A stretch of DNA of 64,000 nucleotides from Gammaproteobacteria bacterium (GTDB lineage Bacteria; Pseudomonadota; Gammaproteobacteria; GCA-001735895). The stretch spans positions 861 through 64,860 of the forward strand of contig JACNJF010000194.1 in assembly GCA_014382695.1 (NCBI GenBank), given 5' to 3'. The notes under the pieces were generated by a model. It was not told the DNA's origin. It searched no databases and saw only the letters and a list, made by a program, of their open reading frames with translations. Below are positions 1 through 64,000 of the stretch, one piece after another (within the stretch, counting starts at the first letter, position 1; each line of letters begins with the position of its first letter). A program made the translations under genes and the position numbers.

Positions 1-284
1 GTAGTGCGGTATTCATGGAAGAGCAAGGCCATGCTTTGAATATGCGATATAGCCGACGCAAACACAATATTATCTGGTCCGATGATGTGCTGACGCAGGA
101 GGCGCTGGATTGTCTGGATGGGTTTCTGGAGTCGGACTCACCCTACCATGTACGCTACCGTCTGAATCAGGGCGAAGGTGTTATGTGTAATAATGTATTG
201 CATACACGCACTGCCTTTACCGACAGTGCTGAACATAAGCGAGTTTATTATCGGGCTCGATACTACAACCGAATTGAATGTTAG
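1..284 (+). CDS. TauD/TfdA-like (clavaminate-synthase-like) Fe(II)/2OG dioxygenase, C-terminal fragment; 5' end lies outside the window
   Basis: The ORF runs to the window edge with no in-frame stop. The C-terminal pattern GEGVMCNNVLHTRTAF...KRVYYRARY resembles the TauD-family motif W.PGD.V.WDNR...H.R.A...R...R. Confidence 0.45.
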   Translation, partial: SAVFMEEQGHALNMRYSRRKHNIIWSDDVLTQEALDCLDGFLESDSPYHVRYRLNQGEGVMCNNVLHTRTAFTDSAEHKRVYYRARYYNRIEC

Positions 285-296
285 AGAGAGAATTTT

Positions 297-485
297 ATGC
301 TGTGGCTAAGTGAAGTACTACTGCAAAACCCGCAACTGGAGTCGTTTGAAGATCTACAGGATGTCATTTCTAAGCGCGCGGCTGCGGGAGAGCGTTTTTT
401 CAGAATGGATTTAAAACCGCCGTTCAGCGATACCCCCGGAAACTGGGAAGATCGCCTGGAAGCTGTTTTTACCGCAGTACGCTAA
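297..485 (+). CDS. hypothetical small protein (62 aa)
   Basis: ORF lies between two same-strand genes, has a weak SD and no recognisable motif, and is in the same frame as both flanking ORFs. Confidence 0.3.
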   Translation: MLWLSEVLLQNPQLESFEDLQDVISKRAAAGERFFRMDLKPPFSDTPGNWEDRLEAVFTAVR

Positions 486-503
486 AGCAGGGGAGTCAAT
501 TCT

Positions 504-1196
504 ATGTACTGGCAGGAAGATCAGGATAAAGGTGAGCACTTCGTTGTTCCAGATGATGTAGTGGACCTACTGTTCAGTATCGAGTGCAGAGATCTGCCGC
601 TGGATCATGGCTTTGTACTGTCACAGCAGATCATAAAAAATCTGCCCTGGATACAGGAAGAGCCGCAGGCAGGCATCCATCAGATACATGTGGCCGAATC
701 GGCGAATGGCTGGATGCGTCCGGAAAATACTGAAACCGAAGTGCTGTGTGTTTCTCGTCGTACTAAAATGACACTACGATTGCCAGCCAGCAGACTGGAT
801 GAGGCAACAGCATTGACTGGAAAAACGCTCGACATACAGGGCCATGCGTTGACGGTAGGGCGTTTCTCTACCCGCAAACTGAGTCGATTAACCACTATAT
901 TTGCGCGTTATGTGGATACCCTCGGTAGCGATGACGAAACCGAGTTCCTGGAGTCGATGCAGCAACAACTGTTGCAGAAAGGCATCCGGGTTAAGAAGAT
1001 GATGAGTGGAAGGCTGCTCACCCATCAAAGCGATGAAGGCATCATCCTCACCCGTAAACTGATGGTTAGCGACCTGACCGTTGAAGAGTCTGTGCTGCTG
1101 CAGGAGCAGGGCATAGGCGACCGAAAATTAATGGGAATGGGTATCTTTATGCCACATAAGGGCATAGATGCGGTGAATAAAAAGCAGGAAGGCTAG
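504..1196 (+). CDS. hypothetical protein with a Cas6/RAMP-like C-terminal glycine-rich loop (GIGDRKLMGMGIF)
   Basis: A strong SD (AGCAGGGGAG) lies 7 nt upstream of the ATG. The C-terminal motif QEQGIGDRKLMGMGIFMP closely resembles the CasE G-loop GIGPAKSMGCGLL and the Cas6f G-loop GLSKGGFVPWF. No cas genes or repeats are nearby. Confidence 0.6.
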   Translation: MYWQEDQDKGEHFVVPDDVVDLLFSIECRDLPLDHGFVLSQQIIKNLPWIQEEPQAGIHQIHVAESANGWMRPENTETEVLCVSRRTKMTLRLPASRLDEATALTGKTLDIQGHALTVGRFSTRKLSRLTTIFARYVDTLGSDDETEFLESMQQQLLQKGIRVKKMMSGRLLTHQSDEGIILTRKLMVSDLTVEESVLLQEQGIGDRKLMGMGIFMPHKGIDAVNKKQEG

Positions 1197-1301
1197 TCAC
1201 TTACTATAACCAATGGGATAAGTGACTTTTCTAAAAACTTGTGGGAAAGTACTGCCCGAATTATTCCATTGATAACAACTTAACGATATTGAGGCATACC
1301 T

Positions 1302-1622
1302 ATGGCACTTGAGTCAGTCGAAAGAACAGAAAAAGGTTACCTGGTCAATTCAAATGACTGGAATGAAGAAATCGCAGCAGAGCTTTTTGCAGAAGAAGGC
1401 ATTACTCCTACCAAAGAACACTGGGATATCATCAAGTACGTGCGTGAGGAAACGCTGGGTGGAGATGAGCCGAATGAGCGTAGCATCATGAAAGCGATGG
1501 GCAAGATCTGGGGGCGCAAGGTGAGCTCGAAGGAAATGTATGAAATGTTTCCCCTTATGCCGTCCAAGCAGGGTCTGAAGATTGGTGGTTGTCCGCAAAG
1601 TACCCGTAAAGGCGGTTATTGA
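1302..1622 (+). CDS. tusE: TusE/DsrC-family sulfur relay protein
   Basis: The sequence aligns with E. coli TusE: EGYL..W.E..A...AE.EGI.....HW....VR, then the LFP/MFP motif followed by KQGLKIGG-C. The Cys is conserved but the C-terminus is extended relative to canonical GLPKPxxC-x. Confidence 0.7.
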   Translation: MALESVERTEKGYLVNSNDWNEEIAAELFAEEGITPTKEHWDIIKYVREETLGGDEPNERSIMKAMGKIWGRKVSSKEMYEMFPLMPSKQGLKIGGCPQSTRKGGY

Positions 1623-1769
1623 TTCAAGATTTTCTGTGAGAGTATTGCTGAAGTAGTGGATAAAAAGGTATTTTCTACCACCTTAGTAATAGTGACGTAA
1701 AGCGACTATTCGCTTACTCTTTCGCCATCTTACAGGTTTATTAGCACACAGTTTGCAGAGGAAGAATTT

Positions 1770-1973
1770 ATGAGCGACAAAGCGGCAAAGATTCAAGAGC
1801 TGATCGAAATGCAGAAAAAATTTATTGCATACGAACAAAAAAATGGCGTTAACTTCAAAGACTATTTCACACCAGAAGCTGGTCATGAGTTAGATGGTTA
1901 CCGTCAATCTTATATGGATAAGGCGATGGAACTGGTCGATATTGCGCATGCGGAAAAAGGATCGCATCGTTAA
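1770..1973 (+). CDS. hypothetical small protein (67 aa)
   Basis: ORF is followed directly by a rho-independent terminator, with a purine-rich region upstream (GCAGAGGAAGAA). Confidence 0.45.
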   Translation: MSDKAAKIQELIEMQKKFIAYEQKNGVNFKDYFTPEAGHELDGYRQSYMDKAMELVDIAHAEKGSHR

Positions 1974-1997
1974 TCTACAATTTAATACCTGGTCCCA

Positions 1998-2026
1998 GAA
2001 AAGCCGCTTTCTAGCGGCTTTTTTTA
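1998..2026 (+). terminator. rho-independent terminator
   Basis: Stem gaaaagccgc / gcggctttt with loop tttcta, followed by a T-run. Confidence 0.8.
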
Positions 2027-2190
2027 TGGCTGGCTCAAAAAGTTTTAAGCTTTATCTATAGCTCCTGTTATATGGTCAAAAGGGTGGGAATATAAATCAG
2101 ACGTGATTTAAGGTCTTTGTTCTATACTTTATTTATCTAAACCTGTTTACTCAGACTGGAACAACCTGAATCACACTAAAAACGGCACGT

Positions 2191-5100
2191 ATGATTTTAG
2201 CGCAACCATTAACTCGACCGGATATAGGGATGCATCAGTCTATCTCTGTTGGCATCAATGGCTTATTCCATGATCTCGAATATAGTTTAAGTTTACTTTT
2301 CAATATATTGATTTATTTAGTATTTGTATCAATATTTCTGCTGTCTTCTGTTGCATTTGCCAATCAGGCACCTGGTTTTGTGGCAACCTCTTTACTACGC
2401 GTAGCCCTCGATGATAACTATCCACCATACGTCATGCGTAGGACTGATGGTTCAGTTGAAGGTTACCTGATCGATGAATGGAAGTTGTGGGAAGCTAAAA
2501 CCGGTGTCAAAGTCGAGCTGATTGCGACGGACTGGGCGCAGGCAAAAAAAAACATGGCAGAGGGCCGCTCCGATGTGATTGATACTATCTTCCGCACGTC
2601 TGAGAGGGAAACCCGACTGGAATTCAGTGCGCCATACGCGACCTTGCCCGTTTCCATCTATACGATTTCGAAACTGCTCGGTATCAATGATATCAACGGA
2701 CTGGAAGGCTTTCGGGTGGGTGTAAAGGATGGTGATGCCTGTGTCGACAGGCTGCGTGCCGGCGGAATTACCGATATAAAGCCTTATACCGATTATGAAA
2801 CCCTGTTGCAGGCAGTTCTGGCTGAGAAGGTGCATGTTTTCTGTATGGATGATCCCCCTGCCAATTATCTTATTTTCCGGGCTGGAGCCGAACACAAGCT
2901 ACTCAAGGCTTTTAGCCTGTATAGCGGAGAGTTTCATCGTGCCGTGCGCAAAGGTGATAGCGCGACTCTGGCTCTGGTTGAGTCGGGATTTGCAGCGATT
3001 ACAGCGCCTGAGCGTGAAGCGTTGCAGGATAAGTGGATGGGACAGAGCCTGCAAAATCCATTGCTACGCAATCTCATTTATTACCTTGTTATTGCTGCGA
3101 TCCTGGCGGTGTTACTGCTGGTCGTATCACTCATACTTCGCCATCTGGTGAGAGTACGCACAGCCGCTCTGGTCACTTCACAAAATAAACTGCAGGCGAC
3201 ACTGGATGCGTTACCGGACCTCTTGTTTGAGATGGATATCAACGGGTGTTATCTCGCTTACCACTCTCCCCGCACCGATTTACTGGCGCTTCCTGTCGAG
3301 CATTTTCTGGGCAAGAAAAACGATGAATTATTGCCGCCCGAAGTGGCTAAAATTGGCATGGAGGCAATACAAGAAGCCGCACAAATGGGCTTTTCCTCGG
3401 GCCGCCAGTTTGAGTTAAGGCTCGGTGGTGTGATTCACTGGTTTGAGCTATCGGTTGCTCGAAAATCGGGTGAGGCTGGCAAACTTCCTTCCTTCGTCGT
3501 ACTTTCTCGTGATATCACCTCACGTAAGCTGGCAGAGTTACAGGTTGCCCGTTTGACCCGTCTATACGCAGCCTTAAGTCAGTGCAACCAGGCGATAGTA
3601 CGTTGCACAACTGAAGCTGAGCTGTTTACCCAGATTTGCCGCGATGCGGTGAATTTTGGTGGGATGAAAATGGCCTGGATCGGTTTGATGGACGAAACCA
3701 CCAACAGTGTTAATCCAGTGGCCGCTTTTGGCGAGGGAATTAAGTATCTGGAGGGACTGGAGATTTCCCTGGATGCGAATTCAGCCAGTGGTCGTGGCCC
3801 GACCGGAATCGCCTTACGCGAAGACCGGCCTTACTGGTGCCAGGATTTTGAGCAGGATCCGGCTACTGCACTTTGGCATGAGCGCGCTGCAGAGTTTGGC
3901 TGGAAATCATCGGCGGCATTACCTCTTTACCGCAACAATATCATCATCGGTGCCTTTAATCTGTATGAAGATAGTGTCGATGCGTTTGATGAGGCCGCGC
4001 AAAACCTGCTGGTCGAAATGGCAACCGATATCAGCTATGCGCTGACCAATTTTGCCCATCAGCAAGCGCGCCAGCAGGCGGAACATGAACGTGAACAGTT
4101 GCTGCAACGAGAACAGCAGGCACGCAATGAAGCCGATAAAACGCGCCGGACCATCAGCGATATCATCGGTAGAATCAGTGATGGCTTCGTCGCACTGGAC
4201 AGAAACTGGTGCTACACCTATGTCAATTCTCAGGCTGCTGAGATGTTTGATCGTAGCGTAGAACAACTAGTCGGTAAGCATATCTGGACAGAGTTCCCCG
4301 AAGGGGTGGGGCAAAAATTTCAACTGGCCTACGAAAAAGCGATGCATGAGCAGAAACCAGCTTTTTTTGAGGAGTATTATCCACCTTATAAGCGCTGGTT
4401 TGAGAATCACATCTATCCATCCCCGGATGGGATATCGATTTACTTTCACGATGTCACCGAACGCAAGCGCATAGAGCAGGCATTACGCGAAAGTGAACAG
4501 GCTTACCGCGCTACTTTTGAGCAGGCCGCTGTGGGTATTGCAAATGTAGCAGCCGATGGGACCTGGCTCGAGGTTAATAACCGGCTGGCTGAGATTGTCG
4601 GCTATACGCATGATGAGTTACTCGAGTTGACCTTTCAGGACATCACGCATCCGGCTGATCTACAGAAAGATCTGGACAGTGTGCATCGGTTACTGGCTGG
4701 AGAAATCGATACCTACAAAATGGAGAAGCGCTATATCCGTAAGTCAGGTGACTTCATATGGATACAGTTAACTGCTTCGCTGGTGAAAAATGATGACGGA
4801 TCGCCCAAATACTTTATTTCAGTAATAGAGGATATCCATCAGCGTAAACTTGATGAGGTTCAATTGCATAAATTGTCGATCGTGGTTGAGCAAAGCCCCA
4901 ATCCCATCATGATTACCGATCTGGACACCAAGATTGAGTATGTGAATGCAGCTTTCAATCAAGTCTCCGGTTACAGTTCAGACGAAGCGCTGGGGAAAAC
5001 ACCGCAATTATTAAAATCAGGCGAGACTCCCATCGAGGTCTATCAGGATATGTGGGCACATCTTTTACGCGGTGAGGTATGGCGTGGAGAACTAACCAAT

Positions 5101-6531
5101 CAACGCAAGGATGGCAGCGTGTATGACGAGCTGGCGATCATTTCGCCGGTGCGTGATGCCAATGGAACTATCACCAATTATCTCGGCATCAAGGAAAACA
5201 TTACCGAGAAAAAGCATGCTGAAGCGCGCATTCAGCAACTGGCCTATTTTGACCAACTCACCGGCCTGCCCAATCGCAGCCAGTTGATTGACCGCTTCAA
5301 TTCTGCACTCAGTTTTGCGCAACGTAATACTGAGAAATTGGCGCTCATGTTTCTGGATCTGGATCATTTCAAGAATATCAATGACACCCTGGGGCATAGT
5401 ATTGGAGATAAATTACTGGTAAAGGTTGCGCACCGGCTTAAACGTATCCTGCGCGAAGAGGACACTTTATCGAGGCTGGGCGGTGATGAGTTCATCCTGT
5501 TATTGCCAAATACCGAGGAAGATGAAGCGCGCCAGATTGCGATTAAACTGATTGAAGCGATTGCTCTACCGTTTCAGCTTGATCAGTATGAACTGGGAAG
5601 TACGCTGTCGATAGGTATTGCGATCTACCCGCTTGATGGCGAAGACTTTGAAACACTGCTACGCAATGCGGATACCGCAATGTACCGGGTGAAACAGGCC
5701 GCGCGTAACGATTTCTGTTTCTTTACCGAGGAGATGCAACTGCATTCTGCGCGCGCATTGAAACTACTGAATGCATTACGTCATGCGCTGGCACGGAATG
5801 AACTGCAGCTACATTATCAGCCACAAATAGAGTTGGTCAGTGGAAGGGTGATTGGTGCGGAAGCCTTACTGCGTTGGAACAATGCTGAGCTGGGTATGAT
5901 TTCACCGGCTGAGTTTATCCCGATTGCGGAAGAGAGTGGACTGATTTTACCGATCGGTGAATGGGTGTTGCGCAGCGCAGTGACTCAGATGAAGCGCTGG
6001 ATGGATGACGGCCTGGCACCGATTGTCGTAGCCGTGAATCTGTCCGTGGTGCAGTTTCGTCATCCTAATCTGACCGACCTGGTCACACGGATACTGAAAC
6101 AGGCTGGTTTGCCGGCGCAGTATCTGGAGCTGGAGTTGACCGAGGCGGTTGCGATGAAAGATCCACAGGGTGCTATTGGAGTGATGAACCGATTGCATGA
6201 GCAAGGTATCCAGATGTCGATCGATGACTTTGGAACCGGTTATTCCAGTTTGAGTTATCTAAAGAAATTCAAGATTGCCAAACTCAAAATCGACCAGTCA
6301 TTTGTACGCGATATTATTGATGATCCGGATGATAGGGCGATTGTGGTTGCGATCATCAATCTGGCCCGTAGTCTGGGTATCCAAACCCTTGCCGAAGGGG
6401 TCGAAACGGAGCATCAGCAGTCACTCCTGCAGGCCCAGGGCTGTGATGAAGTGCAGGGTTATTACTACAGCAGACCGCTGCCGGCGGATCAGTTTGAAGC
6501 CTATGTGCGGAATAAGACAGGCTTAAATTGA
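2191..6531 (+). CDS. sensor diguanylate cyclase/phosphodiesterase: periplasmic SBP (family 3)-like domain, TM, GAF/PAS, three PAS/PAC, GGDEF, EAL
   Basis: Signal/TM segment LIYLVFVSIFLLSSVAFA. A solute-binding-like domain precedes a second TM. The GGDEF motif RLGGDEF is intact with an RxxD I-site (REED), and the EAL motifs EALLRW and DDFGTGYSSL are intact. The true start may lie downstream of 2191. Confidence 0.9.
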   Translation: MILAQPLTRPDIGMHQSISVGINGLFHDLEYSLSLLFNILIYLVFVSIFLLSSVAFANQAPGFVATSLLRVALDDNYPPYVMRRTDGSVEGYLIDEWKLWEAKTGVKVELIATDWAQAKKNMAEGRSDVIDTIFRTSERETRLEFSAPYATLPVSIYTISKLLGINDINGLEGFRVGVKDGDACVDRLRAGGITDIKPYTDYETLLQAVLAEKVHVFCMDDPPANYLIFRAGAEHKLLKAFSLYSGEFHRAVRKGDSATLALVESGFAAITAPEREALQDKWMGQSLQNPLLRNLIYYLVIAAILAVLLLVVSLILRHLVRVRTAALVTSQNKLQATLDALPDLLFEMDINGCYLAYHSPRTDLLALPVEHFLGKKNDELLPPEVAKIGMEAIQEAAQMGFSSGRQFELRLGGVIHWFELSVARKSGEAGKLPSFVVLSRDITSRKLAELQVARLTRLYAALSQCNQAIVRCTTEAELFTQICRDAVNFGGMKMAWIGLMDETTNSVNPVAAFGEGIKYLEGLEISLDANSASGRGPTGIALREDRPYWCQDFEQDPATALWHERAAEFGWKSSAALPLYRNNIIIGAFNLYEDSVDAFDEAAQNLLVEMATDISYALTNFAHQQARQQAEHEREQLLQREQQARNEADKTRRTISDIIGRISDGFVALDRNWCYTYVNSQAAEMFDRSVEQLVGKHIWTEFPEGVGQKFQLAYEKAMHEQKPAFFEEYYPPYKRWFENHIYPSPDGISIYFHDVTERKRIEQALRESEQAYRATFEQAAVGIANVAADGTWLEVNNRLAEIVGYTHDELLELTFQDITHPADLQKDLDSVHRLLAGEIDTYKMEKRYIRKSGDFIWIQLTASLVKNDDGSPKYFISVIEDIHQRKLDEVQLHKLSIVVEQSPNPIMITDLDTKIEYVNAAFNQVSGYSSDEALGKTPQLLKSGETPIEVYQDMWAHLLRGEVWRGELTNQRKDGSVYDELAIISPVRDANGTITNYLGIKENITEKKHAEARIQQLAYFDQLTGLPNRSQLIDRFNSALSFAQRNTEKLALMFLDLDHFKNINDTLGHSIGDKLLVKVAHRLKRILREEDTLSRLGGDEFILLLPNTEEDEARQIAIKLIEAIALPFQLDQYELGSTLSIGIAIYPLDGEDFETLLRNADTAMYRVKQAARNDFCFFTEEMQLHSARALKLLNALRHALARNELQLHYQPQIELVSGRVIGAEALLRWNNAELGMISPAEFIPIAEESGLILPIGEWVLRSAVTQMKRWMDDGLAPIVVAVNLSVVQFRHPNLTDLVTRILKQAGLPAQYLELELTEAVAMKDPQGAIGVMNRLHEQGIQMSIDDFGTGYSSLSYLKKFKIAKLKIDQSFVRDIIDDPDDRAIVVAIINLARSLGIQTLAEGVETEHQQSLLQAQGCDEVQGYYYSRPLPADQFEAYVRNKTGLN

Positions 6532-6547
6532 TGTTGTCTCGATCCGC

Positions 6548-7219
6548 TTAAAGTTCGACCCAGCGCCGCACCAGATTATTAAAGGTAGCACTAATCTTAC
6601 GGGTCGCTTCTGAGTTGGGTAATTCTTTATACAGCATTTCACGTGCCTGATTCAGCTCGTAAAGCATTTCGCGTTTTGCTGGATCGCGCACGGTACTTTG
6701 TGACCAGGTGACCGCAACCAGTCGAACTCCACTGGTAACCGGCGCGACATAATGACGACTATGCGACGGGTACATCACTGCAGAACCGGCTTGCAGCTTG
6801 ATCTGCCTTTCACCATAGCTATCCATGATGGTCAGTTCGCCCCCTTCATAGTCTTCCGGATCGGATAAGAAAATGGTGGTTGAGACATCGGTGCGGTAGA
6901 GTTCTCCCTGACCCATGATCGGATCATCGACATGTTCACCATACGCCATACCCTGTTCATAACGCACATAAAACGGGGCCGCGACACGTTTTGGCCACAC
7001 CACCGCCTTAAATTTCGGGTGGCGCACCAGGTTACCCATTACCAATTCATTGAGTTCATTAAAATGGCTCGATTGCGGATTCATTTCCTGATTATTTTTG
7101 ACCCCCCTGGCCATCATGCCTGCAGAAAGCCTGCCATCGACGAAAGGGGAATCCTGCAGTAACTGCCTTATTTTAGTCAGGTTTTGTGCGGATATAAGGT
7201 GATCAATAGAAGCTAACAT
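6548..7219 (-). CDS. ybiX: PKHD-type Fe(II)/2OG hydroxylase (YbiX/PiuC-like)
   Basis: Length of about 223 aa and overall similarity to the YbiX family (2OG-Fe(II) oxygenase fold). Confidence 0.75.
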   Translation of the reverse strand: MLASIDHLISAQNLTKIRQLLQDSPFVDGRLSAGMMARGVKNNQEMNPQSSHFNELNELVMGNLVRHPKFKAVVWPKRVAAPFYVRYEQGMAYGEHVDDPIMGQGELYRTDVSTTIFLSDPEDYEGGELTIMDSYGERQIKLQAGSAVMYPSHSRHYVAPVTSGVRLVAVTWSQSTVRDPAKREMLYELNQAREMLYKELPNSEATRKISATFNNLVRRWVEL

Positions 7220-7253
7220 AGGTATAATGACTCAAAAATTGACAGGAAAACGC

Positions 7254-7574
7254 ATGATACTGAATATCCTAATTGAAGACCAAAGTTATCCCGTGGAAGT
7301 GCCGGAGGCGATTGTGATGGAAGCCGGTGATTATTTTCAGACTCTGGACAAAGATATGGACAAGGGCTGGCAGATGAGTCGAAGCTGGGTGGATAAGCCC
7401 AATGTCGAGCAGCGTTGTCAGATCGTGGCCGACCGGATTCTGGGTGCATTTGAGCAGGAAAATAAAGCCTCACTGGTGATGCTGTCGGCGTATATCCTGT
7501 CGCGCTACCCGAGCGTGAAGAGCGTTTCGATTAGTACCGATGGTGAAATGCAGGAAACTTCTTTCGACTTTTAA
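7254..7574 (+). CDS. hypothetical protein
   Basis: An ORF-track ATG sits at 7227. A better start is at 7254, which has AGGAAA 3 nt upstream. The gene is divergent from the ybiX-like gene. Confidence 0.45.
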   Translation: MILNILIEDQSYPVEVPEAIVMEAGDYFQTLDKDMDKGWQMSRSWVDKPNVEQRCQIVADRILGAFEQENKASLVMLSAYILSRYPSVKSVSISTDGEMQETSFDF

Positions 7575-7655
7575 AGGTTTTTTTTAAATCCAGGCTGCGC
7601 TGTCTTGCTAACCCGCTTAGCAATGCTGTTCTGACGGTGCCCATCGAAACGGTGT

Positions 7656-8657
7656 ATGGTGTTGAAGCAAATTTACCTCTCTCTGATATTCCTGTTCAGC
7701 GTGCCGTTAAGCGCGCAGACGGCTTGCTGGGAGATAGAAAATAACGACCAGCGTCTGGCTTGCTACGACCAGCAGGAACAAGCTGCCGAAGACGCGCTAC
7801 CTCTGGACCGGATCAAAAGCCGGAAAACACCGGAGGAGGGTGAATACTCGCTGTTGAATGAGCGCTGGGAGCTGGATCAGGATCTGGTGCAATACGCCTT
7901 TCGTGCCTATAAACCGGTTTATTTTCTGCCTATTGCCTACAGCTCAGATGTGAATACATCACCACGCACCAATAATCCCATCACAAGCGTTACCGATGAA
8001 CTCAACATCGATCATCTGGAAGCGCGACTGCAGCTCAGTTTCAAAACCAAATTGATCAACGATGTGATTGGTGATAATGGGGATCTGTGGTTCGGCTATA
8101 CCCAGTCATCACACTGGCAACTGTACAATACCGCAGAGTCGCGCGCGTTCCGTGAAACCAATCATGAGCCCGAGTTCATGTTTGTGTGGCGTACCGATTA
8201 CAGCCTGTTCGGTTTTCATGGCAGGATGCTCAGTTTGAGCCTGAATCATCAATCCAACGGTCAGGATGAACCCCTTTCACGTAGCTGGAACCGCATTATT
8301 CTGACCGTCGGTTTTGACCGTCCGGACTGGGTGGTGCAACTGCGCCCCTGGTGGCGGATACCGGAACGGTCTGCGGAAGAGGATGAAAACCCGGATATTG
8401 AAGATAGTATTGGGCGTGGCGAACTGCTGATCGTTCACCGCAAGAAAAACTCACATCAGATTGCGACCCAGATACGTCACTCATTCGAGCGTCTGGAACA
8501 GGCTCAGGGGTCGATTAAGGTGGACTGGTCTTATCCCTGTTTTCATCGACTGCGCTGTCATGCTCAGGTCTTTCACGGCTATGGTGAAAGCCTGATCGAC
8601 TTTAATCATAAAACCACCAGTGTTGGCCTCGGTGTCGCCTTAGTGGAATGGTTTTAA
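7656..8657 (+). CDS. pldA: outer membrane phospholipase A (OMPLA)
   Basis: Signal peptide is present, and the catalytic region LNHQSNGQDEPLSRSWNRI matches E. coli PldA (HESNG...SRSWNR). Confidence 0.85.
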   Translation: MVLKQIYLSLIFLFSVPLSAQTACWEIENNDQRLACYDQQEQAAEDALPLDRIKSRKTPEEGEYSLLNERWELDQDLVQYAFRAYKPVYFLPIAYSSDVNTSPRTNNPITSVTDELNIDHLEARLQLSFKTKLINDVIGDNGDLWFGYTQSSHWQLYNTAESRAFRETNHEPEFMFVWRTDYSLFGFHGRMLSLSLNHQSNGQDEPLSRSWNRIILTVGFDRPDWVVQLRPWWRIPERSAEEDENPDIEDSIGRGELLIVHRKKNSHQIATQIRHSFERLEQAQGSIKVDWSYPCFHRLRCHAQVFHGYGESLIDFNHKTTSVGLGVALVEWF

Positions 8658-9034
8658 GTTTTTCTCAATAGCGCTTACGTGCGATAGTTTATTGTTTAAA
8701 ACGACCACTTCAGTGCAAAGCTGACAGTCTATTTTAAGAAAGTCTGGTTATTTAAATTACTCACGCTTCCAGAGGTGCGCCATTTAATTCTGGATGTTAT
8801 AGGAAACAGGGGTTTCAGGCATTATCGCCAGGTGTCTACTATCTACCAATGGCTCTTTCTTCTTTTATCCACGTTAAGCCCTGTAATTTTCAATTTAACA
8901 GTGGTTTAAACTCTAAATGTCTCACTACATGAAGGCGTTCAACAAAATTATTAGCAAGTAGCCACAAGTTATTAGAACAGGAATAAGTCTCATTTATACT
9001 GCATCCATTCATAGTCACCCACCAGGTATACAGT

Positions 9035-11302
9035 ATGTCCGAAGATTTTCGCGAAAAAGCACTTGAATACCATCAATTTCCAACCCCCGGTAAATTATGT
9101 ATTCAGTCTACCGTACCTTTAACCACTCAGCGGGATCTGGCGCTAGCGTATTCGCCCGGAGTGGCTTATGCCTGTGAAGAGATTGAAAAGGATCCGTTGA
9201 AAGCGAGTGACTATACCGCGCGTGCCAATCTGGTTGGCGTCATAACGAATGGTACTGCAGTACTGGGTCTGGGTGCTATTGGCCCACTGGCCTCCAAGCC
9301 GGTGATGGAAGGGAAGGCGGTACTATTCAAGAAATTTGCCAATATCGATGTGTTTGATATCGAGATCAAGGAAGAGGATCCGATCAAGCTGGCGCAGACG
9401 ATCGAACGTCTGGAGCCTACCTTCGGCGGCATCAATCTGGAAGATATCAAGGCACCCGAATGCTTCATCGTGGAAGAGTATCTGCGTAAACATATGTCGA
9501 TACCGGTATTTCATGATGATCAGCATGGTACCGCGATCGTGGTTGCTGCCGCTTTAACCAGCGCCCTGGAGCTGGTTGGCAAGCCGATCGATAAGATCAA
9601 GCTGGTCTCATCCGGCGCAGGTGCAGCCGCGTTGGCCTGTCTTAACCTGCTGGTTTCGATGGGGCTGCCACGCGAAAATGTGATTGTCACGGATATCGAT
9701 GGCGTAGTTTATAAGGGCCGGGTGAAAGGGGCCGATCCGTATAAAGATCGCTATGCGGTGGACACTCCACATCGTACCCTGGCCGATGCCATCGCAGGTG
9801 CCGATGTATTTCTTGGCCTGTCAGCGGCGAATGTGCTGAAGCCTGCAATGCTGAAAACTATGGCCGAGCAGCCGGTCGTGTTCGCACTGGCGAATCCTAA
9901 CCCGGAAATTAATCCACTCGATGCGGTCAAGGTGCGTGATGATTTAATCATTGCAACCGGCCGTTCAGATTTTCCAAATCAGGTTAATAACGTGCTGTGT
10001 TTTCCTTTTCTTTTCCGCGGTGCGCTCGATGTCGGGGCCACCGAAATCAATGAAGAAATGAAGATTGCAGCGGTACATGCCATCTCGCGTCTGGCACGCG
10101 CCGGCAGTACTTCGGATATCGTCAGTTCTGCGTATGCGGGACAGTCACTACGCTTTGGACGCGAGTACCTGATACCAAAGCCGTTTGACCCACGTCTGAT
10201 CATTGAAATCGCGAGTGCAGTGGCACAGGCCGCGATGGACTCTGGTGTAGCCACCCGACCCATTGCTAATATGGCTGAGTATCGCGATAAGTTAACCAGT
10301 TTTGTGTATCGCTCTGGTTTGATCATGAAGCCAGTCTTTGAGCTGGCCAGAAACAGCCAGAAAAAGGTCGTTTTCCCAGAAGGTGAAAACCTGAAGGTGT
10401 TACAGGCGGTTGAAAATATTGTGCAGGATCGGCTCGCATTTCCGATTTTGTTAGGTCGCCCCGAGATCATCAAGGCGCAGATCAGCGAATATGGTTTGAG
10501 CATGCAGGAAGGGCGTGATTTTCAGATTATTTACGATACTGATGTCGAGAAATACGCCAGCAGCTATTACCAGATCATGCACAGACGAGGCGTCACCCTG
10601 ATGGAAGCAGAATCTCTGGTGCTGTCGAGTACTACGCTACAGGCCGCATTGATGGTTAAGCTGGGCGAAGCGGATACCTTTATCTGTGGTTCGATCGGTC
10701 GTTTCAATCAGCACCTGAAGCAGGTGATGGATGTTGCCGAACAACCGGATGGTGAGCAGCATATCTCGACTTTGAATGTGCATATATTAAATACCGGCAC
10801 TATCTTCATCTGCGATACCCAGGTCACGGTAAATCCGGCTGCTGAAGATATTGCTCAAATGGCGATAGCGGGTGCACGTGAAGTCGAACGTTTTGGAATC
10901 AAGCCACAGGTGGCGCTGCTATCGCACTCCAATTTTGGTAACCGAGATTCTGCTTCGGCCAGAAAAATGCGTGAAGCACTGGCTATCATTCGTAAACTGG
11001 ATCCAACGCTGGAAGTTGATGGTGAAATGCAAGCTGAATCGGCACTCTCTGCGGCTAAGCGCGGTGAAAAATTTGCCGATTCCAATCTGCAGGGTGCGGC
11101 TAATTTACTGGTGATGCCAAATCTGGACGCGGGTAATATCACCTCTAGCGTGTTACATGTGCTGGGCGGCGGAGTTTCCATCGGTCCTATTTTGATGGGC
11201 TGCAAGCTGGCCGGACATGTGGTGAATTCATCGATCAGTGTACGCGGCCTGGTGAATATGACCGTGGTTGCAGTGGCGCAGACTATTCAAGCTGCAAACT
11301 AA
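9035..11302 (+). CDS. maeB: NADP-dependent malic enzyme (malic enzyme domain plus phosphotransacetylase-like domain)
   Basis: The 755-aa product has a malic-enzyme N-terminal half and a PTA-like C-terminal half, which is the typical MaeB architecture. Confidence 0.95.
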   Translation: MSEDFREKALEYHQFPTPGKLCIQSTVPLTTQRDLALAYSPGVAYACEEIEKDPLKASDYTARANLVGVITNGTAVLGLGAIGPLASKPVMEGKAVLFKKFANIDVFDIEIKEEDPIKLAQTIERLEPTFGGINLEDIKAPECFIVEEYLRKHMSIPVFHDDQHGTAIVVAAALTSALELVGKPIDKIKLVSSGAGAAALACLNLLVSMGLPRENVIVTDIDGVVYKGRVKGADPYKDRYAVDTPHRTLADAIAGADVFLGLSAANVLKPAMLKTMAEQPVVFALANPNPEINPLDAVKVRDDLIIATGRSDFPNQVNNVLCFPFLFRGALDVGATEINEEMKIAAVHAISRLARAGSTSDIVSSAYAGQSLRFGREYLIPKPFDPRLIIEIASAVAQAAMDSGVATRPIANMAEYRDKLTSFVYRSGLIMKPVFELARNSQKKVVFPEGENLKVLQAVENIVQDRLAFPILLGRPEIIKAQISEYGLSMQEGRDFQIIYDTDVEKYASSYYQIMHRRGVTLMEAESLVLSSTTLQAALMVKLGEADTFICGSIGRFNQHLKQVMDVAEQPDGEQHISTLNVHILNTGTIFICDTQVTVNPAAEDIAQMAIAGAREVERFGIKPQVALLSHSNFGNRDSASARKMREALAIIRKLDPTLEVDGEMQAESALSAAKRGEKFADSNLQGAANLLVMPNLDAGNITSSVLHVLGGGVSIGPILMGCKLAGHVVNSSISVRGLVNMTVVAVAQTIQAAN

Positions 11303-11380
11303 ACTCAGGCACAGGGATCAGCTTGACAATATAAGTAAATACTAATATTGTTATAGCCTTTTACGGATCTGTAAAAGGCT

Positions 11381-12769
11381 ATGGCATCCACCCATCAGGA
11401 TTCGCTTCAGGCGAAACGAATCGCTGGAATTATCAGCGTTGTTATCTTCATTCTGGTCGGCATCAACGGCATCTTCACCTATTCAGGCGCGCATCTGTTT
11501 ATCAAGGAGATGCTGTTTGCGATATTGTTTGCGATTGCGGTGCAGTTTTCTATCGCCATCAGCCTGATTGCACTGCCGTATGTTAAGGGCGTCGGTAAGC
11601 TGGTGTTGCTAGTGGTGTATGTCGCTGCCCTGACCCTTTCCACGCTATCGGCCTATACCTTCATCTACAATGCCGGATTGCCGGGTACCATTGGCGATAG
11701 TAATGCCGTTAATACCCAGCTGAAGGCGCGTGTGGCCAATCAGTTAAGCGAAGTGATACTGCTGGAACAGGGCTTTATCGATGCGCAGACCGAACGTCTT
11801 GCCTTTCTCAAGCGCCAGGCTGAAGAAGAAGCACTGCGTGGCTTTCGTTCCGGTCTGGGAGCAGGCAAAGGGCCTGAGTATTATCAGAAGATAGAAATGC
11901 TACAGGCGGATGAAGTCCGTTTTGAAGCACAAAAACGCAAGTATGCAGAAGCAAAAACCATCTATGCCGAGATGGATAGTGCGTTGATGCAAAACACTCA
12001 GGGCCAGCGTGAAATACTGATCCTGTTGCTGTCTCGGCTGAAGTCTGTTGTCATCACGGATGAATCGAAACAGATACTGTCGGATATTTCACAAAGCAAA
12101 CTGGCGATCATTCAAAGTCCAATCGAAACCGCGATGGGGGTCATCATGGATCGTGATGCCTATTCGATACAGCTCGCAGTGAGCATTATCTGGGCCGCTG
12201 TCTTTGACTTGCTGGCATTGTTTCTGGGCATTATCCGTTACTATATCCTGCGCCCGAATTATTCTATCCTGTCGGTTATTTACGATACTATTTCAGCCTT
12301 CGTGACCTTCATCATCCGGCTTGGCTATCTGAAAAAAGATGCGCGCCAGAAGTACAATCAGGAGCTGCAGAACCAGAGCCACGGTACCCCGCTAAACTCT
12401 TCAGAAATGCAGTCTTTTGCGACCTATGTGATGGCGGGCAGTTTATTCTCCGCCGGTGAAGATCAGAATGCGATTGAGCCTTTGCAGAATTTAATCAGCC
12501 ATATTGAGCCGCTGAAGCTGGCCAGTGATCCGCGCGGCGTCGGTATTCCGTTTGCGGTAGTGGATGAGCAGAAGGCGATGAAAACCCTGATGGCGATGTT
12601 GATTCAGAGTCAGGTATTTCTGTCTGATGTGGAAAACGGGGTGTATGTGATGAACCCTGGCAGCGAAATGGCGCAGAAGATTCTGGTGTTCATCAAGATG
12701 GGGCTGAAAGATCCGAGCAAACAAAAAGAACTATCGCGTTTTGCGATTCCAGCAGAGGCTAATGCCTAG
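11381..12769 (+). CDS. hypothetical inner-membrane protein with central coiled-coil
   Basis: Three N-terminal TM helices, a charged coiled-coil segment of about 120 aa, further TM helices, and a C-terminal soluble domain. No family assigned. Confidence 0.6.
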   Translation: MASTHQDSLQAKRIAGIISVVIFILVGINGIFTYSGAHLFIKEMLFAILFAIAVQFSIAISLIALPYVKGVGKLVLLVVYVAALTLSTLSAYTFIYNAGLPGTIGDSNAVNTQLKARVANQLSEVILLEQGFIDAQTERLAFLKRQAEEEALRGFRSGLGAGKGPEYYQKIEMLQADEVRFEAQKRKYAEAKTIYAEMDSALMQNTQGQREILILLLSRLKSVVITDESKQILSDISQSKLAIIQSPIETAMGVIMDRDAYSIQLAVSIIWAAVFDLLALFLGIIRYYILRPNYSILSVIYDTISAFVTFIIRLGYLKKDARQKYNQELQNQSHGTPLNSSEMQSFATYVMAGSLFSAGEDQNAIEPLQNLISHIEPLKLASDPRGVGIPFAVVDEQKAMKTLMAMLIQSQVFLSDVENGVYVMNPGSEMAQKILVFIKMGLKDPSKQKELSRFAIPAEANA

Positions 12770-12855
12770 ATCAATTCCTGGATCAATAATAGTGTCTGCT
12801 GGTATCCATTCTGAGCAGCGTTTAGAATGGACGGATTGACTGGACTCACTCAATT

Positions 12856-13023
12856 ATGCAATTTCTGATTATACTACTGCTGGTACTCTCTTTTTTTCTG
12901 TATCAAACCTTCCGATTATGGCCCAAGGTCGAATTACGTCGTTATCTGGTGCTGTTATTGATTGTCGATACCTGGCTGAGCATCGTACTGATGTATCTGT
13001 TTTATAGTGCGCTTTTTGATTAA
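12856..13023 (+). CDS. possible small membrane protein (55 aa, two TM helices)
   Basis: I translated this ORF manually; it is not in the track because it is under 60 aa. Sequence: MQFLIILLLVLSFFLYQTFRLWPKVELRRYLVLLLIVDTWLSIVLMYLFYSALFD. Confidence 0.3.
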   Translation: MQFLIILLLVLSFFLYQTFRLWPKVELRRYLVLLLIVDTWLSIVLMYLFYSALFD

Positions 13024-13033
13024 TAGAGCGTTT

Positions 13034-13408
13034 TCAATCAAGATGTAACTCGGAACTTTTGAGAATGGCCTCAATACGGTCTTCAAAATCGGCTCCTATC
13101 GGCTTTGAGATGTAGTTATCGCAGCCGGATTTAATCGCCTTCTGACTATCGGCGCTCATCACCGAAGCGGTTACGGCAATAATCAGTCCGCCATAGCCAC
13201 TCTCACGTAGCTTGCGTGTAGCCTGATGCCCATCCATGACCGGCATATGCATATCCATCAGCACCAGGTCAAAATCGCCCGCAGGCGCTTTTTCGACCGC
13301 TTGCTGACCATTGAACGCCAGCTCAACCTGATGTTTGCGCAGGGTCAGTCTCATGTTAATCATGCGGCTGATGAATTCATCATCCTCGACCAGTAAGATT
13401 TTAGCCAT
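13034..13408 (-). CDS. single-domain response regulator (CheY-like receiver)
   Basis: VEDDEF, the phospho-acceptor D in LVLMDMHMP, and the conserved K in ISKP. Confidence 0.9.
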   Translation of the reverse strand: MAKILLVEDDEFISRMINMRLTLRKHQVELAFNGQQAVEKAPAGDFDLVLMDMHMPVMDGHQATRKLRESGYGGLIIAVTASVMSADSQKAIKSGCDNYISKPIGADFEDRIEAILKSSELHLD

Positions 13409-13413
13409 TCTGT

Positions 13414-15969
13414 TTACTCCTGCTTAAGCGTGAAAGAAAAAGTGGTGCCTGAACCATAGATGCTCTCCACCTGTATGTTGCCACCATGTAACTCGACTAG
13501 ACGTTTTGTAATGGCCAGACCAAGCCCCGAACCGCCCACATTGCGGGTGGATGAATCATCGACCTGATGAAAGGTATCAAATATGAATGGCAGTTCCTTC
13601 TGTGGGATGCCAATACCAGTATCGGCCACGCTGAAGGTAACCCGTTTATCCTGTTGCACCGCCGATATTTTTATACTGCCCTGGCGGGTAAATTTAAGCG
13701 CATTTCCGAGCAGGTTGATCAAAATCTGACGCAGGCGACGTGCATCGACCTGAAACTCAAAATCTTGCGCATCGGTCATCAGCTCAATCGACTTGCGCTC
13801 GGCCAGGTTTTCAAACTTGCGTATCATCTCCTGGATTAGCGGGAGGCTGTGGATTGTTTCCAGTTGAAGATCCATCTGGCCGGCTTCTATCTTGGAGATG
13901 TCGAGTAGATCGTTGATCATTTCGAGTAGATGGTTGCCGGAAATATCCATATCGTTGGCGATCTGTGCAATGATTTCAGCAGATGGCATCTGTTCCAGGT
14001 TTTTTAGCATGGGCAGATAACCCAGAATGACGGTGAGAGGGGTACGCAGCTCATGACTCATCACGTTCAGAAACGCTGACTTTTGCCGGTTAGCATCTTC
14101 GGCGGCCAGCTTTGCCCTGAGCATGGCCTGTTCCGAGCGTTTTTGCTCGGTAATATCCAGGTTCACCCCGATCATGCGCTGGGCACGCTTTTGATCATCC
14201 AGCACTACCAGTGCAGAGGCCTTGATATGGCGTTCTTCATGATTCGGCCACAGGATACGAAACTCCGTTTCGAAAGACTTGCCATTCTGAATCGCGTCAT
14301 TCAGTTCTGCTTTGGTGCGCAGTAGATCATCCGGATGCAGCGCTCCCTGCCAGGCTTCGTAGGCATCAGGAAACTGATCTTTGGTGAGGCCATACAGGTC
14401 GAACATACGTTTATCCCAGTTCAGGGTGTTCTGGATCACATCAAAATCCCATACCCCAATACTACCGGCACGAGCGGCCAGCTCCAGACGATCATTAAAT
14501 TCCTTTAACTCGTTTTCCTGCTGTTTCATATCGGTCAGGTCCTTAACTGTACCGATAAACAGTGTGCCCCCATTCACCTGAGCCTGTCCGACCGACAGGT
14601 TCATCGGGAAGGTGAGCCCTGATTTTCTTTTACCGACCACTTCACGTCCGATACCAATGATGCGCTTTTCATGGGTTTGCTGATAATGATCCAGATAACC
14701 GTCATGCTCAGAATGGTATGGCTCAGGCATCAGGATTTTAATATTCTGACCGATCACTTCTTCGGCACTATATCCAAACATTTTTTCAGCCGCAGGGCTG
14801 AATAGACTGACAATACCCAGAGGATTGATCGTGATCACGGCATCGACGGCATTCTCAACGATTGTCCGGTTCATCTTTTCACTTTCAACCAGTTGCCGAC
14901 TGCGCTGGTTAACCAGTTTTTTAATGACAACCTCGCGGTTAATCAGATTGCGTAGATAAAAGCTGATCAGCAGGGTGAAGGTTATACCCACCGCTAACAC
15001 CAGCCACTCGGTCTGTTTGGAATGCAGCTGGGCAAACTGGGTGGTGGCGATACTGGTGATGCGCCAGGTACGGTTAGCAATCTGGATATCCCTGGCATAG
15101 CGCCAGCGCCAGCCTGGCAGGGGTTCCAGTTGCGCCGAAGATTTCATGCTATAGAGTAGTTCGGTATCTGCCAGATCAGTGATATCGATGATCTTTATCA
15201 TCAGTGGATCGAGTAATGCCTTGAGTGGCTGAATGGCCGATTTAAACAGGTCGCCCACGCGAAATACGCCTAACACATAGCCATTAAATCTTTCCTGCGA
15301 CAGGGTCTGGTTTTTTTCTAGCGGTACAAATATGGGTTGAATAATCAAAAATCCCTTTTGTCGGGCGGATGCCTGAATCAGGGTAATGCTTGAGGTTGCC
15401 TGCGTTTGCCGGCTTAGACGTGCCATTTGCAGACTGGCCATGCGCTCGGGACTGGTTGCAAGATCAAACCCTAATACCGCCATGTTTCTGGCCAGGGGTT
15501 CAACATAAAACACCGGGTAATATACCCAGTGATCCTGGGTTGGGATTAGTTTTCCTTCGGCGTTTTGTGACCTGAACTCAAAATCAGTCAGGCCGTCCGC
15601 AAGCGCATTTAAGCGATAGGTTTCACGTTCGCTGGCCATCACCTGCGGAACCCATTCCATGGCATGGATTGAAGCGTTATCCCTGATCAGGGATTCGGTA
15701 AAGCGGAAGAAGTCTTCCCGGCTGACCTCGGGAGACACCATAAAAAACCGTTGTATACCGGATAGTCTGCTCTGATTGATTTCGAGTTCCTTACTCAGCG
15801 CATCGATGGCGAGCTGAGTGGCGCTTTCGTGTTCGACCTGAATGGTGCGGTTTTCCAGCTCTACTGCGACCCGAAACGCCAGAAAACTTAAGCCTAATCC
15901 TGTAAATAGAACCAGCCAGTGAATAAAGCTATTGCGCTGTTCCCGGTAAGGCTGCTGCATGGTTAACAT
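13414..15969 (-). CDS. sensor histidine kinase with periplasmic CHASE domain, PAS/PAC domains, HisKA and HATPase_c
   Basis: Two TM helices flank a periplasmic domain of about 250 aa. The H-box is MSHELRTPL, and the ATPase G-boxes are GSGLGLAI. There is no fused receiver. Confidence 0.9.
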   Translation of the reverse strand: MLTMQQPYREQRNSFIHWLVLFTGLGLSFLAFRVAVELENRTIQVEHESATQLAIDALSKELEINQSRLSGIQRFFMVSPEVSREDFFRFTESLIRDNASIHAMEWVPQVMASERETYRLNALADGLTDFEFRSQNAEGKLIPTQDHWVYYPVFYVEPLARNMAVLGFDLATSPERMASLQMARLSRQTQATSSITLIQASARQKGFLIIQPIFVPLEKNQTLSQERFNGYVLGVFRVGDLFKSAIQPLKALLDPLMIKIIDITDLADTELLYSMKSSAQLEPLPGWRWRYARDIQIANRTWRITSIATTQFAQLHSKQTEWLVLAVGITFTLLISFYLRNLINREVVIKKLVNQRSRQLVESEKMNRTIVENAVDAVITINPLGIVSLFSPAAEKMFGYSAEEVIGQNIKILMPEPYHSEHDGYLDHYQQTHEKRIIGIGREVVGKRKSGLTFPMNLSVGQAQVNGGTLFIGTVKDLTDMKQQENELKEFNDRLELAARAGSIGVWDFDVIQNTLNWDKRMFDLYGLTKDQFPDAYEAWQGALHPDDLLRTKAELNDAIQNGKSFETEFRILWPNHEERHIKASALVVLDDQKRAQRMIGVNLDITEQKRSEQAMLRAKLAAEDANRQKSAFLNVMSHELRTPLTVILGYLPMLKNLEQMPSAEIIAQIANDMDISGNHLLEMINDLLDISKIEAGQMDLQLETIHSLPLIQEMIRKFENLAERKSIELMTDAQDFEFQVDARRLRQILINLLGNALKFTRQGSIKISAVQQDKRVTFSVADTGIGIPQKELPFIFDTFHQVDDSSTRNVGGSGLGLAITKRLVELHGGNIQVESIYGSGTTFSFTLKQE

Positions 15970-17609
15970 TCATCATGAATAATAGTTTTGTTACGGCCAC
16001 TTTCCTTGGCCTGATAAAGGGCTTCATCCGCCGCTTCTATCAGCTTATTTTCCTGGCTGAAAGTGGTGCTGCCGGATATCCCTGCGCTAAAACTGCACTT
16101 AAACTCTTCCTTGTCACTCTTGAACGTTAGCTGAGAAAAAGAAACACGCAGTTTTTCAATGATTTCGAAGGCGGCATCCGGACTGGTATTCGGCATGATA
16201 ATACCAAATTCTTCGCCACCGTAACGCCCAATCAGATCGGATTTACGCAGGCGATCTGTCAGCAATTGCGCAAGAGATTTGAGTACTCGGTCGCCAATCG
16301 AATGGCCGAAACGGTCATTAACCTGTTTAAACAGGTCTATATCCAGCATCAGGTAACTGAGTGGTTCATTTTGACGCTGGCTACGAGCCAGTTCGGATTC
16401 AACCCGGCGTTTAAGGGTGATCTGATTGAGTAAGCCGGTCAGGCCATCGTGATACATCAGCTCGCTGAGGGTGCGCGAACGCTCTATTCTCGACTCAATG
16501 GTACTGATCAACTGTTTATCATCGATCGGTTTTACCAGAAAATCATCGCCCTGTTGCAGGGTCTGCAGCTGGATTTTACGGTTGGTTTCGGTCGACAGAA
16601 AAACAATCGGTGTACTGAAGTAGGTTTGATGCTGGCGCAATACGCTGGCGACTTCAAGACCGGTGATGCCTGGAAAATAAAAATCAAGCAACACCAGTTC
16701 CGGCTGAAACAAGGACATTTGCTCAAGGATGTGTTCTGGATCTGCTAATACGCTGGTATGCATACCCGCCTGACGTAATACCAGGCTGTAGTGCTGGGCC
16801 AGTTCTTCGGTATCGTCTACCACCAGCACCCGGTAGGGCTCGCGCCGGACCCGTTGCGTGATCAGATCCAGGTGATTCACCAGTTCGGAAATATCCAGTG
16901 GTTTTTCCAGGTAAGCGGAGCCACCTGCGCGCACCGCGGCGAGCCGGGATTCCCAGTCCTTGCGTTGAGAGATGAACAGAGCAGGTACCGGTTGCTGTAA
17001 AAGCTGGCGTATCTCGGAGGCAAACTGAGTGCCCGCTAATACACCTTCGGGCAAAATGATATCGAGTACCAGTGCATCCGGTATCTGCATTTCTACCATT
17101 TTTCTGGCGTCAGTCGCGGATGAAAATAAATGGGTTCTAAATCCATAATGTTGCAACTGCAGGCACAGATCCTGTCCCTGAAAAGCTTCATCTTCCACGA
17201 TATATATCAGACGCTGGGCCATGATGGATGGGGTAGTCAGCTGTTCCAACGGCTCAATAATCGAGGTGTTTTCAGGCCCGTTCTCAATCAGGGTATGCAA
17301 TGCCTGCAATCCCCGAACGAGATATTTTGTGGTTTTGCTATCCAGCGTATTTTTCTGGTTTATCGCCTCTTTGAGGATTAATTCCAGTTGGCGCGACTGC
17401 TCACTTAACTGAAAAAATCCGAAGGTACCGGCTGATCCACTCAGACTATGGATCTGGCGGAATATGTCATGCAGCATGGTTGCCGGGTCCGAATGATCGA
17501 CCAAACCATTCAGATCCGCAATCATCTGATCTACGCGAATCCCAAGATTAGCGGCAAACTCCAGCCTGAGAGCCGCTAACTGTTGCTGTATGTCATCCTG
17601 TCCGGGCAT
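15963..17609 (-). CDS. response regulator with N-terminal HPt domain, two receiver domains and a GGDEF (GGEEF) diguanylate cyclase domain
   Basis: HPt-like His in QIHSLSGSAG. Two REC domains (IVEDE...LDIILP and VVDDT...LDFYFP). GGEEF motif with an RKSD I-site. The gene overlaps the HK gene by 7 nt. Confidence 0.9.
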   Translation of the reverse strand: MPGQDDIQQQLAALRLEFAANLGIRVDQMIADLNGLVDHSDPATMLHDIFRQIHSLSGSAGTFGFFQLSEQSRQLELILKEAINQKNTLDSKTTKYLVRGLQALHTLIENGPENTSIIEPLEQLTTPSIMAQRLIYIVEDEAFQGQDLCLQLQHYGFRTHLFSSATDARKMVEMQIPDALVLDIILPEGVLAGTQFASEIRQLLQQPVPALFISQRKDWESRLAAVRAGGSAYLEKPLDISELVNHLDLITQRVRREPYRVLVVDDTEELAQHYSLVLRQAGMHTSVLADPEHILEQMSLFQPELVLLDFYFPGITGLEVASVLRQHQTYFSTPIVFLSTETNRKIQLQTLQQGDDFLVKPIDDKQLISTIESRIERSRTLSELMYHDGLTGLLNQITLKRRVESELARSQRQNEPLSYLMLDIDLFKQVNDRFGHSIGDRVLKSLAQLLTDRLRKSDLIGRYGGEEFGIIMPNTSPDAAFEIIEKLRVSFSQLTFKSDKEEFKCSFSAGISGSTTFSQENKLIEAADEALYQAKESGRNKTIIHDEC

Positions 17610-17756
17610 AGGGCTTTTATACTCACGATTAAAAAAATACGATAAATTAGATTAATAAATCAGTATAAACTTGTTTTATAGTTCTGTACTAGGCGTCAGA
17701 TTCATATTAATGTAATGTCCAGTTTTTATGTGGTTTTAAGGTAAGAGAGAGCAGCA

Positions 17757-19847
17757 TTGGAAAGCGCTAATATCCTGATCGTAGAAGATGACCTTTTCGA
17801 GGCAGAGCATCTTAAACTACACCTGCAACAGGCAGGTCATCATATCGTAGATATCCTCAGCTCTGGCGAAGAAGCTATCGCCAGAGTTAACCACAATGGG
17901 ATCGATATCATGTTGGTGGATATCGTACTATCCGGAGAGCTGGATGGTATCGAGGCGGTACAACAAATCCGTAATAAACAGGATATTCCTGTCATTTTTC
18001 TGACCGCACATGTGAATGCTGATTTGCTGTTAAGGGCAGAACGAGCACGACCTTTCGCTTATCTACTCAAGCCCTATCGTCAGCTTGAGCTCGAATTCAT
18101 GATTAACATGAGTCTGGCCCGGAAGCGCGTTGAACAGGAATTGGCAACCCAGAAAGATCTGGCTGAAGCTGAATTACGTCAGGCTCAGGCCATTATTCAT
18201 CATACCAATGAAGGGGTGATGATTACGAACTCAGAAAGAATTATTATGTTCGTAAATCCGGCATTCAGCCGGATCACAGGTTATGAGCTGGATGACTGTA
18301 TCGGACAGAAAACGAGCATTCTGAATTCAGGCCGGCATGATGATGCGTTTTATGCCGATATCTGGTTTTCCATAGAGCATTACGGTCACTGGCAGGGTGA
18401 GCTATGGAACCGGCGTAAAAATGGTGAAATTTATCCGGAATGGTTGACGATAAATCCTATAGCTGAGCGTGATGGCAGTATCCGTCGTTATGTGGGTATC
18501 TTTTCTGATATCTCCAGCATCAAGCAGTCTGAAGCGGAGCTGGAACATCTCGCGCATCACGACCCGCTGACCAATCTGCCCAATCGCCTGTTATTGATGA
18601 CACGATTGCGCTATTCGCTACGCACCGCTTCCCGTCACCGACTGATGTGTGCGGTGCTGTATATCGATCTGGATCGTTTCAAGTTGATCAATGACAGCCT
18701 CGGGCATGAAATCGGGGATGTGGTTTTACAGACGGTTGCACGGCGATTCGAGAATCAGGTGCGCGAAGCCGATATGGTGGCACGTCTGGGCGGTGATGAA
18801 TTCGTGGTACTGCTGGAAGGCATCACTGATCCGGTCGATGCTTCGCTGATTGCACAAAAAATCATTCAGTCTCTGGAGCAACCGGTGATGGTGAATGACC
18901 ATCGTTTTTCGATCAGTTGCTCCATCGGTATTGCGATTTACCCGAAGGATGGGAATACGGTGGAGGACCTGTTACGTGATGCCGATTCGGCCATGTATCA
19001 GGCCAAAAAAATGGGTATGAACAATATCGTTTTTTACACCGAAGATATGACGCGTAAGGCTTATCGACGCATCAAACTCTACAGTGAGTTACGTCAGGCG
19101 CTGGTTAATCAGGAATTCAGACTCCATTATCAACCCCAGATCAATATGAAGTCAGCCAGCTTAATCGGGGTAGAAGCCCTGATCCGCTGGAAGCATCCTG
19201 AGAAAGGATTGATGGGGCCGAAGCATTTTATCCAGGAAGCCGAAGATACCGGACTGATCATTCCGATTGGAATATGGGTGTTGCAACAGGCCTGCCGGGA
19301 TATGAAGTCCTGGCTCGATAAGGGCCTGAAGTTTGGACGCGTATCGGTGAATGTCGCCGGTCCGCAGCTACAACGTGGTGATTTACTAACCGTGGTGAAT
19401 ATGGCGCTGGCAAAAGCGGAATTAAAACCGCAGTATCTGGAACTGGAGCTGACCGAGACCTATGCCATGGAACTGATAGAATCGCATCTACAGACACTCA
19501 ATGACCTCAACACCATGGGCGTCAGCATCGCTATCGACGATTTCGGTACCGGCACATCATCACTGAGTAAGCTGAAAAATCTGCACATCGACAAACTCAA
19601 GATTGATCGCTCATTTGTCACCGATATCCCGATGGATAAAAACGATGAAGCGATTACCCGTGCAATTATCGGGATGAGTCACACGCTGGGTCTGAGTGTG
19701 ATCGCGGAAGGGGTCGAGACGAAATCACAGGAACAGTTTCTGATTCGTGAAAACTGCCTGTTTGCTCAGGGCTTTCTATACAGCAAGCCGCTCAATATTA
19801 TTGAATTTGAAAAATTTGCGGCGAAATACAATCCACTACCGGATTGA
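17757..19847 (+). CDS. response regulator REC-PAS-GGDEF-EAL
   Basis: TTG start. REC domain (ILIVEDD...MLVDIVL), PAS domain, GGDEF with READ I-site, and EAL (EALIRW, DDFGTGTSSL). Confidence 0.9.
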   Translation: MESANILIVEDDLFEAEHLKLHLQQAGHHIVDILSSGEEAIARVNHNGIDIMLVDIVLSGELDGIEAVQQIRNKQDIPVIFLTAHVNADLLLRAERARPFAYLLKPYRQLELEFMINMSLARKRVEQELATQKDLAEAELRQAQAIIHHTNEGVMITNSERIIMFVNPAFSRITGYELDDCIGQKTSILNSGRHDDAFYADIWFSIEHYGHWQGELWNRRKNGEIYPEWLTINPIAERDGSIRRYVGIFSDISSIKQSEAELEHLAHHDPLTNLPNRLLLMTRLRYSLRTASRHRLMCAVLYIDLDRFKLINDSLGHEIGDVVLQTVARRFENQVREADMVARLGGDEFVVLLEGITDPVDASLIAQKIIQSLEQPVMVNDHRFSISCSIGIAIYPKDGNTVEDLLRDADSAMYQAKKMGMNNIVFYTEDMTRKAYRRIKLYSELRQALVNQEFRLHYQPQINMKSASLIGVEALIRWKHPEKGLMGPKHFIQEAEDTGLIIPIGIWVLQQACRDMKSWLDKGLKFGRVSVNVAGPQLQRGDLLTVVNMALAKAELKPQYLELELTETYAMELIESHLQTLNDLNTMGVSIAIDDFGTGTSSLSKLKNLHIDKLKIDRSFVTDIPMDKNDEAITRAIIGMSHTLGLSVIAEGVETKSQEQFLIRENCLFAQGFLYSKPLNIIEFEKFAAKYNPLPD

Positions 19848-20489
19848 AAAATTTGTAAGCAGTGTTTCAAACTCTGCCCGCGTTATATCGACGGCCCCCA
19901 TGTTGACCAGATGGCGAGTATTCATCTGACAGTCGATGATCCGATACAGGCCTGACTCCACCAGCGCTTTGAGACAGCATTTAGACGCGTTTTCGGCATG
20001 GCTGAACATCGATTCACCATAGAAAAACTGCCCGATCGCAACCCCATATAGCCCCCCCACCAGTATCTTGTCGGCACTCCAGCATTCATAGGAGTGCGCA
20101 TAACCAGCGTTGAATAGCGCGCTATAGGCATCGATCATGGCTGGGCTAATCCAGCTGCGCGGTTGATTCTTGCGCGGTTCTGAGCAGGCTTGCATCACAG
20201 CGCGAAAGCTCTGGTCGCGGGTAATCAGATAGGGTGACTTTTTGAGGAATTTCCGAAACGAGCGGTTGATGTGAAAATTCTGTGGAAACAGCACCGTGCG
20301 CGGAGCCGGTGACCACCACAGTATCGGTTCATGTTCATTGAACCAGGGGAAAATGCCGTGTCCGTAGGCTTCCAGCAACCACTCTACATTCAGCTGTCCA
20401 CCGGCGGCCAGCAGGCCATTCGGTTCCGTTAGTGCGCTGCCGGTGGGCGGAAAGTGCGCAGCTGATAGCGGGTTCAGCCAGGGGATCAA
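19836..20489 (-). CDS. aat: leucyl/phenylalanyl-tRNA--protein transferase
   Basis: Similar to E. coli Aat throughout (GLLAAGG, FPWF, WWSP motifs); the gene order matches E. coli. Confidence 0.9.
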   Translation of the reverse strand: MIPWLNPLSAAHFPPTGSALTEPNGLLAAGGQLNVEWLLEAYGHGIFPWFNEHEPILWWSPAPRTVLFPQNFHINRSFRKFLKKSPYLITRDQSFRAVMQACSEPRKNQPRSWISPAMIDAYSALFNAGYAHSYECWSADKILVGGLYGVAIGQFFYGESMFSHAENASKCCLKALVESGLYRIIDCQMNTRHLVNMGAVDITRAEFETLLTNFSIR

Positions 20490-21637
20490 GCGTTTTTCCG
20501 GTAGGGCGATTTTGCCAGCATTTCGGTACAGTACTGATCGATATACTGTTCTTCCTGTTGCAGGTAATGGCCAATGGCCTGCTGAAACTGTTGGTCGACA
20601 AACCAGTGTGCGGAACAGGTGCGTTGTGGCAGAAAACCACGACTGATCTTATGCTCACCCTGAGCGCCCGGATCAAAATGCTGCAGCCTGTTTTCGATAC
20701 AGAAATCGATGCCCTGATAGTAACAGCACTCAAAATGCAGATGGTTGTAATACTCTTCGCAGCCCCATAGACGACCGTACAGCGTGCTGTCGCTAACGAA
20801 AAACAGCGAAGCGGCAATGATCTCTTCCTGCTTTAGTGCCAGCACCACCATTACCCGCTGTTTCAGTGCCCGACCGATGCGACGGAAAAAATCTTCACTG
20901 AGGGTGGCGGTTCCATATTTACGCTGAAAAATGCCGGCGTAGAGTTGATGTACTCTGTGCCATTCGGCATCCGTTAGCTGATCCCCGTATTTGCGGCAGA
21001 TGGTGAGGTCTTCAGCGGCTACGGCAGCCCGTTCCTTGCGGATATTTTTACGCTTTCTGGAGCTCAGTTGTGCCAGGAAGTCAGCAAAGTTCTGGTAACT
21101 TTGGTTATGCCAGTGATACTGACAGTCATAGCGCAGCAGCAGTTGATGATTGGTAAACGATTTCACAATGCTTTCCCGTTCAAACAGTAAATGCCAGCCA
21201 CTAAGTTGATGAGTCTGGCAAAACTGCTGGATCAGTTGAATCAGTTGCAGCCTCAACTGATGCGCCTGTTGCGCATCACTAATCTGCCGGTGAATCAGAA
21301 AGCGTGGGCCGGTGGCCGGTGTATAGGGGATGGCGGTCACCAGTTTTGGATAATAGTTCTGGCCCGAGCGTTCGTAAGCCTGGGCCCAGGTGTGATCGAA
21401 CACCAGTTCGCCATACGAGTTGGACTTGATGTAGCAGGGTGTCGCCGCAAGCAGCGAAGCGCCATCATGCAGTAGAAAGTAAACCGGCTGCCAGCCGTAT
21501 TCGAGCAGACAGTGGTGCTGTTCCAGCGCCAGCAGAAACTCATGCCGGGTAAACGGGTAATCAGCCTCACCGAGTTGATTCCATTCGCTTTCTTCAATCT
21601 CGGTCAGGCTCTGTTTTATCGTTACCTCAAGCTTCAT
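20486..21637 (-). CDS. GNAT-fold acyltransferase of the FemAB-like/DUF482 family
   Basis: The 383-aa product has an N-terminus W..L....PF..H.FL.ALE.....GW.P typical of PF04339. Its stop overlaps the aat start. Confidence 0.6.
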   Translation of the reverse strand: MKLEVTIKQSLTEIEESEWNQLGEADYPFTRHEFLLALEQHHCLLEYGWQPVYFLLHDGASLLAATPCYIKSNSYGELVFDHTWAQAYERSGQNYYPKLVTAIPYTPATGPRFLIHRQISDAQQAHQLRLQLIQLIQQFCQTHQLSGWHLLFERESIVKSFTNHQLLLRYDCQYHWHNQSYQNFADFLAQLSSRKRKNIRKERAAVAAEDLTICRKYGDQLTDAEWHRVHQLYAGIFQRKYGTATLSEDFFRRIGRALKQRVMVVLALKQEEIIAASLFFVSDSTLYGRLWGCEEYYNHLHFECCYYQGIDFCIENRLQHFDPGAQGEHKISRGFLPQRTCSAHWFVDQQFQQAIGHYLQQEEQYIDQYCTEMLAKSPYRKNA

Positions 21638-21689
21638 GTAGGCTCTGGCTCACACTCGGTAGATGGCATTCCCCGGGCTAATTCGCGGC

Positions 21690-22688
<999 letters not shown>

Positions 22689-22857
22689 TTACATCAAAAA
22701 GCCGGCCGTATTGTGGTGAAATTTATAGGAAAATCAGGGTGAGATTTATTTAATACCCAAGTATCAAATTGCAAGGTTTCGTTTTGGGCGGGTTACTGTA
22801 AAATGATGCGAATTCGAGATGTAATCTTTCCCACTTCTATCCAGCATAAGGTCCACT

Positions 22858-25191
22858 TTGGCACAGGCAAAAGCAAAACCCCCGGTTAATTCGCAGGCAG
22901 ACGGCCAGATTCTGAGCAGTCAGTTTGATCAGCGCCTGCGTGAAGCTGGCATGCTGATCTCGTTTGCGCTGGCGATCTATATGCTGGTTGCACTGCTCAG
23001 CTATGATCCGGCCGATGCGGCGTGGTCGCATAGCGGACTGAATCAGCGTGCCACCAATTTTGGCGGTTCGGCGGGTGCCTGGCTATCCGATCTGCTGCTG
23101 TATCTGTTCGGTTATATGGCCCTGCTGCTGCCGGTGATGCTGTTTTATAACGGCTTCATTCTAGTGCGTGCAAAAATCAGCAGTGCTGAAGACCGTTATC
23201 AGATGCTGGCGGTGCGCTGGAGCGGATTTGCGCTGACCCTGATCTCCGGCTGCGCGCTGTCCAGCCTGCATTTTGCAATGGATAAATCGATGATGCCGCT
23301 GGATGCTGGTGGCATTCTGGGTCAGCTGGCGGGGCATAATTTTTCTCTTAGCATGGGTTTTCTGGGCGCGACCGTGCTCCATCTGGCGCTGTTTTTGTCC
23401 GGTCTCACCCTGTTTACGGGCCTGTCCTGGCTGGCGGTTCTGGATTATACGGGGAAGGGGACTCTGCGCGCTTTTGACTGGTTGAGCGATCAGTATTACC
23501 TTCTCAAGGATAGGCGTATCGGCAGTAAGCTACGTCATCAACGGGAACAGATTTTTACTGAGCATCTTCTGAAAAAGGAAACGCGCAAGCCAGTACGCAT
23601 CGAACCGGTGGTGAAACAGCTGGAACCGAGTGAGCGGGTGCTTAAGGAGCAACAGATTCCGCTATTCAATAAGTCCGATAATGAAAGCTTTATGCCATCG
23701 CTGTCACTGCTGGACAACCCGCCACCGCGTACCCAGGGCTATAGCCCGGAAGCGCTGATGGCGATGTCACAGCAGCTCGAATCCAAGCTGCTGGATTTTG
23801 GTATCGAGATTCAGGTTGAGTCGGTTCATCCCGGCCCGGTTATCACGCGTTTTGAAATCATGCCGGCGGCAGGGGTCAAGGTCAGTCAGATCTCCAATCT
23901 GGCAAAGGATCTGGCGCGATCACTTTCAGTGATTGCGGTCCGTGTGGTGGAAGTCATTCCGGGTAAATCGGTGATGGGGCTGGAGATACCCAACGAGCAT
24001 CGTGAAATCGTGGTACTCAGCGAGATTCTAAAGTCGAAAGCCTACGATCAATCACACTCGCCTTTGACACTCGCGCTGGGCAAGGATATCGGTGGTGAAG
24101 CGGTGGTAGCGGATCTGGCCAAAATGCCGCATTTGCTGGTGGCGGGTACCACCGGTTCCGGTAAGTCGGTGGCGGTGAACGCAATGCTGCTAAGCCTGCT
24201 GTTCAAGTCTACTCCGGAGCAGGTGCGGCTGATCATGATCGATCCGAAGATGCTGGAGCTGAGCGTGTACGATGGCATTCCGCATCTACTGGCTCCGGTG
24301 GTGACCGACATGAAGGATGCGGCGAATGGTCTGCGCTGGTGTGTAGCGGAGATGGAACGGCGCTACAAATTGATGTCCGCTCTCGGTGTGCGCAATATCG
24401 CGGGCTATAACAAAAAGGTTAAAGATGCCATCGCTGCGGGTGAACCGATCAAAGATCCGCTGTTTAATCGCGAGCAGGCGATGTTGATGAATCCGGATGC
24501 CGTACCGGAAGATCTGGACAAGCTGCCTTATATTGTGGTTGTGGTGGATGAGTTTGCCGACATGATGATGGTGGTGGGCAAGAAGGTGGAAGAGTTGATC
24601 GCGCGTCTGGCGCAAAAGGCACGTGCTTCTGGTATCCATCTGATACTGGCCACCCAGCGTCCGTCGGTGGATGTGATCACCGGCCTGATTAAATCGAATA
24701 TCCCGACCCGTATTGCGTTTCAGGTCTCATCCAAGATCGACTCACGCACGATACTGGATCAGATGGGCGCGGAAAACCTGCTCGGGCATGGCGATATGCT
24801 CTATCTGCCACCCGGTACCAGCCTGCCGGAACGTATCCACGGTGCGTTTGTGGATGATCATGAAGTTCATGATGTGGTCGCTGAAATCAAGAAGCAGGGG
24901 AAACCAAACTACGTGGAAGGGGTCTTACAGGAGCAGACTGCTCCGGTGTTACCGGGAGAAGTCGGTCAGGATTCGACCGGTGCCGATCAGGATGCGCTGT
25001 ACGATGAAGCGGTCGCAATCGTGACGGAAACCCGTAAGGCATCGATTTCGTATGTGCAGCGTCGCCTCAAGATTGGCTATAACCGGGCGGCTCGTATGAT
25101 TGAAGAAATGGAAGCCTCTGGAGTCGTGACTCCGGTGCAGTCGAATGGCAGTCGTGAAGTGCTGGCGCCTGCGCCACCCTCTATGGATTAA
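22858..25191 (+). CDS. ftsK: DNA translocase FtsK
   Basis: TTG start. N-terminal TM helices, a linker, then a C-terminal motor with Walker A (GTTGSGKS) and the gamma domain. Confidence 0.95.
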
Positions 25192-25209
25192 CCCTTGAAT
25201 ATTAAAACC

Positions 25210-25836
25210 ATGAAAAATAGTTTAGTGATGTTAATGAGCCTGCTGCCAGCATTATCTTTGCCAGTGAGCGCGACAGAAGTTGAAGACCGGCTGAACCGTG
25301 CCATGGCTTCGCTCGATAATCTGCAGGCTGAGTTCAAACAGACTCTGATTGATGACAATAAGAAGATAGTGCAGCAGTCGATGGGGCGGGTTTCGATCCA
25401 GCGCCCTGGTAAATTCCTATGGATCTATGAACAGCCCTACGAGCAGCAGATCATTGCCGATGGTAAAGAGTTATGGGTCTACGATGTGGATCTGGATCAG
25501 GCCACGGTGAAGCCGATGGAAGCAGGGCTGGCTTCGGCACCGATCATGGTGTTGATGAAGCAGCAAAAGGTCGAAACCGAATTCGATGTGAGTGAAGTCG
25601 GTCAGCACAAATACCTGTACTGGATTGAGCTGACGCCGAAGAACACGGATATGGAATACACCCGAATCTATATCGGAATGGAGAATGAAACCATCAAGGC
25701 ATTGGAGTTGCGTGACAGCTTCGGTCAGAGTACCCAGATCGTGTTTGAGAATCAGCGCAATAATGTAATTTTCAAGCCGGATACCTTCAAGTTTGTGCCG
25801 CCTGCCGGAGTCGATGTGTTCGGGGTCGGTGGTTAA
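25210..25836 (+). CDS. lolA: outer-membrane lipoprotein carrier protein LolA
   Basis: Signal peptide followed by the LolA fold. Conserved position after ftsK. Confidence 0.9.
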   Translation: MKNSLVMLMSLLPALSLPVSATEVEDRLNRAMASLDNLQAEFKQTLIDDNKKIVQQSMGRVSIQRPGKFLWIYEQPYEQQIIADGKELWVYDVDLDQATVKPMEAGLASAPIMVLMKQQKVETEFDVSEVGQHKYLYWIELTPKNTDMEYTRIYIGMENETIKALELRDSFGQSTQIVFENQRNNVIFKPDTFKFVPPAGVDVFGVGG

Positions 25837-25845
25837 GCCTCTGTG

Positions 25846-27150
25846 ATGCAGGATCTGTTTGCCGTCGAGCATGCCTATCAGCCTCTGGCGGATCGTATGC
25901 GACCGCAGAATCTGCAACAGATGATCGGGCAGTCGCATCTGCTGGCGGCAGGAAAACCACTGCGCCAGGCGATAGAATCCGGGAAACTGCATTCGATGCT
26001 GTTCTGGGGACCTCCCGGCACCGGCAAGACCACCCTGGCCAGGCTGATCGCGCGCTACAGTGATGCTCAGTTTCTATCGGTATCAGCCGTGTTATCCGGC
26101 GTTAAGGACATCCGAGCAGCGGTCGATCAGGCCAGACAGTTCAGCGGTTTAACGGTTTTGTTTGTAGATGAGGTACACCGCTTTAATAAATCCCAGCAGG
26201 ATGCCTTTCTGCCGCATATCGAAGATGGCACCCTGATTTTTGTTGGGGCCACCACTGAAAACCCTTCGTTCGAGCTGAACAATGCGTTGTTATCGCGAAC
26301 TCGAACCTATCTGCTGAAGTCTTTCACGGAAGCGGAGCTATCGGCACTGGTGGATATGGCTTTGCAGGACAGTGAACGCGGTCTCGGCCAGTTACAGTTA
26401 AACATAGCAGATGATGCACGCGCGCTGCTGATCCGAGCTGCCGATGGCGATGCACGGCGTGTGCTGACCTTTCTTGAGATACTGGCCGATCTTGAAATCG
26501 ATGGACAGATCGGCGCAGAGCAGGTGTCCGAAGTGGTCAGTCATGGGCATCGACGGTTTGATAACAAGGGCGATATCTTCTATGAGCAGATCTCCGCGTT
26601 ACATAAGTCGGTACGCGGATCCGATCCAGATGCCGCGCTCTACTGGTTATGCCGGATGCTGGATGGCGGCTGCGACCCGCTGTATATCGCGCGCCGGGTG
26701 GTGCGTATGGCTTCAGAAGATATTGGCAATGCCGATCCGCGCGCTCTTGAAATCAGTCTCAATGCCTGGTCCTGTTTTGAGCGACTGGGTAGTCCGGAAG
26801 GTGATCTGGCGATTGCCCATGCGGTGATTTATCTGGCCTGTGCGGCGAAGAGTAATGCGGTATACAATGCTTTCAAACAGGCCATGAGTGCGGCGCGCGA
26901 AACCGGCAGTCTGGATGTGCCTGCGCATCTGCGCAATGCGCCCACGCAGTTTATGAAGGAACTGGGTTACGGGAAGGATTATCGTTATGCCCACGATGAA
27001 ATGGAAGCCTTTGCGGCTGGAGAAAAATATTTTCCGGATGAGATGCCTGTATCTCATTACTATCAGCCGGTCGAGCGTGGACTGGAAACTCGAATTGCAG
27101 AAAAACTACGTTATCTGCGCAACCTGAATAAACAACATGATGTTGAATAA
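25846..27150 (+). CDS. rarA: replication-associated recombination protein A (AAA+ ATPase)
   Basis: Aligns with E. coli RarA throughout, including [11 protein letters not shown] and DEVHRFNK. Confidence 0.95.
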
Positions 27151-27739
27151 ACCCTTTTCTGAATCCTGTGAGCAAAACAGGCTGCCCATCCGACAGGTAC
27201 TGGAACGCTATCTGGAAGGCCGTCGTACGCTACTGGAAATTGGCAGTGGTACCGGTCAGCATGCCATCTATTTCGCTACTGAGTTTCCAGCTCTGGTCTG
27301 GCAAACCAGTGATCTTGCGGAAAATCATTCGGGCATTGCGGCCTGGATCAAGGATAGCGGTCTTTACAACGTGCTATATCCACTGACACTCGATGCAGGC
27401 AGCGACTGGCCGGATCAGCAATATGATCTGTTGTTTTCGGCAAACACGCTGCATATCATGTCGCAATCGGCTGCTGAGCAGTTCATGCGCAGGGTTTCCG
27501 GCTGTATGCATGCGCAATCTGTGCTGCTGCTGTATGGACCGTTTAATTATCAGAATCTTTATACCTCAGACAGTAATGCACGCTTCGATCAGTGGTTGAA
27601 GCAGCGTGACCCTGCCAGCGGAATAAAAAACTTTGAATGGCTAAAAGACATAGCCGATCAGTCTGGTTTAGAATGCACGGAAGATTTCGCGATGCCCGCC
27701 AATAATCGACTGTTGGTATGGCAAAAAACAGGCGGTTGA
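27137..27739 (+). CDS. class I SAM-dependent methyltransferase, DUF938 family
   Basis: The GxGxG-like SAM motif [11 protein letters not shown]. Length about 200 aa. Overlaps the rarA 3' end by 14 nt. Confidence 0.65.
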
Positions 27740-27834
27740 AAACCTTAAGAAACTAAATCAGGCATTGCAGGACTAATTATTTAATCGCTGTACTGTCCAT
27801 AGAATTTAACTAACTTTACTTATTGAGAACCTCG

Positions 27835-28575
27835 ATGAAACCTATAAAACTTTACTTAAGCGCTGGATTATTGTCCTGTATGTCGCTCGCTTTCGCAGCC
27901 GAAAACGCTCCGGCTCCAGATGTTGATATCACCCAGCTACTCAAATCCAGACTTGGTGATGCAGAGGTGAGCGTGGCTCAGAAAACCCCGGCTGAAGGCA
28001 TCTATCAGACCAGCTTCGGCTCCAAAATTGCCTACCTGACCGGGGATGGCCGTTTCGTCATTGTCGGCGATATGATTGATCTACAAACTCAGGTCAATCT
28101 GACCGAGCTTTCGCGCAGAACGGTAAGCAAAAACGCGATCGATAAATTTGCCACCTCTGATCTGGCCATTTTCCCATCCATGAAAGAAACCACCGCTGCG
28201 GTATTGAATATTTTTACCGACTCTTCCTGCCCATACTGCAAAAAGCTGCACGAAGAAGTGCCAGAGTTACAGAAGGCCGGAATTGAAGTACGTTATTTCC
28301 CGTTTCCGCGCGGTGGTAACAGAGGGCCTGGCTATCAGACATTGAAGCAGGTCTGGTGCGCTGAAGACCGGGCGGCGGGGATGGATATTGCAAAAGAAAC
28401 TGCTGTTGGTGAATTACCTCCAGGAACCTGTGAGAATGCCAAAATTGTTGATCGAGGCTACTTACTGGGTAATGAAGTGGGTGTGACCGGTACCCCGGCA
28501 CTTTTTACCGAGAATGGAAAGAAAATTGATGGCTATGTGCCCTATCAAAACCTTATCCCGATGGTATTAAATTAA
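27835..28575 (+). CDS. dsbC: periplasmic thiol:disulfide interchange protein DsbC/DsbG family
   Basis: Signal peptide, an N-terminal dimerisation domain, and a thioredoxin fold with CPYC. Confidence 0.8.
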   Translation: MKPIKLYLSAGLLSCMSLAFAAENAPAPDVDITQLLKSRLGDAEVSVAQKTPAEGIYQTSFGSKIAYLTGDGRFVIVGDMIDLQTQVNLTELSRRTVSKNAIDKFATSDLAIFPSMKETTAAVLNIFTDSSCPYCKKLHEEVPELQKAGIEVRYFPFPRGGNRGPGYQTLKQVWCAEDRAAGMDIAKETAVGELPPGTCENAKIVDRGYLLGNEVGVTGTPALFTENGKKIDGYVPYQNLIPMVLN

Positions 28576-28752
28576 TACTATCTTCAGCGTTTTGGGAGTC
28601 CCGGCGTTGTAAGCCGAGGCTCCTGAACGTTAATCAGATTTACTAATAACAAAATGTTCTTAATTTAATAAGCTTATTCGCATAACTTTGTAGCACATTA
28701 GCCTTATAAAAAGCACAATCTCAAAGCTACCGTTAATCACCGAGACAAAACT

Positions 28753-29136
28753 ATGCAGTCATCAGATGGTCGGCCGATCTATCTTGATTTAAAGAATATC
28801 AAACTTCCAATATCGGGCATTATTTCGATTATGCACCGTGCCTTTGGAATTATTCTTTCTTTCTCCATACCCGTTTTAACATATCTATTTACCCTCAGTT
28901 TGCAAAGTGAGGATGGCTTTAATCAGGTTGCAGGCATGCTTGATTCTGGCTGGTTGTTCCCCGTTTATTTTTTCTTTATCTGGTCCTTCGTACATCATCT
29001 GTTTGCCGGTATTCGCTACCTGCTGATCGATCTCGAGATCGGTGTCGAGAAGCAGATCGCTACGAAAAGTTCTCAGGTGGTTTTAGTCGCCGCTCTGGTG
29101 GTGTCTTTTCTGCTTACGCTGGGAGTGGTGCTATGA
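28753..29136 (+). CDS. sdhC: succinate dehydrogenase cytochrome b556 subunit
   Basis: Membrane anchor of about 127 aa, first gene of the sdhCDAB operon. Confidence 0.9.
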   Translation: MQSSDGRPIYLDLKNIKLPISGIISIMHRAFGIILSFSIPVLTYLFTLSLQSEDGFNQVAGMLDSGWLFPVYFFFIWSFVHHLFAGIRYLLIDLEIGVEKQIATKSSQVVLVAALVVSFLLTLGVVL

Positions 29137-29474
29137 GTGGTTTTTCAGGAATGCAGGCCTGGCTGCTACAGCGTTTTAGCGCCATCTATATCGTATTGTT
29201 TGCCATCATATTGACCATGATACTGTGGGGTGGTGAAGAATTAAGCTACCCCACCTGGGTGGCATTATTTGCCCAGCCATGGCTGCAGGTGATGTCGAGC
29301 CTGTTTGTGGTCGCGTTACTTTTTCATGCCTGGATCGGGCTAAGAGATGTCATCCTGGATTATATCAAACCCGTTGGAATCAAAATGCTGGTTATGTCGG
29401 CGATAGTTTTTATGCTGCTAGCATCAGGATTCTGGTTATTACGTGCACTGTTACTAGTTGAAGTGATCTCATGA
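29133..29474 (+). CDS. sdhD: succinate dehydrogenase hydrophobic membrane anchor subunit
   Basis: 113-aa product with 3 TM helices; overlaps sdhC by 4 nt. Confidence 0.9.
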   Translation: MSGFSGMQAWLLQRFSAIYIVLFAIILTMILWGGEELSYPTWVALFAQPWLQVMSSLFVVALLFHAWIGLRDVILDYIKPVGIKMLVMSAIVFMLLASGFWLLRALLLVEVIS

Positions 29475-31234
29475 GTTTAATAAGAAGAAAATTTGATGCC
29501 TTAATCATCGGCGCTGGCGGCGGCGGCTTACGCGCAGCGTTACAGCTTTCCCGCGCAGATGCCAACGTGGCCGTTGTTTCCAAAGTTTTCCCGACCCGTT
29601 CGCATACCGTTGCGGCGCAGGGTGGTGTGAATGCGGCGCTGGCGAATGTGCTGCCGGATAACTGGCACTGGCACATGTTTGATACCGTAAAGGGTAGCGA
29701 TTACCTGGGTGATCAGGACGCTATCGAGTATATGTGTCGAGTCGCACCGAAACTGGTGTATGAACTGGAACATTACGGGGTGCCTTTCTCACGCCTGGAT
29801 AACGGTAAGATTTATCAGCGTGCTTTCGGTGGGCAGAGTCAGAACTTTGGTGAAAAGCAGGCTGCCAGAACCTGTGCAGCGGCGGATCGAACCGGACATG
29901 CGATGCTGCATGCGCTGTATCAACAAAACATCCGTGCAAAAACCCATTTCTTTGATGAGTATTTTGCGACGGACATCATCAAGAACGAAGACGGTGTTGT
30001 ACTCGGTGCCATCATCGTCAGTATTCAAACCGGTGAAGCAATGCTGATCGAAGCCCGTACTACACTGCTGGCTACCGGCGGCGCTGGTCAGATTTACCGC
30101 ACCAATTCGAATGCATTGATCAATACTGGCGACGGTCTGGGTATGGTGTTAAGAGCCGATATTCCGTTGCAGGATATGGAATTTGTACAGTTTCACCCGA
30201 CTGGTATTGCCGGTATCGGCATGCTGATTACCGAAGGTTGTCGTGGCGAAGGTGGTTATCTGGTGAATGGCGATGGCGAACGCTTTATGGAGCGTTATGC
30301 ACCGAATGCCAAAGATCTGGCCAGTCGTGACGTGGTCAGTCGTTCTATCTTTCTTGAAGTGAAAGAGGGTAGAGGCTGCGGACCGGAAAAAGATTATGTG
30401 TTACTCAAACTGGATCATCTGGGTGCCGATACCATAATGAAACGCCTGCCGGGTATCCGTCAGTCCTGCATCACGTTCCTCGGTATAGACCCGATCAAAG
30501 AGCCGATTCCGGTTTATCCAACCTGTCATTATTTTATGGGTGGAATTCCGACCAACCGTAAGGGTGAAGTCGTGATGCCGGTTAAAGATACGCCGGAAGA
30601 AACCGTTCCCGGCCTGTATGCGGCGGGTGAATGTGCCTGCGTATCGGTGCATGGCGCGAACCGTCTGGGTGGCAACTCATTGCTCGATATCATTGTCTTT
30701 GGACGTGCTGCGGCGAATGAAATGATCAGCTATATGAAAGAAAACCAGTATCGCCTGCCGATGGATGAAAAAGCGGTGGAGAAGGCGATGGATCGTTTAC
30801 ATCGCTGGGATCGCAAGGGTAAGGGCGAAACCGTGGATGGACTGAAAGACGACCTGAAAAAAGTGATGGAGGATTACTGTGGCGTATACCGCACCCAGGA
30901 ATTACTCGATCAGGGTGTGATCGAAATGAAGAAAATTCGTGAACGCCTGCCGAATGTTTATATTGAAGACTTTTCCAGAACCTTCAATACGGCTCGTATA
31001 GAAGCCCTTGAGCTGGAAAATCTGGTCGATGTGGCGATGTGTACCGTAGTTGCTGCTGCCGCCAGACAGGAAAGTCGTGGAGCGCATTCACGTGTAGATT
31101 ATCCGGACCGGGATGATCAGAAGTGGATGAAACATAGCCTGTATTTCAAGAAAGATGACCGGATGGATTACAAACCCGTTCGCACCAAGCCATTGACGGT
31201 AGAATCATTTCCGCCTAAAGAACGCGTCTACTAG
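29471..31234 (+). CDS. sdhA: succinate dehydrogenase flavoprotein subunit
   Basis: FAD-binding motif GAGGAGL and covalent-FAD His in RSHTVAAQGG. Length 587 aa. Confidence 0.95.
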   Translation: MSLIRRKFDALIIGAGGGGLRAALQLSRADANVAVVSKVFPTRSHTVAAQGGVNAALANVLPDNWHWHMFDTVKGSDYLGDQDAIEYMCRVAPKLVYELEHYGVPFSRLDNGKIYQRAFGGQSQNFGEKQAARTCAAADRTGHAMLHALYQQNIRAKTHFFDEYFATDIIKNEDGVVLGAIIVSIQTGEAMLIEARTTLLATGGAGQIYRTNSNALINTGDGLGMVLRADIPLQDMEFVQFHPTGIAGIGMLITEGCRGEGGYLVNGDGERFMERYAPNAKDLASRDVVSRSIFLEVKEGRGCGPEKDYVLLKLDHLGADTIMKRLPGIRQSCITFLGIDPIKEPIPVYPTCHYFMGGIPTNRKGEVVMPVKDTPEETVPGLYAAGECACVSVHGANRLGGNSLLDIIVFGRAAANEMISYMKENQYRLPMDEKAVEKAMDRLHRWDRKGKGETVDGLKDDLKKVMEDYCGVYRTQELLDQGVIEMKKIRERLPNVYIEDFSRTFNTARIEALELENLVDVAMCTVVAAAARQESRGAHSRVDYPDRDDQKWMKHSLYFKKDDRMDYKPVRTKPLTVESFPPKERVY

Positions 31235-31245
31235 GAGTCTGGGCC

Positions 31246-31941
31246 ATGAAATTCAATATTTTTAGATTTAATCCGGAAACCGATACAAAACCCTACATTC
31301 AGAGTTATGAATTACCGGGTGTGAATCCGGAAATGATGTTACTCGATGCTATTTTGACCCTGAAGAAAAAGGACCCGACACTTGGCTTTAGAAAGTCCTG
31401 TCGTGAAGGGGTGTGTGGTTCCGATGGGATGAATGTGAATGGGGTTAATCGTCTGGCCTGTGTAACGCGCCTGTCTGAATTGAGTGACCCGATTGAACTG
31501 CGTCCATTACCTGGATTGCCGGTTATTCGTGATCTGATCATCGATATGGAGCAGTTTTATAAGCAGTATCGCGCGGTTAAGCCGTATCTGATCGGCTCTG
31601 AACCAGAGCCTGAAGTGGAACGCCTGCAAACACCAAAGCAGCGCGAGTTACTGGATGGTCTGTATGAATGTATTCTGTGTGGCTGTTGCTCGACGGCCTG
31701 TCCGTCGTTCTGGTGGAACCCGGATAAATTCCTGGGTCCTGCAGCGCTGCTACAGGCGTCACGTTTTATCGAAGACAGTCGTGATGAAGCCACGGTTGAG
31801 CGTCTGGAACAGCTGGATGATGCTTACAAGCTATATCGTTGCCATACCATCATGAACTGTGTACAGGTTTGCCCGAAAGAGTTGAATCCAACCAAAGCTA
31901 TCGGTCGAATCAAAGAACGCATGGTACAGAAAAAACTATAG
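31246..31941 (+). CDS. sdhB: succinate dehydrogenase iron-sulfur subunit
   Basis: Cys clusters CREGVCGSD, CILCGCCSTAC and CHTIMNCVQVCP. Confidence 0.95.
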   Translation: MKFNIFRFNPETDTKPYIQSYELPGVNPEMMLLDAILTLKKKDPTLGFRKSCREGVCGSDGMNVNGVNRLACVTRLSELSDPIELRPLPGLPVIRDLIIDMEQFYKQYRAVKPYLIGSEPEPEVERLQTPKQRELLDGLYECILCGCCSTACPSFWWNPDKFLGPAALLQASRFIEDSRDEATVERLEQLDDAYKLYRCHTIMNCVQVCPKELNPTKAIGRIKERMVQKKL

Positions 31942-32196
31942 ATGAAAAAAAAATACGAAACACTGTCTGAGTTAAGATGGCAGTGCCGTCGTGGCATGCT
32001 GGAGCTGGATGTATTTCTACAGAAATTCGTCCAGCATGGCTATAGCAAACTGAATGAACAGGAACGCCAGGATTTCTATGAACTGCTGGAATATCCTGAT
32101 CAGGAGTTACTGGAACTATTATTAGCCCAGGTCTCATCAACGGAGCAGCATATCAATGACATCGCCGGCAAAATCCGACAATGTGCTGCGCTATAA
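31942..32196 (+). CDS. sdhE: FAD assembly factor SdhE (DUF339)
   Basis: 84-aa product with the WQCRRGMLELD and RGD-like region typical of SdhE/YgfY. Its start abuts the sdhB stop. Confidence 0.85.
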   Translation: MKKKYETLSELRWQCRRGMLELDVFLQKFVQHGYSKLNEQERQDFYELLEYPDQELLELLLAQVSSTEQHINDIAGKIRQCAAL

Positions 32197-32599
32197 ACTT
32201 CGTTATTCTCGATTCCTGTTTAAACTCGAAGTCCTAACTTCGCTAATACTTCTGGCCAGCCTGCTGGCCGGTCGCTTCGACCTCTGGCTGTTGCCGGCAC
32301 TCTGTATTTATCTGCTACTCATCTTCATTTTTTTTGCAAAATACTCCATTATCCGACAGTTTGGATCGCACTCTGCCGTTGAATTCAGATCTTCACCGGA
32401 GCGCCTGATCTGGTATGATCAAAACACCGAAACCGATTTTCTACAGGAAGAAATAGACGTTATAATAACTCGGTGGTTTGTGCTGTTAAAACTGGGAAAA
32501 AGACCCAATCAAATGAATCGGGTAATGCTAAAGGATAGCTTCGATGATATGAACCACTACTCCAGTTTTAGAAGGCAAATATTACTTAAGCTCAGGTGA
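32156..32599 (+). CDS. YgfX/CptA-like inner membrane protein (DUF1434-like)
   Basis: Two TM helices, length about 147 aa. Position immediately after sdhE matches the E. coli ygfY-ygfX arrangement. Overlaps sdhE by 41 nt. Confidence 0.5.
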   Translation: MTSPAKSDNVLRYKLRYSRFLFKLEVLTSLILLASLLAGRFDLWLLPALCIYLLLIFIFFAKYSIIRQFGSHSAVEFRSSPERLIWYDQNTETDFLQEEIDVIITRWFVLLKLGKRPNQMNRVMLKDSFDDMNHYSSFRRQILLKLR

Positions 32600-33072
32600 A
32601 TTTACGCATGCTCGCTGATTTTGGATCGATCAATTCTGCTCACATAGTTAAGCCGAAAACCTTTTCGGGCCTGATGGATGTTTACGAACAGAACTATATC
32701 CGACTAAAAAAAATTGTCCCTGATCTTGGCATCGCTGATGAAATGATTTCAGTGACACCGGGCCATCTTGATCTTTATCTTTCGGTTAGCATGCGCTGCA
32801 AATTCACCACCATGTTACGCCTGACCTACCGCTTTCATGACGCGGATAAAGTAATCTGCCAGCCGGATATGCATATCCGTATTTACCATGATGCCCGGAT
32901 CGCAGAGGTTCAGGATCGTCTCGATAGAAAACGGCATCGAATCTACAGTGGGAATAGTCTGCAGCAAAAATGGCATCTCAACCGTTTTCTTTATAAATGG
33001 CTGGGTTACTGTATTTATCAGGGCCATTATTTCCATCCAGTGTCAAATTTGAAGCAATTTTCAAAGTTGTAG
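32596..33072 (+). CDS. DUF1249 (YqiB-like) family protein
   Basis: MHIRIYHDARIAEV and NRFLYKWLGYCI align with E. coli YqiB MTVRLYHDAMVAEV and NQFLADWLRYCL. Confidence 0.6.
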   Translation: MNLRMLADFGSINSAHIVKPKTFSGLMDVYEQNYIRLKKIVPDLGIADEMISVTPGHLDLYLSVSMRCKFTTMLRLTYRFHDADKVICQPDMHIRIYHDARIAEVQDRLDRKRHRIYSGNSLQQKWHLNRFLYKWLGYCIYQGHYFHPVSNLKQFSKL

Positions 33073-33183
33073 TTAATTCTAGATAAGCTCTGTAAGTGTC
33101 TGTAAATTAATAAAATATAGCCGATAAAGTTATTGTCAATATAATTAGGCCTTGACGTAAACCTGAGCTTCAGATAAATTCCT

Positions 33184-33196
33184 GACTAAATTAGTC
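33184..33196. promoter_or_regulatory. IscR type-1 binding site (GACTAAATTAGTC palindrome) in the iscR promoter
   Basis: Perfect palindrome matching the type-1 consensus core GACTRwwwYAGTC. It lies between a putative -35/-10 pair (TTGACG at 33152) and the iscR RBS. Confidence 0.6.
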
Positions 33197-33215
33197 GGGA
33201 ATTAAGAGGAAGCAC

Positions 33216-33686
33216 ATGAAACTATCAACAAAAGGTCGTTATGCGGTAACTGCGATGATGGATATTGCACTTCACGAAAAAGTAGGTCCTGTTACTTTGG
33301 CCGATATCTCTCAATGTCAGGGCATTTCACTGTCCTACCTGGAACAGTTGTTTTCTAAATTACGTAATAATGGACTGGTGAAAGGTGTCAGAGGTCCTGG
33401 CGGTGGCTATAGACTAGCCAAACCGGCGCATCAAATCTCTGTTGCCGATATCATCGATTCTGTCGATGAAAAGCTGGATCTGACTAAATGTGGTGGTAAG
33501 GGTAATTGTAACAAGGGTGAAAAGTGTTTAACCCACAAACTCTGGTATGACCTGACCTGTGATTTGCATCGTTATCTGGGCGGTATCAAGCTCGATCAAT
33601 ACGTTAACCGTCCTCAGATCAGTGAATTAGTTAAAAAACAGGATGTACAATACGGCAGATTTTTGAATCGCCGTTCGGCAGCCTGA
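33216..33686 (+). CDS. iscR: Fe-S cluster assembly transcriptional regulator IscR (Rrf2 family)
   Basis: Rrf2 HTH at the N-terminus, and the three cluster-ligand Cys in CGGKGNCNKGEKC. Confidence 0.9.
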   Translation: MKLSTKGRYAVTAMMDIALHEKVGPVTLADISQCQGISLSYLEQLFSKLRNNGLVKGVRGPGGGYRLAKPAHQISVADIIDSVDEKLDLTKCGGKGNCNKGEKCLTHKLWYDLTCDLHRYLGGIKLDQYVNRPQISELVKKQDVQYGRFLNRRSAA

Positions 33687-33737
33687 AGGTTGCGATTTAT
33701 AAACCCAATTTAATGATAAAGCTAAAGAGTATTATTG

Positions 33738-34961
33738 ATGAGTAATTTAAGACTTCCAATTTATCTGGATTACAGTGCTACAACGCCAATTGATCAGCGC
33801 GTCGCTGCTAAAATGGCAGAATATCTGACTATAGAGGGTCAGTTTGGTAACCCTGCCTCGCGCAGTCATGCGTTTGGCTGGAAAGCAGAAGAAGCGGTAG
33901 AGCTTGCCCGTAAGCAGGTTGCTGAGCTGGTGAATGCCGATCCACGTGAAATTATCTGGACCAGTGGAGCCACCGAGTCTGATAATCTGGCGATTAAGGG
34001 TGCTGCACACTTTTATAAGAAAAAAGGTAACCATATCATTACTGTTAAAACCGAGCATAAAGCGGTTTTAGATACCACCAGACAACTGGAACGAGAAGGT
34101 TTCGAAGTTACTTATCTGACCCCGGAAGACAATGGCTTGCTGGATCTGGAAAAGCTCAGGGCTGCAATGCGTGATAGCACGATCATTGTTTCTGTGATGC
34201 ATGTTAATAATGAAATCGGTGTGATTCAGGATATCGCCACTATTGGTGAAATATGCCGCGAAAAAGGGATTATTTTTCATGTCGATGCAGCGCAGTCACC
34301 CGGCAAGGTGACGATCGATCTGGCTGAATTGAAGGTTGATCTGATGTCGTTTTCCGGTCATAAGATTTATGGACCAAAAGGTATTGGCGCCCTGTATGTG
34401 AGGCGCAAGCCACGCATCCGTCTGGAAGCCCAGATGCATGGTGGTGGACATGAACGAGGATTGCGCTCTGGAACACTGGCTACCCATCAAATCGTCGGTA
34501 TGGGTGAAGCGTTCCGAATCGCCAAGGAAGAGATGGCGACCGAAAATGAGCGTATCCGTATGCTACGTGATCGGCTGTATAACGGCCTTAACGATATGGA
34601 AGAGGTTTACCTGAATGGTGATCTGGAGCATCGTATTGCCGGCAATCTGAATATCAGTTTTAATTTTGTGGAAGGCGAGTCGCTGATTATGGCTTTACGT
34701 GATCTTGCGGTTTCATCAGGCTCTGCCTGTACTTCTGCCAGTCTGGAGCCATCCTATGTGCTGAGAGCATTAGGACGTAACGATGAGCTGGCGCATAGTT
34801 CCATCCGCTTTACGCTGGGACGCTATACGACGGTTGAAGAAGTGGATTACACCATTGAGCTGGTGAGAAAGGCAGTGACCAAGCTGCGAGAGCTTTCACC
34901 CCTGTGGGATATGTATAAGGCAGGTATAGATTTAAACTCCGTTGAATGGGTTGCCCATTAA
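33738..34961 (+). CDS. iscS: cysteine desulfurase IscS
   Basis: Near-identity to E. coli IscS over long stretches ([56 protein letters not shown]). Confidence 0.97.
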
Positions 34962-34985
34962 CGCAAAACTATTGAGGTAATCGAA

Positions 34986-35363
34986 ATGGCATATAGTGAA
35001 AAAGTACTGGATCATTATGAGAATCCGCGCAACGTCGGCGTAATCGATGAAGATGACAGTGTAGGCACCGGTATGGTTGGTGCTCCTGCCTGTGGTGATG
35101 TGATGAAGCTACAGATCAAGGTTAGTAAAGATGGCATTATTGAAGATGCTAAATTTAAAACCTATGGCTGTGGTTCAGCGATTGCATCCAGCTCGCTGGT
35201 AACCGAATGGGTAAAGGGTAAAACCCTGGATCAGGCGGCAGAAATCAAAAATACCCATATTGCTGAAGAGCTGGCCTTACCACCGGTTAAGATCCATTGC
35301 TCGGTACTGGCAGAAGATGCGATTGCTGCTGCAATCTCCAACTACCGACAGAAACATCAGTAA
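34986..35363 (+). CDS. iscU: Fe-S cluster scaffold IscU
   Basis: MAYSEKVLDHYENPRNVG, the conserved Cys residues, and the LPPVK motif. Confidence 0.97.
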   Translation: MAYSEKVLDHYENPRNVGVIDEDDSVGTGMVGAPACGDVMKLQIKVSKDGIIEDAKFKTYGCGSAIASSSLVTEWVKGKTLDQAAEIKNTHIAEELALPPVKIHCSVLAEDAIAAAISNYRQKHQ

Positions 35364-35374
35364 ATGTGAGACAG

Positions 35375-35403
35375 AAAAAGCCTGCGTAAGCAGGCTTTTT
35401 TTT
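35375..35403 (+). terminator. rho-independent terminator after iscU
   Basis: Stem aaaaagcctgc / gcaggcttttt with loop gtaa and a T-run. Confidence 0.85.
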
Positions 35404-35414
35404 GAGCTGAATCC

Positions 35415-35606
35415 ATGCTAACGAACAACTTGCCGAACTGGGCCAGATGGATTGCGATGGATGAAGATGGTTGCTGGTGGTGTTATGAAGCCGAACCGCA
35501 GCAGCATGATCGTGGGTGGTATGAGAATGAAGTGGGGCGAACTCAGCGTTTAAAATTAATACGCCAGACAGACTGGCAACATAGTCTGCAAAAAGTGCCT
35601 GGCTAA
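35415..35606 (+). CDS. hypothetical small protein (63 aa)
   Basis: ORF only. Trp-rich, no motif. Confidence 0.3.
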   Translation: MLTNNLPNWARWIAMDEDGCWWCYEAEPQQHDRGWYENEVGRTQRLKLIRQTDWQHSLQKVPG

Positions 35607-35611
35607 AACGG

Positions 35612-36166
35612 TTAGAGTGTAGTGTTTCCTGCGGGCCCGATATTCATTCCTATCGACAGTCGATAGTGCTCGGATCTGTTTTCAGTGACACGATGGGGAG
35701 TCGCGGGGTCAAAAAAGATGAAATTCCCGCTAACTGGTTTGATGACGATGCTCTGTTCTGGTGTTTCGAGTACCAGGTCACCCGAATTTTCAGGCACCGA
35801 CAGATAGATAACCCCGGAAATTAATTCGTCAAAATCATCATGTCGATGCAGTGTTGTGACATGCCCGGGTTGCATCAGGTTGAACCAGTAGCCGATCTTT
35901 AACTCATCTGTGCACATGCCAAGTAGTTCTGCACAGTAGCCCAGGCTTTCTTCGAGTAGCCTTTCTAAATCGGTATTTTGAATGGTTTTCAGATAGATAT
36001 TTTCAAACCGTTGATGAAAATAATGGGTCTTTTTGAGGTTATTAGCATTCTGCTCCAGCTGTTGCTGCAGGTAGCGATCGATAGCACTAAGCTGGGAGGC
36101 GCTTAACTGGCTGATTCGCCGGATATAGGGGGTTTGGCTAAATAATCTCGGTGTGACGAGTGACAC
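35612..36166 (-). CDS. putative 2OG-Fe(II) oxygenase superfamily protein
   Basis: A His/Asp pair in HRHDDFDE and a distal His in ATPHRV, consistent with the double-stranded beta-helix facial triad. Confidence 0.55.
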   Translation of the reverse strand: MSLVTPRLFSQTPYIRRISQLSASQLSAIDRYLQQQLEQNANNLKKTHYFHQRFENIYLKTIQNTDLERLLEESLGYCAELLGMCTDELKIGYWFNLMQPGHVTTLHRHDDFDELISGVIYLSVPENSGDLVLETPEQSIVIKPVSGNFIFFDPATPHRVTENRSEHYRLSIGMNIGPAGNTTL

Positions 36167-36239
36167 GACAGTATCAAAGGTAGAGTACGGATAAATAAAT
36201 GCGGGTCAGAGTTTTCTGGCCCGCATTGTGTCGACCCGA

Positions 36240-36431
36240 TTACTTCCAGTTTTCGAAGTTATCCGTTGATTTTTCCTGACCATCTTCGTAACCAGCAGAA
36301 TAGGCATCGTTAACCTGTTGCTCTTCTCTTTCCGGATGACCCAGGTAACCACCCTGCCAGCCGATTATGTATTGTTCCTGTAAACCCATTTCTTCCATTT
36401 TAGTCGTTGCATCACGATAAGCTTGATCCAT
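36240..36431 (-). CDS. hypothetical small acidic protein (63 aa)
   Basis: ORF with a downstream hairpin (gcgggtcag...ctggcccgc) on the same strand. Confidence 0.4.
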   Translation of the reverse strand: MDQAYRDATTKMEEMGLQEQYIIGWQGGYLGHPEREEQQVNDAYSAGYEDGQEKSTDNFENWK

Positions 36432-36656
36432 AACATTCTCCTCAAATTCAGACGATAAAAAAAGATTATTTGGCGCTGTAGCGCACTCGTAAGAATTGCC
36501 ACAGGCCGAAAAATGTGAGTATTTTACTAGAAAAAACGCAGTTTATAATATCTCTATTGGGAGTATGCGTGGATTTACGTCCCATCAGGGATATTCGAAT
36601 AATAATGAATAATGATTATTATTATCAACAGTTTATTTATCAGGAGTATATATTTG

Positions 36657-37082
36657 ATGACTACCGATGCTGATATGAATTTTATTAGTGGTATGTCGGC
36701 CTTTGAATCTAAAGAGTTCATCCGCGCCGTACAGTTTTTACTACCCTTTGCCGAAAAAGGTGACCCGGATGCCCAGCACCGTGTTGCTATCATGTACCAA
36801 AATGGTCTGGGCATGGTGAAAAAGGAAGCACTGGCTTTCAAGTGGATGAAAGCGGCCGCTGACCAGGGCCATGCGGTTGCACAGCATGGACTCGGGTTTA
36901 TGTATATGGATGGCGATTGTGTTGAAAAGGATGGCGCCAAAGCGGTTGAATGGTTTAGCAAGGCTGCCGATCAGGGGCTGGTCGGCTCGATGACGACACT
37001 TGCCATGATGTATGAATCTGGTGATGGGATTGAGAAAGACCCAGAGAAAGCAAAAGAACTTTACGCGAAGGCGGGGTTTTAA
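36657..37082 (+). CDS. Sel1-repeat (TPR-like) protein
   Basis: Three Sel1-like repeats (AQHRVAIMYQNGLG, AQHGLGFMYMDGD, LAMMYESGDG). SD CAGGAG lies upstream of the 36657 ATG. The track start at 36612 lies inside an AT-rich repeat. The stop overlaps the next start (TAATG). Confidence 0.75.
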   Translation: MTTDADMNFISGMSAFESKEFIRAVQFLLPFAEKGDPDAQHRVAIMYQNGLGMVKKEALAFKWMKAAADQGHAVAQHGLGFMYMDGDCVEKDGAKAVEWFSKAADQGLVGSMTTLAMMYESGDGIEKDPEKAKELYAKAGF

Positions 37083-38125
37083 TGCGTCCTGCGTTTTTGT
37101 CCAAAGTTCTGGAAGAAGAACTACTGGGAACGCTTAAAGGTCATCACACACCGGTGATGGTATGGGGCCCGCCAGGGGTTGGCAAATCACAGATCGTGCT
37201 GCAGATTGGGCAAACCCATAAGCTGCCGGTGATCGATATCCGGCTATCTCAGATGGAACCGAGCGATTTGCGCGGTATCCCGTTTAAACAGGGCAGTAAG
37301 GTTGAATGGGCGGTACCTTCGATGTTGCCCGATGCTAAAACCCATGGCAGTTCAGGCATTCTGTTTCTGGATGAAATAAATTCGGCAGCCCCTTCGGTGT
37401 CAGCAGCGGCCTATCAGCTTATCCTGGATCGCCGACTGGGGAACTATGAAGTACCGCAGGGCTGGGCCATCTTTGCTGCCGGCAACCGACAGGGCGATCG
37501 TGGAGTGACCTATGCGATGCCTGCACCACTGGCGAATCGCTTCTCACATTATGAAATCGATCTGCATCTGGATGACTGGGTGGCCTGGGCCTATAAAAAC
37601 GGTATCGATGAACGCATCATCGGTTTTTTACGTTTTCGCCCGGAGTTACTGTTTGATTTTGATCCGGCGCACAACCCGGTCGCTTTTCCATCACCGCGTT
37701 CCTGGGAGTTTGCTCATCGCGCATTACAAAAATTTATCGATTACCCGAATCTGTTGCTGGGTTCGTTACAGGCCTGTGTTGGTCCTGCGGCAGGAATCGA
37801 ATGTCATGCGTTTATTGAAAGTCTGGATCAAATGCCGGATCTGGATAAGATTATCAATGGTGAAGACATCAAGGCACCGGATGAAATCGACCTGCAATAT
37901 GCAGTGGCTTCTGCACTGGTAGGCCGTGCGATTCGTGCTCAGTCGAGCGCGCAGTCGGCGACTATCTATGGCAATATCCTTAACTATGCGGGTCGTTTTC
38001 CGCAGCGTGAAATGGGTGTAATGCTGGTATCGGATATGCATCGGGCGATTGGTAATGATCTGTTTGAACTGACCGAATTTGCCAGCTGGGCCGATTCTAT
38101 TGCCGATCTGATTCTGTACGACTGA
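37082..38125 (+). CDS. MoxR-like AAA+ ATPase (AAA_5 family)
   Basis: Walker A GPPGVGKS and Walker B ILFLDEIN. The sensor and arginine region (AAGNRQGDRG) is typical of the CbbQ/NorQ/MoxR clade. Confidence 0.9.
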   Translation: MRPAFLSKVLEEELLGTLKGHHTPVMVWGPPGVGKSQIVLQIGQTHKLPVIDIRLSQMEPSDLRGIPFKQGSKVEWAVPSMLPDAKTHGSSGILFLDEINSAAPSVSAAAYQLILDRRLGNYEVPQGWAIFAAGNRQGDRGVTYAMPAPLANRFSHYEIDLHLDDWVAWAYKNGIDERIIGFLRFRPELLFDFDPAHNPVAFPSPRSWEFAHRALQKFIDYPNLLLGSLQACVGPAAGIECHAFIESLDQMPDLDKIINGEDIKAPDEIDLQYAVASALVGRAIRAQSSAQSATIYGNILNYAGRFPQREMGVMLVSDMHRAIGNDLFELTEFASWADSIADLILYD

Positions 38126-38134
38126 TGACGGTTC

Positions 38135-39505
38135 GTGGATAGTTCACTCGAAGCAATTGAAAACAAATTGAGTGCAGCGCGCACTCGATTGATCCTGGAT
38201 AAACCATTTTTGGGGGCGCTGGTGTTGCGTCTGCCGTTGCAGGCGGCCGATCCGAGCTGGTGTGCAACCACCGGTACCGATGCCCGAAAGTTCTATTACA
38301 ATCCGGCCTATATTCAGGAGCTGCGCGCCGATGAAACCCAGTTTGTGCTGGCACACGAAGCCCTGCATTGCGCGCTGTCGCATTTTGCACGGCGCGGTCA
38401 TCGGGTTAAACACCGCTGGGATATCGCCTGTGATTATGCGATTAATCCGCTGCTGTTAGATGAAGGGCTGAAGCCGCCACCCGGCTCTCTGATGCTGCGT
38501 GAGTACCGTGGGATGACGGCGGAGGAAATCTATCCGATGATTCAGGATAACGATATGTCCGAGTCGCTGGATCAGCATCTGTACGATAAACAGGAGCAAA
38601 CCGAAGGCGGGCAGGATAAACAGCAAAATCCACTCGATCAGAAGGATTCAAAAAGTCAGTCTGGTGGTGAAGGTCAGGTGCAACGGCAGGATCAGTCGAA
38701 TAAACCTGCACAGGGCAATCAGCCTGACGAACCGGCGGATAGCGAAAAAAATCCGCAGCAGGATGAAAGCGCGGGCCTGCCGAGACAGAGCAACGATCAG
38801 TTACCCGGAAAAGCCAGCGGTGCCGCCAGTAAAGACCTGCAAAGCAGTGCACCGCAGCCGTTAACCGAATCAGAAAAATCAGATCTGCATGTGCAGTGGC
38901 AGCAGCGACTGGCTGGTTCGGCACAACAGGCGCAGCAGGCCGGTAAGCTGGGTGAAGGCATCGCGCGCATGATCGATTTTTTTCTGCAGCCGACCTTACC
39001 CTGGCGTGTATTACTGGCACGCCATATGAACAGTATTTCGCGCGACGATTACAGCTACACGCGGCCTTCCAGCCGGCGTGGCGATCCGGCGATCTATCCC
39101 AGCCTGCGTAGCCCGCAGATGAACGTGGTGGTCGCTGTCGATGTCAGTGGTTCGATCGACAAGGATGAGCTGGATGAGTTTGTGGCGGAAGTCGATTCAC
39201 TCAAATCCCAGGTTCGGGCGCGTGTCACTTTTCTGACCTGTGATTCAAAGATAACCGGTGATAGTCCTCAGATTTTTGAAGCCTGGGAGTATTGCCGCCT
39301 GCCGGAACGTATTATGGGTGGAGGCAGCACCGATTTTAACCCGGTGTTTGAGTGGGTCGAACGGCATGATGTGAAGCCGGATCTGCTGGTTTACTTTACC
39401 GACGCGGATGGACGATTCCCTCGCTGTCAGGCGCCTTATCCGGTGATCTGGCTGGTGAAAGGCCGTAAGGCCGTTCCCTGGGGCCAGAGAATTCAATTAA
39501 ATTAA
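38135..39505 (+). CDS. HExxH putative metallopeptidase domain (DUF2201_N-like) plus Q/E-rich linker plus C-terminal VWA domain protein
   Basis: GTG start. HEALHCALSH motif at the N-terminus, a low-complexity acidic and Gln-rich linker of about 120 aa, and a VWA domain with MIDAS-like VAVDVSGSID. Confidence 0.85.
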   Translation: MDSSLEAIENKLSAARTRLILDKPFLGALVLRLPLQAADPSWCATTGTDARKFYYNPAYIQELRADETQFVLAHEALHCALSHFARRGHRVKHRWDIACDYAINPLLLDEGLKPPPGSLMLREYRGMTAEEIYPMIQDNDMSESLDQHLYDKQEQTEGGQDKQQNPLDQKDSKSQSGGEGQVQRQDQSNKPAQGNQPDEPADSEKNPQQDESAGLPRQSNDQLPGKASGAASKDLQSSAPQPLTESEKSDLHVQWQQRLAGSAQQAQQAGKLGEGIARMIDFFLQPTLPWRVLLARHMNSISRDDYSYTRPSSRRGDPAIYPSLRSPQMNVVVAVDVSGSIDKDELDEFVAEVDSLKSQVRARVTFLTCDSKITGDSPQIFEAWEYCRLPERIMGGGSTDFNPVFEWVERHDVKPDLLVYFTDADGRFPRCQAPYPVIWLVKGRKAVPWGQRIQLN

Positions 39506-39513
39506 GCGGTCTT

Positions 39514-40632
39514 ATGCAATTATCCAATGAAGATAACCTGCGCCTGAATGTGTTGCTGGCGCAGGACCTGAAAGCGGTTCGCATCGATGAATCGAAAATG
39601 ATCGTGTATGCCTTATCCAGTCGCGGGGATGCCAAAATCCAGCTCAATCCGACTGGCAAGGATGAAAAATATATCCGCCTGGTAAAAGAGCTGCTGTCGA
39701 ACAAGATTATGGGTTCTCCTGGCGGTTATCCGGTGTATATCAAGCGCTGGACACGCATGGGGCAGGAACGTCAGCAGGAAAGCCTGGCGCAATTGCTGTT
39801 ACTGGGTGAGCCGGAAGCGGTGGTGGCGGTGGTGCATGCTCCAACCCTGAGTACCGATATCGCACGCCATGCGTGGTGGGCATTCCCGTCCTCTGAAAAT
39901 GCGCGCCGGTTACTGGAAAAAAAATCCATCGTGGATTCCGATCTGGCGCGAGAGCTGGTCGAGTTTTTACTCGAGTTCCTGCCGTTTGAGATAGAGCACA
40001 GAGACATGATCGATTCGGTTCGATTATGCCTGCAAAATGACCTGTTAACCGCTGCTGAAATCGACGATCTGTGGAAACGGGCGCGGCGTAAACAGAGTCT
40101 GTATGTCGGGTTTTTACACAGCCAGCCGGATGCTCTGCCGGATCAGGCCGGTGCACATCCGCTGTATAAACCGTTGCAGCAGTCTTTGCAGCCACTGGTC
40201 GAGCAGGGCAATGTGTACGCGATCCAGCTATTGCGCTACCTGTCGGAGCCGGGGCAGGGCTTTCTCAGAACCATCATCCGGGTGCTTGAAAAAGCCGCCA
40301 GCCAGGATACGATCGTTTCACTGTTTCAGGCGCTGTCAAACTATAACCGCCTGTTACCTCTGGCATCGGTGAAGCAGCGCGATATCAAGAATGCGGAGCA
40401 GCTGGTCACGGTATGGATAAGTGGCAAGCAGGATGAGCAACTGGTGAGCTGTCTTGAGGCCTGTGCACAATATAGCGATCAGATTCGAGCCATGCTGGTC
40501 ATATCTCAGCTGGATGAAGTGACGCTGTTTCCGATTTTTGGCCTGACCGATGCACTGGGCACGGTGATGCGCAAAAAACTTGAGCCGGTCACCGGCCCTT
40601 TATTGCAACATATCCGGCAGCTGTTACATTAG
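39514..40632 (+). CDS. hypothetical all-alpha protein (372 aa), fourth gene of the MoxR-VWA operon
   Basis: Separated by 8 nt from the VWA gene. No recognisable motif; predicted helical repeats. Confidence 0.7.
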   Translation: MQLSNEDNLRLNVLLAQDLKAVRIDESKMIVYALSSRGDAKIQLNPTGKDEKYIRLVKELLSNKIMGSPGGYPVYIKRWTRMGQERQQESLAQLLLLGEPEAVVAVVHAPTLSTDIARHAWWAFPSSENARRLLEKKSIVDSDLARELVEFLLEFLPFEIEHRDMIDSVRLCLQNDLLTAAEIDDLWKRARRKQSLYVGFLHSQPDALPDQAGAHPLYKPLQQSLQPLVEQGNVYAIQLLRYLSEPGQGFLRTIIRVLEKAASQDTIVSLFQALSNYNRLLPLASVKQRDIKNAEQLVTVWISGKQDEQLVSCLEACAQYSDQIRAMLVISQLDEVTLFPIFGLTDALGTVMRKKLEPVTGPLLQHIRQLLH

Positions 40633-40731
40633 GCGAAGTTCGTGGAGTGCAACTATCGGTTGCGCGATGTTTTCTATATAATGATTTCCTTATATTAAAT
40701 TTAAGGCCTCCAACTGGAGCGGGTGTATGCG

Positions 40732-42132
40732 ATGAAGTACCTTCCGATATTTTATGAAATCACCGATAAGCCCTGTGTAGTGATCGGAGGCGGGGGGATT
40801 GCCGCACGTAAAGCCGACCTGTTACATCAGGCGGGTGCCAGAGTCAGTGTGATTTCCCCCGAGCTGGGCGATGAAATGTCGCGCTTTCAACAACAGGGTA
40901 AGATTAGCTGGCAGCAACGTAATTTTGAGGCAGGTGATCTGACCGATTATTTTCTGGTGATCGCCGCAACCAGTGACAGGCGGGTCAATGAACAGGCTGC
41001 GGCTGAAGCACTGGTGCTGAAGATTCCCTGTAATGTGGTGGATAACCCAGAGCTATGCAGTTTCATCATGCCTTCGATTATCAACCGGGATCCAGTACAG
41101 ATTGCGGTATCTACCGGTGGCGCATCACCGGTGCTAGCACGTCTGATTCGGACCAATCTGGAAAGCTGTACGCCATCGGCCTATGGCAAGCTGGCGAAGC
41201 TGGTCGAAAAGTATCGTGACCGGGTCAAAAGTACCTTCCCACGCGTGGTCGAGCGTCGTAAATTCTGGGAGTCTATTCTGGAAGGGCCGGTGGCTGAACA
41301 TATCTTTGCCGGTCGTAACGACGATGCCCGACAGTTGATTGAACAACTGATCGACAAGGCCGATTCCAACCCGTCCTATAAAGGTGAAGTGTTTCTGGTA
41401 GGTGCCGGTCCGGGAGACCCCGACCTGCTCACCTTTCGCGCCTTACGCCTGATGCAAAAGGCCGATGTCATCGTCTACGATCGACTGGTTTCGCAACCGA
41501 TCATGGATCTGGTGCGGCGTGACGCGGAGCGCATCTACGCCGGCAAGGAACGCTCCCATCATGCGATACCCCAGGAAAACATCAATCAGTTGCTGGTGCG
41601 GTTGGCCAAAGAAGGCAAACGTGTACTACGCCTGAAAGGTGGCGATAACTTCATTTTCGGACGCGGTGGTGAAGAAATATCTGAATTGATCGATGAAGAT
41701 ATCCCGTTTCAGGTCGTGCCCGGTATAACTGCCGCTTCCGGTTGTACAACCTACGCAGGTATTCCGTTAACCCACCGTGATTATGCGCAGGCCTGTATCT
41801 TTGTGACCGGCCACCTGAAGGATGGCTCCAGTGATCTGAACTGGGATATGTTGTCGCATGCGAATCAAACGGTGGTTTTTTACATGGGGCTGGTGAATGT
41901 TCAGTCGATCTGCGATTCACTCAAACAACATGGCCGAGCCGCCTCTACACCGGCTGCGTTGATCGAAAAAGGTACAACGCCGGAACAACGGGTTTTTATC
42001 GGTGATCTGGATACCTTACCGGGGCTGGTGAACCAGAATAATGTCAAGGCCCCGACCCTGATTGTGGTCGGTGAAGTGGTGGAGTTGCATAAGAAACTGC
42101 ACTGGTTCAAGCCGGGCGAAGAGATTAAATAG
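40732..42132 (+). CDS. cysG: siroheme synthase
   Basis: Three functional regions: precorrin-2 dehydrogenase, sirohydrochlorin ferrochelatase, and uroporphyrinogen-III C-methyltransferase. MKYLPIF...VVIGGGGIAARKADLL matches the E. coli CysG N-terminus, and the SUMT motifs VGAGPGDPDLLT are present. Confidence 0.95.
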   Translation: MKYLPIFYEITDKPCVVIGGGGIAARKADLLHQAGARVSVISPELGDEMSRFQQQGKISWQQRNFEAGDLTDYFLVIAATSDRRVNEQAAAEALVLKIPCNVVDNPELCSFIMPSIINRDPVQIAVSTGGASPVLARLIRTNLESCTPSAYGKLAKLVEKYRDRVKSTFPRVVERRKFWESILEGPVAEHIFAGRNDDARQLIEQLIDKADSNPSYKGEVFLVGAGPGDPDLLTFRALRLMQKADVIVYDRLVSQPIMDLVRRDAERIYAGKERSHHAIPQENINQLLVRLAKEGKRVLRLKGGDNFIFGRGGEEISELIDEDIPFQVVPGITAASGCTTYAGIPLTHRDYAQACIFVTGHLKDGSSDLNWDMLSHANQTVVFYMGLVNVQSICDSLKQHGRAASTPAALIEKGTTPEQRVFIGDLDTLPGLVNQNNVKAPTLIVVGEVVELHKKLHWFKPGEEIK

Positions 42133-42257
42133 CCCCGTAGAGTGTTCCTGTAGGACTATGATGGCAATCATGCTTCTTCCTGAGGTGTATTACCTGGCGT
42201 TGCCAATTACATTGAAAACTAGTTTGTACCATCTCAGTGCTGATTTCCGAGTATCCG

Positions 42258-42812
42258 ATGCTTAAAAGCTATTTTAAAAGGATGTGTGGTCAGGGCGATA
42301 AATGCCGTGAAACTTATACCCCTGTCTGGTTACTGTGGTCAGTTGTGGGGGGATCGCTTGCCATACTGATCATCTCCTTTACCCATCAGTGGATACCGAT
42401 TTCGCATGCCAGCAGTCTGTTTTTGATCGGCTCTTTTGGTGCCTCTTCGGTTCTCATTTTCGGCACACCGAATGTACCCTATGCCCAGCCCAGGAACCTG
42501 CTCGGAGGGCATCTGATCTCTGCCCTGATCGGGGTGACGATCGCTCAATATGTGATTTTACCGATTGAATTTCAGGCGGCGCTGGTGGTTTCGCTGGCGA
42601 TACTGTTTATGCTGCTCACCAATACGGTGCATCCACCCGGCGGGGCAACCGGGCTGATCGCCGTAATCGGACATGATGGAGTGCATGAAATGGGTTACCA
42701 CTTCGTGTTGCAACCAGTACTGTCAGGCCTGTTGATCATGCTGGTGATTGCGTTGCTGTTCAATAATCTGAGTTCTGATTGTGAACGTCATTATCCCCGG
42801 CACTGGTGGTAG
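42258..42812 (+). CDS. HPP-family membrane protein
   Basis: Four TM helices and the signature HPPGGAT. Confidence 0.8.
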   Translation: MLKSYFKRMCGQGDKCRETYTPVWLLWSVVGGSLAILIISFTHQWIPISHASSLFLIGSFGASSVLIFGTPNVPYAQPRNLLGGHLISALIGVTIAQYVILPIEFQAALVVSLAILFMLLTNTVHPPGGATGLIAVIGHDGVHEMGYHFVLQPVLSGLLIMLVIALLFNNLSSDCERHYPRHWW

Positions 42813-42822
42813 GACCGCGTAT

Positions 42823-42855
42823 TAATTGCTAAGTATCCGGACATATTAGCAATTA
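42823..42855. promoter_or_regulatory. perfect 10-bp inverted repeat (taattgctaa-N13-ttagcaatta) upstream of sulP
   Basis: Seen directly in the sequence. It lies about 50 bp upstream of the SulP start, with a -10-like TAGAAT at 42873. Confidence 0.45.
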
Positions 42856-42906
42856 CTTATATATTCGGGTAGAATCCGCGCCTTTTAATCTGTGCAAGGC
42901 GAATCT

Positions 42907-44463
42907 ATGTTCCAACTCACCTGTCCTGGTAAACAATGTGTAAAAAATGATGTGTTATCCGGTCTGACCGTCGCGTTGGCGCTGGTTCCGGAAGCAGTCG
43001 CTTTTGCCTTTGTCGCGGGTGTCGAACCTCTGGTAGGCCTGTACGGCGCCTTTATGATGGGAATCATCACCGCTTTTATCGGCGGTCGTCCCGGTATGAT
43101 TTCTGGAGCCACCGGTGCGATGGCGGTGGTGATGGTGTCGCTGGTTGCTCAGCATGGGGTCGAGTATCTGTTTGCCGCGATTATCGTCACCGGTTTGATC
43201 CAGATGAGTGCCGGTGTGCTGCGCCTGGGCAAGTTTATCCGTCTGGTGCCTTTCCCGGTAATGCTGGGTTTCGTGAATGGTCTCGCCATCGTTATTTTTC
43301 TGGCCCAGTTACAGCAGTTCAAGGTGATTTCAGCCGATGGTGGGCTGGAGTGGATGAGCGGACAGTCATTGTTGATTATGCTGGGTCTGATTGCGCTGAC
43401 CATGGCGATCATCCACTTTTTACCTCGTTTTACGGTTGCTGTTCCAGCTTCTTTGGCTGCCATTATTACAGTGACTCTGCTGGTCATCGGACTGGACCTG
43501 GATAGCCGCTCGGTGGTTGATGTATTGCGTGATATGACGGGCGATATGCAGGCCACGATTGCGGGTGGTCTACCTTCGTTTCATCTACCCGTTGTGCCGT
43601 TTAACTGGGAAACACTGCGGATCATTCTGCCTTACAGCATTATTCTGGCTGGTGTTGGCCTGATTGAGTCGCTGCTGACGCTGAATCTGGTGGATGATCT
43701 GACCGAAACCCGTGGGCGTGGTAATCAGGAGTGTGTCGGGCAGGGAATCGGTAATACCGTCAATGGCCTGTTTGGCGGAATGGGCGGCTGTGCCATGATC
43801 GGACAGTCCATGATCAATATCAATTCGGGAGGCAAGGGCCGCCTGTCAGGCATCAGCGCGGCGCTGTTTCTGCTGGGATTTATTCTGTTCGCTTCCGGCC
43901 TGATCGAAATCATCCCGGTCGCAGCGCTGGTCGGGGTGATGTTCATGGTGGTGCTTGGCACCTTTGAATGGGCCACCTTTCGCATGATCGGTAAAGTGCC
44001 GTTGGCGGATATTCTGATTACCATTCTGGTTGCGGCTGTCACCGTTATATCGGATCTGGCGATCGCCGTTATCGTCGGCGTCATCGTGTCGGCACTGGTA
44101 TTTGCCTGGGAGCATGCCAAGCACATGAACGCGAAGTCTTTTATCGATGAAAATGGCAGTAAAATCTATGAGCTAAACGGGCCGCTGTTCTTTGGTTCGG
44201 TGCATGCCTTTCATGAACTGTTTAATCCACGCGAAGACCCGGATGATGTAATCATCGATTTTTATAATTCACGGGTTGCCGATCATTCCGGCATCGAAGC
44301 CATCGATAGTCTGGCTGAGCGTTATCAGCGTAACGGTAAAACACTGCATCTCAAGCATCTGAGCGAAGAATGCAAGCTGCTGCTACATACGGCCGGAAAC
44401 CTGGTAGAAGTGAATGTAATGGAAGATCCGGTATACCATGTGGCGGATGATCTGCTGGATTAG
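42907..44463 (+). CDS. SulP-family sulfate/anion transporter with C-terminal STAS domain
   Basis: Signature region [18 protein letters not shown], multiple TM helices, and a STAS domain at the C-terminus. Confidence 0.9.
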
Positions 44464-45083
44464 CGAGCAATCCATTCGGCCTGTGAGATCACTGCACCAC
44501 GCAGGGTTATTTTTCCATTATAACGTTCACCCGGCTGGATGATGCCGACGCCTTTCGGGGTTCCTGTCATCACGATATCGCCGTCATTCAGCGTCATAAA
44601 ACGACTGATTTCGTTTAAAATGGTGGCTGGTTTATACAGCATCAGACTGGTATCGGCCTTTTGTACGGTGGTGCCGTTTATCTCCAGTTCCAGAGTCAAC
44701 GCCGGATCAACCTCGGATATCCTCACAAACGGGCTAAACAGTGCTGCGCCATCAAACGCTTTGGCCCGTTCCCACGGTAAGCCTTTAGCCTTGAGTTTAT
44801 CCTGCAGTGCGCGTTTGGTTAGATCAAGCCCAAACCCTACCGCTGCAAAACGCCCGTCCTCAACCACAAAACACAGCTCACCTTCGTAATTGATAGCTTC
44901 CTGATGGATCGCGTGCAGTTGATCGGATATGGCTGAATTAGGTTTGCTGAACACGACCATTTCATCGGCGACTTCATTCTTCAATTCTTCAATGTGGGCC
45001 GCATAGTTACGCCCAACGCAGACAATTTTTCCGGGAGTCAGTTGTTGCTGGCCTATTTGAATCTTGTTCATTGCTTTGCTCAT
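44460..45083 (-). CDS. fumarylacetoacetate hydrolase (FAH) family protein (YcgM-like)
   Basis: [12 protein letters not shown] at the N-terminus and the GTP.GVG motif (MTGTPKGVG). Confidence 0.85.
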
Positions 45084-45407
45084 GTTAGTTTCTCTGCAGT
45101 CGGAGTGGCGCTAAAGGTGGCGAAATAGTCTAGCAGTAACTCGATAAATAAGCGCCATTTTAGCAGCATGATGCGTCAGTAATCGACTAGTAGTGGACTA
45201 CTGAATTCACGAGGGGAGGTTGGGTGCTCCGTTAGTATGCGATCCGGCTGACTGTCTTCAAAACAGAAACAGTGTATCAATAATTTCACATATTGTTTTT
45301 ATTCGGTGCAGGCCTAATACTTTATTTCAATCAGATGAAGTTTCATAACAAAACTTTTGGTTGACCTGTAAACACTAAATAACAACGAATCCGTAGAGGA
45401 AAATTGA

Positions 45408-46001
45408 ATGAATAAATTTGTCAAAAAATCTTTAACTGTCATGACTTTATTGGGCACCCTGAGCCTGACCCAACCGGTTATGGCTGAAATGGCTTCAGCT
45501 GGAAATTATACGATCGACCCAGGTCATACTTTCGTCACTTTCAGTGTCAGTCACCTTGGTTTCAGTGAATTACAGGGTCGTTTTAACACCGTTGAAGGTA
45601 GCATGAAATATACACCTAATGGCGCATCGAGTGTTGAAGTCACGATCGATGCCGCCAGTGTGGATAGCAACCATCAGAAACGTGATGATCATTTGCGTGG
45701 TCCTGATTTCTTCAACGCGAAGCAGTTTCCTCAGATCAAGTTTGCATCCAGCAAAGTCCATTACGGCGCTTCCGGAGAACCCAGTCGTGTCGATGGAAAC
45801 TTCACTTTACACGGTGTTACCAAAGCGGTGTCTCTGGATGTGACTCCAGTCGGTGCAGGTAGCGATCCCTGGGGTGGTTACCGTTCTGGCTACAATGCCT
45901 CTACCAAGATCAAACGCAGTGACTACGGGATGAACTATATGCCTGGTGGTATCGGTGATGAGATTTCAATCAAACTTTATATCGAACTGACAAAGAATTA
46001 A
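45408..46001 (+). CDS. yceI: YceI-family periplasmic protein
   Basis: Signal peptide, YTIDPGHTFVTFSVSHLGFS, and about 190 aa in length. Confidence 0.9.
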   Translation: MNKFVKKSLTVMTLLGTLSLTQPVMAEMASAGNYTIDPGHTFVTFSVSHLGFSELQGRFNTVEGSMKYTPNGASSVEVTIDAASVDSNHQKRDDHLRGPDFFNAKQFPQIKFASSKVHYGASGEPSRVDGNFTLHGVTKAVSLDVTPVGAGSDPWGGYRSGYNASTKIKRSDYGMNYMPGGIGDEISIKLYIELTKN

Positions 46002-46057
46002 TGGAGTGCTGGCTATTCGTCAAGCATGACGAGTAGCCATTGACTCTGGTGACCCGG

Positions 46058-46843
46058 ATGAATCTTCAATTACAACTTGCCCTTCAGGTTTTGCTGCTAC
46101 CGCTGGTACTGTCTTTTGTGGTGTGGCATGCGGGCTTAAAAAGTCATCGATTTAACCTGCTAGCATTGTTTCTAATCTGGGTTATCAGTTTTGTGTGGAT
46201 AAAAGGCATGCCAGCTTTTCCACCTGCAGAAGCGGTAGAGTGGGTGGTATTAATCGGCCTGCTGTATGCCATTATCAGTATCAGCTTTAAATCTGCCGTC
46301 ATTCCATTGCTGCTGAATGCCGCCATTTTGTTGCTTGGAATTGTAATCTTGACCTGGCCGGTACTGATCCGTGCTTCAGACCCACAGTTTTTTTTAGAAC
46401 TCTTTTTGTTTGCTTCACTCGGAATAATAATACCCCTCCTCTTGAAACGCGCTTCTCCTTCCAGTCCAGCTTTAACAGTGGGAATCAGCAATGCTGGTCT
46501 CGCTGCGATATCTGGGCTGGGTGGGAGTCTTTTAATTGGACAACTGGCTGGGGTCGCGGCCTCGTTGCTGGGTGCTTTTATACTGTATGAGCTGCTTTCA
46601 AAACTGCACAATTCTGAATTACCACCTCGATCCCTTAATCTGATGGTGAACCTGCATATCTGGCTTGCGCTAATCGCTAGAGTATATGCGGAAGTGGCAC
46701 TTATTCCCGTTGTACTGGTTAGTCTGTCGTTGTTGTTTGGTTTGACCGTTCGCTGGCGCTACGCCTCTGTAGTGTCGTTACTGTTGAGTTTGGGAGCTTT
46801 GGGCTGGTTGTTAGCGACCAGCGATAACTCCAGCTATTACTAG
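46058..46843 (+). CDS. hypothetical polytopic membrane protein
   Basis: At least 7 predicted TM helices and no motif. The track start is at 46040. Confidence 0.5.
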   Translation: MNLQLQLALQVLLLPLVLSFVVWHAGLKSHRFNLLALFLIWVISFVWIKGMPAFPPAEAVEWVVLIGLLYAIISISFKSAVIPLLLNAAILLLGIVILTWPVLIRASDPQFFLELFLFASLGIIIPLLLKRASPSSPALTVGISNAGLAAISGLGGSLLIGQLAGVAASLLGAFILYELLSKLHNSELPPRSLNLMVNLHIWLALIARVYAEVALIPVVLVSLSLLFGLTVRWRYASVVSLLLSLGALGWLLATSDNSSYY

Positions 46844-46918
46844 TCCGATTCTTTGTGGCAGCAAGGTTTCTGTATGTATAGCATTTCTTTTCTTTAAATT
46901 TTTATTTCAGGTAGCCCG

Positions 46919-47875
46919 ATGTTAGTTAATGGAAAATGGAGCAAGGACTTTGATCCTGTACAGGCGGTCGATGAAGATGGCCGCTTTATCCGTCAGGATT
47001 CCCAGTTTCGCAACTGGATAACTCCCGATGGAAGTGCTGGAATAACCGGCAAAGCCGGTTTTAAAGCAGAGTCGGAACGCTATCATCTGTATGTTGCTTT
47101 AATCTGCCCCTGGGCCTGCCGCACACTGATGGCTCGCAAAATTAAAAAGCTGGAAGCTCTAATTTCGGTCAGTGTGGTGGAGCCTTATCTGCAGGATGAA
47201 TGCTGGAGTTTTGGCGCATACCCAGGCGCTGACATTGAGCCTCTGTATGGTTTTAAGTATGCCCACCAGCTCTACACCCGTGCCGATGGCAACTACAGTG
47301 GTCAGGTCACCGTACCCGTGCTGTGGGATAAACAACAGCATACCATTGTGAATAATGAGTCGGCCGATATCGTGCGCATGCTGAACAGTGGTTTTGGTGA
47401 TCTGGCTGATAATACGGTTGATCTGTACCCATTGGATCTGAGAGCTGAAATCGATGCCGTCAATGAACGTCTTTACGATAGCTTTAACAATGGCGTGTAT
47501 CAGGCTGGATTTGCTTCTACCCAGTTTGCATATGAGGAGGCGGTCGCAAAAGTATTCGACAGTCTGGCTTTTTTACAGCAGCAACTGGAAGGGCAGGATT
47601 ACCTGGTTGGTAATCGTCTGACCGAGGCTGATATTCGTGCGTTTGTGACGCTGATTCGTTTTGATACTGCTTATTACGGCCTGTTTAAAACCAATCTGGC
47701 CCAGGTCAGGGATTACCCGACTATTCTGGCGTATATGCAACGAATCTATGCGTTACCGGGGGTGGCTGAAACCGTAAATTTTGATCATATCAAGCAGGGA
47801 TACTACTCGATTAAAATGTTGAACCCTCTGGGAATAATTCCGCAAGGGCCTGATCTGTCCTATATAACGGGGTAA
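46919..47875 (+). CDS. yqjG: glutathionyl-hydroquinone reductase (Xi-class GST, YqjG/ECM4-like)
   Basis: CPWA active-site motif in YHLYVALICPWACRT. Aligns with E. coli YqjG throughout (VPVLWDK..HTIVNNESA.I.RM, AETVNFDHIK). Confidence 0.92.
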   Translation: MLVNGKWSKDFDPVQAVDEDGRFIRQDSQFRNWITPDGSAGITGKAGFKAESERYHLYVALICPWACRTLMARKIKKLEALISVSVVEPYLQDECWSFGAYPGADIEPLYGFKYAHQLYTRADGNYSGQVTVPVLWDKQQHTIVNNESADIVRMLNSGFGDLADNTVDLYPLDLRAEIDAVNERLYDSFNNGVYQAGFASTQFAYEEAVAKVFDSLAFLQQQLEGQDYLVGNRLTEADIRAFVTLIRFDTAYYGLFKTNLAQVRDYPTILAYMQRIYALPGVAETVNFDHIKQGYYSIKMLNPLGIIPQGPDLSYITG

Positions 47876-47943
47876 TGCTGGCATCTGGAAAATGTGACGC
47901 GCGCTGGTTCGATCCAGTAGCCAAAAGCATTTAACCGGGTAAT

Positions 47944-48390
47944 TCAGCTATTCTGCGTTAGAATTCTGTCCAGGTGGTTGGCAAAGGTCTTCCGATCGCT
48001 CTGATTGAGTGGCGGCGGCCCTCCGGTATCGACTCCACTGGAGCGCAGGCTATCCATAAAATCGCGCATATTCAGACGCGAGCGGATATTTTCGACGGTA
48101 TACAGTTCACCACGTGGGCTAAGCGAAGTTCCGCCTTTATCAATCACTTCTGCTGCTAGTGGTATATCACTGGTAATCACCAGATCCCCACTTTGCATGC
48201 GCTTTACGATTTCATTATCGGCTACATCAAAACCACTCTGCACACGAATCGATTTAATATATTTCGATGGAGGCACCGCAACCGACTGATTGGCAATCAG
48301 CGTTAGCTGGGTTGCGGTACGGTTGGCCGCTTTAAACAGTATGTCCTTGATGACAACAGGACAGGCATCGGCATCACACCAGATTTTCAT
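47944..48390 (-). CDS. yaiI: YaiI/UPF0178 (DUF188) family protein
   Basis: The N-terminus [11 protein letters not shown] is the hallmark of the family. Confidence 0.85.
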
Positions 48391-48527
48391 AGCTTCGAAT
48401 TCACGGGGTTAAATGAGAGGCTGGAATTAGCCTTGAGCGGGCAGCGAGTTTACCTCACGCTATGCTAGCTGAACAGCGAGGATCGGAGTAAAGTTAACCT
48501 GAAGAAGGTTAGATCGGAGGACACATC

Positions 48528-50525
48528 ATGCCTATCCGCAGGCAGGCCAGGGTATTAAAGATTGTATTCGTGCTGTTATTTGCTATCCCGTTGCTGGGAT
48601 GCTTTAACTCTGACTCTGAGTCCCCGCCAACGTTTGAGTATCGCGCCGCACTCAAGCCTTTTTCCAGCTGTGATGCACTCGCCACCTATCTACAGGATAC
48701 GGCCGAGCAGCAGAATCGTCTGAGTCAGTATTATTATGCGCTGCCGGGCATCAGTAATGCCGTGCAGGATAATGTCATCGGTATTCCGGGTGGAAATGTC
48801 GCGCTAAGTGCGGATGCTATTGCGCCGGCCATAGAAACTACCCGTACAATCAGCGAGTTTACCCAGACCAATAATCAGGTGAGTGGGGTCGATGAAGCCG
48901 ACTTCATCAAAACCGATGGCGACTATAGCTATATCGTGAGCGGTGGCTTTCTGGTCGTAGTGGATAACTGGCCAGCCGATCAAAGCTCAATACTGGCTCG
49001 GATAGCGGTGAAAGGCTTGTCTTCCAATCTGTTTGTGTATCAGGATACGGTGTGGGTCGTGAGTGATTTAATGAGCACCGACCTGTCCGCCAGTCAGATG
49101 GCCTTTGCACCCCGGGTCAATCAGTTAACCCTGATTTCAATGTTCGATATCACCGATCGCAGCAATCCGCTGTTGCTGCGTGAAACAACACTGGAAGGTT
49201 ACTATGTCGATGCCAGACGTATTGATAACCGGGTGTATCTGGTCACTTCCGCTTACTTTGATCTGTATCCGTTACTTTCTGATAATGCCAGTCCTGCGAT
49301 TGATACGTTGCTACCGAAGCTGTCCGACCGAGTGTATAACGCAGGAATCAGTAGCGTCAGTGAACAGCTGATCAGCCCCTGTGAACAGATCTATCAACCG
49401 GGTACCGCAAATGGCACCGGTACCATCACCCTGTCGACGTTTGATTTACTGACACCTCGGTCTGAGATCAAACGCCAGACCATCATCAGTAATTCAGGAA
49501 CCATCTATGCCAGTCGTGAGCATCTTTATCTGGCCACGGTAGAGGATAACTTCTGGACCTGGTTGCCCGTGCTGGAAGGCGATGAAGTTCCCAGTCCTGG
49601 TACTACCTTGCATAAATTTAGCCTGTTGCAGGAACCGGTGTATCTGGCCAGTGGACGAGTCGACGGTTATCTGTTGAATCAGTTTGCGCTGGATGAACAT
49701 AACGATTTATTGCGCATAACTACTACCAGTTTTGCGTGGTGGAACAACCAGCCGCCGCAGAACAGGCTGTATATCCTTGAGCAGCAGGGTGAGCGACTGG
49801 TGCAACGCAGTCAGCTAGATGGGCTGGGTAAGCCCGGAGAGCGCATCTATGCCACACGCTTTTTTGGTGATCAGGGTTTTGTCGTGACTTTCCAGCAGAT
49901 TGACCCGTTGTATACGCTGGATCTGAGTGATCCGGATAATCCGCAAGTTGCTGGCGAACTGGAGGTTCCTGGATTTTCCACCTATCTGCATCCTCTGGAG
50001 GATGGTCTGCTGCTGGCGATTGGACGCAACCAGAGCAATAACGCCACCGATGTCAGTCTGTTTGATACCACGGATTTTTCTCAACCGGCACTGCTGCATC
50101 GGATCTCTATCGGCAAGGACAGTTATTCGGAAGCTGAATACAATCATAAGGCCTTTACCTGGTATCCACGTGAACAGTTGTTGGCGCTGCCGGTCACGCG
50201 TTGGTCGGGTGATTTGGTGCGGGATGGTTACTCGGGCTACCGACTGTTCAACGGTCTGCAATTATATCGGGCCGACCGAGTAAATGGTTTCGCTGATGTT
50301 GGGCTGGTCGATCATAGTTCGCTGTATCAAAATAGTACGGGCCAGTTCTGGTATCAGCCGGAAAATATCCGTAGAAGTTTTTTTGTGGCTGATGACGCAA
50401 ATCAGAGTTACCTGTACTCGGTCAGCAGTCGTGGCATCAAGATCAATGCACTCGGCGATCTGGCAACGGATCTGGCGGTACTAGAATTACCCGTGTATGA
50501 CAGGCAGAATGTTCTTTTTTATTAA
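48528..50525 (+). CDS. lipoprotein with C-terminal beta-propeller domain (Beta_propel/PF09826-like)
   Basis: Lipobox LLGC. The 665-aa product has repeated beta-strand-rich segments. Family assignment is from memory of the family architecture. Confidence 0.6.
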   Translation: MPIRRQARVLKIVFVLLFAIPLLGCFNSDSESPPTFEYRAALKPFSSCDALATYLQDTAEQQNRLSQYYYALPGISNAVQDNVIGIPGGNVALSADAIAPAIETTRTISEFTQTNNQVSGVDEADFIKTDGDYSYIVSGGFLVVVDNWPADQSSILARIAVKGLSSNLFVYQDTVWVVSDLMSTDLSASQMAFAPRVNQLTLISMFDITDRSNPLLLRETTLEGYYVDARRIDNRVYLVTSAYFDLYPLLSDNASPAIDTLLPKLSDRVYNAGISSVSEQLISPCEQIYQPGTANGTGTITLSTFDLLTPRSEIKRQTIISNSGTIYASREHLYLATVEDNFWTWLPVLEGDEVPSPGTTLHKFSLLQEPVYLASGRVDGYLLNQFALDEHNDLLRITTTSFAWWNNQPPQNRLYILEQQGERLVQRSQLDGLGKPGERIYATRFFGDQGFVVTFQQIDPLYTLDLSDPDNPQVAGELEVPGFSTYLHPLEDGLLLAIGRNQSNNATDVSLFDTTDFSQPALLHRISIGKDSYSEAEYNHKAFTWYPREQLLALPVTRWSGDLVRDGYSGYRLFNGLQLYRADRVNGFADVGLVDHSSLYQNSTGQFWYQPENIRRSFFVADDANQSYLYSVSSRGIKINALGDLATDLAVLELPVYDRQNVLFY

Positions 50526-50538
50526 AGTGAGTTTCGAC

Positions 50539-50901
50539 ATGCTCAGAGCCTTCATTATATTCACGCTTGTCTTTATTCAAAACGCCTGTGTGACCAGCAG
50601 TACTGTAATCACCGGCGAAGTCAGGGAGCGGATTGAGTTTGAGGCCGTGGAAGTGTTTTTTAATACTGCGCCTGACTGTGATTTCGATGTCATCGCCCAT
50701 ATCAATATCCCAGGTACCTATTTCAACCGCGCATCGCTGATCGACGCGTTTCGCTGGAAAGCCGCTTCGGTTGGCGCTAATGCAATACAGATCCTCGATA
50801 TTCAGCCGGTTGGTGTTAACGAGATGATGGGTTCAGCCAGAGCCTTACGTTGCGAGCGTGCAGTCCCTCTGTTCAATCCGATCGAGAAAGTTGACCTTTA
50901 A
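50539..50901 (+). CDS. small putative lipoprotein (about 120 aa)
   Basis: Internal start MLRAFIIFTLVFIQNAC with a lipobox-like FIQNAC. The track ORF at 50497 overlaps the upstream gene. Confidence 0.45.
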   Translation: MLRAFIIFTLVFIQNACVTSSTVITGEVRERIEFEAVEVFFNTAPDCDFDVIAHINIPGTYFNRASLIDAFRWKAASVGANAIQILDIQPVGVNEMMGSARALRCERAVPLFNPIEKVDL

Positions 50902-50943
50902 TGATTTAGCGTTAAGCTTACACAAACTATAACAAACGGCTTC

Positions 50944-52416
50944 ATGTTCTCTTTTTCCTCCCAGTTCTCAGATGGTGAAAACAGTTACCGGCTGATTGCC
51001 GCACTGTTTCTGCGCCTGCTCGCCATCATTTATTTCATGGCCTTCTTTTCTCTCAGCTTTCAGATTACCGGGCTGGTGGGAGAGCAGGGCATACTGCCAC
51101 TCAGCCCCTGGCTGGATAGCCTGCTGAGTGAAATGGGCGGCTCGGCTTTTGTCTACTTTCCGATGTTGTTCTGGTTTGAGCAGAGCGATTTTTTCCTGCA
51201 GGCAGTAGCCTGGTCGGGTTGTGTTGTTTCAATTTCGCTATTGCTTAATATCTGGCCCAGACTGAGCCTGATCCTGCTGTTCATTTTCTATCTGTCGCTG
51301 GTTAAGGCAGGGCAGACCTTTATGAACTTTCAGTGGGATGGCTTACTGCTGGAGGCTGGATTTCTGGCAATTTTTCTACGTCCGGATTCCAGAATCCTGA
51401 TCCTGTTATTCCGCTGGTTACTGTTTCGCTTACGCTTCATGTCCGGTATTTCAAAACTGGTGATGGGCGATCCGTCCTGGCTGGGCATGACGGCGCTGAT
51501 CTATTACTTTGAAACCCAGCCGTTACCGCATGTAGGGGCCTGGTATTTTGATAACCTGCCGCAGATACTACTGATCGCCGCTACCGTTCTGGTGCTGATC
51601 ATTGAGATCATAGTGCCTTTTATGATGTTTTTACCCCGGCGTTATCGTCTGATAGCCGCCTGGGCCACGCTCGCGCTGCAAGTGCTGATTATGCTCAGCA
51701 GTAATCACAACTGGTTTAACTTTCTGACCATCGCGTTATGCCTTTTTCTGTTCGATGATAAAGCCGTGCGACGCATCGTACCGGGTGGGCTGGAACGCTG
51801 GTTGACCATGAGCTGGGCGCAACGCCTGCAAAACCCGCGCGCTCGACGTTCGGTGGCGGCGAGTTATCTGCTGGCGGGAGTGGTTACGCTGGGCGGTATC
51901 CTGAGCATCCATAAATTGGTCACCAACAGGAGTCTGGGCACTGTTGCCGATACCCTGCAGGATATCCTGCAGCAATGGCATATCGTGAATACCTATCATG
52001 TTTTCCCAACCATGACGACGCGTCAGATCGAACTTAAAATTGAAGGCTCTATCGATGGGATTAACTGGAAAGAGTATGAGTTTATCCATCGCCCAAATGC
52101 GCTATCGAAAGCACCGACGATCGTTTTCCCGCATCATCCGCGACTCGACTGGATGATGTGGTTTGTGCCGTTTCATCCACGCTTTTTACCCTGGTTTGAT
52201 GCTTTCCTGCAAACCCTGCTGGAAAACTCAGCGCAGGTAACGGCATTGCTAAAGGATAATCCGTTCAAGGACCAGGCTCCCCGCTATCTGCGTGTGAATG
52301 CCTGGCACTATGAGTTTACCAGTCCCGCCGAGCGTGAGCAGACTGGCAACTGGTGGAAACGCAGTTATCTGGGACCCTTTTACCCGCTACCCGGTAAATA
52401 CAGGATCGCGCCCTGA
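50944..52416 (+). CDS. lipase maturation factor (LMF1)/HTTM-like polytopic membrane protein
   Basis: 490-aa product with an N-terminal YRLIAALFLRLLAIIYFMAFFS hydrophobic core and many TM helices. Resembles bacterial LMF-family proteins. Confidence 0.55.
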   Translation: MFSFSSQFSDGENSYRLIAALFLRLLAIIYFMAFFSLSFQITGLVGEQGILPLSPWLDSLLSEMGGSAFVYFPMLFWFEQSDFFLQAVAWSGCVVSISLLLNIWPRLSLILLFIFYLSLVKAGQTFMNFQWDGLLLEAGFLAIFLRPDSRILILLFRWLLFRLRFMSGISKLVMGDPSWLGMTALIYYFETQPLPHVGAWYFDNLPQILLIAATVLVLIIEIIVPFMMFLPRRYRLIAAWATLALQVLIMLSSNHNWFNFLTIALCLFLFDDKAVRRIVPGGLERWLTMSWAQRLQNPRARRSVAASYLLAGVVTLGGILSIHKLVTNRSLGTVADTLQDILQQWHIVNTYHVFPTMTTRQIELKIEGSIDGINWKEYEFIHRPNALSKAPTIVFPHHPRLDWMMWFVPFHPRFLPWFDAFLQTLLENSAQVTALLKDNPFKDQAPRYLRVNAWHYEFTSPAEREQTGNWWKRSYLGPFYPLPGKYRIAP

Positions 52417-52420
52417 TGCC

Positions 52421-52588
52421 TCACTTGTGTAACTTGCCTTTATCAGTATTGGATGGTTTTTCCTGTTTATGCTCTGCCTGAGCAGGGGGATACAGACTAT
52501 CCATCATTTCCCCGGTGGTTAAAATAACCGTTATATCGTCATCGACTTCGTCGTCGTTGGCTGTTTCTCTGGGTTGCTTATCACGCAT
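52421..52588 (-). CDS. possible small acidic protein (55 aa)
   Basis: I translated this manually: MRDKQPRETANDDEVDDDITVILTTGEMMDSLYPPAQAEHKQEKPSNTDKGKLHK. SD AGAGG lies 6 nt upstream. It fits the gap between flanking genes exactly. Confidence 0.3.
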   Translation of the reverse strand: MRDKQPRETANDDEVDDDITVILTTGEMMDSLYPPAQAEHKQEKPSNTDKGKLHK

Positions 52589-52610
52589 TCTGGACCTCTA
52601 TTCTCAGTAA

Positions 52611-53771
52611 TCATGCTGGCCAGTATTCCGTCTGTATGGATTCTCCTAAATCGGCATCGATCAGACGCTGTCTGACTTCGAGCAGTTTTTTAATTAATGC
52701 TGGTTCCGCCTTCTCATAGGCGGCTGCATCCGGCGCACGCTTAACAACCACGCCGAGTAATTCTGTAATCGCATTGCCTATCGAGTTCTGGCTGATGGTG
52801 ACGACCCATTTGCCACTATCGTTACGATAGATAAGCTGCTTGAAAGCCGGCTGCCAGCGTATCGCGTTGGCATATTGCGCGTTTTTAATGCACTGGTCAC
52901 GTACAATCTTGGCGGTGCTCAAAAAATCATTATTAAAGAGCAGCTTTTCTGTTACCTGTTGCGGGAAATTGACATTTTTTGGGATGGCAGCATTGCGCGT
53001 TGAAACCTGGCTGAAAAAAGTGCGGTAAAAATCGATAAACCCTTTTAGAATGATATCGTACTCTTGCCAGAATTTAACCTCCTTTATGGAATCCAGACCA
53101 CCACTAATCTCCCAGCAGGGAAGTCCCTGCGGGTAACCGGTCAACATCAGCTGCGACGAATCGCCAGTCATCGGTTTTAGTATTTCCAGCTCCAGGGTGT
53201 CGAAAAAAGCACAATAGGCATCATGCATATAGCTTTGAAACAGACTGTGCTGGCCACCATCGGTGAGGTTTGGGTTGTTAGTTTCAGCCAGCGGAGCATC
53301 ACGCAGTTGCTGTTTATCGAATACGATGAAATGATTGTGCAGCATGCGGATGCTGGGAACTCCAGCGGAGGTCAGCGGCCAGGTTGCATCCAGACTGGCT
53401 TCACCACACAGCAGCAGATGATTTTTCGGGTTGGGGAAAATCTCGTGCATGTAGCTGATCAGAATCTGGTTCATGCGGTTCCAGACATTGCGTACATTTT
53501 CCGGTACCTGAGTGCGCCTTACCGGACGACCCAGCGGATCCAGTATAACCTTGGATGTGTTGTAAATGATGGAGGCGTCGAATACATTGGAGTGTCCCAG
53601 CGCCTTCCGATACATTAACAGGTTTTCATCGTTGCGTAACAGACCGTTGTTATGCTCAAGATCATTCAGGTTTTCTGTGCTGTTGAAAAATTCATTCGGT
53701 TTCATACCTTCTGGCACATCCAGTGGAATGGGCCGGAATGGCGTGGTTATTTCTCTTGGTCCGGTGGTCAT
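52611..53771 (-). CDS. hypothetical protein (386 aa), no recognisable family
   Basis: Long ORF with coding-like composition. Contains LHNHFIVF, a possible HxHxx histidine motif. Monocistronic apart from the small downstream ORF. Confidence 0.7.
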   Translation of the reverse strand: MTTGPREITTPFRPIPLDVPEGMKPNEFFNSTENLNDLEHNNGLLRNDENLLMYRKALGHSNVFDASIIYNTSKVILDPLGRPVRRTQVPENVRNVWNRMNQILISYMHEIFPNPKNHLLLCGEASLDATWPLTSAGVPSIRMLHNHFIVFDKQQLRDAPLAETNNPNLTDGGQHSLFQSYMHDAYCAFFDTLELEILKPMTGDSSQLMLTGYPQGLPCWEISGGLDSIKEVKFWQEYDIILKGFIDFYRTFFSQVSTRNAAIPKNVNFPQQVTEKLLFNNDFLSTAKIVRDQCIKNAQYANAIRWQPAFKQLIYRNDSGKWVVTISQNSIGNAITELLGVVVKRAPDAAAYEKAEPALIKKLLEVRQRLIDADLGESIQTEYWPA

Positions 53772-53862
53772 ACAGGGATACTCTGAGCTTTAAAATGTGC
53801 ATTAGGATACAGCAAAGAGAATGATTTTAGTCTTCAAAAAAACTTGGGTAGATATTCAATAG

Positions 53863-54720
53863 ATGAATCTTACGGCAAACAGTAAAGGAATTTTACTGGC
53901 CTTTAGCGGAATCGTCCTGTTGAGCCCCGACAGTCTGTTGATTCGTCTGATTGATACCGATCTGTGGAGCTTGATGTTTCTACGTGGTCTGTTTATGGGT
54001 GTTTCATTATTACTGCTCAATTTTGTGCTGCATCGGGGGCAGGCCGTACAGCAGTTTAAGATGCTGGATCGTTATGCCTGGGGCATTATTGTATTGACCG
54101 CCATCAGTTCCTTCTTCTTTGTGGCATCGATCCAGACCACAAGTGTTGCGCATACGCTGATTATCGTCGGTTCGACCCCGGTGGTGGCGGCTGTGCTGGC
54201 GCTGTATTTTCTGCACGAAAAAGTATCGCAGAATACCTGGATAACCATTTTTATCGTGGTTACAGGTCTGGCGGTGGTGGTTTATGATGATCAGCAAAGT
54301 ACCTTAAAGGGCGATGTATATGCGTTGATCGCCTGCCTGTTATGGTCGGTAAATTTTTTGCTGGCGCGACTGACACGCATGGCCGATATGGTGGCTTCGA
54401 TGTGTATCGGTGGTTTTATGATGGCTTTACTCAGTCTGCCACTGGCACAGCTTGATACGGTTTCCATTACTCAGTTGCTACTGAGTCTATTGCTCGGGCT
54501 GCTGGTGGGTGTATCGCTGTCACTGATTACATTGGCGCCACGCTATATTCTGGCTGCCGAAGTAGCAGTATTTCTTCCACTGGAGTCTGTTTTTGGTTCG
54601 TTGCTGGTGTGGTGGTTAGTGGGAGAATATCCCGGGTCCGTTTCACTGACGGCGGGTCTGGTCATCGTGCTGGCGATTATGCTAAACAGTTACCTGCAAA
54701 TCAGCAGGTCAACGAAGTGA
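53863..54720 (+). CDS. DMT-superfamily (EamA-like) transporter
   Basis: Ten TM helices in two EamA-like halves. Confidence 0.85.
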   Translation: MNLTANSKGILLAFSGIVLLSPDSLLIRLIDTDLWSLMFLRGLFMGVSLLLLNFVLHRGQAVQQFKMLDRYAWGIIVLTAISSFFFVASIQTTSVAHTLIIVGSTPVVAAVLALYFLHEKVSQNTWITIFIVVTGLAVVVYDDQQSTLKGDVYALIACLLWSVNFLLARLTRMADMVASMCIGGFMMALLSLPLAQLDTVSITQLLLSLLLGLLVGVSLSLITLAPRYILAAEVAVFLPLESVFGSLLVWWLVGEYPGSVSLTAGLVIVLAIMLNSYLQISRSTK

Positions 54721-54760
54721 GTTTTTCTGGGCATGAATTTTTAACAATACAGGTATTTAC

Positions 54761-56155
54761 ATGACACAAAAAACACGTACCGAGACAGACAGCATGGGTG
54801 AACTACAGGTTCCGCTTGATGCACTGTATCGCGCTCAAACACAGCGTGCGGTAGAAAATTTTCCGCTCAGTGGGATTCCATTGCCGCGCCAGATGATACG
54901 TGCACTGGGGCTGATCAAGGTCGCCTGCGCGCGTACAAATCGGCAACTCGGTTTGCTGGATAATCCGATTGCGCGTGCGATCGAGCAGGCGGGGAAGCAG
55001 GTGGTGAGTGGTGACGTCGATGCGCATTTTCCGGTCGATATTTTTCAGACCGGTTCAGGCACCAGCAGTAACATGAATGCAAACGAAGTCATCGCCTCGC
55101 TGGCGAGTTCGCCAAAGCTTAAGGTGCATCCGAACGATCATGTGAATATGGGACAGAGCTCTAACGATGTGTTTCCTTCGGCCATCCATGTCAGTGCCTG
55201 CCTGGCGATTCATGAACAGCTATTGCCTGCGTTGTCACATCTGGAAAAAACCCTCAACCAGAAAGCCGATGAACTGAAGGATGTGGTGAAGACCGGTCGT
55301 ACTCATCTGATGGATGCGATGCCGCTTACCTTCGGCCAGGAAATTGGCGCCTGGGCGGCACAGATTAAACAGGGGATGTACCGGATTCAATCCAGCCTGA
55401 CGCGGTTGCAGAAGCTGGCACAGGGCGGCACTGCCGTCGGTACCGGGATCAATGCGCATGCAGAGTTTTCTTTGCGCGTGTGTGCTGAACTCAAGTTGCT
55501 GAGCGGGATCCAGTTCGCTCCCAAAGACAATCTGTTTGAAGGCCTGAGTAGCCAGGATTCTGCGGTTGAAATGAGCGGGCAGTTAAAGACGCTGGCGGTG
55601 GCATTGATGAAGATATCAAATGACCTGCGCTGGATGAATTCGGGACCGCTCGCCGGCCTCGCAGAGATTTCTCTACCGGCTCTGCAGCCCGGCAGTTCGA
55701 TCATGCCGGGTAAGGTCAATCCGGTCATTCCTGAAGCCGTTGCGATGGTTTGTGCGCAGGTCATCGGCAATGACAGTACCATTACCATTGCGGGCCAGTC
55801 GGGTAATTTTCAGCTGAATGTGATGTTGCCGGTGATCGCCTATAACCTGATTCAGAGCATTGAGCTGCTGGCGAATGCGGCGAAGCTACTGGCGGATAAG
55901 GCTATTCATGGGCTGACGGTCAATCACGAACAGATCGAACGGGCGCTATCGGTGAATCCGATACTGGTTACGGCTTTAAATCCGGTCATCGGTTATGAAC
56001 TGGGGGTGAAAATTGCCAGGGCAGCCTATGCACAGAAAAGACCAGTCTTCGATGTGGCTCGAGAATTATGCGACTTGAGTGAAGAAGAACTGCGGAAATT
56101 ACTCGATCCAGCCCGTTTGACCCAGGGCGGACCTGGCAAGGGAGGGATCGGCTAG
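54761..56155 (+). CDS. fumC: class II fumarate hydratase
   Basis: GSSIMPGKVNP signature. Length 464 aa. Confidence 0.95.
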   Translation: MTQKTRTETDSMGELQVPLDALYRAQTQRAVENFPLSGIPLPRQMIRALGLIKVACARTNRQLGLLDNPIARAIEQAGKQVVSGDVDAHFPVDIFQTGSGTSSNMNANEVIASLASSPKLKVHPNDHVNMGQSSNDVFPSAIHVSACLAIHEQLLPALSHLEKTLNQKADELKDVVKTGRTHLMDAMPLTFGQEIGAWAAQIKQGMYRIQSSLTRLQKLAQGGTAVGTGINAHAEFSLRVCAELKLLSGIQFAPKDNLFEGLSSQDSAVEMSGQLKTLAVALMKISNDLRWMNSGPLAGLAEISLPALQPGSSIMPGKVNPVIPEAVAMVCAQVIGNDSTITIAGQSGNFQLNVMLPVIAYNLIQSIELLANAAKLLADKAIHGLTVNHEQIERALSVNPILVTALNPVIGYELGVKIARAAYAQKRPVFDVARELCDLSEEELRKLLDPARLTQGGPGKGGIG

Positions 56156-56736
56156 TGTTGTTAACCTACCAGCAGCAGGATCGAAGTAATTTTCCAGAAA
56201 GCGAAAACTCTGTGTTTGACCGTGTCATTTACTGGTTTGAGAAAAGTGTGCTGGGGCTGAATTTGTGCCCGTTTGCGGCTAAGCCCTACCGCGAAGGGGG
56301 TATCCGTTTCGTGTCAAGCAGTGCCCAGACCGATGTAGATTGCCTGACCGATCTGTTTGACTGTCTAAACCAGCTCGATCAGCAGCCCGATATCGAAACC
56401 ATGGTGTTGATTTGCCCGCATCATCTACAGGATTTTTCTGACTATAACCAGTTTCTCGATTATTGTGATGCTTTACTCGAGCAACAAGGCTGGAGTGGTA
56501 TCTATCAGATCGCAAGTTTCCACCCTGACTATCAGTTTGCCGAAAATCTGCCCGATGATCGGGCCAACTGGACTAACCGTTCACCCAGTCCATTGCTGCA
56601 TTTGATTCGAGAAGCTTCCATCAGCCGGGCAGTGGCTGTTGCGAATAGTGCGGCAATCCCTGCACGCAATATCCAGACGATCGAGGCTTTGTCTGAAGCG
56701 CAGATGATTGAAATATTCGGTGCTCATTTGCGCTAA
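56155..56736 (+). CDS. DUF1415-family protein
   Basis: NLCPFA motif. GTG start overlapping the fumC stop by 1 nt. Confidence 0.75.
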   Translation: MLLTYQQQDRSNFPESENSVFDRVIYWFEKSVLGLNLCPFAAKPYREGGIRFVSSSAQTDVDCLTDLFDCLNQLDQQPDIETMVLICPHHLQDFSDYNQFLDYCDALLEQQGWSGIYQIASFHPDYQFAENLPDDRANWTNRSPSPLLHLIREASISRAVAVANSAAIPARNIQTIEALSEAQMIEIFGAHLR

Positions 56737-56767
56737 AAAAAACCGGGGAGACACCCGGTTTTTTTGC
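56735..56767. terminator. bidirectional rho-independent terminator between convergent genes
   Basis: aaaaaaaaccggg-gagaca-cccggttttttt: an A-tract, a GC stem, then a T-tract. Confidence 0.85.
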
Positions 56768-56785
56768 TTATGCAAGTGACTATAA

Positions 56786-58369
56786 CTAGTTTTTAATCAG
56801 CTTCAGAACATCACTGTTTGAGATTAAGGCTATTGGCTGAAAGTTGATGTAACGCGGCATCTTGTTGAGCGTTTCGGTAACCTGAGCCTGGTCATCGAAC
56901 TGACCGCCGTAGATCAGGTTGTATTGATCTTTATCATCGATGAAGTAAGCCAGCTCCTGGGTAAAGTAGTGATTGTAACGTTGCGCTATTTCAAACAGTT
57001 CCTGCTTTTTGGCAACCGTGGCAACCTTGATGGAATACTTGTCAGGATTCAGTTTGACCAGCCATTGTGACCCATGAATGGTATTCTTCGAGCCAAAGTT
57101 ATACAGTGGTGCGAGATATTGAACGCGCCCATCCAGGCTTTCGACTTCATCGTTCATTGCTTTCATATCCTGCTGGATCAGCTGGGTTTTTTCCTGCAAA
57201 TCCTGTTGAACCTGATTCAGGTTTTTCTGTAACTCGATGATTTCAGAGTAAAATACCTGCGATGCCATCTGCTCATCCTGCACTCGACTCTCCAGCTGTG
57301 TGACCTGTTCGTTGATGACTTCATTATGCTGAACGGTAACCGCCTGTTGCGTATCACGTTGATATTCTGCGTAAAAAAAGATGGCGATCACGGCCAGCAA
57401 TAACAGTAAACTCGATGCCGCCAGTGCTTTGAAATGCTTTCTCTCCAGACTTGCCAGTGCCAGCAGGGTACGCGTCAGGGAACCGGTTTTGTCACTCAGG
57501 GTATCGATCTGTCCCTGTTGTTCGATATTCTGTTGCTGCAGACGCGCGGTATGTAATTCGAGTGCCTCCACATCTCCAGACAGCTTGCTGGTCAGTATAT
57601 CCAGGGTGTCGGTGGAGTCTTTCAGTGTTTCACTGTCTTCGATCAGTTTGGCAGAAACCGCTTCCAGAGAAGCGGCACGCTTTTCCAGTGCTGCATCGAC
57701 GCTTTGCATCAGCAGCATTTTTGCTTTCTGGCTATCAATCGCTTTATCAGCGGACTTTATCTTGCTGTCCAGCGTATCATCACGCTGTTGAGTCGACTGA
57801 GCGAGTTGCTCTAGTTCAGCGATAATTTTTACTTCCAGTGTAGTAATCGCCTTGCTGTTATCTTTGATGCTTTTGTTCAATTTGGTGCTGATTGTCGATA
57901 CTTTTTTGGATAAAGTTTCGGCACGCGCAATCAGATCCACATGCTGCTGTCTAAATTCGACATTGACTTCAGTCTGGCTTTGAATAGCTTCATTCAGCGC
58001 CTTGCTGGATGATTTTTCGAATGATTTGATCGCGCTGTTGACCGCTTTCAAATCGCTGCTCATCTTATTTGACTGCAGGTTTAATTCCTTAAAGGATGTT
58101 TCGATGATTCCTAGCTGCTTATAAGTGTCAGCTACTTTTTCAGACAGTCCTGCTTCCGATGTTGACAGGCGTTCGACATCGGTATTGATCTGTTTGTTGC
58201 TGCTATTGATTTTTTTATTCAGTTTGGCAATGGTAGCTTCCAGAGCCGACATCTGTTTATTAATTTCCATCACCTGTTTTTCCTTGCCGTTTTCCTGCAA
58301 TGGAACCAGATTACCTTTTGCCACAGGGGCATCGCTGACTTTATCCAGCTTTTTATTTTCTTGAGCCAT
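56786..58369 (-). CDS. bitopic coiled-coil protein with C-terminal SPOR domain (DamX-like)
   Basis: Long heptad-rich N-terminal region, one TM helix (LLLLLAVIAIFFYA), and a C-terminal region about 90 aa long with the SPOR-like pattern YSIKVATV...YNLIYGGQF. Confidence 0.6.
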   Translation of the reverse strand: MAQENKKLDKVSDAPVAKGNLVPLQENGKEKQVMEINKQMSALEATIAKLNKKINSSNKQINTDVERLSTSEAGLSEKVADTYKQLGIIETSFKELNLQSNKMSSDLKAVNSAIKSFEKSSSKALNEAIQSQTEVNVEFRQQHVDLIARAETLSKKVSTISTKLNKSIKDNSKAITTLEVKIIAELEQLAQSTQQRDDTLDSKIKSADKAIDSQKAKMLLMQSVDAALEKRAASLEAVSAKLIEDSETLKDSTDTLDILTSKLSGDVEALELHTARLQQQNIEQQGQIDTLSDKTGSLTRTLLALASLERKHFKALAASSLLLLLAVIAIFFYAEYQRDTQQAVTVQHNEVINEQVTQLESRVQDEQMASQVFYSEIIELQKNLNQVQQDLQEKTQLIQQDMKAMNDEVESLDGRVQYLAPLYNFGSKNTIHGSQWLVKLNPDKYSIKVATVAKKQELFEIAQRYNHYFTQELAYFIDDKDQYNLIYGGQFDDQAQVTETLNKMPRYINFQPIALISNSDVLKLIKN

Positions 58370-58535
58370 GGTTATTAACCCGTTAGTTAAATTGAATTCG
58401 ATAATTAGAATATTAGCATAATCTAATATATAATTAAAGGTGAATCACTACAGCCAGCAAGCGTTGTAGGCTACAATCGCGGATCAAATTATTCTGGATC
58501 ATTAAATTATGCACTTTAGTTTTTCAAGTTTTGGA

Positions 58536-58922
58536 ATGCGTTTTCTTTTTTCAACCATCCTCGTTTTTGCGACCTTCAATCCAGAGGGTTACTCCTATTT
58601 CCACTGGGTAAAATCCGTCTTTCCTTCGGTGACCATTGAGCAGGCTTTTGTGGGTGTTTTACTGATTATTGGCTGGGTTATCTACCTGCGCGCCACGTTC
58701 AGATCACTCGGCGTGATTGGATTGATGCTGGCCTTCGCCTTCTTTGGTCTGCTGCTGTTCATGTTGATCAAGTGGGGCTGGTTGTCACTGGATGCCACCA
58801 GAATGGTAAGCTATGTCATCGAGATTCTGATAGCGGTGGTTCTGGCGGTTGGTATGTCCTGGTCGCATATAAGACGCCGCCTGTCCGGTCAAATGGATAT
58901 GGATGATGTCGATCAGGATTAA
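58536..58922 (+). CDS. hypothetical small membrane protein (4 TM)
   Basis: ORF with 4 hydrophobic helices and an acidic C-terminus. The track start is at 58509. Confidence 0.45.
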   Translation: MRFLFSTILVFATFNPEGYSYFHWVKSVFPSVTIEQAFVGVLLIIGWVIYLRATFRSLGVIGLMLAFAFFGLLLFMLIKWGWLSLDATRMVSYVIEILIAVVLAVGMSWSHIRRRLSGQMDMDDVDQD

Positions 58923-58994
58923 ACCGGTTTTCCTTGCTAGTTCTATAAGTTACTTTTAAAATATAATATAACATAATGAAATTAAAGGTAATTT

Positions 58995-60968
58995 GTGTTT
59001 TGTAAAAAATGGAAGTTAACGACTAAACTGTACCCAAATCTACCGTTAACGGCTCCACTTTTAGCGTTGCTGATTTTTTTGTTATCGGCACCGGTTTTAG
59101 CCTCTATTTCGCCTGTTGAAAAGCAACGGCTTCTTTTTCAGCAGGCGGAAAATGCGCTGTCCGAAAATGATCTGAAACAGTTTGATGATTTGCTTGCAAA
59201 GTTGCATGACTATCCAGTGGTGGCCTACCTGGAATACGATGCCTTAAGTCTCCAGCTTAGCCACACAAACGCTGACGACGTGAAGCTTTTTCTTAACAAA
59301 CATGACGATTATCCTTTTCGCTACGCCTTACTCAGCAAATGGCTGGATTTACTGGCGTCGCGTAAAGACTGGGCTGGTTATCTGGATTTTTATGACGGCC
59401 GAAGTGCGACACGCTACAAATGTCTGGCCTTAACCGCCAGACTGGAGGTCGGTCAGATCGCTGATATCAATCAGGATATCGAAAAGCTGTGGTTGACCGG
59501 ATATTCACAGCCTGACGAGTGTGATATTCCATTCCAGCATTTTCTGCAAACCGGCGATGATGTATACGCTAGCGTGTGGACCCGAATCGAAAAAGCGTTT
59601 GAGGCGAGGCGACCTACGCTATCAACGTATCTGGCCAGAAATCTTTCGGCTGATGACCGTAAGCTGGTCGATGAATGGTATCAGGCACATCGGCATCCGC
59701 AACAGCGCCTGAGTGTACTGGCTGATTTCCCGGATACATTGATCAATCGAAAGATTATTGTGCATGCTATTCAGCGTTTGGCCCGTAAAAACAGCCTGCA
59801 AGCCAAACAGTACTGGGATCAGACTCGTGATTCTTTCCAGTTTTCAGCGCAGCAGGTCGCGCAAATCAATAAGCGCATCGCGCTTTCAGCCGCTTATCAG
59901 CATAAGGCTGAGTCAAAAGAGTTACTGGAGCAACTTCCCGTTGAACAAAAATCAGACAATGCGCATCTGTGGTTAGCCCGGATTTATTTGCGGGATGAAG
60001 ACTGGATCGGACTGATTAAAACGATCGAAGTCATGCCTGAGCACCTGCAGAAAGAGTCCGAGTGGGTTTACTGGCAGGCACGTGCGTATGACAAGGTTGG
60101 ACATCATGTGAAAGCGACCGAAACCTACCGCGGCCTGGCACAGAAAGGCAGCTACTACGGATTTCTGGCGGCTGATCGGATTGCGGTTAGCTATCAGATC
60201 AATCAGCAGCAGGCGGCAGATGAGGCTTCCTTTGATGAAAACTTGCTGCTGGCAAAAAGTGATCATCTGCTGCGCGCACGTGAGTTATTTTTCCTGAATC
60301 GATTACTCGATGCCCGGCGTGAGTGGTTTCAGGGAATCCGTAAGCTCAGTCAGCTGGAAATTCGTCAGGCGGCGAGTATGGCATCTAACTGGAAGTGGCA
60401 TGATAACGCGATCAAGACCGTTGCGAAAACCAGTCATCGAACTGATTACGACCTGCGCTTCCCCATGCCTTACCGCCAACTGATGGTCGAAAACGTGGAG
60501 CAAAATGGGCTGGATTTGTCCGTCATCTATGGCGTAATGCGCAGGGAAAGTCTGTTCGATCCGCTGGCAAAATCCAAAGTGGGCGCGCTTGGCCTTATGC
60601 AGCTGATGCCTTCTACGGCGCGCCATGTGGCCAAATCACTAGGCCTTAAAAAACCGGTTCAGTCTGATATTCTGAATATCGACAATAATATCCGCCTCGG
60701 CACCAGTTATTTTAAATCGGTACTGAAACGTTTCGATGATAATGTTTCTCTGGCGACAGCAGCCTATAATGCCGGCCCTGGAAACGTAAAAAAATGGTTG
60801 CCCGAAAAAGAGTCATTACCGGCCGATTTATGGGTTGAAACAGTGCCTTTTAAAGAGACCAGAAATTATATTCAGGCCGTGTTAGCGTATGCAACAATTT
60901 TTGATAAGCATCTGGGTAAAGAGGTCAATATCTCTAGCAGAATGGCGGATGTAAAGCCTGAGTATTGA
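58995..60968 (+). CDS. slt: soluble lytic murein transglycosylase
   Basis: Signal peptide, a superhelical N-terminal region, and a C-terminal lysozyme-like domain with MRRESLFDP and GLMQLMPSTA. Confidence 0.9.
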   Translation: MFCKKWKLTTKLYPNLPLTAPLLALLIFLLSAPVLASISPVEKQRLLFQQAENALSENDLKQFDDLLAKLHDYPVVAYLEYDALSLQLSHTNADDVKLFLNKHDDYPFRYALLSKWLDLLASRKDWAGYLDFYDGRSATRYKCLALTARLEVGQIADINQDIEKLWLTGYSQPDECDIPFQHFLQTGDDVYASVWTRIEKAFEARRPTLSTYLARNLSADDRKLVDEWYQAHRHPQQRLSVLADFPDTLINRKIIVHAIQRLARKNSLQAKQYWDQTRDSFQFSAQQVAQINKRIALSAAYQHKAESKELLEQLPVEQKSDNAHLWLARIYLRDEDWIGLIKTIEVMPEHLQKESEWVYWQARAYDKVGHHVKATETYRGLAQKGSYYGFLAADRIAVSYQINQQQAADEASFDENLLLAKSDHLLRARELFFLNRLLDARREWFQGIRKLSQLEIRQAASMASNWKWHDNAIKTVAKTSHRTDYDLRFPMPYRQLMVENVEQNGLDLSVIYGVMRRESLFDPLAKSKVGALGLMQLMPSTARHVAKSLGLKKPVQSDILNIDNNIRLGTSYFKSVLKRFDDNVSLATAAYNAGPGNVKKWLPEKESLPADLWVETVPFKETRNYIQAVLAYATIFDKHLGKEVNISSRMADVKPEY

Positions 60969-61039
60969 GCTGAAAATGGTTTTACACAAAAACGAATTTA
61001 GCGGTTAACTGCATCCATACTTTTAATGAGGGGCTGAAC

Positions 61040-61933
61040 ATGAAAAAGGGAATTGGCATACTATCCATTATCATACTTTTAACGCTACTATCCGCCTGTG
61101 CGGTACATCAGACCCGCACCAAAAGTAGTGTTGTTGATTACCTTTATCCCAAAACAGATACCATCGTGCAGCCATCTGTTCCAGTATTAAAGATTCCGGT
61201 TAGTGTCGGTATTGCGTTTGTTCCTGAGCAGGGTGTGCGAACAAATCAACCTGGACTATGGCCAGGACTGGGAAATTCAGGGATAACGGAATCGCAAAAA
61301 AATGAACTACTTGAAAAGGTCGCTGAAAATTTCCGTAAATATGAATTTGTCGGGAGTATCGAGGTCATTCCATCCGCCTATCTGACCGCTGAAGGCAGTT
61401 TCTCCAATCTGGAACAGATTAAAACGATGTACAACATCGATGTGATTGCGCTGGTTTCTTATGATCAGGTTCAGTTTACCGATGAAGGTCTGCTTTCCCT
61501 GACTTACTGGACGGTGGTAGGTGCTTATGTTGTAAATGGCGAAAAAAATGATACCAGCACTATGTTAGACACCGTCGTGATGGATATTAACAGTCGTAAA
61601 ATGCTGTTTAGAGCTCCGGGAACCAGTGATATAAAAGGCTCTTCCACGCTGATAAACTTATCTGAAAAACTAAGGATTGACCGCTTAAGTGGCTTCGCCG
61701 AAGCGACGGATAAGATGATCGTCAATCTGGATGAACAACTGGCGAGCTTTAAAGAAAAAATTAAAGCTAAACCCGAACAGGTGAAAATTACCTACAGTCC
61801 CGGTTACTCGGGATCTGGCGGTGGCGGCGGTGGAATTCTTAGTATGACCGATATCAGCGCTTTACTGTTATTGCTGTTGCTATCTTCCCACAGGAAAATG
61901 AATTTCAGCCGTAATCTGTCCAGGCTCGGATAA
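61040..61933 (+). CDS. lipoprotein with C-terminal Gly-run plus hydrophobic helix plus basic tail (rhombotail/GlyGly-CTERM-like)
   Basis: Lipobox LLSAC. The C-terminus is SGSGGGGGGILSMTDISALLLLLLLSSHRK. The local region is AT-rich. Confidence 0.5.
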   Translation: MKKGIGILSIIILLTLLSACAVHQTRTKSSVVDYLYPKTDTIVQPSVPVLKIPVSVGIAFVPEQGVRTNQPGLWPGLGNSGITESQKNELLEKVAENFRKYEFVGSIEVIPSAYLTAEGSFSNLEQIKTMYNIDVIALVSYDQVQFTDEGLLSLTYWTVVGAYVVNGEKNDTSTMLDTVVMDINSRKMLFRAPGTSDIKGSSTLINLSEKLRIDRLSGFAEATDKMIVNLDEQLASFKEKIKAKPEQVKITYSPGYSGSGGGGGGILSMTDISALLLLLLLSSHRKMNFSRNLSRLG

Positions 61934-62272
61934 ATGAACAGGGAGAATCTGCTGTTATATAACTCGTTCGCTTTTATGGTGGCCCTGAGCAATTTCAGGG
62001 CTATTGCTTTAACTGTAGTTCTACTCTTCCCGTTGATGGGGTCAGGATTAGCGCTTATTGCGCAGTTTCCGCTACAGATATTTCTTTTTATTCTGTTATC
62101 GCAAATAAGCCTGCTGACTTATTTGCTGATCACAGCAAATAGCAACAAACCTCATACCGTCAATCCAGAAATCCGATCTACCATTGGTAAGGGCTTTGGT
62201 TCTGCCTTTTTAGGTTCTGGCATGGCATCTACATTCACTTCACAAAATAAGGTAATTCATCATGGAAAATAA
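61934..62272 (+). CDS. hypothetical small membrane protein
   Basis: ORF starts immediately after the upstream stop. Two or three hydrophobic segments. Low GC. Confidence 0.3.
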
Positions 62273-62858
62273 AAGTACTAATGTTGTCTGGCATAACGCT
62301 ACCGTGACACGTACACGTCGTGAACAGAAAAATAACCACAAGGGAGCCTTATTCTGGTTCACCGGATTTTCCGGTTCTGGAAAATCAACTCTGGCGCATG
62401 CGGTGGAAGAACGTCTATATCTGAATGGTTATAATACTTACGTACTGGATGGAGACAATGTCAGGCATGGTTTATGTGCGGATCTGGCTTTTTCGGATAA
62501 CGACAGGAAAGAAAATATCCGCCGTATTAGCCATATGAGTAATCTGTTTGTGCAGGCAGGGGTGATCGTGCTCACTGCTTTCATTTCGCCTTTTAGAGTT
62601 GATCGTGACAATGCCCGAAAAATAGCGGGTAAAGACTTCCATGAAATTTTCTGTAATTGCAGCCTCGATGTATGTGAGACCAGAGATGTAAAAGGCCTCT
62701 ATAAAAAAGCCAGAGCCGGACAGATCCCCTTTTTTACCGGCATAGATTCACCTTACGAAGCACCGGAACATGCGGAACTGGTGACTAACACCGACGCCAA
62801 TCTTGAGCAGTCTATCGATCAGGTTTATGACTACATCATGTCGAACGTGAAAGTATGA
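62262..62858 (+). CDS. cysC: adenylyl-sulfate (APS) kinase
   Basis: P-loop GFSGSGKST and overall CysC length and similarity. Confidence 0.92.
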
Positions 62859-62887
62859 GCTGTTAATTTTACGGTTTCTTTATTCTC

Positions 62888-64000
62888 ATGGGATCTCCTG
62901 CCTGGGGGCGCACTGAAAAGCCTCATTCAAATCGCAAAGACTGGGATAACATCAAACAGATGTTCCCGTTCATCTGGACCTATCGTGGGCGTGTATTATT
63001 GGCGCTGGCCAGTCTTATTATTTCAAAACTGGCGATGGTCGGCGTTCCCATTACGCTTAAATATATTGTTGATTCGCTGGATGGGAGCACCGGTCAGACC
63101 GTCGCTTTACCGATAGCACTCCTATTAGCCTATGGCATTTTACGATTTGTTAATTCAGGCTTTAACGAGTTAAGGGATGTTATTTTTGCGCGCGTGCGCT
63201 ATCACGCAATGCGTGAATTATCGGTTGCTGCCTTACAGCATCTGCATGATCTCTCCTTGCGCTTTCATCTTGAGCGTAATACCGGTGCTATTTCGCGTGA
63301 TCTGGAACGGGGGGCACAGAGTTTCAGTTCGATTTTAAACTATCTGGTGTTCAGTATTGTGCCAACCATTGCTGAATTCCTGCTGGTTGCGAGTATTCTG
63401 TTCGGTCAATACGATGTGCAGTTTGCTGTCACAGTATTCACTACGGTACTGTTTTATGTGCTATTCACTTTTCTGGTTACCGAATGGCGTATGCACCACC
63501 GGCATGAAATGAACGCTCTCGATTCCAGTGCCAATGGTAAGGCTATGGACAGTCTGATGAATTATGAAACAGTAAAGTACTTCAATAACGAACGGCATGA
63601 AATCGATCGTTATAAAAAAACCATGACAGGCTGGGAGGATGCGGCCGTTAAAAGCCAGACTACTATGTCAACCCTGAATTTTGGACAGGGTGCGATTATT
63701 GCGGTCGGTGTGACCATCGTTATGTTGTATGCGGCTCATGGTGTGGAGCAGGGGCAATTGTCGATCGGTGATCTAGTACTGATTAATACGATGATGCTAC
63801 AACTGTTCTTACCACTGGGTTTTCTTGGTATCGTTTATCGTTCATTAAAGTATGCTATGGCCGATATGGATATGGTGGTGAAGCTATTGAAAAAGCCTCT
63901 CGAAATTACCGATAGTCCGGCGGCTACTGAGCTTATTATCGATTCTGCCACCGTAGAGTTTGATCATGCCTGCTTTTCCTATAATGACGATCGTCAAATA
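62888..64000 (+). CDS. ABC transporter permease/ATPase, ATM1/HMT1-type exporter, N-terminal transmembrane domain; 3' end outside the window
   Basis: I translated this manually; it is not in the track because no stop falls within the window. Six-TM ABC-exporter transmembrane domain with no stop for more than 370 codons. The ATM1-like N-terminal region includes FPFIWTYRGRVLLALASL. Confidence 0.8.
   Translation, partial: MGSPAWGRTEKPHSNRKDWDNIKQMFPFIWTYRGRVLLALASLIISKLAMVGVPITLKYIVDSLDGSTGQTVALPIALLLAYGILRFVNSGFNELRDVIFARVRYHAMRELSVAALQHLHDLSLRFHLERNTGAISRDLERGAQSFSSILNYLVFSIVPTIAEFLLVASILFGQYDVQFAVTVFTTVLFYVLFTFLVTEWRMHHRHEMNALDSSANGKAMDSLMNYETVKYFNNERHEIDRYKKTMTGWEDAAVKSQTTMSTLNFGQGAIIAVGVTIVMLYAAHGVEQGQLSIGDLVLINTMMLQLFLPLGFLGIVYRSLKYAMADMDMVVKLLKKPLEITDSPAATELIIDSATVEFDHACFSYNDDRQI

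Follow-up and report, generated by a model that had tools for sequence, protein, structure and literature searches.

Gene content of the locus

The 64,000-nucleotide stretch of DNA analysed here (the window) carries a cluster of four genes on the forward strand, which opens with a gene for a 141-aa Sel1-repeat protein (36657..37082) and continues with genes for a 347-aa MoxR-type AAA+ ATPase (37082..38125), a 456-aa VWA partner (38135..39505) and the 372-aa protein that is the target of this study (39514..40632). The stop codon of the Sel1 gene overlaps the start codon of the MoxR gene (TAATG) and the gaps across the four genes are -1, 9 and 8 nt, an operon-like linkage. The sirohaem synthase gene cysG (40723..42132, +; gene-caller start 40732), whose product matches the Pfam families NAD_binding_7, Sirohm_synth_M, CysG_dimeriser and TP_methylase, lies approximately 90 nt downstream of the target. 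Position 36657 is the gene-caller start of the Sel1 gene, the mechanical ORF beginning at 36612.

The target ORF runs from an ATG to a TAG codon and encodes a predicted soluble protein of 42.2 kDa with a pI of 6.4; its coordinates and length had been given exactly in an earlier reading of the letters, hereafter the sequence-only reading. Neither a transmembrane segment nor a signal peptide was predicted in the target, and its predicted location is cytoplasmic. The other three cluster proteins were likewise predicted to be soluble and without signal peptide, and the cytoplasmic Sel1 protein also to be without a transmembrane segment. Two antisense ORFs on the minus strand (39740-40195 and 39396-39704) were rejected as frame artefacts, the GC3 of the target being 0.625, a high third-position GC. 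Promoter- and terminator-like sites before the Sel1 gene and after the target were not above shuffle expectation, Rfam gave zero matches in the region, and a repeat search there found nothing meaningful.

The Sel1 protein carries three repeats (Pfam Sel1, 2.2e-31). The ATPase belongs to the dynein/midasin-related AAA_5 group (Pfam AAA_5 7.1e-09, AAA 5.8e-08), its nearest solved sequences are midasin AAA domains, and its Walker A (GPPGVGKS) and Walker B (FLDE) motifs are invariant in 51/51 orthologs. The VWA partner begins with a helical DUF2201_N domain bearing an HExxH motif (HEALH) and ends, after a linker, in a VWA domain whose MIDAS is complete, as it is in all 56 of the VWA partners compared; the fold of this VWA domain resembles those of NorD and BchD. 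The hallmarks of a MoxR-VWA system, an intact Walker A/B ATPase and an adjoining VWA protein with complete MIDAS, are present in the window. The partners uniformly show the same two Pfam domains and range from 357 to 483 aa in length, and the linker of the partner in the window, approximately 100 residues at positions 142-239, is disordered, acidic, Gln/Pro-rich and of variable length, recalling the functionally essential linker of NorD.

Identity and fold of the 372-aa protein

In the sequence-only reading the 372-aa protein was called an orphan, a label that can now be dropped, as homology places it in a large family of uniform length and identifies it very probably as an ortholog of DsrS, an accessory protein of bacterial sulfur oxidation. 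Names were assigned by exact-sequence look-ups in RefSeq, GenBank and UniProt, and the full-length homologs named in this way span 38-50% identity to the target. The protein of Thiohalobacter thiocyanaticus (WP_241546944.1/A0A426QDY0), which is 50% identical over the full length, carries the product name 'sulfur reduction protein DsrS' in both RefSeq and UniProt. Homologs from metagenome-assembled genomes (MAGs) named DsrS include HED18495.1 and HSJ48292.1 (both 49-50% identical), MCW9058017.1, and the Burkholderiales protein NNM81603.1, the cluster representative of which (P0191) is approximately 38% identical to the target. The same name is carried by QKT04024.1 of Ectothiorhodospiraceae bacterium 2226 (43% identical) and by the homolog of Thiohalobacter sp. 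IOR34, and the match lists of the target and of a named DsrS protein overlap.

A word-indexed search returned at least 3,741 homologs, nearly all of approximately 372 aa, and a profile search returned 520 family clusters at 50% identity, 407 of them at E<=1e-10. One architecture is kept down to approximately 30% identity, the listed full-length relatives measuring approximately 345-410 aa with a single stretch spanning the profile. Among the matches listed, 593 of 600 pattern-matched reference-genome stretches encode a relative of the target, and the taxa are overwhelmingly sulfur-oxidising Gammaproteobacteria (Thiohalobacter, Thiohalophilus, Thiogranum, Thiothrix, Ectothiorhodospiraceae and Chromatiales).

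The failure of the sequence-only reading to place any motif was borne out, as no match to the target in Pfam, NCBIfam or PADLOC rose above noise. For the target and 65 divergent relatives these scans yielded noise only (DUF6244 at E 0.029, XseB at E 0.017), including Rv2179c-like matches in 6/65 relatives at E >= 0.01 only, and no PDB sequence match was obtained. Proteins already named DsrS also score nothing in NCBIfam; the blank scans, and the label 'hypothetical' on most homologs, arise because the curated HMM libraries hold no DsrS model.

DsrS was first named as the last gene product of the Allochromatium vinosum operon dsrABEFHCMKLJOPNRS, and dsrS is the terminal dsr-operon gene in Chromatiaceae. 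The link from the target to this prototype, Alvin_1265, is transitive and runs through a shared product name: Thiocapsa LT988_06595, which bears the same name, adjoins dsrR and dsrN and has been equated with Alvin_1265 (PMC10892978). Sulfurifustis, Sulfuricaulis and Thioalkalivibrio are reported to carry dsrS apart from their other dsr genes, and the published locus tags of Sulfuricaulis put a dsrC (SCL_0785) at a distance of four genes from dsrS (SCL_0781), the same spacing as between DsrS and dsrC in locus L081 of our collection. The target likewise lies outside a dsr operon, after Sel1-MoxR-VWA and before cysG, rather than in the Chromatiaceae arrangement, and an operon-terminal position is not obligatory for the DsrS family. 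In sub-clade sampling, neighbourless loci, cluster names and members ranked by closeness to named over unnamed proteins, no family member was found as the last gene of a Chromatiaceae-type dsr operon; the nearest cases were L096 and L009, with dsrN and dsrR a few kb off. No dsrAB was seen in the 64-kb window, where the only related gene is a non-canonical one (1302-1622, +) for a 106-aa protein of the TusE/DsrC/DsvC family (TIGR03342, 70.6 bits). This protein ends in ...KIGGCPQSTRKGGY and has a single Cys, the penultimate one of true DsrC being absent; the flanks of L024 and L028 carry homologs of it.

The AlphaFold model of the target is confident (pLDDT 89) and predicts an N-terminal beta-sheet/helix module (approximately residues 1-66, three-stranded) followed by an irregular HEAT/ARM-like alpha-solenoid. 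This agrees with the Leu-rich, helical-repeat character that had been read from the sequence: 15.9% of the residues of the target are leucine, and the two peptides quoted in support lie at residues 152-178 and 328-349. The solenoid has no solved relative, and structure comparison returned generic HEAT/ARM matches only. The loop GSPGGYPVYxKRWTRMGQ (residues 67-84) is highly conserved, yet modelled with low confidence. Conserved residues of the family are Arg, Trp and Glu, with no Cys or His conserved throughout, and the extreme N-terminus (M1, L3, D7 and L11) is unusually conserved. Since DsrS is a soluble acidic alpha-solenoid of a single fixed architecture and conserves neither Cys nor His, its most likely role is in binding or scaffolding and not in catalysis. 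We speculate that the invariant Arg and Trp residues, which are clustered, would be suited to binding an acidic partner, for instance an acidic peptide or the carboxylates of a tetrapyrrole.

The target resembles A. vinosum DsrS in belonging to the same named family (by the transitive link given above), in being soluble and cytoplasmic without a recognisable domain, in having its homologs in sulfur-oxidising Proteobacteria and in size, the A. vinosum protein being reported at 41.1 kDa. It differs in being the fourth gene of a Sel1-MoxR-VWA-DsrS series followed by cysG. Grimm, Franz and Dahl reportedly found in 2011 that deletion of dsrS in A. vinosum merely slows the oxidation of stored sulfur, and are said to have suggested a post-transcriptional role. 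DsrS could be imagined as a post-transcriptional regulator, a helical-repeat RNA-binding protein controlling translation or stability of dsr mRNA, with MoxR-VWA modulating its conformation or turnover; we regard this as unlikely, the acidic pI and the generic fold matches having lowered the rank of an RNA-binding function. The function of dsrS is still described as unresolved in the literature (PMC3368242).

The sequence-only reading had also raised a place for the third protein in a MoxR-vWA conflict system (anti-phage or programmed death), in which DsrS would be a VMAP-like sensor or effector. The resemblance is one of three genes, MoxR and vWA together with a conserved third gene, and the MoxR protein gave weak, sub-threshold matches to bpMoxR (E 0.0017) and to defence ATPase models. 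However, VMAP systems are ordered VMAP-MoxR-vWA, include an alpha/beta VMAP-C domain and bear effector fusions that vary widely (Kaur et al., 2020; PMC7159879), whereas here the order is opposite, the third gene lying 3' of the VWA gene, and the third protein is an all-alpha solenoid after a three-stranded N-terminal module, with no VMAP-C domain. Moreover, a single architecture of approximately 370 aa without effector fusions or variable domains is seen across the 520 clusters, the context is one of single-copy housekeeping genes for sulfur and cofactor metabolism with vertical-looking co-divergence, the taxon range differs, and neither DsrS, as a family, nor the VWA protein has a PADLOC match. 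The proposal thus failed on every point that could be compared (order, fold, architecture and PADLOC matches), and we consider a conflict role hardly credible.

Conservation of the gene neighbourhood

Coupling of the target to the MoxR-VWA pair, as proposed from the sequence, proved to be genuine and conserved in Gamma- and Betaproteobacteria, and when scored by locus it was widespread rather than universal. In 62 reference-genome loci with at least 3.5 kb of upstream sequence, a sample biased to close relatives of the target, the pair lay directly upstream of DsrS in 40, and about a third of these close loci were without it. A Sel1 gene was present in 53/62, and of the 64 loci scored for CysG, 32 encoded it on the same strand no more than 1.5 kb downstream. 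The 62 layouts comprised Sel1-MoxR-VWA-DsrS (38 loci), MoxR-VWA-DsrS (2), Sel1-DsrS without MoxR-VWA (15) and none of these partners (7). The Sel1 gene and cysG had escaped the sequence-only reading, and we count them as partners at least as constant as MoxR-VWA.

Of 10 contexts sampled from distant sub-clades, 7 (L081, L084, L086, L087, L091, L094/L095 and L096) have the VWA gene ahead of DsrS, together with the MoxR gene where the contig extends that far; the three without the pair are L082/83, L085 and L092/93. The triad is kept at 32-41% DsrS identity in L081 (32%), L084, L086, L087 and L091, and in the Burkholderiales loci L094/L095 the triad genes overlap in surroundings that are otherwise unrelated. 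Further Dsr and cofactor genes lie near the cluster in some loci: L081 has the order dsrC-cysG-AAA_5-DUF2201-DsrS; homologs of dsrN and dsrR are found approximately 5 kb from DsrS in L009; and L096, from the complete genome of Ectothiorhodospiraceae bacterium 2226, reads Sel1-MoxR-VWA-DsrS-(181 aa)-glutaredoxin-CysG, with DsrS named by PGAP and with NrfD, CbiA/GATase_3 and Fe-S_biosyn genes, in keeping with dsrP, dsrN and dsrR, converging approximately 7 kb downstream.

The loci without the pair bear on the possibility that DsrS works without MoxR-VWA, for instance as a sirohaem/siroamide carrier or as a DsrAB-binding factor with Sel1, the pair being a separate insertion in a syntenic region. 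The 15 loci with Sel1-DsrS and no pair, including that of Thiohalobacter thiocyanaticus (Sel1-DsrS-CysG), the existence of solitary DsrS genes, and the Chromatiaceae dsrS inside the dsr operon beside dsrN and dsrR speak for such independence. So does the dispersal of the components in Thiothrix, where L030 has DsrS without the pair and the VWA gene of T. nivea stands alone. On the other hand, genomes with an unlinked layout may encode the pair elsewhere, as Thiothrix does, the order MoxR-VWA-DsrS survives in overlapping genes, down to 32% DsrS identity and in the different surroundings of Betaproteobacteria, and the junctions in the scored loci are short (median 33 nt). On balance we find it rather improbable that DsrS acts independently of the pair. 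The T. nivea VWA homolog (L097, JH651384.1, 10001-11317) is 60% identical and has no adjoining MoxR or DsrS gene; downstream of it, on the opposite strand, lie a TIR-domain gene and an FGE-sulfatase gene.

DsrS distances tracked those of MoxR, VWA and Sel1 (Spearman 0.76-0.78) slightly better than those of CysG (0.54-0.58), all of these values being inflated by shared phylogeny, and the mirror-tree signal above the phylogeny control was weak. Within the cluster, MoxR evolves most slowly (mean p-distance 0.22-0.23).

Two further features of the neighbourhood recur. In 35 loci (e.g., L096:11142-11687 and L064:8140-8679) the gene immediately after DsrS is an ORF of approximately 180 aa that matches nothing in Pfam, and a glutaredoxin gene (32 loci) and then cysG often come next; the target's own clade (the window and L001-L006) is without the ORF and the glutaredoxin gene. 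Genes for DUF6866 (37 loci) and a 2OG-Fe(II) oxygenase (30 loci), at L096:3070-4809 (-) for example, are found on the other strand upstream of the Sel1/DsrS cluster. The window has a different 2OG-Fe(II) oxygenase gene (PF13759/PF13640; 35612-36166, -) at the equivalent position, and no DUF6866.

Candidate functions of DsrS and its neighbours

The MoxR/VWA pairs characterised so far remodel a specific metalloenzyme for cofactor insertion or for repair of an inhibited site; in the NorQ/NorD pair the VWA domain inserts a finger into the hexamer pore, ATP hydrolysis strains the NorD linker, and activation of cNOR needs an intact VWA domain as well as surface carboxylates of the client (PMC9976466, PMC13036017). 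An adaptor or client of such an activase-type system is the best functional reading of DsrS. By analogy with these pairs, we tentatively propose, with somewhat less than an even chance of being right, that DsrS is a non-catalytic adaptor of a Sel1-MoxR-VWA remodelling machine serving the sirohaem-dependent DsrAB, and its conserved position after Sel1-MoxR-VWA and before cysG suggests that it helps to assemble or repair DsrAB.

Complex formation, the client and the cofactor step we infer from gene context. The Sel1, MoxR, VWA and DsrS proteins would assemble in the cytoplasm into a single remodelling machine comparable to NorQ/NorD and CbbQ/CbbO, in which a MoxR hexamer would give the ATP-driven force, the VWA protein would plug into the MoxR ring and reach the client via its long linker and MIDAS site, and DsrS, perhaps with Sel1 as an adaptor, would confer specificity for the client or cofactor. 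The likely client would be DsrAB, the reverse dissimilatory sulfite reductase with sirohaem and [4Fe-4S], or the step that loads it with sirohaem/siroamide. DsrAB is favoured on two independent gene contexts, as DsrS adjoins cysG in chemolithotrophs and dsrN, encoding the sirohaem amidase, in purple sulfur bacteria; dsrC and dsrN/R are also found close to the cluster. The fuller version of this proposal, in which Sel1-MoxR-VWA(DUF2201)-DsrS is a four-protein, ATP-driven 'sulfite-reductase activase' for rDsrAB and DsrS its client- or sirohaem-binding specificity subunit, is somewhat less likely.

The proposed machine differs from NorQ/NorD, CbbQ/CbbO and CoxD/CoxE in that the VWA partner has a DUF2201_N HExxH domain instead of the N-terminal domains of NorD and CbbO, in that the cluster supplies two additional proteins of its own (Sel1 and the DsrS solenoid), and in that the DsrAB client is proposed. 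The distinctive HExxH domain invites another assignment, in which DsrS is a substrate that the VWA partner, acting as an AAA+-assisted metalloprotease, would process or degrade in regulated proteolysis. HExxH is present in 48/56 partners, in a domain annotated as a putative metallopeptidase, and the unusually conserved N-terminus of DsrS is what would be expected of a recognition tag. However, the motif is degenerate in 8/56 otherwise intact partners (K/Q/R and Q/A substitutions), no peptidase fold match was obtained for the domain, MoxR proteins characterised so far are remodelling factors and not protease partners (PMC9976466, PMC13036017), and about a third of loci have DsrS but not the pair. 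We consider it improbable, and more so than action of DsrS without the pair, that DsrS is a proteolytic substrate.

The cluster was also compared with the class I chelatases (BchI/BchD/BchH and CobS/CobT/CobN). The differences are that DsrS is far smaller than BchH and CobN and not homologous to them (no Pfam match), that the ATPase is of the AAA_5 and not of the Mg_chelatase family (E 0.16), and that CysG already holds the sirohaem ferrochelatase function.

In the literature searched, no paper mentioned both dsrS and MoxR, and within the limits of that search the Sel1-MoxR-VWA-DsrS(-CysG) module appears undescribed. DsrS itself has been named since the A. vinosum dsr operon was sequenced, and the family is not a new kind of system. 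Should the proposed activation of DsrAB be correct, it would provide a first mechanistic role for DsrS, and the few MoxR/VWA clients (cNOR, Rubisco, CODH and fumarate reductase) would be joined by a tetrapyrrole enzyme; a linkage without function would leave an ordinary DsrS ortholog. A recognised family in a conserved Sel1-MoxR-VWA...CysG neighbourhood leads to testable questions, namely whether DsrS binds the VWA protein and whether DsrAB depends on the system for acquiring or retaining sirohaem/siroamide. As a module defined by its gene context, it is relevant to specialists in sulfur oxidation and MoxR systems, and recognition of the family would give better annotations to MAG proteins of sulfur-oxidising bacteria in their thousands.

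Several other genes of the window deserve mention. An isc cluster consisting of iscR-iscS-iscU only is located at 33216-35363, and no hscBA, fdx or iscA ORFs were evident between these genes and the divergent oxygenase gene. A SulP/STAS sulfate transporter (42892-44463, +) and an adenylyl-sulfate kinase (62262-62858, +; 2.4e-84) are encoded in the same window as cysG, placing genes of assimilatory sulfate metabolism near the DsrS cluster. Near the start of the window, directly before the TusE/DsrC-like gene, a 230-aa protein (504-1196, +) passes the cut-off of TIGR02807, the model for type I-MYXAN Cas6/Cmx6 (1.1e-35, 123 bits vs 98.85), and a gene at 2191-6531 (+) encodes a 1,446-aa signalling protein with SBP_bac_3, GAF, multiple PAS, GGDEF and EAL domains.

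Follow-up and report, generated by a model that had tools for sequence, protein, structure and literature searches.

Genes A, B and C, which lie in close succession in a gammaproteobacterial contig, encode a beta-propeller lipoprotein, a small lipoprotein and a polytopic membrane protein of the LMF1 family. We consider it rather probable (about 0.6) that lineage-specific synteny accounts for the proximity of these envelope genes, and that they do not make up a dedicated, conserved three-component system. Each of the three families had been annotated before.

Three envelope genes in the window

The window analysed here is the whole 64 000-nucleotide stretch of the contig, and the initial annotation described a co-oriented trio at its positions 48528–52416. 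Three open reading frames are indeed found there, all on the forward strand, with a gap of exactly 42 nt before the third (table 1). The second gene had been described as overlapping or abutting the first. This holds for the mechanically called frame of gene B (50497–50901), which overlaps gene A by 29 nt, but the start shared by homologues of B is an internal ATG, at 50539 (MLRAFII...), and the protein that starts there follows the gene A stop codon at a distance of 13 nt. A consensus scan detected no terminator-like site in the A–B and B–C gaps; promoter-like sites at the locus were no more numerous than in shuffled sequence, and the counts of both kinds of site were at or below shuffled expectation. 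Operon partners are often related in function, and the 13- and 42-nt gaps, together with the absent terminator-like site, are compatible with co-transcription, so that A, B and C may share a transcript in this genome. No RNA family reached the Rfam gathering threshold anywhere in the window, so a riboswitch or leader does not explain the cluster, and PADLOC gave no match on the window, so the locus is not a known defence system. A PDB sequence search with the neighbouring 386-residue protein, D_386, returned noise only.

Table 1. Features of the A–B–C locus (positions in the window).
Feature	Position	Strand	Basis or remark
Shine–Dalgarno-like GGAGG	48516–48520	+	7 nt 5' of the gene A ATG; read from sequence
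Gene A, PF09826 beta-propeller lipoprotein, 665 aa	48528–50525	+	Pfam, lipobox, identical NCBI protein
Gene B, small lipoprotein, 120 aa	50539–50901	+	Start set by homologues; alternative upstream ATG at 50497
Gene C, LMF1-family polytopic membrane protein, 490 aa	50944–52416	+	Pfam, hydropathy, Foldseek

The Pfam search supported the earlier assignment of gene A as a beta-propeller lipoprotein. The protein matches Beta_propel (PF09826) along the full length of the profile (positions 2–494 of 495; E 1.7e-127, 426.7 bits against a cut-off of 22.4) with a domain spanning residues 112–644, and this match is combined with a secretion signal: the N-terminus, MPIRRQARVLKIVFVLLFAIPLLGC, contains the lipobox LLGC, whose Cys25 is encoded at 48600–48602. 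A strict lipobox lies near residue 24 in 42 of 54 gene A homologues, and a lipoprotein N-terminus of this kind is typical of close PF09826 relatives. Set against the family as it is described (‘secreted protein with C-terminal beta-propeller domain’), gene A is an ordinary full-length member and shows no difference; the identical protein at NCBI is named ‘beta-propeller domain-containing protein’. Sequence searches of the PDB with gene A gave no match, and literature searches on PF09826 and COG4880 yielded no relevant papers.

For gene B, the description as a small lipoprotein agrees with the consensus of its family, L-x-[GA]-C; its lipobox cysteine is residue 17, and the window copy carries an atypical ‘IQNAC’ at this site. 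The invariant cysteines, Cys47 and Cys105, both lie in the mature domain and probably form a single disulfide, and the C-terminal motif is GSARA(I/L)RC. The fold is predicted to resemble those of RcsF, FvfA and YdgH, and by analogy with RcsF the protein may reside in the outer membrane. Identity to the members of this fold group (RcsF/FvfA with YdgH/BhsA (DUF1471), DUF4156 and YbjQ) is only 13–15%. When 34 members of B were compared with curated families, none scored above threshold: the weak matches to YdgH_BhsA-like (E 0.0061, 8 of 34 members) and DUF4156 (E 0.016, 2 of 34) fell short of the gathering scores. Sequence did not place B in the RcsF family either, and the cysteines differ, RcsF having four and B two that are conserved. 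The annotated neighbours of gene B include no Rcs pathway genes.

Gene C matches two Pfam domains over essentially their whole profiles: LMF1 (PF06762; E 8.7e-48, 162.9 bits, cut-off 27, profile positions 1–161 of 163) at residues 127–275 and LMF1_C (PF25179; E 5.8e-41, 140.2 bits, cut-off 34.2, profile positions 1–139 of 139) at residues 347–481. Both are shared with eukaryotic LMF1, far above the gathering thresholds, and the identical NCBI protein is named ‘lipase maturation factor family protein’. Kyte–Doolittle analysis gave about 6–7 hydrophobic helices. Charge analysis located eight Lys/Arg residues in the loop at 255–303, ahead of the last helix; under the positive-inside rule, this would place residues 323–490 outside the cytoplasm and the LMF1_C domain in the periplasm. 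Invariant polar residues abound in the membrane core (for example FQWD, LLLE and SNHNW); D132, E137, K171, H255 and N254/N256 are among the invariant polar positions of the protein. There are only two cysteines, Cys93, which is invariant, and Cys266, which is nearly so. The likeness to human LMF1 may extend to the polytopic architecture and to a large C-terminal domain predicted to be non-cytoplasmic (human topology: PMC11526315). The two proteins differ in that human LMF1 has eight conserved cysteines implicated in redox function (PMC11526315) against two in gene C, and in that its five-transmembrane model has fewer helices than are predicted for gene C; no lipase client is evident for the bacterial protein.

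The initial annotation had called gene C LMF/HTTM-like. The LMF part stands on the Pfam matches, whereas the Pfam search found no match to HTTM (PF05090) at E ≤ 0.1. What points towards the HTTM side is the fold. Sequence searches of the PDB, with the single sequence or a profile, gave no match to gene C; an AF2 model was of low confidence (pLDDT 61.5) because its alignment held only 14 sequences. With this model as the query, human structures of the vitamin K gamma-carboxylase GGCX were the only significant Foldseek matches in the PDB (15 entries; E 8e-5 to 3e-2, probability 1.00, query-normalised TM-score 0.41–0.50), and at that pLDDT the fold match is supportive only. The resemblance to GGCX is thus one of fold, in a low-confidence model, and not of sequence. 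GGCX is a quinone-dependent modifier of secreted proteins. Neither a DCC nor a DUF5819 partner gene was found near gene C. Some HTTM proteins of bacteria do have enzymatic roles, as cited for MloH in a preprint (bioRxiv 10.64898/2026.08.19.745780).

The description of LMF1 proteins as eukaryote-typical proved misleading. Among 8000 candidates scored from a genome and metagenome protein collection, more than 5658 were homologues of gene C at E ≤ 0.001, with source names that are all bacterial among the matches listed, and NCBI already gives this very protein the family name. That the bacterial homologues are poorly understood, on the other hand, agrees with our full-text literature searches, which found no paper on them.

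Neighbourhoods of distant homologues

From the linkage of the genes, the initial annotation had proposed an envelope maturation or modification module, and conservation of the neighbourhood beyond close relatives is where this proposal fails. The comparisons used metagenome-assembled genomes (MAGs) or metagenome contigs with flanks of at most 8 kb, a view that misses any partner gene located in another part of the genome. Around LMF1 genes at 48–56% identity to gene C (68 species-level loci), tblastn detected neither the propeller nor B nor D_386 within 8 kb in any of the 68, and hmmsearch --max with a B profile likewise gave no match. Clustering of all flanking open reading frames revealed no family common to more than nine of the 68 loci, and a small open reading frame with a lipobox adjoins LMF1 in just four. 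LMF1 genes in the sampled gammaproteobacterial genomes are therefore mostly solitary, without a conserved operon partner.

The four propeller homologues at 38–50% identity tell the same story, with contexts unrelated to one another and LMF1 or B in none (0 of 4). The Ca. Thiodiazotropha propeller (48% identity) adjoins a TonB-dependent receptor; the homologues from a Desulfuromonadales MAG (43%) and at 39% identity have neither LMF1 nor an adjoining called gene of B size; and the one at 50% identity adjoins Peptidase_C92, again without LMF1 or a B-sized called gene beside the propeller. A B-profile search at three of the distant propeller loci (L092–L094) was negative.

Explanations for the shared neighbourhood

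On the reading that we favour, gene C would be one of very many bacterial LMF1-family inner-membrane proteins, usually encoded alone, with a GGCX/HTTM-like membrane core and a periplasmic LMF1_C domain. By analogy with GGCX and with eukaryotic LMF1, which helps secreted disulfide-bonded proteins with folding and redox, its substrate would lie in the periplasm or the membrane. The small lipoprotein B would adopt an RcsF/FvfA-like fold, probably with a single disulfide, and gene A would be an optional insertion upstream of it. The sole recurrent association is that of B beside C, inside one uncultured gammaproteobacterial lineage, and it might reflect shared descent combined with tandem duplication and loss that flipped the gene order, or a lineage-specific partnership.

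A partnership of this kind would make B and C a functional pair, with B serving the LMF1-family protein as client or accessory subunit and the propeller an optional add-on; C would aid the folding, redox state or modification of B in the periplasm. We regard this as a real but minor possibility. It draws on a census covering 24 distinct B loci, every one of which belongs to a single uncultured gammaproteobacterial lineage (a metagenome scan for B with an alignment of 13 closer sequences gave 12 loci, most of them short). C adjoins B in 18 of the 24 with gaps of 28–185 nt, nine times in the order B–C and nine times as C–B, and lies at 2.0–3.6 kb in two further loci; it was not seen in four, two of which are short contigs. 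The adjacency has been kept through at least three arrangements (A–B–C, B–C without A and C–B), which exceeds what simple inherited synteny predicts and so counts against mere synteny. The invariant cysteines of B also fit, as eukaryotic LMF1 has been connected with ER redox balance and with the way in which secreted proteins that carry disulfides mature (PMC11526315). However, the positive loci come from a single lineage in which the unrelated neighbours D_386 and EamA, taken as a control, are as syntenic as B and C, and at such phylogenetic depth adjacency therefore says little about function; a flip of gene order can, moreover, arise neutrally via tandem duplication and loss. B also occurs without C within 6–7 kb in a sister group (L087–L089) and without adjoining C in L106, neither B nor another recurrent small lipoprotein accompanies any of the 68 distant LMF1 genes, and the two cysteines of the bacterial LMF1 protein compare poorly with the eight redox cysteines conserved in the human one.

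Alternatively, A and B could be a two-lipoprotein unit, possibly translationally coupled, that was inserted beside an unrelated LMF1 gene. B does lie directly after the propeller in all seven propeller-bearing loci (gaps of 16–221 nt) and, where other genes intervene, stays beside the propeller and not beside C (L003/L007 and L017); the 13-nt gap in the window, or the overlap that results from the upstream start, points the same way. We nevertheless think this explanation unlikely. Seventeen of the 24 B loci have no adjoining propeller (in three of these the visible sequence 5' of B is at most 330 nt), L103 having the arrangement DUF188–B–C with DUF188 on the reverse strand and no propeller, and no B-like gene follows the propeller homologues at 38–50% identity. 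An A–B gap of about 200 nt in three genomes means that translational coupling is not conserved.

Very improbable, finally, is a dedicated module for maturing or modifying envelope proteins, with the LMF1/HTTM-like protein acting as maturation factor for the secreted beta-propeller lipoprotein: the tight co-oriented spacing in the window, the same A–B–C order in four other distinct relatives (L005, L008, L009 and L097) and the action of the eukaryotic relatives LMF1 and GGCX on secreted proteins speak for it, but beyond close relatives the propeller and LMF1 do not accompany each other (0 of 68 and 0 of 4 loci), the propeller adjoins B in only 7 of 24 B loci and in two of these is parted from LMF1 by 2–3.6 kb of other genes, C and B occur in at least nine distinct genomes or contigs of the clade that lack a propeller over the 1.7–9.5 kb upstream, and opposite-strand genes intervene in two clade loci.

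Bearing on bacterial LMF1 proteins

The synteny reading leaves the locus, apart from B, as an ordinary set of already-annotated envelope genes, and the more useful general result is a negative one, the mostly solitary occurrence of LMF1 genes in the sampled gammaproteobacterial genomes. The propeller does not provide a defined LMF1 client, and the small lipoprotein B is a weak candidate partner.

In eukaryotes, LMF1 has been described as a chaperone and also as an ER redox-balance factor, and its molecular mechanism is unsettled (PMC11526315). Its bacterial relatives are without a published function, and a bacterial LMF1 protein with a defined client would make the mechanism testable. It is quite unlikely, in our estimation, that B is the natural client or subunit of gene C and that the B–LMF1 pair would offer the first genetically tractable prokaryotic model of LMF1-type action; were this so, that action would consist in relaying redox across the membrane, in helping secreted proteins to fold or in modifying them covalently in the manner of GGCX.

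The three genes and their products

The three co-oriented open reading frames described in the initial annotation are present at exactly the positions it had assigned (table below). Called mechanically, B spans 50497-50901 and overlaps A by 29 nt; counted from its internal ATG, it follows the A stop codon after a 13-nt gap, and 42 nt separate it from C. A GGAGG lies 7 nt upstream of the A start codon. Neither the A-B nor the B-C gap has a terminator-like site in a consensus scan, which also gave no more promoter-like sites than in shuffled sequence, so A, B and C could be carried on a single transcript in this genome. Each of the three proteins can be placed in a known family or fold, and public databases already name two of them: NCBI MAG annotations of a Gammaproteobacteria bacterium include proteins identical to A ('beta-propeller domain-containing protein') and to C ('lipase maturation factor family protein').

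Features of the locus (window coordinates unless a locus is named)
Feature	Position	Strand	Length	Description
Unassigned protein	46040-46843	+	267 aa	No Pfam or NCBIfam match
A, beta-propeller lipoprotein	48528-50525		665 aa	PF09826 Beta_propel and lipoprotein signal
B, small lipoprotein	50539-50901		120 aa	Starts at internal ATG (MLRAFII...), the start position in every homologue
Lipobox of B	50575-50589		residues 13-17	IQNAC
C, LMF1-family membrane protein	50944-52416		490 aa	PF06762 LMF1 and PF25179 LMF1_C
Tiny acidic ORF	52421-52588	-	55 aa	Conserved
Tiny acidic ORF, related loci	L005:7473-7583, L003:7470-7589, L001:7856-7972, L006:7870-7992, L090:8930-9040, L087:7502-7606, L089:6550-6654	-	34-40 aa
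D_386	52611-53771	-	386 aa	Predicted cytoplasmic; convergent with C
Unassigned protein	56786-58369	-	527 aa	Weak SMC-like coiled-coil matches only

Protein A matches PF09826 over nearly the entire profile (E 1.7e-127), and its N-terminal lipoprotein signal ends in LLGC, with Cys25 as the lipobox cysteine; a lipobox around residue 24 is found in nearly all close homologues (42 of 54 when a strict pattern is required). It is an ordinary PF09826 member and, judging from family and predicted fold, would be a lipoprotein beta-propeller. Our literature search found no functional paper on PF09826 or COG4880.

Protein C matches both LMF1 (E 8.7e-48) and LMF1_C (E 5.8e-41), which marks it at the sequence level as a true LMF1-family protein. 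The family is not rare in prokaryotes, with more than 5,658 homologues at E<=0.001 among 8,000 candidates scored. Hydropathy analysis gives 6-7 hydrophobic helices and, because a strongly basic loop (8 K/R) lies just before the last of these, the C-terminal LMF1_C domain is predicted to be periplasmic; human LMF1 is comparable in having its C-terminal tail in the ER lumen (PMC11526315). In human LMF1, redox function is linked to eight conserved cysteines (PMC11526315), whereas C has only two, making the full human set impossible. The core of C contains many invariant polar residues. Its AF2 model is poor (pLDDT 61.5), and the significant PDB matches of that model are 15 human GGCX structures only (probability 1.00, TMq 0.41-0.50), which agrees with the known relationship between LMF1 and HTTM. 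Neither HTTM nor any PDB chain matched C at the sequence level. Bacterial HTTM examples include MloH (bioRxiv 10.64898/2026.08.19.745780). From family and predicted folds, C would sit in the inner membrane with a GGCX-like helical core and a periplasmic LMF1_C domain; most probably it would act on a protein of the periplasm or on a lipid or quinone of the membrane, and it may work as an enzyme, redox conduit or chaperone.

No curated family was found for B. In an alignment of 34 relatives, the lipobox cysteine is conserved, C47 and C105 are likewise invariant, and the C-terminus carries a GSARA(I/L)RC motif; the alignment yielded a confident AF2 model (pLDDT 89.4). In keeping with the modelled fold, weak, sub-threshold Pfam matches were seen to YdgH_BhsA-like in 8 of the 34 members and to DUF4156 or YbjQ_1 in distant relatives. 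An exhaustive profile search recovered 39 cluster representatives at E<=1e-10 against 695 at E<=1e-3, so B is a narrow subfamily inside a broad group of small lipoproteins. Given its family and predicted fold, B would probably be exported, lipidated and disulfide-bonded, and, by fold analogy with RcsF or FvfA, may be a lipoprotein of the outer membrane. The family lipobox consensus is L-L-(S/T)-(G/A)-C; since that of the window copy is atypical (Gln at -3, Asn at -2), its lipidation is less certain than for the family overall. A close relative, P0128, has IQTAC.

Neighbourhoods of LMF1 genes

Scanning a single genome for each species gave 80 LMF1 loci; with four exceptions, their titles name gammaproteobacterial or Pseudomonadota MAGs. 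The window neighbourhood is common to 12 of the 80 loci (LMF1 67-80% identical): convergent D_386 is present in all 12 (82-86% identity), the downstream EamA gene in all except L007, and B in 11, the exception being L010, a contig that starts inside LMF1 with the upstream side out of view. Within 8 kb of LMF1, the remaining 68 loci (48-56% identity) gave no tblastn match to the propeller, B or D_386, and an unfiltered B profile search of these loci gave no match either. Clustering of their flanking ORFs found no neighbour family in more than nine loci, and a small lipobox ORF adjoins LMF1 in only four. Across the sampled Gammaproteobacteria, the LMF1 gene of bacteria thus typically stands alone. 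The propeller-LMF1 linkage is limited to part of one lineage and repeatedly broken, and lends no support to a propeller-maturation module.

Three loci (L034, L047 and L051) with a gammaproteobacterial-type LMF1 (52-53% identity) belong to MAGs labelled 'Halobacteria archaeon'. The samples concerned (MFD03551, Site_C) also yielded bins labelled Gammaproteobacteria, and the three are probably mislabelled or mis-binned MAGs rather than archaeal LMF1. Several genomes hold two LMF1 paralogues at separate loci, each approximately 50-54% identical to the window protein (L020+L042, CP070838.1; L024+L046, CALODJ01; L019+L057, JABDQW01; L025+L037, JASFVM01; L035+L041, CAZRKQ01; L023+L045, JAASSE01), so the family has duplicated within Thiotrichales-like Gammaproteobacteria.

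Other genes around the locus

D_386 accompanies this LMF1 subclade in all sampled full-length loci, is more conserved across the clade than LMF1 itself, and is missing both from the sister loci that have B only and from the 68 distant LMF1 loci. It has no match in NCBIfam or PADLOC, none in Pfam even at E<=10 and no meaningful one in the PDB; by eye only, its 'MLHNHFIVFD' stretch resembles a histidine-triad motif.

The tiny acidic ORF is unannotated. All related loci, the B-only ones included, have it in the interval that separates LMF1 or B from the following gene. The ORF follows the pattern M-x-(D/E)-(D/E)-(D/E)-T-(V/I/L)-(V/I)-(L/M)-(T/S)-x-(E/D)-(E/D)-K, then an acidic tail (window copy ...DDDITVILTTGE...), and may be a real micro-protein. 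Related loci encode a 516-588 aa protein, without confident family match, at the position of the window's 527-aa protein.

Synteny as the probable reading, and its alternatives

The initial annotation had proposed that A, B and C form an envelope protein maturation or modification module. This interpretation is partly upheld: the domain assignments are correct, while the neighbourhoods spoke against a three-gene module. We favour lineage-specific synteny of envelope genes without an obligate three-way function, at a probability of roughly 0.6; the four readings weighed here overlap in part.

A lineage-specific partnership of B with LMF1 is possible though doubtful. Across all loci and a metagenome scan, 24 distinct B variants (<=95% identical to each other) were counted. 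LMF1 directly adjoins B in 18 (gaps 28-185 nt), nine in the order B-C and nine C-B, and lies 2.0-3.6 kb away in two (L003/L007, where two opposite-strand genes intervene, and L017). This association is stronger than that of propeller and LMF1 because it survives three arrangements, but all cases come from one lineage, where the unrelated D_386 and EamA are equally syntenic, and tandem C-B duplication with loss of the outer copies gives B-C without selection for adjacency. Most LMF1 genes, moreover, lack B, and B exists without LMF1 nearby: none was seen in four variants (L087/L088, L089, L106 and L108; the view is at least 6 kb each side for L087/L088 and L089, and short for L108). Downstream of B, loci of the sister group L087-L089 share the small acidic minus-strand ORF and fumC with the window, but they carry no LMF1, D_386 or propeller.

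That A and B form a lipoprotein unit is improbable. The propeller lies directly upstream of B in 7 of the 24 variants (gaps 16-221 nt), and L103, which has no propeller, shows the order DUF188(-)-B-C, so insertion of the propeller between DUF188 and B is optional. Four propeller homologues (38-50% identical to A) adjoin a TonB-dependent receptor cluster (Ca. Thiodiazotropha), follow a molybdopterin oxidoreductase at a contig end (Desulfuromonadales MAG), stand alongside unrelated genes (39% identity) or overlap a Peptidase_C92 gene (50% identity); all four contexts lack LMF1, no called gene the size of B adjoins the propeller, and a B-profile search of three of these loci, L092-L094, gave no match. 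The three-gene module itself is very improbable.

The main value of the analysis is its negative result on LMF1 neighbourhoods, together with B as a weak candidate partner for the bacterial LMF1 family.

What the first reader, a model, noticed from the sequence alone, without database searches (positions are those of the whole stretch)
52421..53771. Monocistronic orphan 386-aa protein with a downstream 55-aa acidic ORF
I could place the 386-aa product in no family. It contains LHNHFIVF, an HxHxx-like motif reminiscent of HIT/GalT-type nucleotidyltransferase histidine triads, but that is speculative. A 55-aa highly acidic ORF with a good SD (AGAGG) fills the exact gap to the convergent neighbour.
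Basis: inference. Interest (0 to 1): 0.5.

Follow-up and report, generated by a model that had tools for sequence, protein, structure and literature searches.

The report
Uncatalogued HIT-fold enzyme family, acidic partner
The "orphan" 386-aa protein is a very highly conserved, never-described member of the histidine-triad (HIT/GalT-like) nucleotide-enzyme fold, found in hundreds of sulfur-cycling bacteria, and in this lineage it is followed by a real but dispensable small acidic protein; its substrate is unknown.

The parts
52611..53771 (-). Gene for the 386-aa protein (44.0 kDa, pI 5.95; NCBI MBC8212668.1, 'hypothetical protein'). It belongs to an uncatalogued family with a HIT-like fold.
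53316..53654 (-). N-terminal HIT1-like lobe, residues about 40-152. Order of elements: strands 43-46, 51-55 and 64-70, helix 91-111, strand 118-125, a low-confidence loop, then strand 145-152.
53319..53354 (-). Candidate active-site motif S140-I-R-M143-L-H145-N-H147-F-I-V-F151. The H145 codon is 53337..53339 and the H147 codon is 53331..53333.
   Evidence: S140, M143, H145 and H147 are invariant in the 46-sequence alignment spanning 26-94% identity. P0268 reads SVPSIFMNHVHAIAF and P0124 reads VPSIRMIHNHLMVF. The motif sits on the last strand of the HIT1-like lobe. Which histidine is the nucleophile is an inference.
52863..53078 (-). Helical region, residues 232-303. It is read as an auxiliary or insertion domain between the strands of the second lobe.
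   Evidence: DSSP of the model shows helices 232-257, 270-278, 281-296 and 298-303. The domain interpretation is an inference by analogy with the auxiliary domain of Apa2 (bioRxiv 10.64898/2026.09.13.751320).
52656..52856 (-). C-terminal sheet plus long helix, residues 306-372, read as a HIT2-like second lobe. It contains the most conserved block between clades, RWQPAFKQLIYRND..VTISQNSIGNAITELLGVVVKR.
   Evidence: Strands 311-316, 322-327 and 341-347 and helix 349-372. 77% identity to the Desulfobulbales clade over residues 306-348. The full-length model aligns 174-192 residues with two-lobed HIT proteins, against 99-119 for the N-lobe alone. The lobe assignment was not tested on its own.
52421..52588 (-). 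55-aa acidic small ORF (NCBI MBC8212667.1), presumably co-transcribed (inferred from the 22-nt spacer and the lack of a predicted terminator). It starts 22 nt after the stop of the 386-aa gene. Conserved core: DD-x-T-V-I-L-T.
   Evidence: Homologous 36-49-aa ORFs occur at the same position in L004/L005, L007, L008, L010, L011, L012, L088 and L090. Over the 17-codon core pS is 0.78, pN 0.28 and pN/pS 0.36, and every pairwise comparison in either shifted frame met a stop codon in at least one sequence. The ORF is absent in L087, L009 and all other clades.
52595..52599 (-). Shine-Dalgarno AGAGG of the small ORF, 6 nt upstream of its ATG.
   Evidence: Sequence. Seven of the eight homologous copies have an AGGTG, GAGGT, GAGGA or GGGTG run upstream of the ATG; L088 has only GAG.
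53803..53811 (-). TGTATCCTA, an extended -10-like element about 32-40 nt upstream of the ATG, in the 91-nt divergent intergenic region shared with the EamA gene.
   Evidence: Conserved as TGTAT[CGTA][CA][TA]N in WIN, L087, L090, L007, L010, L006, L011, L012 and L088. The consensus promoter scan found no site, so this is an inference.

Best explanation
The 386-aa gene encodes a soluble enzyme of the histidine-triad (HIT) superfamily. Solubility is inferred: no signal peptide or membrane segment is evident by eye, and this was not tested. The family has not been catalogued. Its architecture resembles the single-chain, two-lobed GalT/Ap4A-phosphorylase branch. An N-terminal HIT1-like lobe carries the catalytic strand. 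A second, degenerate lobe follows, interrupted by a helical auxiliary region. By analogy with all characterised HIT enzymes, it should bind a nucleoside-monophosphate conjugate (NMP-X) and attack its alpha-phosphate with a histidine of the invariant S140-x-x-M143-x-H145-x-H147 motif. This would form a covalent nucleotidyl-enzyme, and the NMP would then be passed to water or phosphate. I favour H145 as the nucleophile, because the invariant Ser then sits at -5 as in Hint, Fhit and GalT; H147 would take the third-His role and Met would replace the first His. The gene is a solitary, apparently constitutive chromosomal unit. In this lineage only, it has acquired a presumably co-transcribed small acidic protein (inferred from the 22-nt spacer) that is under purifying selection but dispensable, so it is most likely an accessory modulator or partner. 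Shown: the family exists, its conservation and distribution, the fold, the invariance and strand position of the motif, and the coding status of the small ORF. Inferred: catalysis, which histidine is the nucleophile, the substrate class, and any interaction with the small protein.
Confidence: 0.6

Rival explanations
1. This is a more specific version of the best explanation. The enzyme handles adenosine 5'-phosphosulfate (APS) in dissimilatory sulfur metabolism, for example as an APS:phosphate adenylyltransferase ('ADP sulfurylase', APS + Pi -> ADP + sulfate) or an APS hydrolase. It would be an analogue of the T. denitrificans APAT.
For: The distribution is dominated by sulfur oxidisers that, from general knowledge, use the APS pathway: Thiodiazotropha, Sedimenticola, tubeworm and clam symbionts, Thioglobus, Thiobacillus, Sulfuricellaceae and Sulfuritalea. 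It also includes Desulfocapsaceae and Desulfobulbaceae. APAT is one of the three groups of the GalT family. APAT is invoked for sulfite oxidation and disproportionation in reviews. That HIT enzymes (Fhit, Hint4, Apa1/2) accept APS is my own recollection.
Against: The APAT group is defined by HXHXQ-phi-phi and by recognisable similarity to GalT and Ap4A phosphorylase, and this family has neither. The gene is never next to apr, sat, dsr or qmo in about 90 loci. Some hosts, such as Methyloversatilis and Hydrogenophilus, are not classical APS-pathway organisms. Co-occurrence with apr and sat was not tested genome-wide.
Confidence: 0.12
2. The protein is a dinucleoside-polyphosphate (Ap4A/Ap3A) phosphorylase or hydrolase, or another housekeeping nucleotide-scavenging HIT enzyme, with no specific link to sulfur metabolism.
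Against: A housekeeping Ap4A enzyme would not be expected to be restricted to about 0.3% of species, nearly all sulfur-cycling. The motif differs from both the Fhit and the Apa types. Structural rank among remote hits says little about substrate.
Confidence: 0.12
3. The protein is a non-catalytic HIT-like protein that binds a nucleotide, RNA or a partner protein, as the CWF19 proteins do in the spliceosome. The conserved histidines would then serve in binding or in metal coordination.
Against: Two adjacent histidines plus the -5 Ser are invariant on the catalytic strand down to 26% identity, while the rest of the protein diverges. That pattern is typical of an active site.
Confidence: 0.13
4. 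The 55-aa ORF is a chance open frame in the 3' spacer and not a gene.
For: It is absent in the closest relative L087 (94% id, 33-nt spacer) and in L009. It is absent in all other clades. The window copy is atypical in length and charge.
Against: Nine loci keep an ORF in the same place with the same core, D-[DE]-T-[VIL]-[IV]-[LM]-[TS]-[DE]-E-[DE]-[KR]..I-L, and eight of them also have a Shine-Dalgarno-like purine run. Synonymous sites are saturated (pS 0.78) while pN is 0.28. The other frames are closed. In L088 the ORF stays with the 386-aa gene although the downstream neighbour is different.
Confidence: 0.08

Closest known systems
Ap4A phosphorylases of the GalT branch (yeast Apa2, PDB 4I5T; M. 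tuberculosis Rv2613c, PDB 3ANO)
   Different: Sequence identity is 9%. No Pfam ATP_transf or Ap4A_phos_N hit was found. The motif is M-x-H-x-H-phi-phi or H-x-H-phi-phi rather than HXHXQ. Apa2 does not appear in the N-lobe-only search.
CWF19L1/CWF19L2/Cwf19 (CwfJ C-terminal HIT-like domains; PDB 6ID0_U, 8RO1, 3JB9_c)
   Different: They are eukaryotic spliceosome and debranching cofactors. Identity is 4-10%, and no CwfJ_C_1 or CwfJ_C_2 Pfam hit was found. There is no functional parallel in bacteria.
Fhit and Hint single-domain HIT hydrolases (for example 7P8P, 5CS2, 6YI0)
   Different: The first His is Met. The protein is three times larger and is a pseudo-dimer in one chain rather than a homodimer. 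No sequence similarity is detectable.
Galactose-1-phosphate uridylyltransferase and ADP-glucose phosphorylase (1GUP, 6K5Z, 1Z84)
   Different: There is no HXHXQ motif and no match to the GalP_UDP_transf Pfam models.
APS:phosphate adenylyltransferase (APAT, 'ADP sulfurylase') of Thiobacillus denitrificans (Bruser, Selmer and Dahl 2000, cited)
   Same: A GalT-family enzyme from a sulfur oxidiser. This family also occurs in Thiobacillus and related taxa. The subunit size is similar from memory (41 against 44 kDa).
   Different: The APAT group carries HXHXQ-phi-phi and is recognisably similar to GalT and Ap4A phosphorylase, and this family is not. A direct comparison was not possible because the APAT sequence is not held by the tools.

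Membership tests
HIT superfamily | The alpha+beta HIT fold: an antiparallel sheet with a long helix and the catalytic strand last. | tested here: met
   [not shown]
HIT superfamily | [quoted passage not shown] | tested here: inconclusive
   Two of the three positions are His in either register. The motif reads M143-L-H145-N-H147-F-I or H145-N-H147-F-I149-V-F. S140, M143, H145 and H147 are invariant. hhalign could not fix the register.
HIT superfamily | The second His acts as nucleophile and forms a covalent NMP-enzyme (ping-pong mechanism). | not testable with these tools
   This needs biochemistry: [alpha-32P]NMP labelling and H145A/H147A mutants.
HIT superfamily | Sequence membership of a HIT-clan model (HIT, DcpS_C, GalP_UDP_transf, ATP_transf, CwfJ_C_1, DUF4931 and others). 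| tested here: not met
   No Pfam hit at E<=1 for the window protein or at E<=10 for any of 46 members. NCBIfam gives none. A family profile against PDB sequences gives 0 hits at E<=10.
GalT family (GalT / Ap4A phosphorylase / APAT groups) | The modified motif H-X-H-X-Q-phi-phi. | tested here: not met
   The position after H-x-H-x is I, M or V in the gamma/beta and Desulfobulbales clades and I in P0268 (H-V-H-A-I); it is never Q.
GalT family (GalT / Ap4A phosphorylase / APAT groups) | Two HIT-like subdomains (HIT1 and HIT2) in one chain, with the motif in HIT1. | tested here: inconclusive
   Aligned length to two-lobed targets rises from 99-119 residues (N-lobe) to 174-192 (full length). The motif is at the end of the N-lobe. 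The C-lobe was not modelled or searched separately, and hhalign of the N half against the C half was insignificant.
APS:phosphate adenylyltransferase (APAT) | Catalyses APS + Pi -> ADP + sulfate. | not testable with these tools
   An enzyme assay is needed. The only support is the taxonomic distribution.
APS:phosphate adenylyltransferase (APAT) | Sequence homology to the T. denitrificans APAT. | not tested
Indirect evidence is negative, since the family lacks the GalT-family motif and any Pfam hit.
Anti-phage defence or phage/plasmid gene | A match to PADLOC or PHROG models, or presence on plasmids or phages. | tested here: not met
   PADLOC gives 0 hits. PHROGs gives only E 0.2 noise. tblastn against plasmids and phages finds no match.

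The most novel reading that the evidence does not exclude
The family is a previously unrecognised nucleotidyl-transferase of dissimilatory sulfur metabolism. One example would be a second, non-homologous APS:phosphate adenylyltransferase or APS-handling enzyme that releases sulfate from APS without needing pyrophosphate. That would explain its restriction to sulfur-oxidising Gamma/Betaproteobacteria and sulfur-disproportionating Desulfobulbales, its extreme conservation, and the reported 'ADP sulfurylase' activities in organisms where no gene is annotated.
Probability: 0.12. Interest if true: 0.75.

Novelty: new variant of a known kind. Interest (0 to 1): 0.45.

Why it matters
The family is large (at least 573 species and 3351 clusters at 90% identity). 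It is extremely conserved, at about 75% identity across proteobacterial classes. It is confined largely to bacteria that drive marine and freshwater sulfur cycling, including many animal symbionts, yet every database calls it 'hypothetical' and no domain model covers it. Placing it in the HIT superfamily with a defined candidate catalytic motif (S140/M143/H145/H147) turns it into a directly testable enzyme. A short substrate panel and two point mutants would reveal its chemistry. If the substrate is APS or a related sulfonucleotide, the family would fill a gap in how sulfur oxidisers and disproportionators conserve energy from APS. If not, it still adds a new branch with a Met-His-His motif to a well-studied enzyme superfamily. 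The lineage-specific acidic mini-protein is a candidate regulator.

Tried and rejected
- Sequence-family searches (Pfam, NCBIfam, PADLOC, PHROGs, PDB by single sequence and by family profile) were all negative.
- Foldseek against PDB gave nothing significant. Its top hits (MbtI, beta-lactamases) have TM about 0.1 and were rejected as noise. The afdb50 library was unavailable.
It cannot decide the motif register.
- hhalign of the N half against the C half for an internal duplication gave a probability of 1%.
- No HIT-family ORF was found in the fetched loci to serve as a reference.
- Guilt by association failed. Clustering of neighbours over 75 loci and three Desulfobulbales contexts showed no conserved partner. 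EamA and LMF1 synteny is lineage-level only.
- Rfam and the promoter/terminator scans of the region found nothing relevant. A k-mer search of upstream regions found only a lineage-level -10-like element and no known operator.
- Literature searches for the APAT gene family gave only citations. The JBC paper, the Brenner review and the T. denitrificans genome paper are not held. One proteomics search was uninformative.
- Pfam on 20 other window genes showed housekeeping functions and no dissimilatory sulfur genes.

Full report
**Observation.** The window holds a 386-aa ATG ORF at 52611..53771 (-) and a 55-aa ATG ORF at 52421..52588 (-). The spacer between them is 22 nt. An AGAGG lies 6 nt before the second ATG, at 52595..52599. 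The small ORF ends 4 nt from the stop of a convergent 490-aa gene (50944..52416), which is a bacterial LMF1/LMF1_C homologue. Upstream, 91 nt away and divergent, is an EamA transporter gene. LHNHFIVF is residues 144-151. The description is therefore accurate, with two exceptions covered below: the protein is not an orphan, and the 55-aa copy here is only moderately acidic (13 D/E against 8 K/R).

**The 386-aa protein belongs to a large, unnamed family.** It has no hit in Pfam, NCBIfam, PADLOC or PDB sequences, and only noise in PHROGs. In contrast, 3351 clusters at 90% identity match it at E<=1e-3. The best 120 are all about 386 aa, 77-94% identical, and either unnamed or called 'hypothetical'. 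An exhaustive HMMER scan of 1.84 billion 50%-identity representatives found only 147 hits, most of them fragments. The family is therefore compact and has no detectable distant relatives.

The full-length divergent members are:
- A Desulfobulbales clade at about 53% identity (Desulfofustis, Desulfogranum, Desulforhopalus).
- P0124 at 44% identity.
- P0191 and P0268 at 26-29% identity.

A scan of one genome per GTDB species found at least 573 species with the gene. The best 80 are almost all sulfur-oxidising Gamma- and Betaproteobacteria at 74-86% identity: Ca. Thiodiazotropha, Sedimenticola, Solemya, Escarpia and Lamellibrachia symbionts, Thioglobus, Thiobacillus, Hydrogenophilales, Sulfuricellaceae, Sulfuritalea and Rhodocyclaceae. 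About 75% identity across two proteobacterial classes means very strong purifying selection. The exact window protein is NCBI MBC8212668.1, a hypothetical protein from a Gammaproteobacteria MAG. The family is absent from plasmid and phage collections.

- Fhit, Hint proteins, GalT, ADP-glucose phosphorylase, DUF4931, CDP-diacylglycerol pyrophosphatase and aprataxin.

The element order is three strands, a long helix (91-111), strand 118-125, a loop, then strand 145-152. This is the HIT order (my knowledge of the fold). Strand 145-152 is the last strand, where the triad sits in the HIT fold, and it carries H145 and H147. Two-lobed HIT proteins align over 174-192 residues with the full model but only 99-119 with the N-lobe. 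This indicates a second HIT2-like lobe (strands 198-201, 219-222, 311-347 and helix 349-372) interrupted by a helical region (232-303). That architecture is the one described for Apa2: HIT1 plus HIT2 plus an auxiliary domain, with the motif in HIT1 (bioRxiv 10.64898/2026.09.13.751320). One caveat is that Apa2 itself is missing from the N-lobe search, for reasons I could not determine.

**Motif.** Across all 46 sequences S140, M143, H145 and H147 are invariant, as are K56, S61, D65, R82, S126, D128 and D171. The most distant members read SVPSIFMNHVHAIAF (P0268) and VPSIRMIHNHLMVF (P0124).

[quoted passage not shown] The GalT family, which includes Ap4A phosphorylases and APS:phosphate adenylyltransferase, has HXHXQ-phi-phi. 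Neither is fully met here.
- In the alternative register (M143, H145, H147) the first His is Met, but the two hydrophobic residues follow correctly. The invariant Ser also falls at -5 from the nucleophile, as in Hint (S107/H112), Fhit and GalT (S161/H166); those residue numbers are from memory.

I favour the second register at roughly 60:40. Profile-profile tests could not decide, and the tools give no residue-level superposition.

**Genomic context.** Clustering all flanking ORFs of 75 loci gave no family shared beyond a single lineage. The EamA / gene / LMF1 arrangement of the window is seen only in its closest relatives. Sedimenticola and three Desulfobulbales genomes have entirely different neighbours, each time with a divergent gene upstream and a convergent gene downstream. 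The gene is a solitary unit. A TGTATCCTA-like extended -10 element is conserved about 32-40 nt upstream in this lineage. No Rfam family or known operator was found. Other genes in the window are ordinary chromosomal ones, with no dissimilatory sulfur genes in these 64 kb.

**The acidic ORF.** Eight related loci (L004/L005, L007, L008, L010, L011, L012, L088, L090; partner protein 82-87% identical) have a 36-49-aa ORF starting 19-29 nt after the stop. Seven of the eight have an AGGTG, GAGGT, GAGGA or GGGTG run upstream of the ATG; L088 has only GAG. They share the core D-[DE]-T-[VIL]-[IV]-[LM]-[TS]-[DE]-E-[DE]-[KR]-x-x-I-L followed by a 36-47% acidic tail.

Over the 17-codon core, synonymous differences are saturated (pS 0.78) while pN is 0.28 (ratio 0.36). 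Every pairwise comparison in either shifted frame met a stop codon in at least one sequence. In L088 the ORF stays with the 386-aa gene even though the downstream neighbour is Dus/RelA instead of LMF1.

The ORF is nevertheless missing in the closest relative L087 (94% identity, 33-nt spacer), in L009, and in every other clade. It is therefore a real, recently acquired and dispensable small protein linked to the HIT-like gene. The window copy is the most divergent one, with a 14-residue N-terminal extension and a basic tail.

**Function.** What is shown:
- A HIT-like two-lobed fold (predicted).
- An invariant Ser-x-x-Met-x-His-x-His on the catalytic strand.
- Extreme conservation.
- A solitary chromosomal gene.
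- A distribution centred on sulfur-cycling bacteria.

What is inferred: the protein is an active nucleotidyl-transferase or hydrolase that forms a His-NMP intermediate (confidence about 0.6). The substrate is open.

The distribution and the existence of APAT inside the GalT family make APS an attractive candidate. Three points hold that reading at about 0.12: the family lacks the GalT-family motif, it is never linked to apr, sat or dsr genes, and I could not compare it with the T. denitrificans APAT sequence. Ap4A-type substrates (about 0.12) and a non-catalytic binding role like CWF19 (about 0.13) remain possible.

**Novelty and verdict.** The family is not in Pfam (2025), NCBIfam (2026) or PDB, and all sources call it hypothetical. 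By fold it is a new, motif-variant branch of a known superfamily, so I rate it a new variant of a known kind. Interest is moderate (0.45). The family is well defined, widespread and experimentally tractable, with a possible link to sulfur energy metabolism, but the chemistry is not yet known.

Noticed in passing
P0124 (homologue; not in the window): This 44%-identical homologue has W at 13 of 15 conserved Gly columns, with 29 W and only 4 G overall. It was evidently translated with UGA=Trp from an organism that reads UGA as Gly (code 25, Gracilibacteria/Absconditabacteria). The family has therefore reached such a lineage, probably by horizontal transfer.
   Followed up: partly
window 50944..52416 (+), 50497..50901 (+), 48528..50525 (+): The convergent neighbour is a bacterial homologue of eukaryotic lipase maturation factor (LMF1 plus LMF1_C, E 1e-48 and 6e-41). 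It is preceded by an unannotated 134-aa ORF and a 665-aa Beta_propel (PF09826) protein. This block is syntenic with the HIT-like gene only in the window's lineage.
   Followed up: partly
P0128 (704 aa): A representative that joins an unrelated N-terminal region, two fragments of this family and what looks by eye like C-terminal ankyrin-type repeats. It looks like a chimeric or frameshifted metagenomic gene call rather than a real fusion.
   Followed up: no
L001-L003 7303..7566 (+): In Sedimenticola the homologue is followed by an 87-aa basic ORF (MSHKREKMLAAIFNEP...) unrelated to the acidic ORF. It looks HicA-like by eye.
   Followed up: no
window 53803..53811 (-): A TGTATCCTA element (extended -10-like) about 32-40 nt upstream of the ATG is conserved in nine related loci. 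The generic sigma-70 scan reports no promoter in the 91-nt divergent intergenic region.
   Followed up: partly
[not shown]
   Followed up: no
window 2191..6531, 13414..19847: There is a dense cluster of c-di-GMP signalling genes: a 1446-aa SBP-GAF-PAS-GGDEF-EAL protein, a CHASE-PAS histidine kinase, an Hpt-REC-GGDEF protein and a REC-PAS-GGDEF-EAL protein. The window also carries sirohaem synthase (40723..42132) and a SulP/STAS sulfate permease (42892..44463).
   Followed up: no
L091-L093 (Desulfobulbales), upstream of position 7001: The 5' intergenic regions of the Desulfobulbales homologues are long (about 260-780 nt), against 91 nt in the window. They were not examined for leader RNAs or regulatory elements.
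   Followed up: no

Follow-up and report, generated by a model that had tools for sequence, protein, structure and literature searches.

Several proteins of Vibrio cholerae, VesB, VesA, VesC, Xds and VC1485, carry a canonical GlyGly-CTERM signal, in which a glycine motif, a hydrophobic helix and a basic cluster follow one another at the C-terminus (PMC3237569, PMC6219818). In these substrates no clear hydrophobic segment lies between the signal peptide and the tail, the chain continues for only 0-5 residues past the transmembrane helix (PMC3237569), and the proteins match the category described by the general model TIGR03501. VesB is described as having a propeptide and a signal peptide of the ordinary, cleaved kind; the protein is cut after Gly-Gly, modified with glycerophosphoethanolamine and displayed on the cell surface in a T2SS-dependent manner (PMC6219818). 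GlyGly-CTERM motifs behave as interchangeable tags that target a protein to rhombosortase (PMC13393428). The gene for the rhombosortase may adjoin that of its substrate, and in genomes with several targets an unlinked rhombosortase is normal (PMC3237569). TIGR04179 is described by its curators as a full-length family that ends in a variant GlyGly-CTERM signal, the other family of this kind being TIGR04212 (PMC5300114).

The locus studied here lies in a stretch of 64 kb, called the window below, which is part of a 100.7-kb contig of a gammaproteobacterium. It encodes a protein with the same tripartite arrangement of Gly motif, helix and basic cluster as the V. cholerae substrates. In contrast to VesB, the protein has a lipobox at its N-terminus, and it also differs from the canonical substrates in the length of the tail and in giving no match to TIGR03501. 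It is very likely that the gene encodes a TIGR04179 lipoprotein which is lipidated and processed by rhombosortase, that the 112-aa ORF directly behind it (ORF112) is an unrelated relic, and that the low GC content of this part of the window is regional.

The lipoprotein gene and its family

The lipoprotein ORF was read from the sequence as running from an ATG at 61040 to a TAA at 61931-61933 on the + strand, with a length of 297 aa. The features of the locus are collected in Table 1. An earlier examination of the DNA made without database searches (the sequence-only reading) had proposed a dual-anchor, rhombotail-like lipoprotein in which an N-terminal lipobox is combined with a C-terminus made up of Gly run, hydrophobic helix and basic cluster, and each of these sequence features was found in its place.

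Table 1. Features of the lipoprotein locus, in positions of the window
Feature	Position	Strand	Basis or remark
Soluble lytic murein transglycosylase (Slt70-like), upstream neighbour	58995..60968	+	Pfam SLT and SLT_L; 71 nt before the lipoprotein gene
Shine-Dalgarno-like GAGGGG	61028..61033	+	6 nt 5' of the ATG; read from the sequence
Rhombotarget (rhombotail) lipoprotein gene, 297 aa	61040..61933	+	TIGR04179, 328 bits, cutoff 150
Putative lipoprotein signal peptide (residues 1-19) plus Cys20	61040..61099	+	Sequence; conservation in homologs
Mature alpha/beta core domain with long helix (residues 204-243), predicted	61100..61801	+	HpaA/CsgG/PelC/LptE-type fold in the model
Gly-rich signature GYSGSGGGGGG (residues 255-265), predicted rhombosortase recognition/cleavage region	61802..61834	+	Conserved columns
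C-terminal hydrophobic helix ILSMTDISALLLLLLLSS (residues 266-283)	61835..61888	+	Hydropathy 263-283; helix 269-295 in the model
Basic tail HRKMNFSRNLSRLG (residues 284-297), predicted cytoplasmic, with TAA stop	61889..61933	+	Comparison of tails in homologs
112-aa hydrophobic ORF, probably what remains of a LysE/RhtB-type exporter gene (C-terminal ~45%)	61934..62272	+	Profile match, codon usage, absence in a relative
Adenylyl-sulfate kinase CysC, downstream neighbour	62262..62858	+	PRK03846, 282 bits; TIGR00455, 261 bits

The N-terminus, MKKGIGILSIIILLTLLSAC followed by AVHQ, reads as a textbook lipoprotein signal peptide, with the lipobox LLSAC (L-S-A-C) ending in Cys20. This Cys, encoded at 61097-61099, is the residue predicted to be lipidated, and Ala occupies the +2 position. 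The Cys20 column is unchanged in an alignment of 78 homologs, being one of 66 invariant columns at a mean identity of about 60%. A lipobox was present in 109 of 120 homologs, and in 87 of these 109 the +2 residue is likewise Ala. A hydropathy scan of the 297-aa protein gave clearly hydrophobic stretches only at residues 1-25, the signal peptide, and 263-283, the C-terminal helix. Residues 45-62 were marginal (1.63) and are formed into beta strands in the structure model. As in the canonical substrates, then, no transmembrane segment was found by hydropathy between the signal peptide and the C-terminal signal.

The NCBIfam model TIGR04179, named "rhombotarget lipoprotein", matched the protein with 328 bits (E = 3.6e-98; curated cutoff 150). 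Residues 17-286 were aligned to positions 1-258 of the 259 in the profile, a span that takes in the Gly motif, the helix and the basic pair, and 2924 homologs were found at E <= 0.001. Given such a match to a curated family model and this number of homologs, the feature is more than a product of chance. Judged by its sequence, the ORF is an ordinary member of TIGR04179, already known and already annotated. The NCBI record of the identical protein carries the name rhombotarget lipoprotein, and homologs are called "rhombotail lipoprotein" by JGI; the main point of the sequence-only reading was therefore well taken. A curated model for the rhombotarget lipoprotein family has existed since the early 2010s. 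Pfam holds no model for the lipoprotein, and TIGR04212, which is a different protein family, did not match it at E <= 1.

An AlphaFold2 model computed from the 78-sequence alignment (mean pLDDT 75.7, a moderate confidence; pTM 0.68) contained an alpha/beta core, a 40-residue helix at 204-243 and a terminal helix, and its Gly linker was disordered. The mature core of 235 residues models as an alpha/beta fold like that of HpaA, CsgG, PelC and LptE, which are outer-membrane lipoproteins, and a fold of this kind fits an envelope lipoprotein. The likeness is one of predicted fold only, at a sequence identity of at most ~12% and with no sequence match in Pfam or the PDB, where a search with the family profile returned noise and no relative; neither a ring nor a transport role can be inferred from it. 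Unlike the lipoprotein, the top structural matches of the core are not described as having a C-terminal sorting signal.

The C-terminal signal and its long basic tail

The protein ends in GYSGSGGGGGGILSMTDISALLLLLLLSSHRKMNFSRNLSRLG, exactly as it had been quoted in the sequence-only reading. Residues G255, Y256, G263 and G265 were at least 90% conserved in the 78-homolog alignment, and the consensus of the Gly motif in the family is G-Y-S-G-G-G. Over the whole of its length the C-terminal signature of TIGR04179 can be written as G-Y-S-(G/S insert)-G-G-G-[A/S]-[F/I/L]-G-x-x-[E/D], after which come ~11 hydrophobic residues and then a basic tail that varies. The lipoprotein has all hallmarks of the family: a lipobox Cys, a conserved core, the motif G-Y-S-G-G-G, an acidic residue within the C-terminal helix, and a basic tail. 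Its departures from them are minor and none is essential. The Gly run contains a 5-residue Gly/Ser insertion, similar to one of 6 residues in the nearest relative (P0002); Ser replaces Gly at column 268; and the helix has Asp (Asp271) for the commoner Glu, in a column that is E or D in 66 of the 78 homologs. A scan of the window for other GlyGly-CTERM-like C-termini returned nothing but this protein and one false positive, an EamA permease.

The general GlyGly-CTERM model TIGR03501, to which the sequence-only reading had pointed, did not match, either with the whole protein at E <= 1 or with the tail alone, taken as 45 or as 34 aa, at E <= 10, a result in which very weak matches may be hidden by the HMMER filters. 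The miss is expected because TIGR04179 ends in a variant of the signal (PMC5300114). The same reading had presented the 11 residues beyond the basic cluster as an oddity. Counted from the first K/R the tail here continues for 12 residues, and 11 follow the basic pair R285-K286, which exceeds the 0-5 residues of general GlyGly-CTERM proteins (PMC3237569). Within TIGR04179, however, this is normal. The tail after the first K/R beyond the helix had a median of 9 residues (range 1-35) in 120 homologs; it was longer than 5 residues in 83% and at least 12 residues long in 42% of them, with a mean net charge of +3.7. The tail of an 89%-identical relative is of equal length (RKKSFRACKTRAG, compared with RKMNFSRNLSRLG in the lipoprotein). 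Since long basic tails are the rule in TIGR04179, the extension is to be regarded as a family trait and not as a read-through artefact.

Link to rhombosortase

The window and ~82 kb of the source contig were searched for rhomboid and rhombosortase genes, and none turned up. The search used Pfam labels on the gene calls, NCBIfam models on ten ORFs of 190-230 aa, phmmer with GlpG on six-frame translations, and a profile of eight rhombosortases built from loci of the TIGR04179 family. At the level of the family the tie to rhombosortase is direct. A metagenome scan contributed 80 further lipoprotein loci, giving 86 in total, 61 of them with at least 600 nt of downstream sequence. In 11 of the 86 loci a gene of the rhomboid family adjoins the lipoprotein gene, in ten of these directly downstream and on the same strand. 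Six of the 11 adjoining genes were tested and all six passed the rhombosortase model TIGR03902, with 95-113 bits against a cutoff of 84. TIGR04179 thus shares with the canonical substrates the possibility of an adjoining rhombosortase gene.

Several members with an adjoining rhombosortase have a short, canonical tail of the ...RRRA type, and the tail after the first basic residue had a median of 7 residues in loci with an adjoining rhombosortase versus 9 in the rest, a weak trend (p = 0.03, uncorrected and not corrected for phylogeny). Together with the lack of a rhombosortase in the ~82 kb around the lipoprotein gene, the missing TIGR03501 match and a tail longer than that of a canonical signal, this trend could suggest that the C-terminal helix has become a permanent anchor in the long-tailed clade. 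The protein would then remain uncut and bitopic, held by its N-terminal lipid and by a helix in the inner membrane, with the tail in the cytoplasm, and it might for example be a tether that spans the envelope or runs along it. We consider this unlikely. Long-tailed members and members with an adjoining rhombosortase are equally well conserved in the G-Y-S-G-G-G motif, in the small residues that come next and in the acidic residue of the helix, an argument that selection still acts on the processing signal. In addition, TIGR04179, tied to rhombosortase by its curators, aligns with the protein through the helix, a rhombosortase encoded elsewhere is what a genome with several targets would normally have, and the contrast in tail length is small.

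The ORF behind the lipoprotein gene

The sequence-only reading had a 112-aa hydrophobic ORF beginning on the very next nucleotide after the lipoprotein gene, and this was confirmed: ORF112 starts at 61934, the nucleotide after the lipoprotein stop codon, and overlaps the start of cysC (62262) by 11 nt. The 328-nt spacer between the two flanking genes is fully open in one frame, as it was in only 0.6% of shuffles, so that ORF112 was probably coding once. Frame 0 had the best codon score among the six frames, and gene callers predict the ORF on all contigs of the population, which are nearly clonal (one SNP). With its ATG placed directly after the TAA of the lipoprotein gene, ORF112 might from these observations be a real small membrane protein that is translationally coupled (TAA-ATG) to the lipoprotein, for example as its dedicated membrane partner.

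Such a role is improbable in view of the remaining evidence. The codon score of 0.078 was below that of all 103 chunks of 112 codons taken from real genes (minimum 0.218), the GC content was the lowest of all genes in the window, and the Shine-Dalgarno sequence is weak. Against 5.8 billion clustered proteins ORF112 matched only itself, and no comparable ORF was present behind the lipoprotein gene in other loci of the family. A spacer of 105 nt separates the lipoprotein gene from the cysC gene behind it in the 89%-identical relative; this spacer aligns to both ends of the ORF112 region, with ~225 nt absent.

An exhaustive HMMER search of 1.84 billion representatives returned ORF112 itself, a short local match in a protein of 1809 aa and two small proteins (E = 6.6e-4 and 9.7e-4). 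Each of the small proteins exceeds the gathering score of Pfam LysE, with a match to the C-terminal half of that model. On a local profile made from E. coli RhtB, RhtC and these two proteins, ORF112 scored 30.3 bits, compared with at most 11.5 bits for 3000 shuffles, and its residues 13-104 were aligned colinearly to positions 116-206 of the 206-column LysE/RhtB profile, the first half being absent. RhtB and RhtC alone gave no match to ORF112, and the link to LysE is therefore transitive, through two truncated proteins. Pfam LysE (PF01810) also gave no direct match at E <= 10. As only the C-terminal 91 profile positions were matched and the Pfam model was not, ORF112 is treated here as a relic, not as a LysE member.

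LysE/RhtB translocators are proteins of ~200 aa with several transmembrane segments. ORF112 shares their C-terminal part, and its only distant relatives are C-terminal fragments of LysE, but the N-terminal ~115 residues are missing and the motifs NPKA and PQF appear as NFRA and FPLM, probably by decay; ORF112 is a fragment rather than a transporter. Most likely, ORF112 is the decaying C-terminal fragment of a LysE/RhtB-type exporter gene, unrelated to the lipoprotein and further deleted in the sister lineage. Two other origins were considered and rejected: a rhombosortase remnant, for which ORF112 scored -1.9 bits on the eight-rhombosortase profile and matched no NCBIfam model, and a repeat or mobile element, for which neither repeats nor a second copy were present in the window. 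The interval between the lipoprotein gene and cysC gave no Rfam match beyond noise for an RNA element, and no convincing terminator or promoter on the + strand.

Proposed maturation of the lipoprotein

For the lipoprotein itself, as distinct from the putative relic behind its gene, we infer cleavage, lipidation and a final location along the following lines. The precursor would be exported by Sec, after which Lgt, LspA and Lnt would act on the lipobox and leave Cys20 as an acylated N-terminus. Ala at +2 is not a signal for retention in the inner membrane under the E. coli rule, and a lolA gene is present in the window at 25195-25836. The C-terminal helix would be placed in the inner membrane and the basic tail in the cytoplasm, and rhombosortase would cut at the Gly run. 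The new C-terminal Gly would probably be joined to a glycerophosphoethanolamine-containing lipid, as in V. cholerae VesB. The protein may thus bear lipid at both of its ends by the time it is transferred to the outer membrane or cell surface.

A variant that we hold to be quite unlikely concerns the long-tailed clade without an adjoining rhombosortase. There the signal might be kept or only partly processed, so that the CsgG/PelC/LptE-like core would be tied between the two membranes or along them and the tail would contact a cytoplasmic partner. If the signal were retained in this way, the conserved E/D of the helix would serve a role other than protease recognition.

Base composition and gene neighbourhood

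The GC content was 0.437 in the lipoprotein gene and 0.429 over the span 61040-62272, against a window mean of 0.488, values that fall at the 8th and 4th percentile, respectively, of spans of the same size. The local GC content had been described in the sequence-only reading as lower than the surroundings, and windowed GC bore this out to the extent of a mild dip. A discrete AT-rich patch was not found: the dip continues through cysC (0.442), the GC content of 60600-64000 as a whole is 0.439, and about eight more patches of similarly low GC occur in the window. The low GC content is thus a mild regional dip that is not centred on the lipoprotein gene, and it says little.

The upstream neighbour scored 336.8 bits on the NCBIfam murein transglycosylase model PRK11619, less than the 536 bits set as its cutoff. 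Among the homologs, the 89%-identical relative alone also has its lipoprotein gene between slt and cysC; in more distant ones the neighbours are unrelated. Apart from the adjacency of rhombosortase, the neighbourhood of TIGR04179 genes is not conserved, and three recurrent clusters of neighbours at the family loci had no match in NCBIfam. That the lipoprotein gene and ORF112 form a small, horizontally acquired AT-rich islet, as the low percentile of the span and the variable neighbourhood of the family might indicate, is very improbable, given that the low GC continues past cysC to the end of the window and recurs in other patches, that no flanking repeats, tRNA genes or tandem repeats were found, that no integrase or transposase gene adjoins the pair (the nearest Phage_integrase genes lie in the unrelated locus L016), and that the gene order is shared with the 89%-identical relative.

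Significance

Both of the oddities that had been flagged at this locus are most likely ordinary, the extra tail being a family trait and the adjoining ORF the relic of a gene. The locus has little weight as a discovery, belonging as it does to a curated family and encoding a protein which is already correctly named in public databases. A modest value lies in the following points. The core is like the envelope lipoproteins CsgG, PelC and LptE. The family itself is large, with at least 2924 homologs, and strongly conserved, and no experimental study of any of its members was found in the literature searched. Two lipid-anchoring signals are combined in one polypeptide. Since some members of TIGR04179 are encoded directly beside their rhombosortase, these would be convenient test cases for lipidation at both ends of a protein.

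Lipoprotein and rhombosortase in the TIGR04179 family

In one TIGR04179 subclade, 53-60% identical to the lipoprotein of the window, the gene for rhombosortase, the TIGR03902 family protease, lies immediately 3' of the lipoprotein gene and on the same strand. The 3' end of the lipoprotein gene is often overlapped by the rhombosortase frame in these pairs, as judged on stop-to-stop reading frames, and several of the lipoproteins have a short, canonical C-terminal tail of the RRRA type. Double-end lipidation could be conveniently tested in such pairs.

A further family feature is an acidic position within the predicted membrane helix, occupied by Glu in 55 and by Asp in 11 of 78 homologs. In the lipoprotein studied here it is Asp271, six positions past Gly-Gly-Gly. 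A conserved charge inside a sorting-signal helix is unusual, and no discussion of it was found.

Locus variation and other genes in the window

Seven contigs from different samples were compared over 1261 nt, and a single polymorphism was seen, an A-to-T change at window position 61991 giving Asn20Tyr in ORF112, the 112-aa frame that follows the lipoprotein gene. Across samples, the population that harbours the locus is close to clonal.

The gene for the 527-aa protein, for which no Pfam match was obtained, lies within the lowest-GC stretch (0.365-0.43) of that part of the window and adjoins the DUF6524 gene; the order of this pair, then slt, then the lipoprotein gene is common to the locus whose lipoprotein is 89% identical. 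The gene whose product matches Pfam LMF1/LMF1_C, a lipase maturation factor family known chiefly from eukaryotes, is preceded by the Beta_propel gene and by a 130-aa ORF without a family. The genes for the AAA ATPase, the DUF2201 protein and the 372-aa protein are arranged in what looks like a MoxR/VWA-type cassette. On the source contig the Cas6/Cmx6-type gene is flanked by one TauD-like and one DsrC-like gene, and no CRISPR array, tandem repeats or further cas genes were found in the window.

Coordinates of the features (window positions unless a homolog locus, L, is named)
Feature	Location	Strand	Remarks
Lipoprotein-rhombosortase gene pairs	L066:758-2262, L096:1584-3775, L087:12-1537, L097:76-1673, L094:1794-3346, L095:1-2027, L099:5959-7436, L100:600-2188
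Cas6/Cmx6-type gene	504-1196	+	TIGR02807, 123 bits
Sulfur-related gene sites	about 1300-1620, 40723-44463, 62262-62858
Locus cited with sulfur genes and Thiodiazotropha homolog	L011:1-138
AAA ATPase, DUF2201 (VWA-like) protein, protein without family	37082-40632	+	347, 456 and 372 aa
Beta_propel protein	48528-50525	+	665 aa
LMF1/LMF1_C protein	50944-52416	+	490 aa, Pfam match
527-aa protein	56786-58369	-	weak SMC-like coiled-coil matches only
DUF6524 gene	58509-58922	+
Asp271 codon	61850-61852

Sulfur-related genes

Genes for a DsrC-family protein, a sulfite/nitrite reductase (encoded shortly before the window begins), the siroheme synthase CysG, an HPP-family protein, a SulP sulfate transporter and CysC are dispersed over the contig. 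Among the homologs of the lipoprotein, the best-named one comes from Candidatus Thiodiazotropha. The source organism may be a marine gammaproteobacterium that metabolises sulfur.
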